In this document: positions 1-64,000 of the stretch, in pieces
Layout: each line of letters opens with the position of its first letter
How positions within the stretch are numbered: the first letter of the stretch is position 1
Assembly (NCBI GenBank): GCA_026023565.1
Contig: JAPETS010000044.1
Location: forward strand, 124,001 to 188,000
Reading direction: 5' to 3'
DNA length: 64,000 nt
DNA from: Cirrosporium novae-zelandiae
Lineage: Eukaryota
Notes under the pieces: generated by a model
Database searches by the model: none
What the model was told of the DNA's origin: nothing
The model's input: the letters and a program-made list of their open reading frames with translations, nothing else
Translations under genes and position numbers: made by a program

Positions 1-523
1 TGTATGTGGTGTTGCCCACATCCCACATGCCAATCTAATCCAATCCAATCCAATCCACCGTGCTGGACGATAGCTATTAATATTAAAATCAATGCTAATA
101 TCAGTATCAATATCTTTAATCCAGGCAACCTCTCGTGATCGATCTGTCGATTCAATTGATGCATGGGATGTAGAGATAGCTAGGTACGTAGGTAAGTAAA
201 GGGAGATAGATAGATAGGTAGATAATGATATACACGCACATACATACTTAGTACACGCATGCATGTGGATTAGCTCAAAGATACATTCATCCTCGTCCTC
301 GTCCTCGTCCTCGTCTTCGTCTTCGTCTTCGTCCTACTCCGTCTTCGTCCTATACTCTATCCTATAGAATTAGTTTTTCGATATTTTATCTCTCCTTCTC
401 TCTCCTCGTTCTTTCTTTCTTTCTCTTTGTTTTGTTTATTTATTATATTATAGGATATAAATTTCCTACCTGTACCACACTATATACACATCCTACACAT
501 ACCGACCCCCAAACCAACAAACC

Positions 524-2656
524 ATGTCCCCCACCACCACCACCATCACCACATCCGACAAAAAACCCCCTACCTCCCCCAAATTCAAATCTCCCTCTTC
601 AATCTCTGCCACTTCCCTCCCCACCGACATCGACATCGATGTCGATATCGCCGCCGCCTACGCTTCCGATATCACAACCTACATACCGCAAGAAGCGAAA
701 CGGTTACGATGGAAGCTGGATTTGAGATTGGTGCCGTTGTTGTGGTTTAATGTTACGTTGGGGGCTATGGATAAGGTCACGACTGCTACGGCGGCTTTGT
801 GAGTTTTTTTTTTGGTTTTGGTTTTTTGGGGGGGAGGGGAGTAAAGGGGAGAATGTGTGGCTGATGGTGGTGGTGAATAATAGATATGGTATGAGAGCCG
901 ATACGGGATTAGTGGGGGAGCAATATTCTTGGGTTGCGAGTGTTTTTTACGTATGTATGACCGACCCTAGGACCGTTATACCCCAATTTCGTTTTTGTAA
1001 ATTTTCGTTGAGATCCAAAATGAACACATGCACGTTTTTGGAATAACTTTGCTGACCCACTGTGCCCTTGCACTATCCATCCATACAGTTTGGCTATCTC
1101 ATCTGGTGTTTTCCCTCGGCAATGATTCTGCAGCGCCTTCCAATCGCCAAAACGATGGCAATAGCACAAGTAATCTGGGGTATTATCCTAATAGGGACGG
1201 GATTCGCGCAGAACTTTCCAACTATGATTGCGCTGAGGTTGTTGCTGGGAATTTTGGAGGCGCCGATTATTCCTGGGAATTTGTTGGTGCTTTCAATGTG
1301 GTATACTAGAAGGTGAGTTGGTTGTTCTGTTGTTGGCTTTCGATGGCTCTGTGCATGTGTGGTGGTGGTGGTGGAGATGTTAGTGCGGAGAATAAGAGGG
1401 TTGATGGTTTTTGGGTAGTGAACAATCGCTTCGTTATGGATTGATGTATACCGGGCTTTCGGTTTGTTTTACGGGCCCTATTGGTTATGCGTATGTGCTC
1501 CCTTATGTTGCATTCGCACTCCTTGCTTGTGTTAACATAATCAGTATTGGATTCATCCACGGCGATTCACCCGAGATATGGCGTATATTCTTCTGGATCA
1601 CCGGCGGTATGACGGTAGTGTGGTCTCTCGTTCTTGGCCTTTTCCTCCCCGATAACCCAGTCAAGGCGAAATTCCTCAGCGAGCGTGAAAAGGTTATTGC
1701 CATAGATCGAGTTCGAGTTAACCAGACAGGAATCGAGAATAAGAAATTTAAGAAGGCGCAATTTATCGAGGCTATGCTAGATCCAAAAACGTGGCTGATG
1801 TTTTTCTTTAATGTTTGGGTCAATGTTCCGAATGGAGGTCTTACGAATGTGAGAAGCCTGATAGTATACCTCTTTTCTTTTATCGAGAAGCTGATTGAAT
1901 CTGGATAGTTTTCTCCCTTGATCATTAAGGGGCTGGGCTATACTTCGCAGCGCTCTACTCTCCTGACAATGCCGTGCGGAATCATGCAGACAGTTTCCAG
2001 TTACCTCTGTAACGGAAGCGTCTTCCTGGCAGCAAAGTACTTACCCAAATTGCAGCTACGCGGCTGCATCATCATATTCGGCGAGCTTGTCGGGATGATT
2101 GCTTCTACTTTTCTATATACCCTTCCACTTAACAACCTACACGGTCGACTGGGCGCCATGTACGTCTCGTACTTTTACTTGGGACCTTATATCATCTCGC
2201 TCAGCTTGGTTGGCGCAAACGTCAGCGTAAGTCCACATCAATGCCCCTATCTCAGTGCTCTCGCTCACGTGGGTCTCTAGGGTCATACGAAGAAAGTCAC
2301 AGTCAATGCTATGATTTTCCTAGCTTACTGCATCTCTAACATCATAGGCCCGCAATTCTTCAAGTCCGATCAGGCACCGCTATATCCTTTAGGTATCGGA
2401 GCAATTTTGGGCTCATACGTGCTCTCGTTGACAACCATTATTCTTTATATGATGACTTGCTGGTTTGATAATAAGAGAAGAGATGCTAGGGATGCGGCCG
2501 CCGGAGAGAGATTGCATGCTGACACGGATTTTCAAGATTTGACGGATAAAGAAAACATTGTAAGTCCTCGCCTGGAAAGAAGAACTTTATGAAATGTTAT
2601 CGCCATTCAAATAAAAGCTAACTTCATTTGAACAGCATTTCCGATATCTATGGTGA
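524..2656 (+). CDS. MFS transporter, anion:cation symporter (allantoate permease/Dal5-like), multi-exon
   Basis: Spliced ORFs give KLDLRLVP, YSWVASVFY.FGYL, LRLLLGILEA, LPDNPVKAKFL, GHTKKVT, NIIGPQFF and DLTDKEN, typical Dal5-family motifs; GT-AG introns; stop TGA at 2654-2656. Confidence 0.9.
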
Positions 2657-3362
2657 AGGGGCTATAGATGATTAGTGATAGCAGCAATTCACGACTATCA
2701 TTTAGCTGGACCCTAATGGGATAGAAACGAAAAAATAGTCTACGGCGAACCAGGGGAATCGATAAGAGCCCCAAACTGAACTCTAGACCTTCAGAGACGT
2801 CGGATCTGTCCCAGGTAAACAACCCTCAAGTCAGATGTAGTAAGGTTATCAAATCGGCCGTGGCCCGAAAGCTGAAAGAATACCTTGACAAGAGTATATT
2901 TGGGAGAAATAGAGTACCATAGAGAAGTACCAGAGAGAGTCCGAGCTTAATATTGGGGGCTGTGCATATTAACTATCTACGAATCATAAAAAAAGATGCC
3001 AAAGCGTTAATCATACGTCCATAAAATATATGTTGTTGTGAATTCTGACCAAAGGACCTGGGTTACTGTGACGAGTTAGTAGGAAGCAGTAGGGACATAA
3101 TTACAGTAGCTTCGAGCTTAGAATAATCCCCACTAGGATATATTAAAGGCGCCTTGAACGATACTTCAGGCATTGAAATCTATATCATAATCACCAAAAG
3201 ATTTACCTAGATTGTTAGTGATATTCCAATCATTTTTTCATCCCAGTCATATATTCCGATATCCGAGGCTACTGTACACGCCAGTAATCGGTACTTGACA
3301 TGCTCCCTTTGGATGCGTCGAAGAAGCGGCCCTATTCCAAGAGTACATGCATGCAATATCAC

Positions 3363-5621
3363 TTACAAACGAGAGCTTCTCGTCGATCCACAGCAATCAC
3401 CCGTAACTTTACTAGTCGCAGCGTTGAAATCTTCGTACAACACGCTTTGGTTCTTGCTCTGTATGCTCTGCGGAACATCAAGAGCAGGATTCTGTTCGAA
3501 AAATCCAGCAGGCTTAAGGCTCACCATCATGGTATCGACAGGCATCACTGGGTAATCTTCTGGACGTGGATTATGTGTCAAGCTTATGCTATGCCAAATG
3601 ACAATGTCGGCATCCTCAGTCTTGTCTTTGCGGGCAGCCCATGTAGCCACATCACCCTTACGCCCCTCTGGAGATCCTGGGCCCTCGTCTTCAGGCAAGG
3701 ACTGATATGTATAATCACCTGCGGGGTACAGCTCGCCATCACGATAAGAGGTGACCCAAAACGGATGGCGTGCGTACTTGGCTCGACGAGCATGCCAAGA
3801 CGATGGGTGGGCTAGGAGCATTTGTTTGGCGGGACTGTGTATCGCATACGCCACCGGACGGCCAGTGACGGCATTAATTTTAGAAGGATTAATGATCTTG
3901 TGAACACGACTTGGTGCTGAATCTGAAAAGGAAGACGTTGACACTGGCCTCTTCTCTGTCATAAAACCAACGCCATAAAGATTATTCTCGTCCAAGGGCA
4001 TAGGAATTGAATCTTCCTCTATGAGGGTGTTCTGTTGGCCATCTATCGATGGATCGATTCGCAAACAGAAGACTTACGAACAACTCGTTAGTTTTTGTAT
4101 CAAAGAAGATGGTAGGAGCATACGAGTCTTACCATGCTGATGATATGGTGCCAAAACGCCTTTGTTAACATTCGTGCCCCATGGAACCTGGACCCCTGGG
4201 TCAATTGGGGCCGTAGAAAGGATCCCGGTGGCCTGGATTTGGTATTCCAAGCCAGCCGCCTGATCCAGATGCCAGGCAAAAATATAATCATAATTACCAA
4301 CTGTGATAATTGTTTGCAAGACCAGAACGCGGGAACGTGTTATGGAAATGAGACCATTGCGGGTATTAGTATGTTTCCAGCCAATGCCATTGTCAATCTC
4401 GTGCATGCAAACTGCATTTGGTTTCTCCACCGGATTACCATTAGAGTCGCTGACAACGAAAGAAAAATACTTGATGAGGCCCAAACAATCACATCCAAGC
4501 TTCAGGTTGTTCGCCGCAACACCAGCACCCACATCGCCAAAATCAAATACACTCTTTCTATGATATGGTGACCTGGGATCCCCGTATGGGACATACATCT
4601 CCGTTAAGCTAAGTCGGTGAAATAATTCGCGGCCGTCATAAGTCACGTCATGTAGAACCTAATGAACTATTAACTTTTACGATAAATCATGAAGGGCAAT
4701 GCATACCATTCCCTCACGCCAATTGAATCCTAGTCGAAACCTCCACTTTTGCCAAGTTATGAGCTGTCCATCTATCCCAAAAGATGCACCCTGTACCTGA
4801 TGAACAGTCAAGGGCTTGAGATCAGCACGTGGGGGGTTCGGTTGTAAGTCTTGATGGTATTCCTTTGCTACATGAGGTTCGTATTCGGAATCAGGGTTGG
4901 CTTGAGCGCCGGCGCCGGTTGGAAGACGTATAATATCGGTTAGTTCTTTAGTTTCGACGTCAAATATTGGGGAAAACTGAAGTGGGTGGTCATAGTGATT
5001 CGATGCTGGATGGTTAGTACTTGGGTTTCGAGTGTACAGATAGCACTACATGATTATTAGCAGTCTAACATATCTAGAAGAATTGGCATGATATACCTGT
5101 ATAAGGCGATGGCCCATATCACCATTGTCTCGCCCATATGACCAGGTATCACACACTACTTCTGTACCTTCGGGAAGTTTGAAGCGTTTGATTTCTTCCA
5201 AAACCTTGGGATGTTTAAGACACAGGTCTCTGATGACGACCAGCTCATCGATATCACCCTGGGCATGATAACGTTTGTCCAATAGTTCAATATGCTCAAT
5301 GCGCTTCGTTGACAAGTTGATCTGAGCCAAAAAAAGGTCAGCAGTTCCACGATGATAGTATAGCGCATTGGCACGCCGCTCCAGCAGTGGTCGATGTGAG
5401 GAGCCAGATCGTTCTGCCGTTAGGTATGGGACAAGTTGTTTTTTCGGCGGTTCAATGATGTTGATAAACTTGAAATGCAGGCTATGTTGTGATTCTTTAT
5501 TTTTCAGAAGGGTCGATATCTGAATCACCTCGCTTGCTGTCAATGGATCGAGAGGATGTCCTCCCATAGGAGCGGTAGGGGAGAGGCGTCGCAATGAGTT
5601 GGGTGGAACTTGTAATGCCAT
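3363..5621 (-). CDS. Copper amine oxidase (TPQ-dependent) with C-terminal peroxisomal PTS1 (-SRL)
   Basis: HPLDPLT N-terminus, NNLKLGCDCLG, TVGNYDYIF (TPQ consensus), HQH and THNPRPEDYPVMP copper-ligand motifs; 3 introns; ends SSRL; an alternative start at MGGHP (about 5567) is possible. Confidence 0.95.
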
Positions 5622-5729
5622 TGTATTTGAAATTCTGCTCTATACTCATCCATCTCCTCACAAGAGGGCGACAGATGAATTATTTCAACCATGATGAAAT
5701 ACTTGGTGAGTCAATAAGTGGGGGGTGGG

Positions 5730-5970
5730 GTAACGATAAAGATAACGTGGGGCCTGTTCCTGAGGCGGAAATGTCCTATTGATCTGCAGGGTGGAAGCTT
5801 GGACTTGCTATATGCGGAGTAGCCGGAGTTTAGGTTTTAGGTTGTTTCAAAGCTTCTGATTGGCGGTACGCTTATCTTATCTGTTTATAAAAATTACCTG
5901 CCGACGATAAGATGCGAAGTACGTCACTCCATTATCTGGCGTGCCCTTCCTATTTGGGTCTGATAGGTCC
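5730..5970. promoter_or_regulatory. Cluster of HGATAR (AreA/NIT2-type) sites plus a CGGAGT direct repeat upstream of the amine oxidase
   Basis: About 7 GATAA/TTATC/GATAG sites within about 230 bp (cgataaagataac, cttatcttatct, cgataag, ttatct, tgatag); CGGAGT at 5815 and 5824. Confidence 0.5.
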
Positions 5971-6044
5971 ACATTCTAGACAATCCAAATACTGGAGGAT
6001 TGAAAAAACCTAACAATTGATTTATAATATGAGATGCTAGCCAT

Positions 6045-7198
6045 TCAGAATATACCAACTAATGGATCTTTTTGATCAAAATCATAGGCGTTCCCAAACG
6101 GTTTATTGAGATAGCCCTCTTCAACACTTTTCGCGGGGATGAAGTCTGCTTGAATTTGTAGGTCTGATCCCTTCTCTTCTAATTCTGCCTTGAGCTCTTG
6201 TGCAAATTGGACCTTCATTTCGTTTCTGGGTGTATTGGAGGTTAGTTTCAACTTGGAGAAAGAAAACAAAATTCAAACATACCTATACCATGGTGCAAAA
6301 TGTATCATGGCCAACATAACCCTAACAGCTTCACTATAATTTGGCTTTCCTGCATGCCACAGCCTCAAATCCCTCACCACAATGCTTCCTTTTTTGACTA
6401 CCGGTTGACTCGGTGCTCTTTCTTCTCTCCTGTTCCTCAAAAGTTCTTCCTTAATCCTTCCGCTCGCCCGTTCTCCATGTGCTCCCTCCTGACAATTAAT
6501 TCCTGACCCTGTATGTGTGCCGAGCCAGACTTCGGTACTTCCGTTTTCAATGTTCATGTCTATGAGAGGAATGTTAATGACAAGAGCGAATGGGCAGCTG
6601 GGGTGATCAATGTCAGCATCTGAGTGAACAGGTTGGGATTGTGGGGGAGAGTTGGCAGCTGGGGGAAGTGCCGAGTTTCCAGAAACAAAGGAGAGGCGGG
6701 GTTTAGGACCAAGGACAGATGTTGTTACTTGTGTTGCGATAGGGTTGAGGAAAATGGAAGAATTGAAATAGGTAGGAGTCATCGGAGGGTCCTGTTGAAT
6801 GTTTCTATGTCATAACCAGGGAGTCAAAACTTCTGTGGTTATTGCAAGAGGGCAGATTCACAGCTGTAGAGCATGTGTTTGACGGACCCTTTATTGTAAT
6901 TGAATGGACCAGAGTCCCCCAGTGCTTGTAGCGTACGTGCATCCTGTACCATCTTTTCATTCAAGAAATCAAGGTCTTGATTCTCAAGAACGTTCTCAAG
7001 TACAACGAGTCCATCGCGGTGAATGGCTCGAGTTGCCAGTTCGAGGTTTTGCCATGTGAGACTGCCTGAGTCCTTCTCCTTCTGAGAAACTTGAACGGAT
7101 AATGGAATGGATGAGAGGACCCCTCGTGTATGACAATAATGGTCATATGATTTGGCTGTTCCTAGGAACGCTTTATTTAGTGGAAGTCTGGAGAACAT
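6045..7198 (-). CDS. PhyH-family 2OG/Fe(II) dioxygenase (kanamycin B dioxygenase-like fungal group)
   Basis: HRDGLVVLENV, QPVHSDAD (HxD), NGSTEVWLGTH, RDLRLWHAG (distal His), RVMLAMIHFAPWYR; 2 introns; N-terminus MFSRLPLNKAF resembles a mitochondrial presequence. Confidence 0.88.
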
Positions 7199-7766
7199 GA
7201 TGAAGTTGTGGTTAACCAGCAAGCTAGAAGAATGCAATAGTGGAGAATCATACACTCGTTTATTAGGGACTGGATAGTTCCCTTTATAGGTAATCAATTG
7301 AGTATATTCGTATTAAATATCCATTTTCTAATATGATTAAAGAAATTCGATCTAGATGAACCTTGGGGAATATTACGGGGGGGGTACCCATTAATCCTCG
7401 AATTATTCAAGGATAAAATGGTCAGTGCACGCTAACCTTGTTTAGCTAACTTCTATTATACAATTCGCTAAATTACCGAGATTTTCTTCTGAATGTTAAG
7501 AAAAGACTAAAACAACTGGAAAATACGGGTTATAATACAAACAACTAATACGCAGCTGACGCAGTGATATTTTTGGATTAACGAGTACATGCTCGCCTAC
7601 ACTAACCGTTAATAGCTAGCGTTAGCGAACTGCGGAGCGAGCATATAATGGGAACCTACTCGACCGTGGCAAGAGACATATCTTTTAAAACATTTCGTAA
7701 ATAGCATTCCCTAGCATTCCCACTTTATGAACTTTGAAACACGCTTCTATGGATACGTGATACCAA

Positions 7767-9518
7767 ATGCCGAGAAAGGCCCCTAAAAATTGTTTGTCAC
7801 TACCTCTCTTATGCTGCCTGTAACTATCAAAGGCTAACCATGTAATTGCAGCATGGTAGGCTGTCTCAGTCCATTTCATAGCGAAGGAAATGGCTCAAAA
7901 TAACGGACAGTGCAACATGTCGCCACCGAAAGGTCAAGTGTACGTTTTCGTTCCATAGCAAGCCCAATTTGGGTCATGGGTTAAGGACTTCTAACTAAAC
8001 ATCCAGGCGACGGACTTACCCCAGTATGCCAGAACTGCATCCGGCTGCAATTAAGCTGCAAGAGACCTGGGCCAGAGTTCAAGTTCATTATTCATACCGA
8101 CAACCCATCTCGTCGGGATGTACTAGAGACTCCACCATCCCCCCCTACTTCTGAGGGAAGTGTAGCTCCATCCAAGGCAATCCCAAAATCACCCGAAGAT
8201 GGGCTAGGACAGGCCACATACCTAGCCTCTTTAAAACCGAGGCTGGCTCTCCAACACTCCACCATTGTCCGCTTTTTCCATCATTATGTCAATGTTCTCG
8301 CTCCGTGGTATGATTTGAACGATTCTAGTAGAACTTTCGGTACAGTTGTACCAATAAGAGCCCTAGATACGCCTATTTTATTCAAGGCTATCATTGCATT
8401 TTCTGCCAGTCATTGGTCCATAGAAGATTTGGCTCCCCCTTTAGCACAAGCATTCCACACAGCTTGTGTCAAAGATCTATTGGCTGTCATGAGGAATCCG
8501 CACGAGTCCCATGGCGATTACTTGGCAGCTACCTGTCTACTCCGATCATATGAGATACTTAATGGTATGGTTGAGAAATATTATTAATTCTGTTTCTGAC
8601 ATCTCGCAGGTGATACTAGAGGAAATCAACGACACCTACTTGGGGCTTATTCATTTGCTGTAACAGGAAACATTGATCTATCAACCTGGGGTCTTCTACA
8701 AGCTGGTGTTTGGAACTATCTTCGTGAAGAAATTACCGTAGGCCTAGAGTGCCGTCGACCAGTCAGAATTAGTACCGACTTTCCAGATTTCCAACCTGAT
8801 GCTAATGTTCAAGACGACATGAAGGCAAATCTCATTACATATATCTTGGCTCGAATTATAAATTTCTGTTTTCACGGCCATCACGATTCGCCTCTCCCAA
8901 TCCAGAAGGAAAGGATTGCTGAATGGGAAGGCCTGCGGATGAAGCTTACACTTTGGACGCAGAATCTGCCTTCAAGCTTTGAACCGATCTCAACTGCCTG
9001 TGCCACTGAAAATTTGTTTCCATCGTTTTGGATGCTTGCTCCATGGCATGGTAAGATAAAGTTTTCTTAACAAACTAGGGGCGTCCCCCGACGGTCCAAA
9101 TAGCTGATATATTAGTAGTCAGTTCATTACAATATGCTTCAATAGCCGAGATTCTGTTAGCGCTCTATGATCCTCTATACCAAGAGAGCCTTGAACCTTC
9201 CATCCGGCAAGTATCTTTGGATTTTATCCAAGAACATGTACTACGAGTTTGTGGGCTTGCATGGACAAACAAAGATGTCGCCGCCAGAGTCAACGCATTT
9301 GGCCCTCTATCTTTCTGTGGGTCTCTGATTAGTTGATATATTGGTAGAAAAACTGACTGAATCTTACAATAGGTGGTCGGTATTTGATCCACAAAGACCA
9401 GCAGCAATTCTTGGAAAAAATGCTTCTCGATTTTACAGTCGATACAGCTTGGCCAGTCCATTGCATTATCAGTGATCTCAAAGAATGCTGGGCTAGAAAA
9501 GAAGCTGCTTATGACTGA
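7767..9518 (+). CDS. Zn(II)2Cys6 transcription factor
   Basis: Spliced N-terminus MPRKAPKNSCATCRHRKVKCDGLTPVCQNCIRLQLSC (exons 7767-7791, 7852-7855, 7911-7939, 8007-); later LAPWYDLND, LAATCLLRSYE, WNYLREEI, VNAFGPLSFC; stop at 9516-9518. Confidence 0.88.
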
Positions 9519-10783
9519 GATATTGTGCGCAATTACCAAAATCTCATTTTATAAAAAAAGCACAGGACTAGCAGAAACGGAGCTTTAATTCTCTATGCAA
9601 AAGTCCAGGACGACCTATCTTTGGTCTCCTATGCTCACCCGAGCCAAGCCAAAGGTCCGAATCCCTTTGCCTTGAGAGAGGATTTTCGAATGACCATTGA
9701 ATGTGGAAGTGGGATTCAGTGAGGAGCGAGAGCAAGTGAGCAAATTGGTTTATATACAAAATAGTGGGTTCCCGCAGTACCACATACTGTACAGACCACT
9801 GGTTAAAACTTTGATGCCCAGTCAACAGAAAGATTCTCGAAGCATCAATCAACCAGCTTTGTGGAACCACTTCGAGTGAGAATTTCCATATTACGATAAT
9901 TAATTATCACCATGATTATTGTTTCTTGGTATAGTAAAGCGATGAGGCGCAGTATACCGGCAAGTTCCTAATCCACGTAGCTACCAGGGATGTTATTTCT
10001 TCCCCACTAACTGATCAACCATCTAAGCTTTTTTTGATAAGATAAGGCTTGGATGTGGTTTAAATTTCATAGGCCTCTGAGAATGTGTAACCTTTCTCCC
10101 CAAATAAATATCTCTGTTGAAGATCCGAGCCATGGACTGGGATTTTAAGTCGCAGAGGGAACGAGGAACTCGATCCTTCAGCCTTAGTGTCTTGTCGACC
10201 AGTCGCTTACTTTTTCAACTCTCCGAGTGGACATTCTATTCGCTATCGATCCCTACAGGTTTCCCCTCCAGGAAGAATACGAGTCAATCGAACCAAACCC
10301 CACAACTCCATCATTTAGCTTAATTTTGATCTAATTCGTTCGCACCAATGGGTATGAGGATTATCCAGAAGCCCATCGCAACCTACCCCCCCATCCCAAG
10401 AATTCTTAGCCGACCGGAGATTTCACTTGGAACTATGCTACATTTCTGTCGGCGAGGCCTCGTCATAACACTGAAAGTCCTAGACCTTGGGGGGCTTTGA
10501 ACGGGACTACCTACGGGGTGTGACGGCAGAAGAACACTAGCGCTCTTGGGAGTCGAACCCAACCTGGTATTTATGGCATCCGACAACTGCAACATCTCCT
10601 GTTACTTTTCTGATAATACCCCTATGTGAATATGAAGAGGGTTGATGACCTTTTGACAAAATAAACAGCAGATCAAATTCAAATGATATTGTAAAGATAC
10701 CGTCAATTGTAGGTCATTAGAAGATGTCTAAAGCACCACTAAAAGCTACCCATGATAGACGACTCCTACACATCCGGCTTAGA

Positions 10784-10883
10784 CAGCATTTTCGATGGAC
10801 CAGACCGATCAGACCGACCCCCTTAGTCTGGTCGGTCTAAGGTCTATAGACCGTCTATTTAGTCTGGTCCATCGACAACGCTG
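10784..10883. mobile_element. 100-bp hAT-type MITE with 8-bp TSD
   Basis: Imperfect TIRs cagcattttcgatggaccagac / gtctggtccatcgacaacgctg, flanked by the direct repeat GGCTTAGA (10776-10783 and 10884-10891). Confidence 0.85.
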
Positions 10884-13656
10884 GGCTTAGAATTTCCTTT
10901 TTTTGTTCCTTATATCAATAGGTCTCTCCCATTATTTTAGCTAATATTTATTTTGTTTGCTTGTACGTTTATTATTAGTTTTATATCCTTATTATTTTCA
11001 TCGCCTATCCATTTATCCATCGCCATAACTCTCGGTAGCAGATGATGATGTCGTCTCTCTTCAGCAGTGACCCCTTAATTCCCTTAGCCCCCCCTCCCCT
11101 TAACCCTACAACCACCGTTTCGACCCTAATAACTCTTATATCCCTTACCTCTTTCCCAGCATTACTCCTAGCAAAGAATAAAATGAAATAAGAATAATAA
11201 ATCCCCAGTAAACTATAAATACTAGAACCTATATCCAAACACCCATCCATCCATCCATGATTATATCACCCTGCACAAGCCGGCCCCCATGATAAACAAT
11301 AACCCAATTATCCTACATACATACATACATATCCATACATATATCCAAACAACCATGACCTTCCTTCACAACTAACAATCTAATAATCTAAACCAGAACT
11401 TTTTAAAACCCGCTGCTGACATCAGCACTTCACTCTCCTCTCCTCCAGCTAGATCGGTCCAACTCCAACCCCAGAACCGACTTATCAAATTTACCCCACC
11501 CCACCCCACCCATCCCCCAGATCCACCAACCCAGAAAAAACAACTACCCCAAACTCCGCTTGTTACAAATTTGTCTATTTAGGCTGGTTGGAGTAGTTTT
11601 GCAATTAAAACACAGACCTCGCCTCACTGACGGGTATATCTAATCTACTGTATAGGTAGTTAGTTATTTCTTAGACTTAGTAAATAAGAATCTTTCTTAT
11701 AAACCCACACAGACGCACACATCCTTTGTTGTATAACTTGCCTTCTTATAACTAATACTGTTGCAGAGATAGAATATTGATTTTAGTATGTTGCCCTCCG
11801 AGGCCCCCTCGAACCGGTGTGTAGGGGATGTTATAGTCTATATTCGATGTTATATAGAAGATGGAAGGTCAAAAGGTCAAAGAAAGAAGCCATGGTCAGG
11901 TCACTCGGTAGCGTAATTCTGGTAAACATCCATATTGCGTACCTTCATGCTCCATATCCTATTACTATAGCAAATACATAAATTTGAATTATGAAGAGTG
12001 GTATATATACTATTAGCCGATTTTGTCCTTTTTTTTATGGAATGGAATATATATCCCCTGGGTTGGTTTTTAGGGTTTGTGTGAAATGTGGGAGAAAGGG
12101 AATCTAGGGGGGAGTTTCTAAGGGGGGGGGGTAATATGGTAATTAGGTATCTAACCTTGCCTCTATTTAATGCACAACGACGAACAACAACAACGACTAA
12201 TGACCAAAAGAATCGGCTAGATCTTAGTTGACCCAAAGTTTAGGTAAAATCTTATCCACGTAGGTAGATATATATATATATATATTTTATTTTATTTTAG
12301 ATTAGATTGGAAAATAATAAGTTAAATGTCAGTGGGATTGTGTAGAGATGATAGAAAAAAAAGATTGGAAGTGCGTTAGAAGGCAAACCAACACTTCTCC
12401 CCTACCTATGTAACCAACTCAAAAAAACGACATAGGATATCCCTTACTTGAGTTGGATAGGATAGGATACCCGGTGTTAGGATATATCTATAGGCTAGCT
12501 ACGCCATAATAGAGTAAAAGTGAGTGAGTGAGTCAGTGGGGGGTTTTTAAAAAATACTTTTTCTAAAGTGTTCTGTGTTTTGTATGGGTTATTATATATT
12601 ATTTACGTCGACCGACCAGACGGTTTTGTCGATTCCTTTTCCTTCCCTTCCCTTCCTTTCCTCGACAACCCTAACCACCCAAATTCCCCCTCCCTCCACA
12701 CATACCCCAGCACATCCTCAAATGCCCCCTACCTGTATCTCCAATATAGCTTTTCTATATTCTTCTTCGCAGACGTAGGGGTCGGGGATGGGGAGCTTGG
12801 GGGCCTTTGGGGATAGGGAGGAGGGGGTACAGGAGGAAATTATGGGGATTTGAGGTAGAGGAAAGTGGTGATTAGGGGGAATGGGAGGGTAAAGTGGTGG
12901 TGGTGGCGAGGTGGGTGGTTAGGGGAGGGGGGGAGCGGAAGAGGGGGAAGATGTCTGTGAAATGTTTCCCCTGTGGTGGGGTGGGAGTGTTATGTTTGGG
13001 GGGTTGGGGTTGATCTTGGTCTTGATGGGTGGGATTGGGGATGTACTGGTATCGGATGGTTTTCCTATATCGCGATTTGGATTTGATCAGTTCTCCGTTT
13101 GTCATCGCCATTGCTCTTAAGCAGTTAGGATGAGGTTTATCTGTTACTAATGACTAGGCTTCTTTTTTTTTTCTCCTTGGGGTTGCGGTTTTCGATGGAG
13201 TCTTGGGAAATCTATGCCCCCGCCCATTAACGTGGGAGTGGATAAGAGGAGTTTGTTGATATACATATTAGCTTGGGTTCCAGTGAGCAGGATGTGTTTG
13301 GATTATTTATCGGAAACTTTTGTTTGGGAATCCTTTGTTGGTTATATTTGCTGTGGTCCCTTTGCTTTGGGCTTTATTAGGGGAGGGGGGGAGTAGGAAG
13401 TACGGAGATAGGCGATGTTCTTGATGGATGATATCTGATATGCTAGATGGCTGTTAGATAGATTTTAGTGACTTTATTCTTGGTTTCGATGGGATATGGA
13501 ATAGTCTCATATACGAATCGACTATTTTCCATTTCAATTAGATAAAGCCTGGTCTTTGAAATATCTAGTCTATGTTTATCGATCTCTGTCTCCGATTCGC
13601 TTATCGGTTGGAGGTAGTCTAGTGATGCGTATGTTGAAATAGCGATATATATATTT

Positions 13657-14930
13657 TTAGTGTATCCATTTCTTGCCATCGCCTTCTTTCCAGGCGAGCA
13701 GTCGATCTTTGCACCTCTTCCTCTCTTCGTCTCCGGCAAAGATGCGGTCAACGCCACTGAGGGCTAGTTCCCAGACTCGAATATGTGGTAGGTTGAAGTG
13801 CTTCGCTGCAAGATAATATTCGTTGGATGAAGGAGATTCGACAATGCCAACATCATCGGTCTACACAGCTGGCTGTCAGTGAGCTTCCTCCAGAGATGGG
13901 GCTGTATAGTCATACGCAGAGAGCGATTGGACAATCTTCATTCAACCATTCACCTAAATGGTGCTCGGCAAAACTCTGGACGTGGTTGCCTTCAACGTTC
14001 GTCGTCAGACAAATTTCTATTCCAAGCCTTTGGCGAATAATCTCCTCCTTGACTTTGGGGGTAATATAAATAACATGTCCAAGTCGCTCTGGGCTGTAGG
14101 ATAGTAATGTTTCTAGTTCGTTGATGTTGCCTTCCCATTCGCCAAAGTGAATAGTTATGTGGAGGCCTGAGGCTTTCGCTTTCTCGAAGCATTCTTTCAG
14201 TTCACGAACATCTCCCCGCTAAGCTAGTTATTAGCATGAACGAAGTCTTGTTGTTCACATCTCAAACCTACTTTGAAGTCACCACATAAATCCACTCCTA
14301 CAACACCTCTACTTTGATATTTTATCGCCAAGTCTACAGCTTCCATTGCTTGCTGAGGGGTATTTCTTCGATCCATGGAGAGGATGAGGAAGCTCTTCAT
14401 TCTTTCAGATGTTTTATTGTATCCCGCAATCGCATCAAGAACCGTTTTGACGTAATCATCCTTGGTCATCTCTGGACCAACCCGAGGTGTGCTTCTCATT
14501 TCAAAGTACACAACGCCATCTTCTTCAAAGTTCTTGAGGGTATCTAGGGTCACGTATCGCACGGCTTCAACATTGTCGACGAGTTTATATATATACTGTC
14601 CGAATACAGGGAAAAACCTATTGAAGAACAAGCCTGTCAGTAACAGTCAATAACCCTATAGAGGGTGTAGTTCTCACGTTACCGTTTTCCATAATTTTTT
14701 CAAGCATATCAAAGGGTCCTCAAGTTCCAAGTCTGGTTCCGTTTCTTTTCGTGCCGCCCATACTTTATGGAAACATTCGTAGGAGATGGACCCCGTCAAA
14801 TGGGCATGCAATTCCTGATTATGAGTGAGCAGGAGTGCTTTTAGATGATAAAGGCTAAGGATCCTACAATCTTCGGGATTGAGAGACAGAATTGGCGGAG
14901 GTCGGCAGAACTGTCCATAAGAGCCGACAT
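13657..14930 (-). CDS. Adenosine deaminase-like protein (ADAL / N6-methyl-AMP deaminase type)
   Basis: PKIELHAHLTGS, DGVVYFEMRSTPR, GVVGVDLCGD, TIHFGE, ERLGH, EICLTTN, CTDDVG; 4 introns, frame intact. Confidence 0.9.
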
Positions 14931-15679
14931 GTTGAGACTATCAGTTTCAAAAGATATCCAACCAACAACGTCCAAGGTTATCGCCTTGAAATTGTTTACA
15001 GGGTTTCTTGTAGGATTTAAAGAAGACTTCAACCTTGATCATTGGAGACCCGTTATCGTCAGAGGGTATGCACATATTGCATCCAATTCTTGTGGCCGAC
15101 TTCGGCAGCTAGGTAAATCATAGTCTCTTCCCCCATTTTTCTCTTTATCGAAACCATTAATGTTGAAATTAACTAATTATTAGGCTATCCATGTCTCTTG
15201 TTACTTTATTGGAACTTAGAAGAGTTCTAATAATTCATATCTTGCGCAGAGTTGCTAGCTAAGAGAAGAAGAAAATTAGATATGGAATTAGCCGCTATAT
15301 CTCAAGAAGGCCGTCGGCTTTACCCACTCATGGCTATAGTCTTACTGTATATGATATGCCTCGACATTCTATGCGCTGATTTCATAGTCTTCGAGATTAG
15401 CCTCTGACGTGCTTCTCCCTAATATCATGATCAGCTAGCATACAGACCCTACACGTGAATAGCCAAACCTCCAAGGTTGTAGTCCACTTTAGCCCTTGAA
15501 CTGGTCTTCCTGAGATTGCTGAAATGGTATATGTCATCGGCTTCGATGATATAAACCTGTCGAAGAGCCATGGCTAAGAATCTGATTTTATTCGAAGACA
15601 ACTCTCCAGTGCTTGCACTCCGTCTTTACTGTTCCGTGCCGATTGTATCGCATTACCAACATTCAGGTCCTCATCCTAC

Positions 15680-17487
15680 GATGGCTTCTGAAACGCCCAA
15701 TGAGGTTCTCGAATGCCCATCTCGGAGTGATGGAAAATACCAGCCGTCGATGTTAAGAATGCCGCTGGTCTTAAGAAGCTGCAAGAGTTAATCGATGACG
15801 AAGTAGGCCAGATTGCGGTCGAGGCATTAGCAAGCGGCGCTGCAGATCCAGCAGAGGCAAAGAAAGTTTCGAGAAAGATAGACACCCACCTCCTCCCTTT
15901 TCCTTGCATTACTTATGGTAATTAACTTAACTTTCTGTTTGAGGTAGGTAATCTTTCTGAATGTTCGCGGAGTATAGGGTTGCCTTAAGCTCATCCTCAA
16001 TTTAGTATTATCGATGATAACCATCTACATGGGCAGCAATTCTCTTAGTGCAGGTAAGACCCATAATATATCACGCATCATGTCGTGTTTCAAATTACTA
16101 AATCTCTCAAGTTCAATCTTTTATTTGGATACCTTGTTGCGGAGTATCCCGGCGTGGCATTACTGCAACGCTTTCCGGTTGCGAAATTTCTAGGCTATAA
16201 TATAGTTGCCTGGGGAGCAATATTGATGATCACAGCATCATGTAGTTCCTTCGGAGGCCTAGTGACTATTTGATTTTTCCTAGGTGCCACCGAAGCTACC
16301 ATAAATTCTGGCTTCATCACCCTTACAGCCATATTCTACACCCGACCTGAGCAAGCCGGGCGACCATCTGTATAAGTATCATGCATGAGCATCTTCAATG
16401 TAATCAATTCTATGTTAATGTATAGCCTCGATCACATTTTTGGAAGCCTCTCGCCATGGAAATATATATTCCTCGTTCCCGGTACCGTGACCATTATTTA
16501 GGGTTGTCTATTCATACAGAAAATACCAGATAATCCAGTAACTGCCAAATGGTTAACGCAAAGTAAGAAGATCGTCGCTATTCAGCGGCTTGCAGACAAC
16601 AAGACCGGGACCAAGACGCACAGTCGTCAAGTGCCCTAACCGATCCTAAGATCATTGTTTTAGCACTGACGGCATTCGTTAATGCAATGGTGGGAGGTTC
16701 GCTGATATTCTCTTCAATTATTATGGAAGGCCTCGGCTTTACAAACCTTTAAGTCGCACTTTTGAACATGCTATACTGCACCATTGAAACGGCTTTCGCG
16801 TTACTGGCAGTTTACATCATACAAAGAGTCCCTGACAGCCGACTTATTTGCGGTGCGATGTCTATGTTACCGGATATTGCGGAGAAAGTGATAGTCAACG
16901 GCATTCCTAGCAACAATGGCTAGGGTCGCCTTATTGGTGTCTGGTTCATTACTGCATATCCAGTTGGCTTTCAGGTTCTTCTTGGTTTGATTGCATCGAA
17001 TATTGCTGGAAGTACTAAACGGACTGTTGCATCGGCGATGATTTTTATCATTTATTGTTCTGGGCAAATCTCTGGGAAGGATCTTCTTATGTATAATATC
17101 AATTGTATCAGACTCCACGTCTAATGCCATGTGATGTGCAAGACCCCAGTACTTCAAATCTAGCGAAGCTCCTGCCTACCGCAGTAGCATCGTAGCAATA
17201 CTCTGCGCGTTTTGCATTCATCTTGCTCTGAATGTCATGCTCCAGATTCTCTACGGTTTGGAAAACAAGAAACGGGACAAGGCTTTGTCATGCAGGAGCA
17301 TAGAGGAGTTGAAAGCAATGAAACGGTTGTCAAATATCCAAGGATTTGAAAACGTATCGGATGGACACAATGTAAGTTCTGGGCCCTCTTTCATGACTAG
17401 TTGTGATAAGGCAGGCTTTGTGCCGATACAACGCACACTAACATACTCTTTCTCTGGTTATAGACCATGTTCCGCTATACCCTTTAA
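15680..17487 (+). pseudogene. Dal5-like MFS permease pseudogene
   Basis: KIDTHLLP, LLQRFPVAKFLG, PDNPVTAKWL, SNIAGSTKRT and PQYFKS motifs interrupted by in-frame stops (TAG 16046, TGA 16271, TAG 16499, TAA 16750, TAG 16921) and deletions. Confidence 0.85.
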
Positions 17488-18323
17488 TTTGCAATCGGTC
17501 ATCTTTTGCTTCAACTGGCAGCGAGATTAGATGTCTGCCTAGATATAATCTTAGTATGATTCAGCAAAGAAGTTGATACCTGATCCTGCCTGAAAATGGT
17601 TATCTGACCTATTATAATCCTTACATAACATCCCTACTAGCGGCCGCTTTTGGAGGCCCGTCTAGGGGATAGCATCGTGGAGCAAACTTTTAACATGTCA
17701 AGGCAGAATACAGCTGAATCAGTAGTCAATCGTGTAACGTGGCCCGCTCACTTACGTATTCGGGCATGTTCTCACCTAGCATTCGCCAAGTGGTGTTACG
17801 CGATTAGTTGCTTTACTTCTGTAAATAACTAGAAGAGGAAATTTAGGCGAACGAAAATAACCTTGCTTTTTTGCATATTTATACCAGAATCGCGATCAAT
17901 TCTACGTAAGCATGTCCGTTGTTCAAAGGGAGTTGACATATAATACTATATTGTGTATGTACAGACAATTGAAACGAAAACCACAGCGATGGTGGGCTAG
18001 GCGATTGGCCCACCTCTGATTATTTCCACTACAATTTGGGGAGGGGTGTATAACTGACGCAATATTAAACTAAAAGAGAGAGCCCAAGGTTGGTTATATT
18101 AGAGAAAATAAAAAAATTAAAATGCAGCTCCATAGCTTATAAAGCAATCCTGCATGATTATCGCTAAATAAAGCGAAGGACTTGTAAACCTTTCAGCCTT
18201 ATAATACGTTCTCAAGCCTCTAAGATGTGCGTCCTTCCTAATAACTCCTGACTAGACTTTTCCTCTCATTCCGGAATTTGGCCTTTTGATTGTCGAGAGA
18301 TTTCAAGATTTCACTAATCCATA

Positions 18324-19824
18324 ATGAGCTCTGATCCAAGCACCATCCCAGGCTCCTCATGGGCTAACTCGGAGGAAGCCTTCCAAAATTATTATATCCT
18401 CCAGGATATACCGTTCGATAAAAAATTCAAATGCTATACAAAACGTCAGTGGCACTTTGATCTATCGATCTCTTGACCTACAATACTGAAAAGGCTAGGC
18501 GACCCACTCGTTCCTGAGGTGACTTGTCCATACAAGCCTCAGGATGCCGAATTGATATCCCCAGCTGCGGCTTCATCTAGGAATGGCTCTACTTACCTCT
18601 CTTTTGGTGAAAATGGTACAACTGCCAGTGTTACCGAGTGGGGCCAGCTCATGCAAATGAGTAGTGTGGCGGAGTGTGTCAGTATGCTCATGGACTGTAC
18701 GTACTTTCAAGTCATAGGAACAGCAAATAAACCAAACCCTAAGGTAATGTTTATAGCCATAGTAGTCGTGTACTGATTCGGGCACTATATCGATAATTGC
18801 AAATGGACGAGGTGTAATCGTAGGTAGTAGACCCCCAATTTATAGAATAAATATATGAATAACTAATTAATTGATTGAATGAATGGCTCCTTAATTGGGT
18901 ATATAGTTGGATAAGTAAATCAAAAATCTTTTTGATTGATTCATAGATGGGTGGTTAGGTAACTCCATAGATAGATAGTTTTATAGATAGATAATTCGAT
19001 ATCTCTTCAATCCTTAGACTCTCGCTGACCCTTATAACCCTCCGAAAAAGAAACTAAACCAAATTACTTTTATTAGGGGGGGTTATACAGAGGTAAGTGG
19101 GCATGCCCACTTACTCCACCATAATACTATGGAGACCGATTTCGGAGTCATAATGGAAAAGATTTCAGACTGGGAAAACCGAGAACGAGATCGCCACCGA
19201 GAGCAGTCTAGGTGGACTAAGGACGATGAACGGAAATACAGGGGCACAATTAACAAACTTCTAGTGTTGAACAGAAGAAAAATTCGTGATGTCCGAACTT
19301 GTCAAAGCATAGTGAGATCATTGAAGGGGTCCTTGGATACAATACAAAAACAGATACAAAATGAAATCGAACGTCAAAAGAACGAAAGCGAACGTCAGGG
19401 GAACAGAAATATTCGCTACTTCACCTACGCTACGGTTTTCTTTCTTCCGCTTGGGTTTGCAACAAGCATCTTCGGTATGCAAGCGACACCGCCGAATGAC
19501 GTGCTTAATAGTATGATAATATGCGCTGCTGTGGCATTTATCGTTACTATTATTTTCTTGCTCAGCATCCAGCATGTTTGGAAGCTGTCGCAAGATGTTT
19601 TTGTTATCATGGTTCAGCCTATTTTGGTAAATTTGGGTTTTTTCAGCCTCCTAGCAATTACTCAACTTATTATCGATATCTCGTAGCTAAGCCTAAGCGT
19701 TTCAAGCTTCCTAGAGGATGTAAAAATATGGCTTAGTCGAGAACAGTTGACGCGAACATGGCATCACTTTACACGCAATAATATTGAAAGTAATCCTCAG
19801 ACCGGTGACCAGGAGCAAGTCTGA
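18324..19824 (+). pseudogene. Truncated large fungal protein with a C-terminal CorA-like transmembrane region; central part missing
   Basis: 5' fragment YLSFGENGTTASVTEWGQLMQMS; 3' fragment RWTKDDERKYR...NIRYFTYATVFFLPLGFATSIFGM (CorA GMN-like); the two are separated by only about 350 bp of AT-rich DNA. Confidence 0.6.
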
Positions 19825-20498
19825 AGGTACAGCACCTAAAGCAAAACAATATAGGTATCCCCTAACTCATAACAGATTACCAAGTGCTAAGGATACAATC
19901 TAGCTCCACCATAACGAGAGGAAGAAAAATTTTGGAGTTTATCCGAAAGCGTGAGGAATAGGTATAAGAGCTTATCTATAGCTAGCTATACATCTAGATC
20001 TAAGCCTTGCTGAGCCATATATCTTAGGCGTAGGAGGGTCGCGAGTGTACACTGTGGTCCGTGTGGGGGTGTCCATGGACCTTATATAGGCAGTGTCTCT
20101 TCAGTGTGGCCATAGTATAACTAAGAACGCAACACTTGTGGTATTCATGCTAAGTAATATTATATAGTTCGATGATATTCTTTCTTATCGATAGACAAAC
20201 AAAAGAGGATGGCAATCGGTAAGGCTAAGATCCCGATTCCCATAAGGGTTAGAGCCCTCACCGGCCAACCTTCAGCGCGGATCACTAAACTCTCTTTTGC
20301 GGACCATCGGGGCAAATTCTTTCCTTGGTCTTTAGCATCCCCTGCCTAGCAAAGTCCGTGGAGTGTCCTGCAGCTAGTCCCTCACACTTTCTTTACCTCA
20401 TTCTGTAGCCTCTAATATGTATGTACCAGTTAATGTCAACGACATGTGCGTTGACGGGCTTGCTCTCCTAAATGCGAAATGATGCCTCCTTCAGCACG

Positions 20499-23420
20499 TG
20501 AACGGCACGTGCACCGCCGTAAGATAGCTCTGGCCTGCGATCCATGTCGAGAAAGGAAATCTCGTTGTGATGGGGGCAAGCCCATCTGTTCATCCTGCCA
20601 GCGCCGCTCATTCGGCATCCATCAGTGTGTTTACAAGACAGATAATGCGCGCACAGCGAGCAATGATGCGTATGTCGTCTCTCTTCACCTGCGCTGATGC
20701 TAGGCTTCTGACCGTCTAAATAGCTACATCAAAGTATTGCATGACCGCATCCGAGAGCTGGAGCAAGCTTGTATAAATGCTGGAGCCACGATACCCGCCT
20801 TGATCCAAAGCAATTCCGATAATAATGACTCCAATCTACGGTCAGCTGTGCAAACTGTGGATGACCACCGAGACGTGAGCAGTCCTCGCCTTTACTGCGA
20901 CGACCAAGTATCTCTCGAGAGGCAGTTGAACTCACAGCCCTCTGCAATACCCTCTCTTGAGAACGGTGCTATAGTATCACGGTCAAGCGACCACTTGGCA
21001 GGTTCCCCGATAGGTGATGGGGAAACTACCTCTTATCACCCTTTCTCACGCCAGCAAACAACTGATAATCCATTTATGTCTTCCAATCCCCTCAGGACTT
21101 CAGACAGTACCAAAGCCTCTGGCACGAGAACTTCTCAAAACGAGGGAGAACGGCATTCTAGGAACTTTTCGGATTCAACCAGTCAGGATCCGGGACTACA
21201 TTCATCAAATATATCTGAGGATATTGTGCCCACTTCCGCCCAGTCGGCGAAAGCAGTACCCATCAAGCATGTAAAATCATCTGGTAGCATGTATGATGGT
21301 TTTCCACTATTCGACCAGCAGAGCCAAGTCACAGGAATGGGCGCAATCGCAACTTCGCTTAAAGATGAGGAGTCGACCGAACACGCGAGCCAATATTATG
21401 GTAGTTCATCTGCAGCATCTTTGATGCAGCTTGTCCACAAGTCGATATCCATACGATCCGGTCCTAATACTAATCTACGCTCGAATCCACAGCAGAATCC
21501 CACTTCTGCAAGTACAAACAATACGACATCTGCTCCCGGAGCCCCGGAATCCGCGGCTCAGGGTCCGCCCTGGAATTATTTTTCATCGCCCCTGACTGGT
21601 GACCTGTCTTTGCCTCCACGATCGCTGGCAGATCATCTTCTCCAGAGGTACTGGGAAAGAGTCTATTATCTTTACCCTTTCATCCATCGACCAAGCTTTC
21701 AGCGGGCGTATGAATGTCTTTGGCTTCCTGCTGGACATCCTAGCAGGTCATCGCATTGCGCTAACGTGGGACTTGGGGGATCATCAAATGATGATTCGAA
21801 CTCTCTTGTATTTCTTTGCGCACTCAACTCAATATTTGCTCTAGGTTGCCACTTCTCGGATCTGCCCTCTTCAGAGAGAGCAACTGTGGCTCACACGTTC
21901 TTTCTTCGCTCCAAAAGTTTTATCGGCCTTGACTTTTTAGAGGTCAATAACATAGGAATTGTGCAAGCTCTGCTAATCGTTGCCCAGTATTTGCAAAGTA
22001 CGCCCTACCCCTCCAGGTGCTGGAATGCAGTAGGTGTAGCATGCCGTGTGGCGCAGGGGCTTGGTTTGCATGTGGATCTTGCGGTAGATTCGTGTAATGT
22101 CTTAGAGACGGAGATGCGGCGGAGGGTATGGCATGGATGCACGTTGATGGATAGGTTTGTTGCTCCCCTCTCAATTTATGACCTACTTCGCCATGCTAAA
22201 CTACTTCCGCAGGGTTGTGAGCATGACATTTGGCCGACCAACTATGACTTCACATATATTAGCCATTCCCTTGCCATCTACACTCGAAGACGATCAAATT
22301 CTTTCCCGAAATGGGGCCGACGCACTGCAGAGTCAGGCTCCCTCTCGAATGCACTTCTATGTGGAGACCATCAAGTTGTACAGGATCCTGGACAATATTC
22401 TCTCGGCAGTCTATCAGCCATGGTTAAGCAACTCGACATGAAACTTGCTAGGTTTGAATCATCGCTTCCGAATTTTCTTTCCTGGACAAGTCAGCGAAAG
22501 TCACAAAACGATTTTGGAGATCAAGAGAAAGCCACGTATCAACTCCAGATGAATGTGCTTCATGCAAGGTGAGTTGCCTTCAACTATTCTCTAGTGATTC
22601 CTTAAGTGTCTAACGAAGTAGATTCATCTACCTCAAGATGATGCTCCACCGGCCGCTCTTTGCCCAAATGTGTCGGAAAAGGGACGAGGATACTAGGATA
22701 CCTTCCTCGGAAGTATATAGGTCGGTGTTTGACTCGTCAATATGGAGCTCTAACATGTTGTATTCGTCTTTTGCAACACGGTGTGCAGTGTCATGCGTCA
22801 TGGCGGCAATGGACCTCTTGGATCTGATTCATGGCACGTACCAAACTCCGGCCGCTGGAGAGTGGTGGTACAATGGGCTTTGTGAGTGTTTCCATTTGGA
22901 GCTTAAACCTAATTAATACTTATAATATTTAGATGCTTCGAGCGCAGGGATCGTTTTGATTCTGGCTCAACTTTGTCTGCCCATAATGGAGTCTTTGGAC
23001 AGATCTCGATTCGACAAATCATTCGGACTTTGTGACAACATTCTCAAACACTTAACATCATTCAGTGTTTCGGGCCAGAATGCCTTGAACTTACTCCAAA
23101 AATTACGGGAGCATCTTGCTCCAATTCAGCCTGGTTGGTTTCCCCCATAACATAAAGAATAGTTGCTATATTAACATGTGATAGCTCCTGAGCAACAAGA
23201 ATCCCTTAGAACACAGACATATCATTCCTTGAACCAGCGCCAGCCTGAGACGGCAAACACCCATCCTGGAGAACCTATGACTTGGACAGATGAACTTGGA
23301 AATGCGGCAATGGGTAGCTCCTTCTTCAACTGGGACCCCACTTTCGAACTCATGCCGGATGAATTTGGCATTAACTGGTTACCTCCGGACATGTCAAGTC
23401 AGGGGAATGATATAACTTGA
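20499..23420 (+). CDS. Zn(II)2Cys6 transcription factor with fungal TF middle-homology domain; apparent frameshift near 22420
   Basis: [25 protein letters not shown]...[44 protein letters not shown]; the spliced frame stops at 22441 while the conserved continuation lies in another frame. Confidence 0.8.
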
Positions 23421-23639
23421 AACTTTCCTCCATGTCTCCACTTTCGGGCTCAATCTAGCGAGGTATAAATATGAGCCATTTCGGTAGAAAAGACCGTTAA
23501 ATCCAAATATATGTCAACTACACTGATCTCAACGGGTCTACCAAGCTCGCGGCAAAGGTGCAGCTTGTATTCCATCCAAATCTAAATCTAATATCTCAGA
23601 GATTTCTGCGAGCTTTTCTAGGTGTCCATTCAGCTCTCA

Positions 23640-24764
23640 ACTAAGCATTTAGACAGCGGGACGCATCCTATGGCTTCAACTTTTCTACGAACTGATCCAC
23701 GCCATGCCTTTGAGATTCACGTTAGGCGTCTACATGCTTAGCCAAAAAGAGTACGCGTATCCACCCAGACATCATCTCTGAATTCATGATCAGGACTCTT
23801 TCAGCCTTGATCAGCCTCCACAGAACAGGAATGTTCACAACCCAAGCCAAGTATGACATCATTCCCGGATAGAAGGCCGTTCTAGAAAGACTATTATATA
23901 GCGTGTCGACAATAACATTGCTTACAGTGTCGACATACATTAGTATCATCAGGAATTACGACTGGCTTTTGTCGCCTTTGACTAGTGGCGTCTTAATGAA
24001 GCTAAGCAAGCCAACGATGTGCGGATTTTGAGAGAGCGGTGCCAAAATTTGAGTTCAAGGTCGACTGCCTGTAACCACCATCCCGTCGGTGAACGAGTAC
24101 TTCTTGTACTCAAGAATAGCATCCCGCGATATTATTTCGTGAAATGCGATAATGTCACTTTTTGATGCAACATAATCTGTAAGTACTGCCATTGGCATGT
24201 AGACACTCACAGAGTTAATGTTGACGATGTGATCGTATTTAATACGGGTCAGGTTTAGAAAGAGTTCCTTAATTAATAGCAAAGGGGCTACTAAGTTGGT
24301 TTGTAAGCGCAATAATATTATTTTAAGTCGATTTTACAGTATTATATGACCTTTGCTTCCAGCATAGCATGTGTTAGCAATGTCCTTCTCTACTTCTGCA
24401 TATCGCCGTTGCTAATCTACTTGCAATATTTTCCTCTGATGCCTCCGCTGCCGCCCGTCACTACTACAATATCGCTCTTAGCACCCCACGGCTTGTCTAT
24501 GGTACAGTTATTCCTTGTCCTTTTAGACAAGTAATCGTTAGTGAAAATCAGCACACAGACAAAGGTAGCATATTTCAGCCACGGGCTCACCTACTACACT
24601 ATTCCTTTAGCAATGCCGCTCCTGGCACTCCTCAATAGGGTCCAACTTGTCAATCAGCAGACTAAGGAAGCAGTGGTACGCGAGTAGTGGATTCAAGGCC
24701 TTCTAGCGAACAGTCTTTTCCAGAGGGTCGATATAGAGACCGTCGTGGAGATGAGAATAAGCAT
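23640..24764 (-). pseudogene. Short-chain dehydrogenase/reductase pseudogene (membrane-anchored retinol-DH-like)
   Basis: IVVVTGGSGGI(R) Rossmann motif near 24440-24470, HIVNINSV, DYVASK (YxxxK), SFIKTPL; several stops and frameshifts. Confidence 0.7.
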
Positions 24765-25846
24765 GTATATTGTTGGGGAGGCATTGAGAGGCAGCTCAAA
24801 AGATAGGAGAAATGCCTGGAGATGAATAATGGGCATATACGCTGGAATAAATCACTATGGCAAAGGCCACGAACAGAACTCCAACCTTCAGAGGGCGAAG
24901 GATACTATGATCATCACGATAGAGCTGATGGAAAGGCAAGCATTCCTTTGTCCATAGGCGCAGCCACAATGTTTCGTTGCATCTTGTCTACGCGGAGAGG
25001 GATTACTTGGGAAGAATGAACCTAGTAAATGAGGATTATTCCGTTGCCATTGCCATTTTGAGTATTCATTCATCGGATCAACACCGTAGAGTAGCTTTCC
25101 TTTGTTGGCCTTGTACTATCTGATGTGTACAACTTTCCGTTTTTGTTTCTCTCTCAAGGATCCGAGTGTTTATCATACCGGGCGGGAGGATTCCCGGAGG
25201 AATGAGAATGAGGATGAGAATGATAGGCTTACGCTAACGGAGCTGGCGGAGCTGGAATGTTCCGACATCCAAGGGGTCCGACATCCGAGAACCAACACCA
25301 CGGGTGTGTTCCGAACCCCAACACTCCAACACTCCCAACCCCACATCATCGTCGGGTTGATTCCGACAACACAACAACGACACACGACACAGTGATTTCC
25401 AAAATTAGCTTAACCAACTAATTATTCGCTATTCGCTATTCGGTGATGACGATATAGTAGATGCGGATGCCGTACCCGGACTTACAGCTAAGTCCGCTAG
25501 AATAAATGCTTGAATACTAGCCCTACGGAGGTCCTACAGCTCCATTTGTTCCGATGGATGATCGCCATCCGTTTTGAGTTTAATTGAGGTTGTTTTTGGG
25601 GTACGAGTGGACGAACGAAATGAACGGATGAATGAATGACATTGAAATTGGGAATTGGGAATTGGAATTGGGGGGGTTTTTTTTTTTTTCTTTTTTTGGA
25701 AATGGGATGGAATAGTGTGTGTGGGTATACTTGTCGTCTGTTTTTACGATTTGTTTAAAGTGACTTATGCGTGTGTGGATGTGTGTTTTTTGGAGGGGGA
25801 GGGTTGTTGGTGTGGTATGGTATGGTTATGGGATTCTCTAATTATC

Positions 25847-25925
25847 CAGGGAAAGGGAATGGACCAGACCGACCAGACCGAACCCCTTACTTAGTCTGGT
25901 CGCTCTGGTCTATTCCCCTTTCCTG
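25847..25925. mobile_element. Degenerate copy of the AGACC-repeat hAT-like MITE
   Basis: cagggaaagggaatggaccagacc ... ggtctattcccctttcctg inverted ends; flanks match only 5 of 8 bases. Confidence 0.65.
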
Positions 25926-26179
25926 TCTCTATCTATCTACTACTACTACTACTATTACTACTACTGGAGTAAAAAATGAATATGGAGTTGTCGTTATCGG
26001 ATAAGTAAATAGTAAGTTTAGTGGTGGTACTAGATATTATCAAATCAATAGATGCGCGATAAGCGATGAGCGGAGCGAGTGTGAGGATTGTCATTGCCAT
26101 CGAGGATATGGATATGGATATGAAGGGGGTGGTTTGGTTTTTATCAGGTAGTTTGCTATTACAAATAAAACAAACAAAT

Positions 26180-26329
26180 TGTTACGGTTCCCTTTTAGGT
26201 TAGACTATTAGGGTATAGACCCTAGGCTCACCTTATAAGGTGAGCCTCCTCCCTAGCCTAGACAACCAACCAATCTACGTATCACCAAATCAGAACCTTA
26301 GGCACTTCAAGACCTAAGGTCCCCTGACA
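26180..26329. mobile_element. Solo LTR (150 bp)
   Basis: TGTTA...TGACA termini, 5-bp TSD CAAAT (26175-26179 and 26330-26334), internal TATAA. Confidence 0.75.
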
Positions 26330-27021
26330 CAAATGAATGAATTAATTCATTATATAAATCCCTATTCAATAAAACCATCATCATCATTATAAAAAAAAAA
26401 CACTTATAACGCAGCCAGTTTGGGTTATATATAATTATCCCAACACTAGGTTTATCCACTCAAGTAGCAGAATATCCCCACGTCCTTTTTTTTCTTCTAG
26501 CTTTTCATTAGGTTCTTAAAAATGTGTTGGCTTAGCCTTTTTTAACTAACAAAAAAAAGTATCATCTTTATCTAGAAGCATTTTATATTTATTTATGGTT
26601 AATTCTTTTTGGGGGGTGGGGGGTGGGTTGGTTATTGGAAAGGTGAAAAAAAGTTGAAGAACTGAGGTAATAACCAGGAATTAATTAATTTTTCTAAATA
26701 TAAAAAATAGGAACTCTTTCTCTCTCTGTGGTGAAATCTATATGCCATCTCTATCTTTAATTTATAGCTAAAGCTAAGGTCTATGTATGTATATATGTAT
26801 GTATGTATGAGGTTATGAAGGGCAAAATGAGGGGAAAAGAATGGTAAAAACGAATGTACATAAGAAAAGAAAAAGGATTGACAAGTTAACAAGTATATAT
26901 AAAAAGAAAACAGGTTGAAAAATAAGTGAATCCGTTTATATCCCATCCACATCTTGGAATTTATTTGCTTGTAAGATTTACCAAACCATTTCTCCCAGAA
27001 AAAAAAATTCACATCTATCCC

Positions 27022-30000
27022 CTACGTCGCCCTCTTACTCCTCTTAGTCCTCAACTTCATCAACACATAAACCATCGCATACCCCCCCACCGCAAACCCC
27101 GTGACAATCCCCGCATCTCTCCACCCATACCCATACTCCCCCAAATTAATCGTATACAAATAATCCGCCCCCGTCCGATACTAACACACCCTACACTGCC
27201 CCGTAGCCTTAGGGTTAGTAAGATTCGACCTCGCCCCCAAAGTTTGCATATAAACAGCGAGATAATCCCCACAGGTAAAGTTTTCGGGCGGGTTAAAGAT
27301 TGCGAATTCGGATTCTTTGCAAGCGACGGGGGTGTCGAAGGAGGTGAAGGTTAGGAGGGAACCCATTAGGTAGTTGAAGGGATTTAGGTAGTAGATCCAG
27401 TAGCGCCAGAAGGCTTGGATTTGGGAGTAGGGGACCAGGACGCCGCAGAAGGAGATTAGGGTTCCGATGACGACGGGGTTTGCGAGGGCTGCGAAGACCG
27501 CGTTGGGCGCGTAGGCGGCTATGGATTGGCCGATGGATGTGTAGACGAATTCGTAGAGGAGCATTACGAATAGGGAGGCGCCGACTTTGGCGGTTGGGGT
27601 TGGGAACCCCACCGTGTAGTACCAACATGCGAAGTAGAGCACGGCGCAGATGCAGAGGTAGGGGAATTCGGAGACGATGAGACCCGTGACAAAGGCTTTC
27701 CAGGAATACATTTTCGATTTCTTCTCCCGGGTTTCGTAGATGTCGCGGCGTTCGATGAATAAAGGTTGGAGCTGGGCGATCACCCCGGGCGCGACGAATA
27801 TGAACATGAAGATGGCGAAGAGGCGTTGCTGGAGGTCGGCGACCGAGTTTCCGATCTTCCAGAAGGTGAAGCCGTTGAATAGGGCGGTTACTATGTGCAG
27901 CAAGATTTTGTTGTTTATGTAGCCCGTGTTGCGGAAGAGGGCGATGTTCATACGGCGAGTGACTAGTTTTGTTTGTTCCCATAGTGGCATGGCGAATTCG
28001 AGGCTGTCGTTTTGCGTCTGGCTTTCTCTGGAGGCGGCTTCTTGGTTAATGCGGTCTAATTCTTCCATCATGGCTTTGTACTCTGGTGACTCGAGCCAGA
28101 TTTGGTTCCAGTCTTTGTCTTGGGATAGTGGGCCCGATACCACGTCTATCATGTGCTCCGCCGGATTGGTATCTTTGGGACAAGGTGCATCATATCTGGC
28201 AAAATAGTCCTTCAGCGTTGCTGCATTATCCCCTATTTCACCATAGTATACAGTTTTTCCCCCATATGCCAGTAGCAATAGAGTATCAAACTGAGTAAAC
28301 AATTGAGCACTAGGCTGGTGGATGGTTACCAAAACTGCTTGACCGACATCCGCAAGCTTTCTCAAGAAGCGAACGATGTTGAAAGCTGCCTGGCCGTCAA
28401 GACCAGATGTTGGTTCGTCGAGGAAAATCAAGATACTTGGTTTGGAGACAAGTTCCACGCCGATCGTCAATCTCTTTCGTTGCTCTACGGATAGACCAAC
28501 CCCAGACTGTCCAATTAATGTATTTTCGATATCGTGCATTTCCAATAGGTCGATGATGGTATCGACATATTTGAGCTTTTCTTCCCGGGGGATGCTTCTG
28601 GACTGTCGAAGGAGGGCGGAGAATTCCAAGGCTTCTCTGACTGTTGCTAGTGGCTCATGAACATCAAGCTGCTCACAATACCCAGTCGATCGTTGAAAGC
28701 TGACCGAAAGCTCTCGCCCATCCACCAAAATTGTGCCATGAATTGTGCCTTCGGTCTTGCGTTGAGCAAGGACATCTAGCAATGTGGTCTTTCCAGCTCC
28801 AGATGATCCCATGAGAGCCCCTAACTGTCCGGGCTTGACCCATCCGTGTACATTGTCCAGAAGTTTTCGATCACCTTGTGAGGTCTTGACGATATATGAA
28901 AGGTTCTTCCACGTGAATACAGAGATATTCTGAACCAGGTCCTTATCGGCACTATCCGTGTTTTCTGGACACGAGCTGTTTGATTCATAGATTTGTTTCT
29001 CCGGATAGCCTTGGGATTCTTCATCTTGAGCCAAACCGTGTTTGTTCTTCACTTTCTCTTGTGGAATGAGCAGATATCCCGTTTTCCCGGCCGTCTCCTT
29101 CCAGGAGTTAGTGGCAATAATGGTGATCACCACAAACAGCACCCAGAAAGCCCTAACGTTGTTAGTTAAAATATATTACCATAACACAGAGCATAGAGCG
29201 CTTAGCTGTGCATTATCATAGGTAAAAGGAATACATACCATAGAATCCCAAGGTTCCGCCAAATATGGGAATGAGAGTATGATAGGTACGCTAGATAGTT
29301 GTCTCCTATAAGACTAGTTGCTCCTGGGAGAGCTACTGGGGTACCAGCACAGGCTTGATAAGCAGCATTCGTATATGTTGGACCATTCGGAACAAGATTC
29401 ACTCCCACACAAGGTATAATCCGGTCATGAAGCTCGTTGGCAAGGATTGCTTCGAATCCATATGCAAGAGGATCAATCCAGAATATCCAGACCTAAATTA
29501 TTAAGTGAGCTAATGATCCTAAAAAACAAAGATGCTCTTTGAGACATACAAACCAGGGATGCATTTCCGGCTTCGAAATTATGTATCCAGTATATGAGGC
29601 AAGAGTCACGATTGCCAGCCCAGAAACCTTACTAGCAGCATCAAAGGTCCTGAAAGCTGCACCGATAGCTCTGAATAAAGCAGTCATACACATGGTCGTG
29701 GCGAAGACAAGGATCCAAAATGTAAAAAATGCACTGGCAGTCTGTTTAAGACCGGCCATGAAGTAGAGCACAAGCGAGAAATGCGAGATTTGTACTAGAA
29801 GTACGGGAATGTCTGCTGCGATTTGGGCAATGCAGAACGCCGCTGGATGATATAGGGCAAAAGACTTGTGTTTGGCAAGGACTGGACGACCAGAGAAGGA
29901 ATCGGTTACTTCGGACATGGCGAGAAGACTGTTGAAGATGAGAGCCAAAAAGAGTGCTCCGGCTTTCAGGAACAGACCTAAAGAGGTTTCAGGAGCGTTG

Positions 30001-31469
30001 TAAAATAAAGACCCGGAAATCAAAGCCTGAGCGAGCGTCGAGAACTGCTTAATAAGGAATGTCGATTTGTCACCCCACAGGATTTGGTATTGTCGAATAA
30101 CACATGTTTTGACTTGTGTTGCAAATTTGACGGTTAACGGCGAGGTCTTGGGTAGGCTCTTATGTTTTTCAGATTGAACTCGCTCGCGAAAATTGTCCGT
30201 TCGTATCTTTGCCACGTCTGTGGTTGGGTAGTCATATTCTACCTCCATCGCAGTTCTGATACTTGACTGTTGATATCGTTCACGAATATCGTCTGCGGTC
30301 TTCGGAAACTTGTCCTCAAAGCCCTCCCTGATTACTCGCTCAGTGGGAACTGTCACACCTGTCAGAAAATCCGCAACATTTGCTCCGTCTCGGCAGACAA
30401 AGCCAAGCTCTTCCATAAATGGCCGTGCTTCTTTCAGAGGCCCATAATAGATCTCCTTGCCTTCGTCGAGGAGTAGGACCTTATCAAAGAGATTATAAAT
30501 GCCATTTCCGGCTTGATACAAGGTCACGATAGAAGTAAGCCCAAGAATATCTGTCAGTGCTCGAATCGCCTTTGTGTATTCCAGTGCTGTGCTTGCATCT
30601 AGACCTCTGGTGCTATTATCCCAGCAAAACACGCTAGCCCTTGTAGCCAGAGTTTCAATAATGCTGACCCGTTTTCGTTCGCCGCCGGAAACGCCACGCA
30701 CAAACTCGTTGCCAACTTTTGTACCGGAAGTATGAAAAATACTCATGGATTCTAACAGGAAATTTCGCATCTCACTTTGATAATGGGCTCGGCTCTGTAC
30801 AATAGGCGGAAGATTGAACGGTACTTTCATCCGAGTTGCGAAGTCCATTGTCTGGCCAACTGTAAGGGTAGGGAAGAAAAGTTCCTCCTCGGTATTCATC
30901 ACGATCTGTCCACGGTAATTTTTGGCCGCTTTATGGTCCAGAGAACCAAACATGATATCACCTTTGACTTCAGCATAACCATTTCTTCTATTCGCAAGCA
31001 TCTTCAATAGAGTCGTACATCCAGCCCCTGGGCGACCAAGAACTAGGAGCATTTCTCCGGGTTTCACGCATCCATGACTATTCTCAAGGATCGTCCTGAG
31101 AGATGTAGCATGTCTAGCGTCTGTGATGATACGTGGTATATTAAATTGTGACACAAAATTCTCGTTGATGGCCGCATCAGCACCAATTCCCTTGACAGTC
31201 AAGTTCTTCCAGGTAACACCAAGTTTTCGAGTCTTGACATGGTCCTTCTCGTCTTGTTCCCGATAAGCCTTGACGTCCGGCATTAGCTTCCAATCGGCCG
31301 CCTTGCTAATAGGCGTTTCCTGTTCCTCATATTCATCATATCGAGTGCGACTCCGAATAGGGGCAATGAAATCAGAGAGGGCCCGAGAGGCATGAGACAG
31401 CGTCCGCACAATGCTGGAGCTGCGATGGTGGCTGATGGGGGCAAAGCCTTCAGACTCGTTGTTTGCCAT
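27022..31469 (-). CDS. PDR-type full-size ABCG transporter (NBD-TMD)2 with a premature stop at 27181-27183
   Basis: [63 protein letters not shown]; 2 introns; the C-terminal frame continues past TAG (C*YRTGADYL...GWRDAGI...LMKLRTK) to a stop at 27022. Confidence 0.92.
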
Positions 31470-33176
31470 AGGCGGCGACAAAGTGTGTTGTTGGATCGAA
31501 AGGGAGGGACAGACTCAAAGCATAGAAAAGAACAAACATAGAATTTTGAAGAATACAAAGATGATAACAGCTGGGTGAAGAAAGTCCTGGTAGAACAGTA
31601 GATAAATTCACCCTTGTCAGTTCGCTTCGCCTCTTTTCATTGACTGGATTTAAGATGTCGGAACACCTCCGAAGCCAGCGGGTTCAACCCGACGACCACA
31701 TCCTTGAACCACAGCCCCAGGTTTCTGCCTCATTTGCACTTTTCACTAATGCGTGGCTCAGTGGTTGTCTCGGAGCGTGGTGTGACAATAATACTAGGAA
31801 ATTTCTGTGGAGAAAAATGCGGCGGTCACACTAAGTTCATTCTTATGTATGAGCGGTTCAGATACAAGGTCGATAACAGCACTTTCAAGACAGAAAGAAT
31901 ATGCAAAACCTAATAGTCGTCCGTCTGAGGGCATACCGAATAAAGACAGTCACCGCCAGAAAGAATAGCTGCAATACTTGACACTCTAGTCACGTTACCA
32001 TGCGGTCTGAAATTTCCAAACTGCCTCATCAAAGTACGCTAAACCCTCTGCCAGTTTAACCAACACACATATAAATTTCAAAGAACAAGGTAAAAGAACT
32101 AATAGAATCGAGCAGGTCGCAATAGCAAAGAAAATGTCAGATTCGGATCATGAGCCAAACGAAAAACACGCAGATGCGTGCGGCCGGTGGGCACAAGGCG
32201 GCTAGAGTGGTATCCTGACAGGTTCACTACTGCCCTTGCCCTTCCATCGACTAACCAATTCATCCAGGTAATGTACAAGTCGTTGTACATTGTCTAGGGA
32301 ATGCTACAGACGTCGAACACGAACCCTTCGGTGACAGTGGTATAAATGTTTGGGGTGAACTCAGTAAGCATTTACGCATGATGCTTCTGCTCCTGTTGCT
32401 CTTACTTCTCAGTCTTGCTGTCAAACTTCTAGATGCGACAGATTTCCCGATAGTTTTAGAGTTGACGATCCGTTGATAACGAAATACACTCCTCCCGTCT
32501 TGGCCTTTAATCTTTTCTGCAAATTACTACGAACATGGTCAACAGCACTTTCAATATATATTATTTCGTGATAATAATACGTGTCATATTGGCTACTCCG
32601 AGTTCTGTTGCTTTTTTTAACAAGAGTCCCTTGTCAGGCCGTTTTGTAAGGGCGACACCTCCGTTATAGGTAATGTGGTAGGAATAACAACACCACCAAA
32701 AAATAAATGAAATATCTTGGTATTCTATAATAATACTTTAAAGGTAACTCCTATAATCATAAAAGAGCGAAGGCGCGTCGCGTTAGTTAATCACATGGGA
32801 GTAATATACGCGTACTCGAGTAGCCAAGGCTAAAATACCCCGGCTGTGTTTTCTTGTAAGGATATATTGATTTTCTAGCATATTCTGTGCTAAAACTATT
32901 TAGGTACATAATATAGAATAGCATATTTTTCATAGGTTTAAATCTATATCGTTACGCAAAATAACAAGGCCAAGGCTGATATTAAGAAATGTAGCTATTC
33001 CGTGATACGCCTAGACCATGAGTGAGGCGCAGGATCTTCCTCGCAAGGCTGCGACACCGATAATACGAAATCCGACCTACAACATATATATCAACAGGAT
33101 ATTTTGTTTCACACAAATCTTTCTAGGAAATTCAACCCGTGAATTATTCATACTTATCTTTTCAAACTTCACTGTG

Positions 33177-33775
33177 ATGGAGTCTTTATTATTGGCGGCT
33201 AGTATTACCGGATTGATATCGCTGGTTGATCTTATTGCGACAAAAACATCTAAGTATATGAAAGATGTGAAGCACTGTGAGAAGGAGGTGCGACAATTGT
33301 TTGTGGAAATTACTCTCTTCAACGGGGTACTTGGAGGGCTTGGGAGAATTATCTAAGAAAATGGAGGAACTGAGGGCTTCAATCTTGGTAATGAATTTCC
33401 CAATATTTTAAAATAACCAAGATTGATCATGAAAGTTTCTGACTTACCAGGTGTACAAATAAGGGTCTATGTCGACGAGTGCTCTAAGACCGTGGAAGAG
33501 ATAAAAGACATCTTGGAAAAATTCGAGCAAAAGTCAGGGCGAGAATCCAGACAACCAAGTGTATCTTCAGGAGCAGTGCCTTCCCAGGAAAACAATCAGC
33601 CTAATGACGGAACTCCTAAACGACCCAAAAATAACATACTTGCCCATTTGTCAACTACACATTTGAAATGGCCTCTCCAAAAGTCAGAGACACTAGAGTT
33701 AATCAATCGACTTGAACGTCTCAAAAATACTTGTACATTGGCCCTTTTGACTGATACAATGTACGATTTCACCTT
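33177..33775 (+). pseudogene. Relic of the N-terminal helical domain (HeLo-like/SesA-type) of a fungal STAND/NACHT protein
   Basis: MESLLLAASITGLISLVD...VKHCEKEVRQLFVEI...LKWPLQKSETLELINRLERLKNTCTLAL; in-frame TAA at 33354; no NACHT domain follows. Confidence 0.7.
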
Positions 33776-33794
33776 GCAGTAGCTAACTCCGCTG

Positions 33795-34019
33795 AGTGTT
33801 GTGACCAGGAATGCGAATGTTAAGGATTGGGCGGATCAGATTAGCGCTGCAGGGATTCCGTGGATGTATTGGCAGGTTATTCCTAATGATGATCCGCATG
33901 ATGGTTGGGATTATGAGGTTGGGATTACGGAGCATAGTTACTGGCCCACGATGAAGAGTGTGATGAAGGGTACCAGCGGGTATACCGGCGCGTTTGATTA
34001 TTCCGCATATCTGCTGTAA
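33795..34019 (+). pseudogene. 3' fragment of a glycoside hydrolase (GH5-like)
   Basis: WADQISAAGIPWMYWQVIPNDDPHDGWDYEVG resembles the C-terminus of fungal GH5 mannanase-like enzymes; no 5' part is present. Confidence 0.55.
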
Positions 34020-35446
34020 CATTTCAGAGAAATTATGAGATGGAGGACTCCCTCTCGTGGAACTTGTGGGGGGGGCAAGCAAACATAGTCACGAAAATAT
34101 AAAAAAATAAAATGATTTTCGTTATTCCATATTGTTATCCCCCCCCCTCTAGCTCCTAAAATCTAAAAGGAAAAGCATATTATAAAATAAATATATATGC
34201 TCCACTTAAGTGCTTATAATTTAAATTCATGCATAATTAAGTAAATAAAACAAAAGAGGGGTTTCCATACATTCAATATCAAAACTCAAAACTCAAGCCC
34301 CCCTTAACTTTAACTCTCCCTAAGGCCCGAGGGCCCGAAGGGGGCCGAACCCTAAGATGTCTAGAGTAAACGCCTTGAGCTAGATTCAGTTTCGTATTTT
34401 ATATAGATATGAAAAGATCATTCAGACTATTGTAGATACTTTAAGTTGGTTTGTGGGGAGGTTCAAGGCTGGATGGATATTGTGTAGAAGGTATCGGATG
34501 CATGCGCATTAAATACCAAGAGCGCCTTGCTAGTGATTGGCAACAGTCACACTCACGCTGGTATATCAGTGCTTCGTTTTGAAGGTTGGTTACCACATTG
34601 ACTGGGTTGATTGGGTTGGTTAGTGTATGTATATATTAAAATAAAGTCTTTGCCAATCATTAATTATCAATCACCTATATTATTTAACTAAACCTTAATA
34701 ATATTCTTAGAACAAAATTAGCGCCGGCCGGCTCGGTTGATGATAAACGATAACTTTATTTACACCTCCTCTTCCTTTTTCCTGTTCTTTCGTTGTTTTT
34801 TTATTATACACCTCCATACCTATAAGTTATATATTAATTTGATCCCTAAACAATTTATAGAGTTGAGTAAGGCAGGTACGGCTTTTTTTAAGAGGGTTAG
34901 ATGTTGCATTCGTGGGGTGGTGGGGTTAGCTACTACTGTGTGGCTAAGATTGTAAAATTCACTAAGCAGTTTTTCAAGTCCGTGGACTTTGCTTTCATCC
35001 AGATGGAAAAACTCTGATATTAGACTCGGACTTATCTACGCTCTCTCTTGCATTAATTCAACTGGATGACAAAAGCTTTCGGGAAGTATTTATACTTTTC
35101 ACTATCTTCCGTGGATGGATGCACGATCTGCCATCGTTGAAACTATGTTCTGTTCCTCTCGTAATATATGATACTTTTATGCACCTTTCTTTTTAAGTTC
35201 CTGAGCGCTGAGTGGAGGAGCGTTAGTGCTATAATGGAGGATTGTTACCTATTTCTTTCATACTAGATAGCTTGATCACGGGTCCCCCTAAGATTTAGTG
35301 CTTGGCCCTTCGACCATGTCAGCTTTACTTTACCCCAACGTCCATGCTCTATCCTAAAACTCCCTTCCCCATGTTCACTACTTAGACTTAACTTGTGTTA
35401 CCGTTTCACACCCTCTTCAACATAAATATTCCTTCTGTGCAACACA

Positions 35447-36939
35447 ATGGGATCCGTTTCTACCCCGTTGATTGATTTAGCCGAGCAGATATCCGCTTCT
35501 GCGAGGACCATAAGCGATTTTCTGTCTTCCAAGGGACTACCCCAACCTTCATTTGATAAAGATGCCCCTGCATATTTCCCCTCAACGGCAGAGGTGGAGG
35601 TTTTGGAAGCTCGCCGCATCCTACGGGAAACCTCTAAGAAGATGTTTGATCTGATAACTGGTCCGGCTGAGTCGTTGATCTGGTTATGGTTTGCTGTTGT
35701 TTTCCCCCTCGTCTCTTACATTCAAGCTCCTGCTCCTGCATGGTTGCTAACTGTCTTATGCCATCAGGAGAATGACAATGCCGCACTCCTATACATCAGT
35801 CATTTCAAGATAGCCGAAGCGGTCCCACTCGACGACGAAGTAACATATACTGATGTGGCTGCAAAGTCTGGGCGGGATGAAGCGCAACTTCGGCACATAC
35901 TCCAACACGCTATGACCCTAAATATCTTTTGCGAGCCAAAACCTGGATTCGTTGCACATACGGCACAATCCAAACTTCTCCTAGACAAAAGCTTTGCGGG
36001 AGGGCAAGCTCATTTGAGCGAAATAGGTCTTCCTTCTGCAGCGAAATTAGTCGAATCGACTGAGAAATGGGGAGCCTCGCAAGAAAAAACAGAAACGGCA
36101 TTCAATGTTGCATTTAACACCGAACTACCCCTATTCGGATATATGGCAAAGTCCCCCGAGCGCTCAGAGAAGTTTTCTAGTTTGATGAGGACTTTGGTTA
36201 GTAGTGAGGGTTATAATGCCCAGCATGCAGTCGACGGGTTCGATTGGAAGCGCCTTGGCGCTGCGACGGTCGTAGATGTGCGTTTCCTGATAGCCTATAA
36301 ACCCTCGTTACCCGACTAAAACTTATGCATATTACAGGTGGGCGGCTCAACGGGTGACTTCAGCATTCAAATCGCCAATGCGGCCCCCTCCTTAACGTTC
36401 GTAATCGAGGATCTACCCGCCGTAGTTGCTCAAGGGGAATCCCTCCTACCATCATCGTTAAAAAACCGAATCTCTTTCAAAGCTCACGACTTTTTTACCC
36501 CACAACCCATCCACGGAGCAGACGTCTACTTCCTCCGCTCCATTCTCCATATGCACTCGGACAAATATGCGCTCTTGATTCTTGAGAATATCATTCCTGC
36601 ATTGAAGAGTGGTGCAAGCCTCATCGTTCAAGATATCGTACTGCCGTCTCCGGGGACAGTTTCGCCTGTCGAGGCGAGGATGTTGCAGTAAGTGGGGATT
36701 TCCTCTTTCTGTAAAAGACATAGTCAGCAATATTCTAACACAGCCAATCACGTTCCATTAGTCTCCTCGACATGCAAATGATGATATACTATAATGCACA
36801 CGAGCGTTCTCTAAACGAATGGATCAAGTTGTTTCAGGCAGCAGATACCAGGTTCAAGCTACGTCATTTTGTGAACCCGCCTATGAGCGTGTTGGGGGTT
36901 ATGGAGTTCGTGTTTGAGGATGGAGAAAGGACTGGGTGA
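35447..36939 (+). CDS. SAM-dependent O-methyltransferase (class II, fungal secondary-metabolite type)
   Basis: FKIAEAVPLD, IFCEPKPGFVAHTAQS, VVDVGGSTG, IEDLP, HDFFTPQP, ADVYFLRSILH, LDMQMM...NAHERS; 3 introns. Confidence 0.92.
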
Positions 36940-37144
36940 CAGTGTTATGATTAGACTAGACCAAATAGACGGTCTGGTTTAGACTAGACTGCCTATAAAT
37001 CTTAAACTGATTAGACCAAATTTTTCTCGCATTTCGCGCCGGTCATGTAATGAGTAGACGGTCTATGGACCAAATATCCCAAAAAGGGGTGGTTGGTCTA
37101 GTGGACCAGACCGAGGAGGTTGATGAAGTCTATTCCTAACGCTC
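36940..37144. mobile_element. AGACC-repeat hAT-like non-autonomous element
   Basis: Begins cagtgttatgattagactagaccaaatagacggtctg (core shared with the 10784 and 44544 copies) and ends gtctattcctaacgctc; no clean TSD. Confidence 0.6.
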
Positions 37145-37205
37145 AATCTGCTTTGCCAACTAATCCGGGTTTTCATGGATAATGTTGGGTGGTATTACCT
37201 AAGCC

Positions 37206-38691
37206 CTAGAAAGCTATATAGTCAGTCTTTTCTCTGACAGAATGATAGGCGGCATGGTGCATTAAAGCTGAAATGATTATTCATAATCAGTTCCGCGCAA
37301 ATGGATCATTACCTTTATATCTATATACAGAAACGGGCTTTCACAATTTTTTTAGCATCTCTTTCAAAGTTATGGAGGTTGGTCAGAGCGGATTGGTGTC
37401 CCCTATCTCTCGTAGCATTAAACTTAATAATCGTTGAATGATCAGCAGAAATTGGGATTTTGGTTTCTAAGTAACTCAGAAGCTGCAAGAGGGCACTGTC
37501 TTTTTCAACTGCTGTAATAGGTGGTCCTGTAAGTTTCCAGATACCATTTCCATTCTAAATAGATATTATTAATGATTGTCGTCTTAGAGTAAAAATATGC
37601 AGGCCTACCTCTTGTAGCTGTGGGGTCTGTAGCTCCTCATAGAAAGATATGACTTTTCTCCCATAAAGCGAATCTTTAAAGTCATTGTCTATAGTTTCCA
37701 GCATATCTGAATCACATTTTATCTGGGCTAATAATGCTTTTCGGGAATGACCTCTTTTACCAAGCATTCTTGTCATATCATCCACTACGAGGCCTTTATG
37801 TGGCACCGCAAAGAACAGGAACCCACATGTTCCATTATATAAAAAAGCTTGGGCCGAATTATCTTTTTCGATCCTCCGGAAAGCTTTCACGAAGGACTAT
37901 CTCCACAGTCAGATCTCGTTTTAACGTTTGGGAGGCGTTTAACGTACACGTGCTACTATTAACCCACCATAGCTGTGGGCAATGAAAAACAGTGGTCTTT
38001 TCCTAGTCTATAAGTGGTGTTGTCAGCGTAGATCCTAGACGTATAAATCAGACGTTAATAACCTACTTCTTCAGTTCCCCGAATGCCCTCGATACATTTT
38101 AAGAATCCTCGGGAATAGTTATCGATTTTTCCAATATTATGAGCTCGCAGCTTGGCATCATAGCCATATATCATCATGCGGCATGTAGGTAAATCATCTG
38201 CTAAAAAATGGCGAAGCCACATAAAGCCTAAGCTTTCTTTGCCTCTCCAGGATCCATAAGCATGGCCGCCTAGCCCGGTGATGGCGATGATACTATAATA
38301 CTTCACGTCAGTCCTATACAGTTGATACCAGCTTTCAACAAACTTACTCGGCAGTCACTGTATTCGCCATTGGGGTCTGATACAATTGTGTAAACCCATC
38401 AAAATGAGAGTCGAAGGATACCGCATTCTTAGTATCTTTTACCTTAACTTGACACTCCTCTCGAGAGGAAGGTAGGTATAGCATTTTCGAAATCAATCAA
38501 GGCAACACATGTCTCTCCTTTTTGGTCGTCGCATGAAGGCACAATAATACCTATTTCGTATTTGATGAGGCTCTTTTCTTTCTCCGAGGATGCTCATCTA
38601 AAATGAGTCGTAATATCTCGGGGGCCTTCGTAAAATCGCTTGTGGGTACTCCAGTAGCACGGTACACGTATAATCTACTAAAAGCAGACAT
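37206..38691 (-). pseudogene. SesB/SERAC1-like alpha/beta-hydrolase (NLR-associated lipase-like domain), frameshifted at the 5' end
   Basis: FDSHFDGFTQLY, IIAITGLGGHAYGSW, MWLRHFL, IYGYDAKL, PLFFIAHSYGG (nucleophile elbow), FFAVPHKG, SFYEE, ADHSTIIKF; exon 1 needs two frame changes. Confidence 0.75.
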
Positions 38692-41166
38692 ACTAGATAA
38701 GAATTATCGCTTCAACAGCAAAAGGTTATAATTTTTGGGATAGTTGCTTCAAGAGAGGAATAGATGATAAAGTGTATAAACAACGAAATGATATGGCTTT
38801 CAAGGCCACGAAGGTGTTGAGCCCTCCAGCCTTGTGATCTATTTAGTCATATAACTAAAGCGGGAGAGAACCTATTATAATCCTGGTTGTCTAATTGTGA
38901 AATACTTTTTCTGAAGTGATTGGTACGCGCATCTATAGACATCATTACAGCGAAAAGATACTAGAGACATTGATAGATATATTTTTCAATAGTAATAGAT
39001 CCGAATAAATTAACAACAATTTGATTTTCAGCAAAAACACAACAGAAAAAATGTCAATTAAATTCTTAAATAACCGACAGCATAGAGGTTGAGGCTGAGG
39101 GTGAGCTTAATTACACTACACCGTTAAACATGCGACCCTCCCTCGGGTTATTTCGCAAAGCCAATTTCTGCTCTATTGCCGGGACTCGGGGTTTATTGCC
39201 TCCAGGCTCTTTAGCGTAACCACCTCCAACATCTCACTTCGTCAATACAATAAACAATTTTCATATTGAACGAACTTGGCTCAATATATCATTTCAGAGA
39301 GAGGATCTTATATTGAAGCCTTTCCAGCGCCGGTTATCCAGATGAACAAAGGCTCTGTTTCTCCTCTCTTCTTTCATAATATCAATTCGCAAGAAACAAG
39401 CCCCATAGGTATCGTTATGGTCAAGAGGTTAATAATTGATATAAGAAATACTATTTAAAGTTATTGCACTGTACAATGTCGGTATAGACTATATTATTTT
39501 TGCTGTTCATTGTCCTACTCGCCTGTCTCTTTAGTAGCAGCTTGTATGTTATGCTTGGTCCTTCCGAGCGTCATAAAGAAAGAAGGGAGAAACCTAGAGT
39601 TCGAAGCTAAGCTGTTGCAGGTGACTTCTGTGATTTGGGCTCTTACCTGTCGCTATTGGGTCGGATGTAATTTTCGAAAGCTACCTAGGTACGTTGCGAT
39701 GTTCCATGATACCACTATCCCGAAAATTGGGATCTCTCATCACTGAGAAGGCGAAAAGGGTATGCCACGGTATAGCCCATCTTTTGAAAGAAAAAATAGC
39801 ATTGTTTCAAGAGATTCAAAGGAGATACAAAAAACCTGAAATAGCAGAATCAGGATCATGAAGCCAAATCGGCCCATTACAACCTCCTTGAAACTTTCCA
39901 GCTGGTTAAATGAAATAAAATGGCCTGCGTTTCAATTTTTGGAATATCTGAATCGCTATAGAGATTCCCCCCTCCTTTTCTAACCCTTCTCTCTCTCGTC
40001 ACCGACAATGAGCCCCCATGTCTTCCCACTATGACGGAGAGTCTTATGCCTATTCATATTTTTCAATGGCGAAGACACGAAATGCATACTCAACTCTTAT
40101 AGAGGTTTCTGCTTCCACTTTGAATTGAGTTGTTCACAACCTTATGGAAAATAAACAACAATGTCATATCGAAGTGTTGATTCGATTGGCTGTCAATCTT
40201 TGTTAAGCCTTGCCCTTACACCATTGGACAGTCTCAGTGCCTCTGCTAAGTGGCAGCTCAGCCGTCATTCCTTAGTTGAGTTCTACGCTCTATAAAATCA
40301 TATCAGTCGACCTAAGGCAACGATTTCACAAAGGAATATTATTTGATGATGCAAGGCTAATCGCTTTCGCTTGGTGATTTTCGCTTATTGACTCTAGACT
40401 TTCAGAATCACCAATTATCCTATGTTTGGACTTATTTGATTATCCGGTGTAGGTGATAGCACCCTACTAATGACGAAGCAAATAAACCTAGCAAAGCGAA
40501 ATTAGTAGACAGTGCTTTTTCCTCAAATTCAGCACCGTTCTAGAAGGCTCTAAAAGACGTTTACAGCAAAAGATTACATTATTTTCTTTTATTTAGAGAA
40601 TAAGTCCTTGGCGCTAGAGCTTGTGGCTTGACTTTTCAGCTGGTTCTAGGTTGCGGGGTTGATAAAGGCGAGTGTTCATATCTCTCGTTTAGTGGGTGTG
40701 GCCAAAAGTTAAGCGAGGTCAAAAATTAGTCCCATCTTTGGCATCCCGTATTGAGGACAATCACCGATTGCATAAACTGTCTTTGTTTAGTATACCTCTT
40801 TTGGGAGCGATGCCGTCCATGACTAGACGATCATGAACCATCGTTGGCTACATCGCCGAAGGCTTTTTGGCTCTGCTTGATTGTGGCACCTAGCAGCAGG
40901 TAACCGTCCAACTACCATCAACACCAAATCTAGGTGCAAGTTGTCTTTGGATGAGCTTAGTTCAACCACGCTAATAATGTCGGGTGCATTAAGGAACTCC
41001 ATATTGTTAGATAGAGATTAGATCTTCCGCCTACACCTGTGGCATCCAATAAAATCCGGTTAGCAATTACTGAAATTTAGTGATATAAGATGGAGAGAAT
41101 CCCCAAGTCGAGCTTTCTGATATCTCTTATTTTATTTCTTTCTCTCCTTTCTATAGCTTGACCAAA

Positions 41167-43746
41167 ATGCATAGATTTCGCTTCACAAACCGGACTGGTG
41201 TTAAGGCCGAGACCGTCGGTGCAAGAACATGGCTATGGTCTGGAAATTATGGAAATGTAGATGGTATAGAATGGAAAGATACTGTTGTGAATAACGATTA
41301 CCAAACAGGCTGGTTTGCTGGTTAGTTAACCTGTTCATTTCCAGGTGTTCAGGTATTCATTGACGGTCTTTTAGTGCCCTCAGGATTCCATAGAATGGCT
41401 GTCTATATTCGGCTAGACTTCCCTGGACTGAATCCACTCGTCATATGTCTTTCAACAGTGTACCACGCACCCAAAAATGGAGGTAGTACCTCTGCAGAAG
41501 CATATATTGCTCTCAACCAGTCCCAGGAAGATCCCTTGCAACAGGATAACTGGCCATACAAGTATCTCATTTCTATATCTAAAGAATATCCTTCGGATGA
41601 AGGTGGGCTATTATAACGTACTCCACTTTCTACTACTACTGATTTATTTGGTGTTCAGTCCATCTCTCGATTAGCTGGAATCCGGCCTTTCAGGACCCTG
41701 CTTCAAGTGGAATGGTTACACACGTCACTATTCCTTGTCCACTGTTCCCTGTTTATCAGACTTTGAATGGTCGGACACAATGTACTTTCACACCTAAGGA
41801 TCTGGTTCTTCAAAGCGAAGACTCCGTGTCTACAGAAAGCTCACCTGTCGTGGCCGTGGCAGCTGATGATCTCCGTGTCATTGTCCATTTTAGTGATGCC
41901 CGCGCAGGAGGGGCTCCGCTTATGTTACAAGGATTCTTGGAAGTTGGGAACGAAATTGACACTGAACCATGCACTGAAGATCTTCATTTCAAACTTTACT
42001 GCAACAGGCTGGACCACGAAATCAAAATCAAAAAGTTTAAATCATACCTTCCATGGGGCCTCAAAGGTAAGATTCACTGGAGAGTCACTGTTATTGCCAC
42101 AAAGAAATGTCTCCATAAGGGCGTCGTGCCTTTGGAGATGTACTATCTATCGCCACATCTTCCACAATACTTACGGCAAGGTATACCTGCTTCCTTGTTA
42201 AGGATGTTTCTTTTACCTCTACGGAAAGATAAGATTGAGGACCATCAGAATACTTGGACGGCCTATGCTACTAAAAAGATACATGATCAGCCAAATGTTC
42301 ACTACAATTCGTTCCATGGCGGAGCACCAAGCTATACTCTAGCTGGTTGTTGGTTCGACGACGTAGGAGAGAGTCGCAGGAATGCAGTCACTCCTGTCAT
42401 GCTGGATCAATGGGTTGATGACTGCCTGGATACCGGTATACACACTTTATGCTGCTATGACCTTGCAGCTTTGGTGCAAGCTATACTCCCCTTGGGGTTA
42501 GGAACGCCAAATTACGATATTCGTATGAAGTATATGGCCCCATTTGGTTATATCAACGAAACGCATCTTATTGGGCGAACTATGACCAATAACCCTTTTT
42601 ATGGTAGCCGAGATAGTAACCTTAATCCGATCTGTGGAGTTAATGATGATGACCGTTCGGGCTTTAACAATCATATGTTTCTAAATATCAATCTGGATGA
42701 TGGTAACGGCTATCGAGTATTTGATGCGACATGTGGGCCTCAAATTGGTACAGATTCTCTTTCTGGATATATTGATCGAGCAATTGACTCGACAACCAAC
42801 CTAAAACATTACGACAAAGGAACCATATCGGACGTCAATGACGGAATTGGTGTGAGCCACCTCATATCACAGCCCGAGGTGCTCCCAGCAAGTTTCACGT
42901 CAACAAATCCTGAAACGGCCGCTGAATCGTTGTTTGGTCTTATGCACAGCCTTTATCCACAGGGGACCTCGCCACCAACACCTAATGTCACGGTTAAAGA
43001 CGGCGTTGTCTGGGCGACATGGTTTATAGATGTCGCAGGAGAGGTCCTCAAGCTTGATATCACATGTTACGATAATCACGAAGGCGCGAAACAATTATAC
43101 AATCGCACAAGAGCAGAAAAGTTTCCATTTCCATGGACTGATGAGTCCCGAGAACCTCCCAAGGGTGCCGGTGCCATCTGGAACTCTGGTGATGTAGATC
43201 ATAACCTCCGAATGGTGTCTATAGGCGAGGCTGGATTTGTTATGTGGGTGCAAAAAAATTACTTAGTCACTCTTAAAGGTCCCACGATCAAGGGGATCGA
43301 GAACTATGTTAAAGGTATACATGGGTACCTTGCCAAACTGAAAGACCCGGAGCCTCCACAGATCACATACGACAAGGCTAGCAATAAGCCAACTAAAGTT
43401 CCTGATACTTTTGATATTGTCCTACGGGGATTTGTATGTCGCTCATATATCTACCCTTCAGCTCTGCAACCCTTCACTGACATTCCGTGCCAGACCTCCA
43501 GCCATCCCATACCTTGTAATGTTGAAATTCAAAATGGGGTATGTCATCCTGGCTCTTTCATTCCAAGCCACTTCTAATTATAATCGTTAACAGAAAGCTC
43601 TTTTCCTTTCCTCGAAACCGGAAGGCGATATGGTGACCTTCTCGTTTCTGGCGAGGTTCCGAGGCGATGAGATCATCACGTTTACCGTCTTTAACAGTAA
43701 CATGCATGCTTTATCTCATACGGTGAAATTCTTCATCGAGGAGTGA
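41167..43746 (+). CDS. Uncharacterised multi-domain protein with a putative transglutaminase/papain-like Cys-His-Asp core
   Basis: Five exons splice in frame (introns near 41321-41373, 41603-41658, 43434-43493, 43539-43593); motifs CCYDLAA, PFGYINETHLIG, NNPFY, RSGFNNHMF, VFDATCGP. Confidence 0.75.
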
Positions 43747-44543
43747 CATTTCATCGAGTTAAATGAGGGGCTACTCCGACTCCTATCGGTGACTGACGAG
43801 AATTTAGTCTGAGTTTCAGCTATGCGAATAGCTTATGTTGTATGGTATATATATTGTATACCAAAATACGTTAAACCAGCTCTTTATATTTTAATCGTAC
43901 GTGCTTAAGACATCTGTATTTAACCTTAAACCATCTACCTAACACCGTAGCCCCTTTATCATCGTCTTTCCTCATCCAACAGGACATGAAGTCTCATTTT
44001 ATTTTAGCCACAAAACTAATATTTGGGGCGGAACTATTAGTTCCGGGTATATATAAGCTGTTATCTATAGCACTTATACATACTTATATTCCCTCTACTG
44101 TAAGCGCCAGATTATCTTGAAGAGCGATATCCAAGCTGACTAAGTTTCTACTATAAAAAAAAAGCTTTGAATTTTCGATTGCCTAAGACCTCAGGCTCAG
44201 ATTTACCCCTATTAAGCTAGCCTAAGCCTTGCAGCAAGCTTTATATATAGAAGCCTCGTAGAACCCCCCTATCTTTAGACACAAAGCAAAACAAACAATA
44301 CAATATATATATCTTTCCGAGCAGGCTGTTCAGCCCTATTTCTAATTCCCCAACTGCTTATATAAACGCTTAACCCCATAATTCTTTCACACTACCAATA
44401 TTATAGAAAGGCCCGGTTACGAACAGACCCTTAGAAACTAGTTCAAGTGCACCTTCCTCCTACAAGATGAATTTTTGAAATATGTAGAAATACTTAGCCG
44501 GGTATTCGTGTTGGCTTGAAGGGTAAATTAGGAATATTTGGGG

Positions 44544-45063
44544 TAGGGAAAGGAATAGACTAGACCAAATAGACGGTCTGACGTAGACCGACCAGACCTT
44601 GATTGCCCAAGGGTCTATCCGGTCTATATAAATACAAATTATATAATCGGGGGGGATAAATTTTTGTGGTGTTGAGGTTTTGGGGGAGCAATTTAGGGGA
44701 TTTTGGGTTCAACCTAAAGCCAAAAAAGGTATAGTCTAATAAGCCCCCCCCTATGGCGCCCGAATACCCACCCGTTTGTGCCTCTGAGAACTGAGGCTTC
44801 TGATTGACGCTTCTGTCGAGGCTCGCACTATAAGTATTTTATTGAATATTTAATTAAAAAACAAAATGAATGCTAAAAATTTTCGTTAAAACTTTGATTT
44901 ATATATTATAGAGTATAGAATTATCAATTGATTTAATCAAATCTTTGTTATATTATATAATTAGATGGTCTATAGACCGACTAGACCAAGCCTTTCATTT
45001 TATAAACCGACCTGACCGAAGAAGGGTCTTTGGTCTAATCAGTCTAGTCTATTCGGAACCCTG
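44544..45063. mobile_element. About 520-bp AGACC-repeat hAT-like non-autonomous element
   Basis: tagggaaaggaatagactagac ... gtctagtctattcggaaccctg inverted ends with multiple subterminal AGACC/GGTCT units and an AT-rich interior; TSD not seen. Confidence 0.65.
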
Positions 45064-45481
45064 CCTTCAAGACCTCTGATATTCGTCACCCGTCGTTTAG
45101 GAAGGGATCCTTCGTTAAGATTGTCTGTCACCAGATCAACTCGCATAACACAAGAATCTCTATCATCGTTCTTCTTAAGACCTGAGAGAGGTGCTCACCT
45201 CTTTGTTGAGCTGACAGGCCCCTCGGCAACTCGAAACGCTCAAGAACATCAGTATCAGTTCTTGCCAGTCAATCTACGGATCAATAAAAAGGGATTGTGT
45301 CCATTAGGGAACCCCCTCACTGTAGTAGTAAAGTAAAGCATCCCGGGCATTACTCGTGGCGAACTTGGCTAGGTTTTTAATCTTCAAAATCCCAACTCAA
45401 GTTATTATTATTATTATAGGGGGGGGGGCGGGGGTTGGTTCTGTCACAAAGGAAGAGAAGTAGAATACTAAAAAGGGGTTC

Positions 45482-45756
45482 TGTCACAAAGGAGGGGAAA
45501 TGGAGTACTAGAAGGGGTCGCTACGTCTGGGGACCAAGGGCGGGATGAAAACGGGGAAGTGGCGTTACGTGGCGCCGATAGGTTACCGAGAAGACATCAA
45601 ATAGAAAAACTTATATAAGAAGATAGAAGGAAAGCTGGGAAAGGCCAGCTTTCAGTCTTGTATTATATAGGAGTACTATTATTTCAATATTACTACGATA
45701 TGGACACACTACCTATCCGCATCGCTACCTACACTATCAGAGCCCCAACCTTGACA
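45482..45756. mobile_element. Solo LTR (275 bp)
   Basis: TGTCA...TGACA termini, 5-bp TSD GGTTC (45477-45481 and 45757-45761); the first 40 bp or so are tandemly duplicated at 45437-45476. Confidence 0.8.
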
Positions 45757-46177
45757 GGTTCCCAATCACGAGCTCTTTGCAAAAAAAAAAAAAAAAACGA
45801 ATAGACCTGTCTTACCCAAATACTTGAAGATGGAAAGTTCGAGATACATTCGTTCTACGAGAAAAGGAGGGCATGACGGGTCTATATGGAACTGCATGGC
45901 CTGGTTTAGTAAAAAAAATGTTAGATTAGATCATAGTTCATGCAATTTGACGTCCCAACTAGATACGTACCAGATGAATCTTGCTATACTTTCTCGCCAC
46001 GGGATTTTTATTAGTGTGTTAGTCATCCCCAAACTAATGGTTTGCTGTTTAAACTATATCGCGATTTAAAAAAAAAAAAAAAAAGAACTTGGGGAGTGGA
46101 TAATAAGAGCATGGCTACAGTCAGGAGCAGTCACATCACATCTCAGGGGAATTAAAGCTCTTGCGCCTTACTTCTTT

Positions 46178-46227
46178 TTCTTCTTCTTCTTCTTCTTCTT
46201 CTTCTTCTTCTTCTTCTTCTTCTTCTT
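46178..46227. repeat. (TTC)n microsatellite
   Basis: About 16 perfect TTC units. Confidence 0.95.
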
Positions 46228-47197
46228 GCTACAAAAGGATACACACTTCACCCATTTCACCCAGCAAAGAAAGAAAGAGAACCTAACCCTCAAAATACCT
46301 ATTCCCTACCATATATATACATTAACTCAATCTCTTCTTCTCCCACAAAAAAAAAAAAAAAAAGGGGGGGGGCAAGGGGGAAGGACAGGAAAAAAAGGAC
46401 CATTAAACCCCAACCTTTAGTACCGTCCAACAAAGAAAACAGAATCCTTTCTACATTTTAGGAACAGATTTCAGATATTTTCGAGATCGGTCATAAGTCT
46501 GTCCGTATCTGGTCTCAAATGATAAAAGATTTTTTTTTTTAATGGTTTTTTGTTATCGCTTTATGGCTATGTTATGTTGGGTCTGGTTAAGTTGGTTCTA
46601 TATAAGGGGAAGGGGAAGGGAAAGGAAAGGGGCTAATGTGAAGGATGTTTGGTGGTAATATCTATACATAGTTATATCCCTATCCCCTCCCCCTCCCTAA
46701 AACCAACAAGAAACCCAACGAACCCCCCCCTCAGTCCTATCCTCCCCTTTTCCCCCTTCTCTGTTTCATTTCCCCCAAATTCCAATAATCCATCTCCATC
46801 TCCATTCATCTCCTTTCCTTTCCATTTTTTTCCATTTTTGATGCCCCGATTACGGTTCTGGTCTGGTCTGTCTATAGTAATAAAGATAAAGATAAAGGCG
46901 TCCGAAAGTATAAGGGTTTCAGGGTTTCAGGGTGTAGAGGGCAGAGGAGGGTATTTATATATACAAGCTTAGGATAAGTCGGAAAGAAGGTTGATAGGGA
47001 GGGAGGGGAAAGTGTGGAGTATATTATATATATATATATATATTATTTATTTATTTATTATATGATATAATCAAATCGTAAAAGAAAAATCTAAATCGTG
47101 TTTTTTTTGGTATTTGGCTTGAAAAAAGGTCAGACATAACCACCATCACGCCCCCCGATGATTTATAAAAGAAAAAGAAGAATAAGAAACATTTAGT

Positions 47198-48528
47198 TCA
47201 TATACCATCCCCTCGACCCTGGTCCCGACCCTGACCCCCTTCCAACAACCCATCATCACCACTAATCCCACTTTCCACATCCAAATCCAAATTCTTCTCC
47301 CCCTTCTTCCCCTTCCTCCCCTTCTTCTTCTCCTTCTTTTCAAACTCCCCCAACCCCCCGGGCATAACCCGTCCCGGATGATAAAAATTAAATTCCATGA
47401 CCGCAAACAACATGGGCAGAGCTTCCAAACCATAGAAATATCCTTCTTTGGCTTCGTAGACGCTATAGATTCCTTTGGAGAATTCGAGGAAGCGGTAGAT
47501 TATTCGGATCTTTTTGATTTGGTTAGTGGGGGGTTGGAAACGGTGAGGGGGGGGGGGGGTGGATAAAGGGGGTGCTTACGGTAATTAGGATTAAAGATAA
47601 CCAGAGGAGGAATAAGAGGGTTCGCCAGCGGGTTGTGGAGCCGGGGTCGGAGGATTTGACGGATTTGTAGAAGCGGAGGGAGACGAAGGTGAATACTGTC
47701 ATGGAGACGAGTTGGAGGCCTAGGCCGCCCATTACTGTTGTTTGTTAGTTTTTTTCGTTTGCGAAGCTAGAGGAGGTGAATAAGTGGGTTAAAAACTTAC
47801 GAATATGAGTTCCTAGCTTGATGGAGTTTTCATCTGTTGAGGATAGCATGCATGCGCCGGCTGCTTGGACGAGGAATGATCTGGGGGGGGTTAGTTAAAT
47901 GGATTCGGAATTGAGAGGGCAAAGAATGCATGGGACTCACGCAACGTCTGATAAGATAAAAATCATGGAAAGCCGGCGTGCGGGGATCCCGAGACATTTC
48001 TTGTTATATATGAAAATATTTATGAGTCGTGCCAGTAACATGTAGTCGAACGCGTTTATCCCTGTGACAATGGAGGTTAGTGCCAGAGGGGAGGGGTCTG
48101 GAATGAGTGAAGAGGAGATGGGTCTTACATAGGGGGGCAAGGATGATCAGTATCTGTTGAGGTATGACCAAACCCAAAGAATTTATCTGGTCGTGGCATG
48201 GAACTCGCAAGGAGAAGCCCGCACATTCCCAGGTTGCGGCTAGAATAATAGTCCAGCAGTATTTCTATACGTCTATAGATGTCAGTCGTCTGTTGGTAAA
48301 AGGCAAACGAGATTGTATGCATGTTGCTTACGTTTCGGTATATAATTGCTTGGGTAATGTGGGCAATTGATGAGAGTCCAAAGAGTACGGCAAAAATAAT
48401 GGCAGCTGCTTCGGACGGATAGTATTGAAATGCTGATTTTCCGGTCGCATATAACTCTGTCGTGGTTTAGATTTGATATGGGAAGCTGGGGATAGGTCTT
48501 TACCAGTGATGTTTGTCGCAGGAGCCAT
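47198..48528 (-). CDS. RTA1-like 7-TM protein
   Basis: YYPSEAAAIIFAVLF, WECAGFSLR, IILAPL.INAFDYMLLAR, FILSDVASFLVQAAG, GLGLQL, IRIIYRFLEF, EALPM, HPGR. Confidence 0.9.
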
Positions 48529-49313
48529 ATTTGGCTAGAATATTAGGTCGATTAGGAGGTTGTCGGCGTGGGTTATGAACAGGGTTCTATTCTGGACCTT
48601 CTATATTCGTAAATGGGTATCTCAAAATGATCAAAGAGAAAAAAATATATAATATAGCAAGAGAATAAGAAAGCTCAATTAATTCCCTAGACAAAGACAA
48701 TGATTGTTCTTCCAGTACCTCCAGGAGACAGAAAGGAGTCTGCTATATAACATTTTTTCCAAGGCAGCAATATTCAGTTGGTCTGCGGGAGAAAGTAACA
48801 ATGGCCCTGTTCGGTGAGCAAGGCAGAATGACAATGATGAGATAATTGGCGAGCCAACGAACAGCACGATGCCATTGAATTCAACAACAGACGGAGAGAT
48901 AATAATGTGGTCGGTGTGCTGTGGTGGCTTAGCATTCAATTGAGAAATAGCATTTAACTTCCAAACAGTACAATACATAGTGGATGGACACAGTGAGTGG
49001 ATAGAATACGAGTAGTTGAAGAAGGATCCTATACTATGCATATCTTGTATGCTTGTCAAGTGAAGTGGTTCTCCTAGGGTCCAATTCCTTCGGTGGATGG
49101 TTTAGGCAGCTGTAAATAATGCTTATCAACACTTCTGATTGGCTTGCTCGCCTGTTCATAATCGCCTGGTCAGAAGCTACTTAGTAAGCCCCGCACGTGC
49201 CCCCTCCACTACCGAACTCTATTTCTCAAACACCAAACCAACAGTCAAATCCGCCCCATTTCCTTCAACCCCCCTTATCTAAACTCATAACCACCAACCC
49301 CATCGCAATAATA

Positions 49314-49751
49314 ATGACATCTCAAACCCCCGAACCCACAGACCAAAATTGCGCCGAAGCCAAAGCCGCATTCGAAGCTACCCTGCACTCCGTCGGCGCC
49401 AATCTCGACTCCGACCTACGCTCCCGCGCTACAATCCTCTCCGCCAATTCCGCCGCCATCTCCAAGCAGGAGGACCAGCTGGCCAGGAACACGGCGGCGC
49501 TGGAGAAGAAGTCGAATGAGTATCAGAAGATTGCCGATCAGAGTCGTCAGAAGCTCAAGGAGATTGGAGATATTCAGAATTGGGCGGAGATGATTGAGAG
49601 GGATTTGTTGGTTGTCGAGGAGACGTTGAGACAGACTGAAGAGGAGGAGGAGGAGGAGGAGCAGACTGCTGCTGGTGGGGGTGCTGATGCTGGTGGTGGT
49701 AGTAATTCTGAGCGTGAGCCGAATGGGAGATCTGGTGGGTGGTTTCGTTGA
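49314..49751 (+). CDS. bls1: BLOC-1 subunit 1 (BLOS1/GCN5L1 family)
   Basis: Family signature LKEIGDIQNWAEMIERDLLVVEETL in a short coiled-coil protein. Confidence 0.88.
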   Translation: MTSQTPEPTDQNCAEAKAAFEATLHSVGANLDSDLRSRATILSANSAAISKQEDQLARNTAALEKKSNEYQKIADQSRQKLKEIGDIQNWAEMIERDLLVVEETLRQTEEEEEEEEQTAAGGGADAGGGSNSEREPNGRSGGWFR

Positions 49752-50000
49752 TGGAGTCAAGGCTTTTGAACTTGGAATGTGTCTGACGAATTAATGATTT
49801 AATGATGATATTTGCAATGAATATACATGGCTATCAAGCCACGCATAGTTTCTTAGTATGGTCCGGCCACATGCGACACATGCGACACATGCGACACATC
49901 TGATATTTTCTATTAGAAGTTTTCAAGATCAGCTCGACAAGTTCCCGGGCCTCTTGAAACCAAACCGAACAAGCTGTATATAGATCCGGCAAAGTCCCAT

Positions 50001-51071
50001 TTACAATCTCAAAACTATAGCTCCAGGAATGGCCATTGCCCCTAAAACCATGGCCGCAATCCTGATTCCACCAACTCCTCGGCTTGAATCTAGTCTACTC
50101 GCTGCTGCACTTTTTGAAGCTGCTGCTGTCGCACTGCCGCTCAACACCGCCAAAGAGATGCTTCCCGAAGAGGTCTGCATAGTCGCTCCACTCGTTGGAG
50201 TTGCTGTCTGTGCAGGTGAATGAACAGAGAGAGAATATTTAATCTCAGACAAACTGGAGAGAGCTTCAACCGAGTTCAGGGCTTTGATCGAGACAGTGGT
50301 GTGGACGACAGTGGGTGCCGACTTCAACTCTAGAGTGCTCGTCTTCTGTACATGAGTGGAACCCTCCGCGTACCAATAAGTATAGTACGTGTAAGCCACG
50401 ACATAAGTAAAGTCGGTAGACAGGCTTGTCGCAGTTTCAAGCGGCAGCGAATCCACCGTCTCACTGCCACTTCCATTAAGGCTTCCTCCTCCAAGATAAT
50501 CGCCCGGAGCTTTGCAATTTATATCCATACAGCAACCTCTCAGACCTGAAGATGTCACCACACATATCATTCCAGCATCGCAGTAGTTGCCATTAGAGCA
50601 GCATATAGCATCCTGGGGTACGCAGCTGTTCACACAACATTTCCATCCCGAAGCACATTTTCCGCCGAATGAACAACACATTTCTCCGCTGCGGATACAG
50701 TTACCATCGCTGCAGCATCCTGTGTCTGATGGACAGCAAAAACCAGAATCTAATGTGGTCAGCAGGAACAGTGTATCGAGGGTCAGAGAAACGGTACTTC
50801 GAATACCGTGGACCTAAGACTTACTGCTGCAATAGCTGTAACCTGCTTGACAGATCTGACGGAAGCTGAGCAAAGAACGCTTGAAACTAGCGGTATGATC
50901 TGAAGTGCCGTCATCTGAAATATTTCCAAAGGCATTGAGATTGGGTGTCTCTTGAGAATACAGATAGATTGGCTGATCATCACGCACCGCAATCTCTAGG
51001 GCAGAGGTTGAGTGGCATTGGAAAAGTAGCAAGGTGACAATTGAAGTAAGAATAAATGAAAGGCTCTTCAT
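50001..51071 (-). CDS. Secreted cysteine-rich, probably GPI-anchored protein
   Basis: Signal peptide, repeated CC/C motifs (GFCCPSDTGCC...CCSFGGKC..CC..C...CC), Ser/Thr-rich stalk, hydrophobic C-terminus; 1 intron. Confidence 0.8.
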
Positions 51072-51861
51072 GGCTCTAGTAAATGGGGGTTGTTTATTTT
51101 GATGAGTGAATGAAGTTATGAGATCAAGTGGTCCTTGGAAGCGGTGGAAATCCGAGGGAGTATCAGGGGAAAGAGGGTGAGGCCTTTATTGTCCTCAGTC
51201 GCCTCCCAACATAACCAGTCGAGTCTGATGGCAGTTGAAGATAATACTACCTAGAAATGTTTATCTCACCAAGTAACCTGAGGTTGATAAGAAATTACAT
51301 CTTAAAATTGAGGTTGAAATCTCGGAAAGCAATCACCTACCATTAGGGGAAACGCAGAGGCCAGTGGATTGTACTACAGCTTTAGATTTGCGGAAGTAGG
51401 TGGGAGAGAGCAGTTGACACAAGAAATTTGGTTCAAACCTAAACCGTATGACATGAGAAAGATACCGTCAAATTGCCTGGGCGTAAACGGCTACCAGGTT
51501 GAGTAGATTCAGGATGGAATGATATATCGTCAGGAGGGGGATGAAAATACAAAAGAAATATCTCCGGCTAGGCAGCTGGTGGTGGCAGACCTATGAAATA
51601 AAAGATGGAATTGTAGCAGGTGTCGAAGTATCTGTGACTTCCCTTGGATCTGCAGAGAGCCGGAATGATAAGAGATGGTCCTGTGTTGTGTACATTTATA
51701 AGTACTTTTTATGGTCTCAGCCTACCTGCACACGCTGCAGAGGCCCTCGTCGCAGGTGAAACGTGACGTCATATACAACGCCATGATTAAAACATTGTAA
51801 CAAATAGGTATCTATGTACTGTACTAATAATCCTCCTTAGCCACCATCTCCAAATGAAGCC

Positions 51862-53022
51862 TCAGTATAGGTTTTCTATTAGGATCCAACTAATCTTCTT
51901 GGATGCCTTGATCTCCTTATCCTTCTTCTCAACCTTCTTCATATACTTTTCTGCATCTTTTCCCGCCTTCTGCAGACACTTCCGTCGTCGCATTTCGATT
52001 TTTCCATGTTCATCCAGACGCTTCTTCTCTACTGCCGCCATTTCCCTATCCCTCTTCTTTTGCCTTCTATGCTGTTCGGCCTCCACGAACGCCGCCGCTG
52101 CCTCCAGCTCGACCCTCACATCCTCTTCATTCAGCTCCATCAACTCCTTATCTAGCTTCTCCTGTTCCTTGACGCTCAGCCCATCTGCCGTTGGCATCAT
52201 CTTGGCTACCTTCATCCGGCTCTTCATCATGGATTTCTCTTCCGTCTGTAGATGCCGCCGAACCTGCCACGCAGCTAACTTCTGTCCAAAACCCATCGTT
52301 TCCATCCCTCCCTGACCTGCGGGAACATCAAACGTCAAGGGGCTGACATACGGCTCTAGAGCCCTCATCCGCCTCTCCTGCACGCTGATACCACCAACCT
52401 CAGCGTCAACACCTCCACCCATCCTCATCGGCTCCACAAGCTTACACCCCTCTGGAAGCCCCACAGCCCTACATAACTCCTCAGAGTCACACAGTCTGAC
52501 TCTCAATCCCCTAGGACCAAAAAACCCCTGATTCGCTTCGTCGATAACCCGTTTCGTCCTTCCCTTGCTAAGGTAATACATACCCACCATCGCACCTGCA
52601 GATGCCACGGTCGATAGTGCCTGTGTGGTTGGCTCCGGAGCAAATCCTATGATTTGAGATGACAGGTCCACGAGCTGAAGGGAGATATTTTTATTTTTTT
52701 CCGTGTTAAGTGTGGTGATGAATTGGTGGAATTCGGCGCACGAGATGTTGTAGGCGGAGAGGATGGGCGCATAGGCGAGTGCGTAGGGGTTTGAGTAACC
52801 CGGTGTCAGTTGGGGGATAGCGATTGGTTTGGTGAGAGGAAACGATTGGGTTGGGAAATTCGGGGTAGATGAGGACATGTTGGTATCCATGTAAAGCATA
52901 TTAGGTTCGATGTAAGGTACGTTGGTATCCATGTACGTTTGTTGCTGGGGTGCTCGATATGGGTTATATTGAATTGATGACTCCATCGACGTGACACCAG
53001 TGGTGAAGGTTGATTTATCCAT
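51862..53022 (-). CDS. Hypothetical fungal protein with a charged coiled-coil C-terminus
   Basis: 386-aa intronless ORF; PIAIPQ, AYAPIL...FITTLN and NQGFFGPRGLRVRL motifs, K/E-rich tail ending WILIENL. Confidence 0.75.
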   Translation of the reverse strand: MDKSTFTTGVTSMESSIQYNPYRAPQQQTYMDTNVPYIEPNMLYMDTNMSSSTPNFPTQSFPLTKPIAIPQLTPGYSNPYALAYAPILSAYNISCAEFHQFITTLNTEKNKNISLQLVDLSSQIIGFAPEPTTQALSTVASAGAMVGMYYLSKGRTKRVIDEANQGFFGPRGLRVRLCDSEELCRAVGLPEGCKLVEPMRMGGGVDAEVGGISVQERRMRALEPYVSPLTFDVPAGQGGMETMGFGQKLAAWQVRRHLQTEEKSMMKSRMKVAKMMPTADGLSVKEQEKLDKELMELNEEDVRVELEAAAAFVEAEQHRRQKKRDREMAAVEKKRLDEHGKIEMRRRKCLQKAGKDAEKYMKKVEKKDKEIKASKKISWILIENLY

Positions 53023-54014
53023 TTTTTCTTCAATTGGTTGATGATGGATGGTAGCTGAATGCCCAGGGCTTCGATGGTTATCAGAGCGGCGACGATAATA
53101 AGAAAAAAATAAATAAACAAAATACGAAATTCAATAACTGGCTGACCGATGAGCAGCTGAGTAGTGGGTAGATGAGTAGGTAGGAGAGTGAGTTATATAT
53201 CAAAGCTATCGCATTAAAAAAAAAACATCAACACCAAGATGTCGTATGGCATCCAATCAAATCAACCGATGAAATCATTATCATCATTATCCTTGACCCG
53301 CCCCCATCCTAAGGATTCCATCTCTCCTTAATCGCTTACTTCCCACAAGGCATAGTTCCATACACACACAGCAATAGCAATAAAACTCAAAAAGAAGGAT
53401 CTCGAAATCCTTCGAACTCCCAAGGATCCAAACTAGCCTACTTGTGTTATTGGCCTATGACAGCTATACATAACGGACAAACAGACAGACAGACAGAAAC
53501 GAAAAAAACAACGGGCACACCGAAAAAAAGATCTACCTGTCTAAGCTGGCTTTCACCAATGGCGCCACGCTAGTAGGGGTATGTATCATGTAAGGATTAT
53601 AATTATAAATACAAGGAAGGGGAGGTCAGATAATTAAACATTTTCAGCAGCAGGCAGAATCAAGCATTCAACTTCTTTTTTGATGAATAAATAAAAAAAT
53701 AAGATAGATCTTTGAGGCTCAAAATGTTATCATTAATTAATCATTTCAAGCATTAGACTGTAAGCCGAAGATATAAGGTGCATCGGAAATTGGACCAACC
53801 AACCAACCAACCAAACAAAACAAACAAAAAATAATTTGGTTTCAGCTGGTAGACCTAAATAATTATTACTGTAGATCTACACATAGTAGCACAGACTCAT
53901 AGGAGTAGTCTAAGGGAGTAAAGGCACACACACAACCACCTTGGCAAGAAGCAAGGTAAGGTAAGGCAAGGCAAGGCAAGGCAAGGCAAGGCACAGCGGC
54001 GGGGCTTATCTTAC

Positions 54015-54130
54015 CACACACACGTGACACTACACACACACGTGACACTACACACACACGTGACACTACACACTCACGTGACACTACACACTCACGTGAC
54101 ACTACACACTCACGTGACACTACACACACA
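54015..54130. repeat. 18-bp minisatellite, 6 copies, each containing CACGTGAC
   Basis: CACGTG at 54021, 54039, 54057, 54075, 54093 and 54111; unit cacgtgacactacacac(a/t). Confidence 0.95.
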
Positions 54131-55761
54131 ACACATACACACACCATCCCATCATCCATGTCAACAATTTCATTTTGCTCCACATTGCTTCTCCCCCCTT
54201 TTCCTTTCAACAACAAATAATAATTACCGACCATAACAAAAACAAAAATAACAAAAAAAAAGGGATCATTAAATCTGTATGTGTGTCTGCCCTGAGTAAA
54301 ACATGGCTAATTAGGGGGGAAGCCCGCACAGGCAGGCCCAATTATGGATTTGGGGAGGAGGGGGGTCCACAGTTATGTGTGTGACACGAGCTGTGTGTGT
54401 CAGACAAGCTAGCTAGCTGGGGTATTTATCTTCTCTCCTCTGGTACTTGTAATAATAGAATAGAATAAATAGGTGGACTAGAGAATTAAGGATAAAGATA
54501 TTTTATATAGTATTGAGGGCCCTTTTCAAGAAAAAAGTATTGTGTATGCATGCATGATTTGCTATGTCATTATCATATAAATACCTCAAAAGCCTAGATA
54601 GATAGACAACCCGAAGAATTATCCTTTTGAAATCGGAAGATAAAAAGGTACAACGACAAGAAAACGTTTAAGATGTTTTCCGGTGAGACACTATGTGGAT
54701 AACAATACTATTTGATTCTGTTCCCCCCAAGCCTGCATCTAGCTATAAAAAACAATCATGCATAGACGGTGACAGAAAATTGAAATCAACACTAGGTAAC
54801 GTTGGTGATAATGACTGAACGCACTTTTGATTATGCACAGTAGCTAAAATTCGTATCTTATAGGCGAAGAAGCACTAAGGAATAAATAACAAGACTCAAT
54901 CAAAGCCAGACCATATCGTATTAATCACGTGGGCTTGCTTTTGCATCCGGGTTCGGCTCTATCCATATACTAATTTCATGGGATGTCTCTGTCTACCCCT
55001 TTGACGAGAACATGGAAATCGATGGCCATAGTGGCAATAGTGGCCTTCATGTGAAAAACATGGGGTTGATATTCAGAGAGATGATCGATATAGCACGCCC
55101 GCGAGATTTTCAAGACGGGGTTGAAGGATAGTCAATTGACTCCGCCTGTGCTATTGGATGGGTTGATTTTCTTGTCCACGGCGTCGCTCTCAGGAACAAA
55201 CACTTATATAGTGATTGCAAGCCATCGCTTTAGTGGGGAGCCCTGATGGAATTGAAATTAAGGGTCATGGTAGTTCTGGAAGCCTCTAATTGGTCTTTGA
55301 CCAATTGAAATGATGGCTTTCCCTAACTAGATGGTTTAAGGCATCAGCATAAGGAAAATCACGGTAAACGATCGTTCAGTAGTTGAAACGATAGAAATTG
55401 CCGAAGGGTGGGCTGTTATTCATCGCCGCTTTGACTCAGATCTACCAGTAGATCTCATATCTAGGCGATTATGCTTGAAATCAAGGCAATGTCAAGCCCC
55501 AGGCTGGTGAAAATATCCACCCATACTTCGACCAGTCCAATTGACCTGGCGACACTTGATGTTTTCGGCTTGCTGTAGAGAGGGTAGAAATACCCATAAT
55601 TAGATGCTTAGAAAAGACATAAATCCTTGTCACGCTAGACTAAACAGCGCCCAGAAAATCTTAGTCAAATCAGAATCGACGGTATTGGTACCGAAGTATC
55701 AGGGATCTTATTTGATCCTCATGAATTTTAAAGCCAATATTGACTTCTGCGGTCGCTGCTT

Positions 55762-57737
55762 TCACAATAGAAGCATGAGTTCCCAGCCTTGGCCAGCTGT
55801 CAGGGAGCGCCAATCAGAATGTTTTGACTCTCCTTTATCAAACGCGCTCCATACTTCCTTGAGCATCATGACAATGGAAAGAAAGGCATGAACCCCCGTT
55901 GTCATACAAATGTTGATTAATTCTGCCTCGAGGAAAGCCCGTTCCTCCGGATCGACTGTTTGTGTGCCGAGCATGAACATGGGCCAGCTCAGGGCTTTAA
56001 TAAGATCTTCAGCATTTGCAGTGAGAGCCAACGCCCTACTAGATTTAATTCCAATGCGAACAGCTTCTTGCATATCCGGGTTTATCGTCTCTAGATTACA
56101 AACCACAGAATAGAAATTCACTAGAGCGCCCTGCCGCCAAACTTCATTGGCATGGCGGGCATAATTGGAGAGTGGTGGAGGAGCCTTTGATTCTGGAATC
56201 TTCCAATCTTTGATGCGTGCGAGAGTATCAGAGATAGAGGGAAGGAGCCGACGGAGCGTATCTGTTGAAGCGCCTTGCTGAATATGTTGAGAAAGTTCAT
56301 TGGTTGCTCGAATGAATGATAGTACCGTGTGTGAAGGGAAATCAAGGAAATAGTAGTAGTTTAAAGAATCGAGGGTATCCGATGGGGGCTCGATAATTTC
56401 GGTGTCTCCATCGTTACTCGCTAGGGACGAGGCGAGTAAAGTGGAGCCTAGAGCATTCATCCATTGAAAGTGAAGCGAGAGGAAGAGACTAATCCTCGAC
56501 GAGGTCTGTTGAGTTAAAGCTCGAGAGGCTATCAGCGCTTTGGCACCTTTGAGATGGATACTCCAACCAGTGATCCCAGAGCCTAAGCCTTCATATATGA
56601 CGCTAAGAAGCACGCCTGCAAGCGTGCTGTCTTGCATGGCGCTCGTATGGTCTAACAATGCACGTTGTAGCAACCCTGCTGCTTTCTGCCGATACGTTGC
56701 CGCCAAGCCTGTTGGAAGTCTTCCTAAATGTGTAAGATGCAACGCTGACATGGCCAGAATCATATTGGTTAACATAGGAGAGTCTGAATCTTTCGCTATA
56801 GTGGCATAGACCTGTCGGTAGGGATTTTCGGTATGTTCAACAGGAGCAAGATGTTGTGAGGTCGTTTCCATGACTAAGCGAATAGAGTGATTAGCTTTTC
56901 ACTCCGTGGTAGCTTCAGGGAGTATTTTCTCACAATGATGAAACAAGTACCGATCGAATGGTGTTCTTAACTGATCGGGATATAGAGCATGAGTGAAGAG
57001 GGAGGAGCTCGGTTTGATTCCATAATTTCGTTCTATTTCTTCAGCCTTGGCCAGTCGTGAATGGATGATCATCTCATCAACTTCCTCCGCAACGCGCCGT
57101 CGTGCAACATCGGCCGAGATGCTTATCAAAGCAGGGTCTTGAGAGTAACTATGGAACATATCTGGATCATTACAAGCGGCCCAGATCCGATCCAGCCTTA
57201 AATCTTTGCTTGTAATTTTTGACTTCAGAGGTGCTCTTGATGGTCCACCAGGCATTCGAGGTATCATAAAAGTAATTTCTGGTATCTGCGGTTTGGACTC
57301 GGATGCGATGTTTGGGGATTGCATAGTTTTTACCACTGCCTTGTTCTTTCCCTTGGATTCCTCCATGGTGGGCATCTCAACGGTTTCCGCATCTTTCTTG
57401 ATATCTTTGGGTACTTCATCGCTAGAATTCACGCGTCGGCGCTTCTGTTTCTGCGGGGCTGAAGTGCCGGCAGGCCTGGCCACAGACTGAGGAACCATTC
57501 TGCTGACCATCTGTCCATTTAACCCAGGCCTAACATTAAACTCGGACAGTCGTAACTGATATCCCCCACAGGGAACGCCACGATCGATGCATTTTTGACA
57601 AGAAGGTTTCTGTTCGTCACATTTCCGACGGAGGGCACGGCAGGTCGAACAACCTGTGCAAGACACGACTTCAGCATCGGATTCATTGATGCGACCGCAT
57701 ATAGAGTATACTTGCCTGTGCGAGAGCGAACACCCAT
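55762..57737 (-). CDS. Zn(II)2Cys6 transcription factor with Fungal_trans_2-type C-terminal domain
   Basis: MGVRSRTG|CSTCRALRRKCDEQKPSCQKCIDRGVPC; ENPYRQV, ILAMSALH, WSIHLKGA, WPMFMLG; the first intron is GC-AG. Confidence 0.9.
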
Positions 57738-58960
57738 GTTGATAGATAATAAGACAATATTGGAGATCTGATGTGGAGATGGAAAAGTGGGCGAAGCATA
57801 CTAAGTAGTCCGAGTACTCATGATGAATGAGATGGTTAGTTAGATAGTTGAATGTCGATGACCCCAGCCTTTGAAAGCGAGACCTAGTTTAGGTTCAAAG
57901 CGGAGGGCCGAGAGAAACGAACGAGGATGATCAGCCACCAAGGCGACCATGCATGATAAGATACGGAACTCCCGTTTTTCTTATTTCCAATTTGGCATTT
58001 TGATTTGCTGCTTTGACCGCCTGCATCTCGTAGTCGTCAGCTTAAAAACTGTAATTTGTTAGTTTTGCTCGTTTTGCGTGTTTTGCCGTTCCACCCGGAT
58101 TTCTGACATTTCCATCTAAGCGCGGCTATCCCGTCTATCCAACAGTTACTTGTAGTATAAGTTGAGAGCCAATTCTATCCATCGCTTCTAATTGTCGATT
58201 TCATTAGGCTATTATCGATAAATCAAAAGATGTAATAATAAATCAAATCATCCCAATTAGCCGACTTCGGCCGTTTATGCTTTGGTATTTTATGTATTTA
58301 TACAATGAATACCTGATAATACGGTATTATATACCTGGTAATTATCTGTGTCCTGCTGAGCCAAGATTAGTAATTTTCCACTCTCCACAAAATGCCAAGT
58401 AGCCGCGTCGCGTGGTGTTTAAAAAATTCTTGTAATTTGTAAGCGCTCCTTCAGATCATTTACCATTTTCGGAAGTAACTATTTAATACTAAACGCTTGA
58501 AAATGTTGTATCGGCTGTAACTGAGCCTTACAACCTTAACAAAGCCAATGTCTAGTTCCCGGTGGGGGGGAAAGAAAACTCGCATCCGAAGAGGCTATTA
58601 ATTGTGACAGGTGGTCAACATTGCAGCATCTCCTGCATTGCAGTATTTGTGCTGTTTCAGTAGAAGCCTAGAAGGGGCAAACGCCACTTATGCTGACATC
58701 CATTCTTCCGCCCGTTGCACTATTCCTCTAAGCGACTGGATCAGAACTCTCGGGCGCTTCGGGCGCTGTCAATTCTGATAGGGGTTCACTAAGGCTTCAC
58801 CTATTGGTAGCATTGGCAACAACATTGGCAAAAACATTGGCAAACGTTGACAAGGAGGTATATCCTGTCTATAACATGCTGCTATACCCTGTAGTAATTA
58901 TAAGAATAATAATAATAATAATTTTGATAAATATTCCCATGCCTTTACCCTCTGATTTGA

Positions 58961-60118
58961 TCAAGATACCATCACTTCCGCTGTTGCTGTTGCTGTCGCT
59001 GCTGGCTGGATGGTTTCTTGTTCCGAACCAGGTCCTTGAATTAAAATCCCCTGCAAGTCATGAGGCACAAGACTTTTCTTCTCTTTCGCCACCATCGAGA
59101 TCGGATCATCCAGTTCCACCCATCCGCAATAGGGTTGAGAGACTGAATATCCGATTAATCGTTGAATCTTTGTTGGATATGACTCAACTATCTCTCGTGG
59201 AATGGCTAGGTATTGATTTTCATCCTGTCGTAAAAATCCTTTGACCATGTGACACGAGTATATGTTGCGGCGTTGGTCCGATGTCTTGTTTGCTCCAGCC
59301 CCATGCCAGATACTACCAATAATCATACACGCATCGCCTTTTTCCATCTCCGCCGTCGTGCACATGCTTGGGTCTGCTCTTCTGTCGTCGTCCCATAGAT
59401 GACTGCCCGGAATCACCTGCGTTCCTCCATTTTCGTACGTACATTTCTACAAAAAACCTGTCAGAAATTTTTATCCCATTCAAAATGCAACAAATAAAAC
59501 CTAGATGACCCACGGTGCCCGCAACAAGGATACCCAGCAGGGAACTATCTCCACTTCCTGCGATATGTTTAACGTGCTGAGGGACATCGTCACGATGAAG
59601 CGGTTGGCCTAGGGTGTTAGGACCTCGGGTAAAGGCTTGAGAAACGGCGAGAATCGGGTCTGAGATGCATTTGCTTCTGGTATCGCCCCACCAAGGATAT
59701 CTTGTTCAGTAAGCTTTGGAATTGCTCAAGGCGGACAAAGGCCCGTACGTGATGTCTTGAAGGAGTATCTTTGCAACCTCTGAGTATAAGGGATGCCCCA
59801 ATATTCGGAGAGCACACGTCCTCGATTTCCCAACCAAGCCACTATGATTGCTGGTCAACTCCGTGTCGGTCCAGTTTCTTGTCGAGACGCGACAACATAC
59901 CTCAAGGGTGCATCGTTCTCTCCATGCAGATTTCCTTTATATTTTCCTTGTTTCGCCCAGTGAGGTTTCAATTCTTTTTCGATATTCTCCACCTCTTCAT
60001 CGGTGATAAACCCTTCAATAATCACACCTCCATCCCGCCGAATAACGGCAGCGACATCATCCGGCGATGATGTGACTGGAAGCCGAGCAAGTGTTGGAAC
60101 ATCAGGACCTTTCTCCAT
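58961..60118 (-). CDS. PhyH-family 2OG/Fe(II) dioxygenase (FtmF/AsqJ-like fungal group)
   Basis: RRDGGVII, QPLHRDD (HxD), GGTQVIPGSHLW, WHGAGAN, LRQDENQYL; 3 introns, frame intact. Confidence 0.92.
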
Positions 60119-60602
60119 GGTTGTGTAGGTCTATTGAAGCAAGTAAAAGACGGGACATGTGGATCCTAGATATATCTAATGAAAGCTTGGAATCGCCAGA
60201 TTCCCGCTCCTGAATCCCAGCCAATGCTTGAATCCATTTGTCGTTATTCATATACAGATGTGGAAAGTCTACTAGCTGGTGCTAACGATGTTCTCTATGA
60301 TGTATTATGTCGCCTAACTTGTCCTGAAGCAGTGAAATGTTTCTCCGCCGATTTTGGACTAAACTGAGAACCCCGCAGCGGGATAAAGGGATAAGGGCCT
60401 AAGGCAGCCACGCCATTTTATGACCGAACCCGCTATCTCGGCCAGTGAACTTGAGCCTTCATGGACAATGGACAATGGACAATGCCCTACTTTATTCGCT
60501 ACGACTTTAATAGGTACTCGGAAAATACGATGAAAAGATTACCGTTTATTGATACAAAGTAGAGAGATGCATATCGTGATGGTTTTCTGTTGATGACAAT
60601 AT

Positions 60603-61554
60603 CTAAATCAAATCTTGAAACTGAATTTTTGTCACATCCCCGTTCGCTGCAAGGAAATCCAATGGCTCTGTTAATTCAACCAACCCACCATAGGGTCTGG
60701 AAACGTAATAACCCAATAGCTTCTGAACTTCAACAGGATATGTCTTCACCGTCTCCCAGGGTATGGCAAGAAACTGATTCTCATCTTGTCGACACCACCC
60801 GGGCGTCATAAAAGCTGCCATTAGCAGCCGGAATTCATTAGTTGTAGTATTTTGTCCAGCTCCATGATACGTCGATCCCAACCTGGAAAATTGGAGAAAG
60901 TGTTAATTTTTCGTACCTATCATGGAATTATAAAGATAGTCCTTACCAGATGAGAGCGTCTCCTTTTTCCATTTCTGCGGGAACCGTCTCTTCCATCGTT
61001 GGCTTTCGTTCATCGTCCCATTTGTGGGATCCCGGGACAATATTTGTTGTGCCCATTTCTCTTGTTGACTTGGTTCCGGCAAACATGATTCCAATATCGG
61101 TCTCATATTTCGCAGGATGTCGGGTGTGGTGACACTGATCGTCTCGATGTAGCCCTTGAGCTTCAGATCCAGGTCCAACCCAAAATGCCATGGTATTAGT
61201 AACCTGAGGCAAACTCGTCGAGGTAACTTTCTCATCCCCATAGTAGACAGTTGTGCTGCGACTTAACATCTGCCGGCAGACTTCCTGATATAGGGGATTG
61301 GTCAGGAGCTGTGTTGCAAAAGTGCGACTCTTTCCAGCAAGAGCTGTCACTCGTCGAGATTCTTTTGGCCATGTTATGCCATCCCATTCCTTATCGTTCT
61401 TGATGTGGACAGCAATATCCCTGGCTGCTTGATCTAGGATGTCATGGGCAACCAAATTACGAATGATAACTCCGCCATCGCGGCGGAGAATGGTGATGAC
61501 TTCCTCGGCAGAGGATGTCGAAGGGAGTTGCTCGGGCCCAGAGTTTAAACCCAT
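60603..61554 (-). CDS. PhyH-family 2OG/Fe(II) dioxygenase (paralogue of the neighbouring gene)
   Basis: RRDGGVII, QGLHRDD, GTTNIVPGSHKW, YHGAGQN, CRQDENQFL; 1 intron. Confidence 0.92.
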
Positions 61555-63646
61555 CTCCAGAGTTTTCGGGAGTATGCTAGGTCAACAAACCGGAATGTCA
61601 CAGAGGTGAACATGATTTATGTATCATTTGCGGTATTAGCAGGCGTTGATAGTATTGGATGAAGCTGCGTAAAGCTTGGCGGGGGTGAGGATGAGAGAGT
61701 CAAGTGCGCTTAGTTTGGCCGTTTTGGGACTGAAGCTAACCCATTACGGTAGCACAGCTTTGCGATCATGGAGCATCAAAAAGTTTAGGACGGGAAAGGA
61801 TCAGTGTAAAAGTAATTTTTGCTTCTTCTTTTTCTTTCTTAAGGCAATAATTTCTCCACCTTGTCCTGATGCAGCGAAAGATGACCACTGTTATATCAAC
61901 AATACCACAAGGATTTTGACATGCGAGTTCCTCTCAAGGACTATGTCCATAATGGATATCAAGCAATTGCATACAGATAGATCTCTACGATGCTATTGAC
62001 CCTAGGTCTAAGCTACATGATGCCGCTTCAGGAAAACATACCCTCATCACTGGAACCAGACAAGGAATTGATCGGGCAGGTCGGGTAAGCATTGTGGTTC
62101 TTTGAAGGATTCTAGAGAGCTAATCCAACGATCATGCCTAGACAATTCACCGGAGTAAAAGGAAACAGCATATCGTTGGTTGCTCGAGTGATCAAGGCAC
62201 TGGTATTGAATGCTCCTTGGCTGATGTTTTGGGGCTGCTGTTATGAAGGCGCTCTTTGACAAAGACGGTACCTACGTTGTAGTATCAGGACGATGGACAT
62301 ATTTATCAACTGCGCTTATGGGTTCCGATATTGCACACCAATAGGATCTTCGGATCTGCGAAACTATTGTCTCTGGCTCATGTTCTTTCACCTAAGCTTT
62401 CTTGTTTGAGGAGCCTTACACAAACGCCACAGCCATCACGACAAGCTTCATTGGCTGCAACCATCTCCCACCTGGTGGGCCTGCATATCAATAGAAAAGT
62501 TCACTGTCAATCGCCTTATGAGTCCATTGGCATCGCCATGTACTACCAGAAGGTCAGATGGTGAATGATGAAAGTGGCACTGAAAGAGGGCAGCTGTAGA
62601 ACACGGTCGCGACGGCATTCGGATCTTTGCTCTTCATCCCAGAAATATCGGGTCTAGACTGTTGTAGTCAAAGGTGCCCAGATGCTCGTGGCATAATTTT
62701 CAAGATATTATGGAGTCGGATGGACGACTTTGCGGTTCTCAATAGACAGGTAAGCGATGAATTGCCAAGCACCAGTTTAATAGTTGCTGTTCCTGAAGAT
62801 TGAAAGATGTTAGATGTCAATCTCGATGGTTAAGCATATCATTTTTATTCACTTAGCTAATCATTACTATCATCTGCATGTCATATCCGAGCCATCGATC
62901 TGTGTTAGCAAAATGGAAAGTAGGATAACGATGGATTGCCTAGATTCACGAAACTCTGAGCTCAAAGCGCCTCACAATTGATATTTTGTTGGAACGGAGA
63001 CTTGAGATGAAAAGGCCGGTTTCGCCGAAAACATCCATTATGACCTAATTAGTGGTCTTTTCCTTTTTTTTCTTCAGCACAGAACAGAGGGCAGACATAT
63101 GATATACCAAAATCTTTCGGACTCATTGATGGCGATGGCTCGGAGAATTAACGTTTGTAGCATCCAAACTCGGGAATAACTGGCAACAGTTGCTCGATGA
63201 AGTTTAAGCCGAAAAGAGTTGGGACGATGATATCCGCACAGACCAGCCAATCGAAGGTCAATTTTGTTTCTCCTTCCTCTTCCTTTCCTTTCCTTTCTAC
63301 GCCGCATTTCTTCTTTCTCCTGTTTTCTCTCCCCCCCCACAGTCATTAGTGCCATTTCACTCCTTTGGTACTTTTGACTTATTGTAGTTTCTTCCCCCGA
63401 ATCTAATGAATTCTAATCTTCTTACTGGTCCGAACCTTTAACCTCCTCCACATTAACTACCAAGGTCCCTAGGTAATTATGCCAATCAACCCAACAACGG
63501 ACGCGCTAGTTGATTGTTCGTTGCGATTGCCCTTTCCCTTCATGAATAAATACATATATCCGGCGTCCCCATATTGGTGACCGGGTTGGGCAATTTTGCT
63601 GATTTTCCTACCATTGCCTTAGCAATTGTTCAGCTCTCCGTTCATC

Positions 63647-64000
63647 ATGCCTGGAAACTCAGAAGTTACCGAGACTCATTCTCATCTGTCCAGGGACTTT
63701 GGCATTCTTGGATTAGTCAGTGTCGCCTGGAATGTAATCAATATCTTTGGGGGACTGTCCTATATCTTTGTTGTCGGCTTCTCAGCTGGAGGCCTCCCCT
63801 CAATATTCTATGGATTGTGAGACCTTCATATAGTGAACATTCTGTCTTGACCCGATTCCTAATCATGCCGCTCTTGCCGCAGCATCGGAGCCACCTGCTG
63901 TGTTGTATGTCTAATAGCAACACTTGCAGAATGTGCCGCCATGTTCCCTACCGCCGGTATTGTCACAACCCAAGAAGCCTCATGTTCGTAAGGCTGATCT
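63647..64000 (+). CDS. Amino-acid/choline/GABA permease (APC family), 5' part only
   Basis: LSRDFGILGLVSVAW...AGGLPSIFYG|...LAECAAMFPTAG matches the ACT-type permease N-terminus; truncated by the window end. Confidence 0.8.

Follow-up and report, generated by a model that had tools for sequence, protein, structure and literature searches.

A conserved dioxygenase-regulator gene pair beside copper amine oxidase and permease genes in Cirrosporium novae-zelandiae

Introduction

The closest described relative of the dioxygenase considered here is KanJ, the kanamycin B dioxygenase of Streptomyces kanamyceticus (PDB 6s0r-6s0w, 7cl2-7cl6). According to a review, KanJ carries out an oxidative deamination at C2', which is followed by the action of the KanK reductase (PMC13707489). 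Our full-text literature searches returned no published work on a fungal KanJ-like dioxygenase family. A described example of fungal nitrogen catabolism is the hxn nicotinate cluster of Aspergillus nidulans, whose genes, including those for MFS permeases and a 2-oxoglutarate (2OG) dioxygenase, are placed under a pathway-specific factor together with AreA (PMC5746545). The locus described here would share with it the general logic of fungal N-catabolic genes governed by a pathway-specific and a GATA factor. The regulator HxnR, however, is of the Cys2His2 type and HxnY is a PF14226/PF03171 protein (PMC5746545), whereas the present locus encodes a Zn2Cys6 factor and a PhyH protein. The hxn genes are demonstrably co-induced and syntenic, while here only two of the four genes are syntenic.

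We analysed a 64,000-nucleotide stretch of the Cirrosporium novae-zelandiae genome (contig JAPETS010000044.1, positions 124,001 to 188,000; hereafter the window), in which a preliminary description had proposed a self-regulated, four-gene pathway for amine catabolism. Our preferred reading, to which we assign a probability of about 0.68, is that two units lie next to each other by chance: a conserved pair of regulator and dioxygenase, and an oxidase and a permease that are ordinary nitrogen-scavenging genes.

Four intact genes are arranged in a compact stretch

Positions 524-9518 of the window hold four intact, intron-containing ascomycete genes that are open once the introns are spliced out and whose products are 100% identical to C. 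novae-zelandiae MAG proteins, in agreement with the four contiguous genes originally proposed. They encode an MFS permease of putative ACS/Dal5 type (524..2656, plus strand; 519 aa, 8 exons with GT-AG junctions), a copper (TPQ) amine oxidase (3363..5621, minus strand; 699 aa, 4 exons, Pfam Cu_amine_oxid), a KanJ-like PhyH-family Fe(II)/2-oxoglutarate dioxygenase (6045..7198, minus strand; 337 aa, 3 exons) and a Zn2Cys6/Fungal_trans_2 transcription factor (7767..9518, plus strand; 466 aa, 7 exons including a micro-exon). Calculated from the part coordinates, the intergenic gaps measure 423-706 bp. The interval 5622..6044 is the oxidase promoter and at the same time the region 3' of the dioxygenase, and 7199..7766 is a promoter common to dioxygenase and regulator, which are indeed divergent, with 568 bp between the two ATGs. 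A 28,826 bp contig of an independent assembly covers window positions 66-10571 with zero differences, so the adjacency of the four genes is not due to a chimeric join; this contig may stem from the source run, and since the same reads underlie both assemblies it does not represent an independent sample.

The dioxygenase is a KanJ homolog with a putative mitochondrial presequence

The dioxygenase exons (minus strand, 7198-6888, 6804-6283 and 6225-6045) reproduce the database protein P0001 exactly and match Pfam PhyH (PF05721; E 3.3e-10). Among solved structures, KanJ was the only strong sequence match (E 3.7e-31; next 0.011). A Foldseek search with the AlphaFold2 model (pLDDT 90.1) likewise placed KanJ first (E 9.6e-29, TM 0.86 normalised to KanJ); ranks 1-34 were all KanJ chains, and the next family followed at 2.1e-14. 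The KanJ-like identity suggested earlier is therefore borne out by both sequence and predicted fold, a PhyH-type double-stranded beta-helix. The residues H164, D166, H254 and R265 are invariant in all 40 relatives and align with H-L-D, W-H-R-G and an Arg of KanJ; we take the H-x-D...H residues to be the iron triad and the arginine to bind 2OG. The alignment, with an identity of about 32% over the full length, contains further common blocks beyond the metal ligands, such as the QQDPP and SGN stretches.

Unlike KanJ, the window dioxygenase is eukaryotic, has a fungal zinc-cluster regulator as its partner rather than residing in an aminoglycoside cluster, and lacks an adjoining KanK-like reductase: the open reading frames of the four-gene stretch and its flank yielded no reductase or dehydrogenase domain. 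It also carries a presequence-like N-terminal extension of about 24 residues, which is disordered in the AlphaFold2 model. This feature, which had been noted before, is characteristic of the family: among 40 aligned relatives, 27 carry a basic N-terminal extension of at least 16 residues, and 23 of these 27 extensions are devoid of acidic residues. The enzyme is probably imported into mitochondria. There it would use Fe(II), 2-oxoglutarate and O2 to oxidise a C-H bond of a small metabolite beside one of its nitrogen or oxygen functions; by analogy to KanJ, an amine on a secondary carbon might be converted to a ketone and ammonia by oxidative deamination, with hydroxylation as the main alternative. 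The fungal proteins share 64-77% identity on the central exon, a very strong conservation that is more in keeping with a role in primary or widely shared metabolism than with the tailoring of an antibiotic.

The dioxygenase and the regulator form a conserved gene pair

The two genes bear adjoining locus tags both in the window's own record (M1834_006907/006908) and in Coleophoma (BP6252_01971/01972). Within metagenomic sequences, the regulator adjoins the dioxygenase in 15 of 80 loci with a dioxygenase relative, or in 13 of 67 after removal of 13 near-duplicates. These 13 non-redundant pairs are divergent in six cases, convergent in four and tandem in three, the last with both gene orders. The two also occur in fused gene models. 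Of the 120 dioxygenase relatives listed, nine have been annotated as fusion proteins with a PF11951 domain, and the matches to the regulator in turn included a dioxygenase-carrying fusion (P0146). In 12 fused models, 11 from Colletotrichum, Diaporthe and Exophiala plus P0009 from Aureobasidium, the regulator portion matches the window regulator with E values of 1e-30 to 5e-67, compared to 0.15 for another PF11951 factor from the same window; two further extended models (P0087, P0100) match the window regulator weakly (E ~1e-4). Altogether, the pair spans Leotiomycetes, Sordariomycetes, Eurotiomycetes, Dothideomycetes and Xylobotryomycetes.

The linkage is frequent, not universal. The metagenomic loci are mostly short, only 28 of 67 offering at least 2.5 kb on one or both sides, and where at least 2.5 kb was available on both sides the regulator was present in only 3 of 14 non-redundant loci (3 of 7 at an identity of at least 55%). 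Dioxygenase and Zn2Cys6 regulator constitute a gene pair conserved across several classes of Pezizomycotina. The regulator had been described as dedicated; by locus tags, fusions and metagenomic loci it travels with the dioxygenase, and no such linkage of the dioxygenase with oxidase or permease was found in the 80 metagenomic loci. In our working model, a small-molecule inducer would activate the regulator, which would then drive the dioxygenase gene from the shared promoter. A comparison of this promoter with orthologous divergent promoters, which is a weak test, revealed no common motif.

The oxidase is an ordinary peroxisomal-type enzyme with a GATA-rich promoter

The spliced oxidase model (minus strand, 5621-5097, 5045-4707, 4658-4133 and 4072-3363) equals the database protein P0170 letter for letter. 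Three consecutive exons span positions 2-407 of the 407-position Cu_amine_oxid profile (PF01179; E 6e-10, 5.5e-73 and 1.3e-54), and the best solved relative is the copper amine oxidase 3loy (E 6.5e-58 and 1.6e-46), presumably a benzylamine-preferring enzyme. N-Y-[DE]-Y, the site of the precursor tyrosine for topaquinone, is present as N-Y-D-Y in the window model and occurs in all 37 relatives fetched (window protein counted). An H-Q-H motif aligns with that of 3loy, as does a distal T-H-x-P-R-x-E-D block; we assume that the H-x-H and the distal histidine provide the three copper ligands. The C-terminus reads -SRL, and a [SAP][KR]L end is found in 25 of 37 relatives (again counting the window protein), with six ending in other x-[KM]-[LI] forms and six in neither. 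By its sequence, the proposed peroxisomal signal thus looks like a genuine PTS1-type end and a trait of the family. In its domain, N-Y-D-Y motif, H-x-H with distal histidine and PTS1-like tripeptide, the protein corresponds to the yeast and fungal peroxisomal copper amine oxidases (3loy; Hansenula/Pichia 2oov/3sx1), from which it shows no difference of substance. It is an ordinary member of this family. Its orthologue group, with 56-74% identity on the last exon, stands apart from paralogous fungal oxidases, which reach at most 55%. In the peroxisome, such a TPQ enzyme would be expected to convert primary amines to aldehyde, ammonia and H2O2.

The density of GATA sites in the oxidase promoter, already pointed out in the preliminary description, was corroborated. 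HGATAR occurs at positions 5734, 5740, 5877, 5882, 5905, 5937 and 5961, a non-repetitive arrangement with two close pairs. These seven sites (5734-5966) within the 440 bp upstream of the ATG compare to a mean of about 1.7, which places the promoter in the top 0.5% of same-size windows across the 64 kb; none of 500 shuffles reached this density. From the site density, we infer that the oxidase may be controlled by a general nitrogen GATA factor of the AreA type and not by the neighbouring regulator.

The permease is a probable member of the major facilitator superfamily

The permease gene starts with an ATG at 524 and its stop codon ends at 2656; GT-AG splicing of its exons (524-798, 884-950, 1089-1312, 1419-1490, 1545-1848, 1909-2226, 2281-2559 and 2636-2656, stop included) keeps the frame open throughout. 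Single exons match MFS_1 (E 2.8e-07 and 1.1e-04), in one case with 30.2 bits at a cut-off of 33.4; since the exons were scanned one at a time, the matches stay under the Pfam threshold. A crude hydropathy scan with a strict threshold gave eight strong peaks, and a protein-atlas look-up returned unnamed or MFS clusters only. Exon 3 has the D-galactonate transporter DgoT (6e9n; E 9.7e-05) as its sole significant solved relative. DgoT is, to our understanding, a member of the ACS (anion:cation symporter) family of the MFS, to which we also assign the Dal5-type fungal permeases; the MFS_1 matches and the match to DgoT would be compatible with a place of the window permease in this family.

One pathway or two adjacent units

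If the four genes did form one pathway, this would represent a new two-compartment route of amine catabolism in fungi. The copper oxidase would strip amines from primary carbons in the peroxisome and the KanJ-like enzyme a secondary-carbon amine in the mitochondrion, both serving one lineage-specific, regulator-controlled cluster for an imported amine. The tight packing on one verified contig and the adjacency of two chemically complementary deaminating enzymes speak for this, as does the consideration that a gene family as small as that of the copper amine oxidases should, a priori, rarely supply a neighbour by chance. In two related lineages (L067/L068 and L077), moreover, a paralogous KanJ-like gene adjoins a flavin amine oxidase gene, a hint that dioxygenases of this kind can cooperate with amine oxidases. 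The oxidase orthologues of Coleophoma cylindrospora (the best-scoring one, with 70% identity) and Diplodia seriata lie on contigs equal in size to those of the dioxygenase (3.25 and 4.27 Mb), the Coleophoma contig matching that of the complete pair, and the juxtaposition may thus occur more widely. Against a common pathway, tblastn detected neither oxidase nor permease in any of the 80 metagenomic loci with a dioxygenase relative, and the oxidase orthologue resides on a contig of different size from that of dioxygenase or regulator in Xylona, Amylocarpus, Mollisiaceae sp. and Hyaloscypha variabilis. A fusion with an oxidase domain does not occur among the dioxygenase relatives listed. The two promoters differ in their HGATAR content, with seven sites upstream of the oxidase and none in the divergent promoter, a weak test brought out no shared promoter motif, and the different predicted compartments would require transport of an intermediate. 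As only dioxygenase and regulator stay linked in other fungi, the single self-regulated pathway is unproven and, in our view, unlikely; co-location in other genomes applies to the pair and does not extend to oxidase and permease. We regard it as more doubtful still that dioxygenase and regulator mediate a widespread, undescribed deamination of secondary-carbon amines that, in Xylobotryomycetes, has been joined by oxidase and permease into a nascent two-compartment cluster fed by one polyamine-like import. Here, the dioxygenase could cover secondary-carbon amine chemistry beyond copper amine oxidases, and substrates could be amino sugars or aminocyclitols, sec-alkyl amines or the alpha-amine of a basic amino acid.

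The chemistry of the dioxygenase and the meaning of its linkage allow further readings. It is quite conceivable, though we do not favour it, that the enzyme is a hydroxylase or otherwise oxidises a non-amine or amino-acid-type substrate, and that fold and cofactor binding alone account for the likeness to KanJ. Many members of the PhyH family are hydroxylases, the identity to KanJ is low, and no KanK-like reductase gene was found in the window. Genes next to bacterial relatives are heterogeneous and include one for a Zn-dependent dehydrogenase in Chthonomonas and, in two of seven further loci scanned, enolase-superfamily genes, and in one locus (L071) the pair occurs alongside genes for an amino-acid transporter, an ornithine-cyclodeaminase/mu-crystallin protein and a second PhyH protein. 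However, no other solved protein comes near KanJ in its similarity to the enzyme, the next family following 14 orders of magnitude behind, and the two share the QQDPP and SGN blocks in addition to the metal ligands. That every adjacency, including that of regulator and dioxygenase, is neutral synteny devoid of functional coupling strikes us as highly improbable. Pezizomycotina genomes encode very many Zn2Cys6 factors, and the regulator is missing from 11 of the 14 well-flanked loci; nevertheless, the pair has outlasted rearrangements that left it divergent, convergent or in either tandem order, is kept across five classes, and its partner is always of the same regulator family and not just any zinc-cluster factor.

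Among the metagenomic loci and the more distant genomes examined, the juxtaposition of the two units was seen in this genome only, which belongs to the poorly sampled class Xylobotryomycetes. Most likely it is a local arrangement without a shared pathway; it may also be a young, lineage-specific four-gene cluster. The most likely overall picture is hence that of an uncharacterised, conserved regulator-enzyme module beside two ordinary nitrogen-scavenging genes. What survives is a highly conserved fungal homolog of a bacterial deaminating dioxygenase that is found beside one family of zinc-cluster regulators in many of the fungi examined. This pair offers a clean and testable handle on fungal nitrogen or mitochondrial metabolism, leading from the regulator to its regulon, inducer and enzyme.

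A 4-nt micro-exon in the regulator gene

The regulator is encoded by exons 7767-7791, 7852-7855, 7911-7939, 8007-8564, 8610-9050, 9119-9316 and 9373-9518 on the plus strand. Fungal_trans_2 (PF11951) matches one of them (E 4e-08) and is also precomputed for the public model P0121. The gene is intact only if the 4-nt micro-exon CATG at 7852-7855 is spliced in. The resulting protein has a canonical CX2CX6CX6CX2CX6C cluster at residues 10-37, and its N-terminus agrees with the well-annotated orthologues P0123, P0130 and P0134. P0121 equals our model from residue 7 onward and is devoid of the first three cysteines. The layout of a 25-nt first exon followed by a 4-nt exon recurs in seven other loci. 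This conserved micro-exon has been missed by public annotation, and many public models of the regulator consequently lack the DNA-binding cluster.

Four intact genes are contiguous at window 524-9518

The open reading frames of the window are interrupted by short GT-AG introns and accompanied by several Zn2Cys6 factors, which identifies the DNA as fungal. The proteins encoded at 524-9518 are 100% identical to records labelled 'MAG: Cirrosporium novae-zelandiae' (locus tags M1834_006906 to 006908), a member of the class Xylobotryomycetes. Exon models built from frame-preserving GT-AG junctions delineate an MFS permease (524-2656, + strand; 8 exons, 519 aa), a copper amine oxidase (5621-3363, - strand; 4 exons, 699 aa), a KanJ-like dioxygenase (7198-6045, - strand; 3 exons, 337 aa) and a Zn2Cys6/Fungal_trans_2 (PF11951) regulator (7767-9518, + strand; 7 exons, 466 aa). 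The oxidase and dioxygenase models are exactly equal to the database proteins P0170 and P0001, respectively. The outer positions proposed for the locus in the preliminary description were also recovered, 524 being the permease ATG and 9518 the regulator stop. Window positions 66-10571 are covered with zero differences by a 28.8-kb contig that was assembled independently; it derives from the sole DNA run containing the window sequence, possibly the source of the latter. The four genes are therefore truly contiguous in that sample, which confirms the initial observation of the gene group.

The dioxygenase resembles KanJ

The dioxygenase belongs to the PhyH family, and KanJ is its only strong relative of solved structure (E = 3.7e-31; next match 0.011). 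An AlphaFold2 model based on 40 relatives had a mean pLDDT of 90.1 and a pTM of 0.88; it is disordered at residues 1-3 and 8-24. When this model was used in a Foldseek search, KanJ chains ranked first (E = 9.6e-29, KanJ-normalised TM 0.86, 32% identity), and the next family followed at 2.1e-14. Residues H164, D166, H254 and R265, which align to the H-x-D motif, the second His and the Arg of KanJ, are invariant (40/40 relatives). An N-terminal extension of at least 16 residues, at least two of them basic, occurs in 27 of the 40 relatives and is free of acidic residues in 23 of these 27. As the extension resembles a mitochondrial presequence, we infer that the enzyme may be imported into mitochondria. 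Neither the fungal KanJ-like family nor this gene combination was the subject of any paper found by full-text search of the literature readable without subscription.

The regulator is encoded with a conserved 4-nt micro-exon

The 5' end of the regulator gene has a misleading appearance. Reading from the ATG at 7890 does not lead into the frame of the zinc-cluster exon, and the read-through frame places a serine at the expected first cysteine, creating a false 'S-x-T-C'. The public regulator model P0121 begins at an internal ATG and misses half of the zinc cluster. The well-annotated orthologues P0123 (Xylona), P0130 (Mollisia) and P0134 (Amylocarpus) start with M-P-R, five further residues and S/A-C-x-T-C. 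One splicing model of the window gene reproduces this N-terminus exactly, joining 7767-7791 (25 nt), 7852-7855 (CATG, 4 nt) and 7911-7939 by introns that are all GT-AG and have good branch sites. It yields a CX2CX6CX6CX2CX6C cluster at residues 10-37, in which the 4-nt micro-exon contributes parts of the Ser codon and of the first Cys codon.

We surveyed this region in the window and at 14 loci carrying dioxygenase relatives; of these 15 sequences, 13 showed the C-x-x-R-K-x-K stretch of the cluster. An AG|Y acceptor lies within the first Cys codon in 12/13 sequences; the remaining locus, L045, is intronless at this position. The layout of a 25-nt and a 4-nt exon is found in eight (the window, L002, L006, L010, L019, L037, L042 and L071), where the micro-exon reads CATG, CTTG or GCTG and the open start encodes M-P/A... 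S/R/A-C-x-T-C. Because of the orthologue N-termini and the shared exon layout, we consider the regulator intact and the micro-exon old and conserved, and we rejected the reading as a frameshifted pseudogene. That annotation pipelines miss the micro-exon would explain why many public models have no PF00172 or begin at an internal ATG: P0121, its paralogue P0122, P0125 and the fusions from Colletotrichum and Exophiala. P0122 (M1834_006423) is encoded on another contig of the same MAG and is 52% identical to the exon query and 54% identical over the full length.

Regulator and dioxygenase form a conserved pair

In Coleophoma, the pair of dioxygenase and regulator carries the adjacent locus tags BP6252_01971 and BP6252_01972. 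Seven more pairs were found on equally sized contigs (Xylona, Amylocarpus (42 kb), Mollisia scopiformis, Xylogone, Stipitochalara, Lophium and an ENA contig of 4,263 bp), and judging from the equal size the two genes likely share one contig in each. Among 120 listed dioxygenase relatives, nine carry a fusion to PF11951 in their annotation, and the fusion P0146 from Fusarium zealandicum was detected starting from the regulator search. Compared with the window regulator, the regulator portions of the models from Colletotrichum, Diaporthe, Exophiala and Aureobasidium give E values of 1e-30 to 5e-67, and a different PF11951 factor of the same window gives 0.15.

The JGI metagenome contigs contained 159 stretches with a coding region for a dioxygenase relative; 80 of these loci were retained. 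By tblastn, the regulator adjoins the dioxygenase in 15/80 loci, or in 13/67 after removal of 13 near-duplicates (L005, L014, L020, L021, L043, L055, L056, L059, L060, L068, L072, L073 and L080). The 13 non-redundant pairs are arranged divergently (6), convergently (4) or in tandem (3), with gaps of 69-982 bp. With a flank of 1.5 kb or more on one side or both, 12 of 36 non-redundant loci show the regulator; where both flanks reach 2.5 kb, it is seen in 3 of 14 (3/7 at an identity of at least 55%). The pair is conserved, and its linkage is not universal.

Oxidase and permease were not found beside the pair at other loci

The Cu_amine_oxid domain of the oxidase is complete, and its N-Y-D-Y topaquinone site and H-Q-H block appear in alignments with 3loy, a yeast enzyme of solved structure (E = 6.5e-58 and 1.6e-46). 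The oxidase terminates in -SRL; a [SAP][KR]L C-terminus is present in 25 of 37 oxidase relatives (the window oxidase included) and a related form in 6 more, suggesting that peroxisomal targeting is a trait of the family. The permease is an MFS protein whose only significant match among solved structures, the D-galactonate transporter DgoT, would fit the ACS family, of which Dal5 is a member. A protein-atlas look-up of its subfamily gave unnamed or MFS clusters only.

Searched by tblastn with the same queries as in the regulator count, the oxidase and the permease were each found in 0/80 metagenomic dioxygenase loci. Neither grouping the ORFs on the flanks nor scanning the longer loci with Pfam revealed any other neighbour recurring across lineages. 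In the last exon, members of the oxidase's orthologue group (P0171-P0206) show 56-74% identity, and sequences outside the group reach at most 55%. The oxidase and the dioxygenase or regulator contigs differ in length in Xylona heveae (661,600 and 1,905,886 bp), Amylocarpus (206,743 and 42,240 bp) and Hyaloscypha variabilis (3,198,509 and 2,824,414 bp), as do the oxidase and the regulator contigs in Mollisiaceae sp. (477,432 and 386,182 bp). In Coleophoma (3,254,335 bp) and Diplodia seriata (4,268,993 bp), oxidase and dioxygenase contigs are equal in size, and both genes may lie on one multi-megabase contig, at any distance from each other. The oxidase orthologues concerned are P0171 in Coleophoma cylindrospora and P0196 in Diplodia seriata, whose dioxygenase-side contig bears the locus tag BK809_0006773.

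We also scanned the promoters for HGATAR, the AreA site established for Aspergillus. The 440 bp upstream of the oxidase ATG contain seven non-repetitive sites, including two close pairs (window mean 1.7; top 0.5%; 0/500 shuffles). None occurs in the 566 bp scanned between dioxygenase and regulator (7201-7766; window mean 2.2). This pattern fits a general nitrogen (AreA-type) control of the oxidase and gives no sign of a regulation common to oxidase and pair. A catabolic cluster under AreA control is described in PMC5746545. The 523 bp upstream of the permease also hold seven sites; this enrichment was discounted, as four of the seven lie within a (GATA)n microsatellite at about 200-225. Together with a trinucleotide repeat at about 290-345, the microsatellite inflates simple GATA counts; the trinucleotide repeat is of the CGT-CCT/CTT type, its opposite strand reading Asp/Glu runs. 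A comparison of the divergent promoters of the window and six orthologous loci, underpowered at n = 7, revealed no CGG/CCG dyad in at least 6/7, and the sole k-mer above the null corresponds to the regulator's own start-codon region.

The preliminary description had interpreted the four genes as one self-regulated amine-catabolism cluster. This holds in part: the regulator-dioxygenase pair is conserved, while oxidase and permease were found at none of the 80 metagenomic dioxygenase loci, and the oxidase maps to another contig in four genomes. The best reading is that two units lie side by side at window 524-9518. One would be a conserved, uncharacterised module of regulator and KanJ-like dioxygenase, probably mitochondrial; the other would be an ordinary peroxisomal amine oxidase, probably AreA-controlled, with the permease as a neighbour. 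We regard a functional four-gene cluster specific to this lineage as unlikely. The hxn nicotinate cluster was rejected as the identity of the locus, since HxnY belongs to another dioxygenase family and HxnR to another regulator type.

Genomic contexts of KanJ-like relatives

In two related but distinct metagenomic fungal lineages, represented by loci L067 (10137-12917)/L068 and L077 (809-9028), a paralogous KanJ-like gene (47-50% identity to that of the window) stays linked to two others, one for a flavin amine oxidase (PF01593) and a large one of NPHP3_N/NLR-like type. The trio occurs in two gene orders, and between the lineages the flavin amine oxidase is 55-61% and the NLR-like gene 52% identical. 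At locus L071 (526-11266), the pair is lined up with three further genes, which code for an Aa_trans amino-acid transporter, an ornithine-cyclodeaminase/mu-crystallin protein and a second PhyH protein. The group might be a larger cluster of nitrogen metabolism and hint at a substrate of the amino-acid type.

A scan of prokaryote genomes with the fungal alignment gave 56 pattern matches and 0 relatives. With the bacterial member of L074 as query, 11 loci were found in Armatimonadota, Verrucomicrobia, Latescibacterota and a Propionibacteriaceae MAG. At this locus (L074 9983-12020, equivalent to L081 6001-8038, Chthonomonas MAG), the bacterial KanJ-like gene is ~42% identical to the fungal protein at the protein level and is followed on the same strand, 89 bp on, by a zinc-dependent alcohol dehydrogenase. 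The layout resembles KanJ/KanK, whose chemistry is treated in the review PMC13707489; unlike KanJ/KanK, it lies outside any aminoglycoside cluster. The bacterial relatives L086 and L088 adjoin enolase-superfamily genes. Bacterial contexts are heterogeneous, with no consistent substrate-naming neighbour across the 11 loci. In view of the contexts at L067/L068, L077, L071 and in Chthonomonas, an amine or an amino acid stays a plausible substrate; none of them links the window oxidase to the pair.

Other features of the window

A repeat region follows the locus at 10537-11264, where the summed depth of contigs climbs from 354 to about 2,000-4,800 and contigs break; one contig omits 234 bases (10583-10818). 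Beyond it, the sequence is strongly C-rich (GC skew -0.61 at 11001-11500). An adenosine/adenine-deaminase-like gene (PF00962; 13446-14646, - strand) and a second ACS-type MFS permease (15848-17374, + strand; 27-28% identical to the first) lie on opposite strands ~1.2 kb apart, 4 kb past the regulator, and may be another small nitrogen-salvage pair. Further along are a PDR-type ABC transporter (27184-31514, - strand), an O-methyltransferase (35426-36688, + strand), a second PF11951 zinc-cluster factor (55765-57888, - strand) and a second PhyH gene (60946-61581, - strand), which belongs to a different subfamily and gave no tblastn match to the KanJ-like protein. This stretch of the chromosome is generally rich in accessory-metabolism genes.
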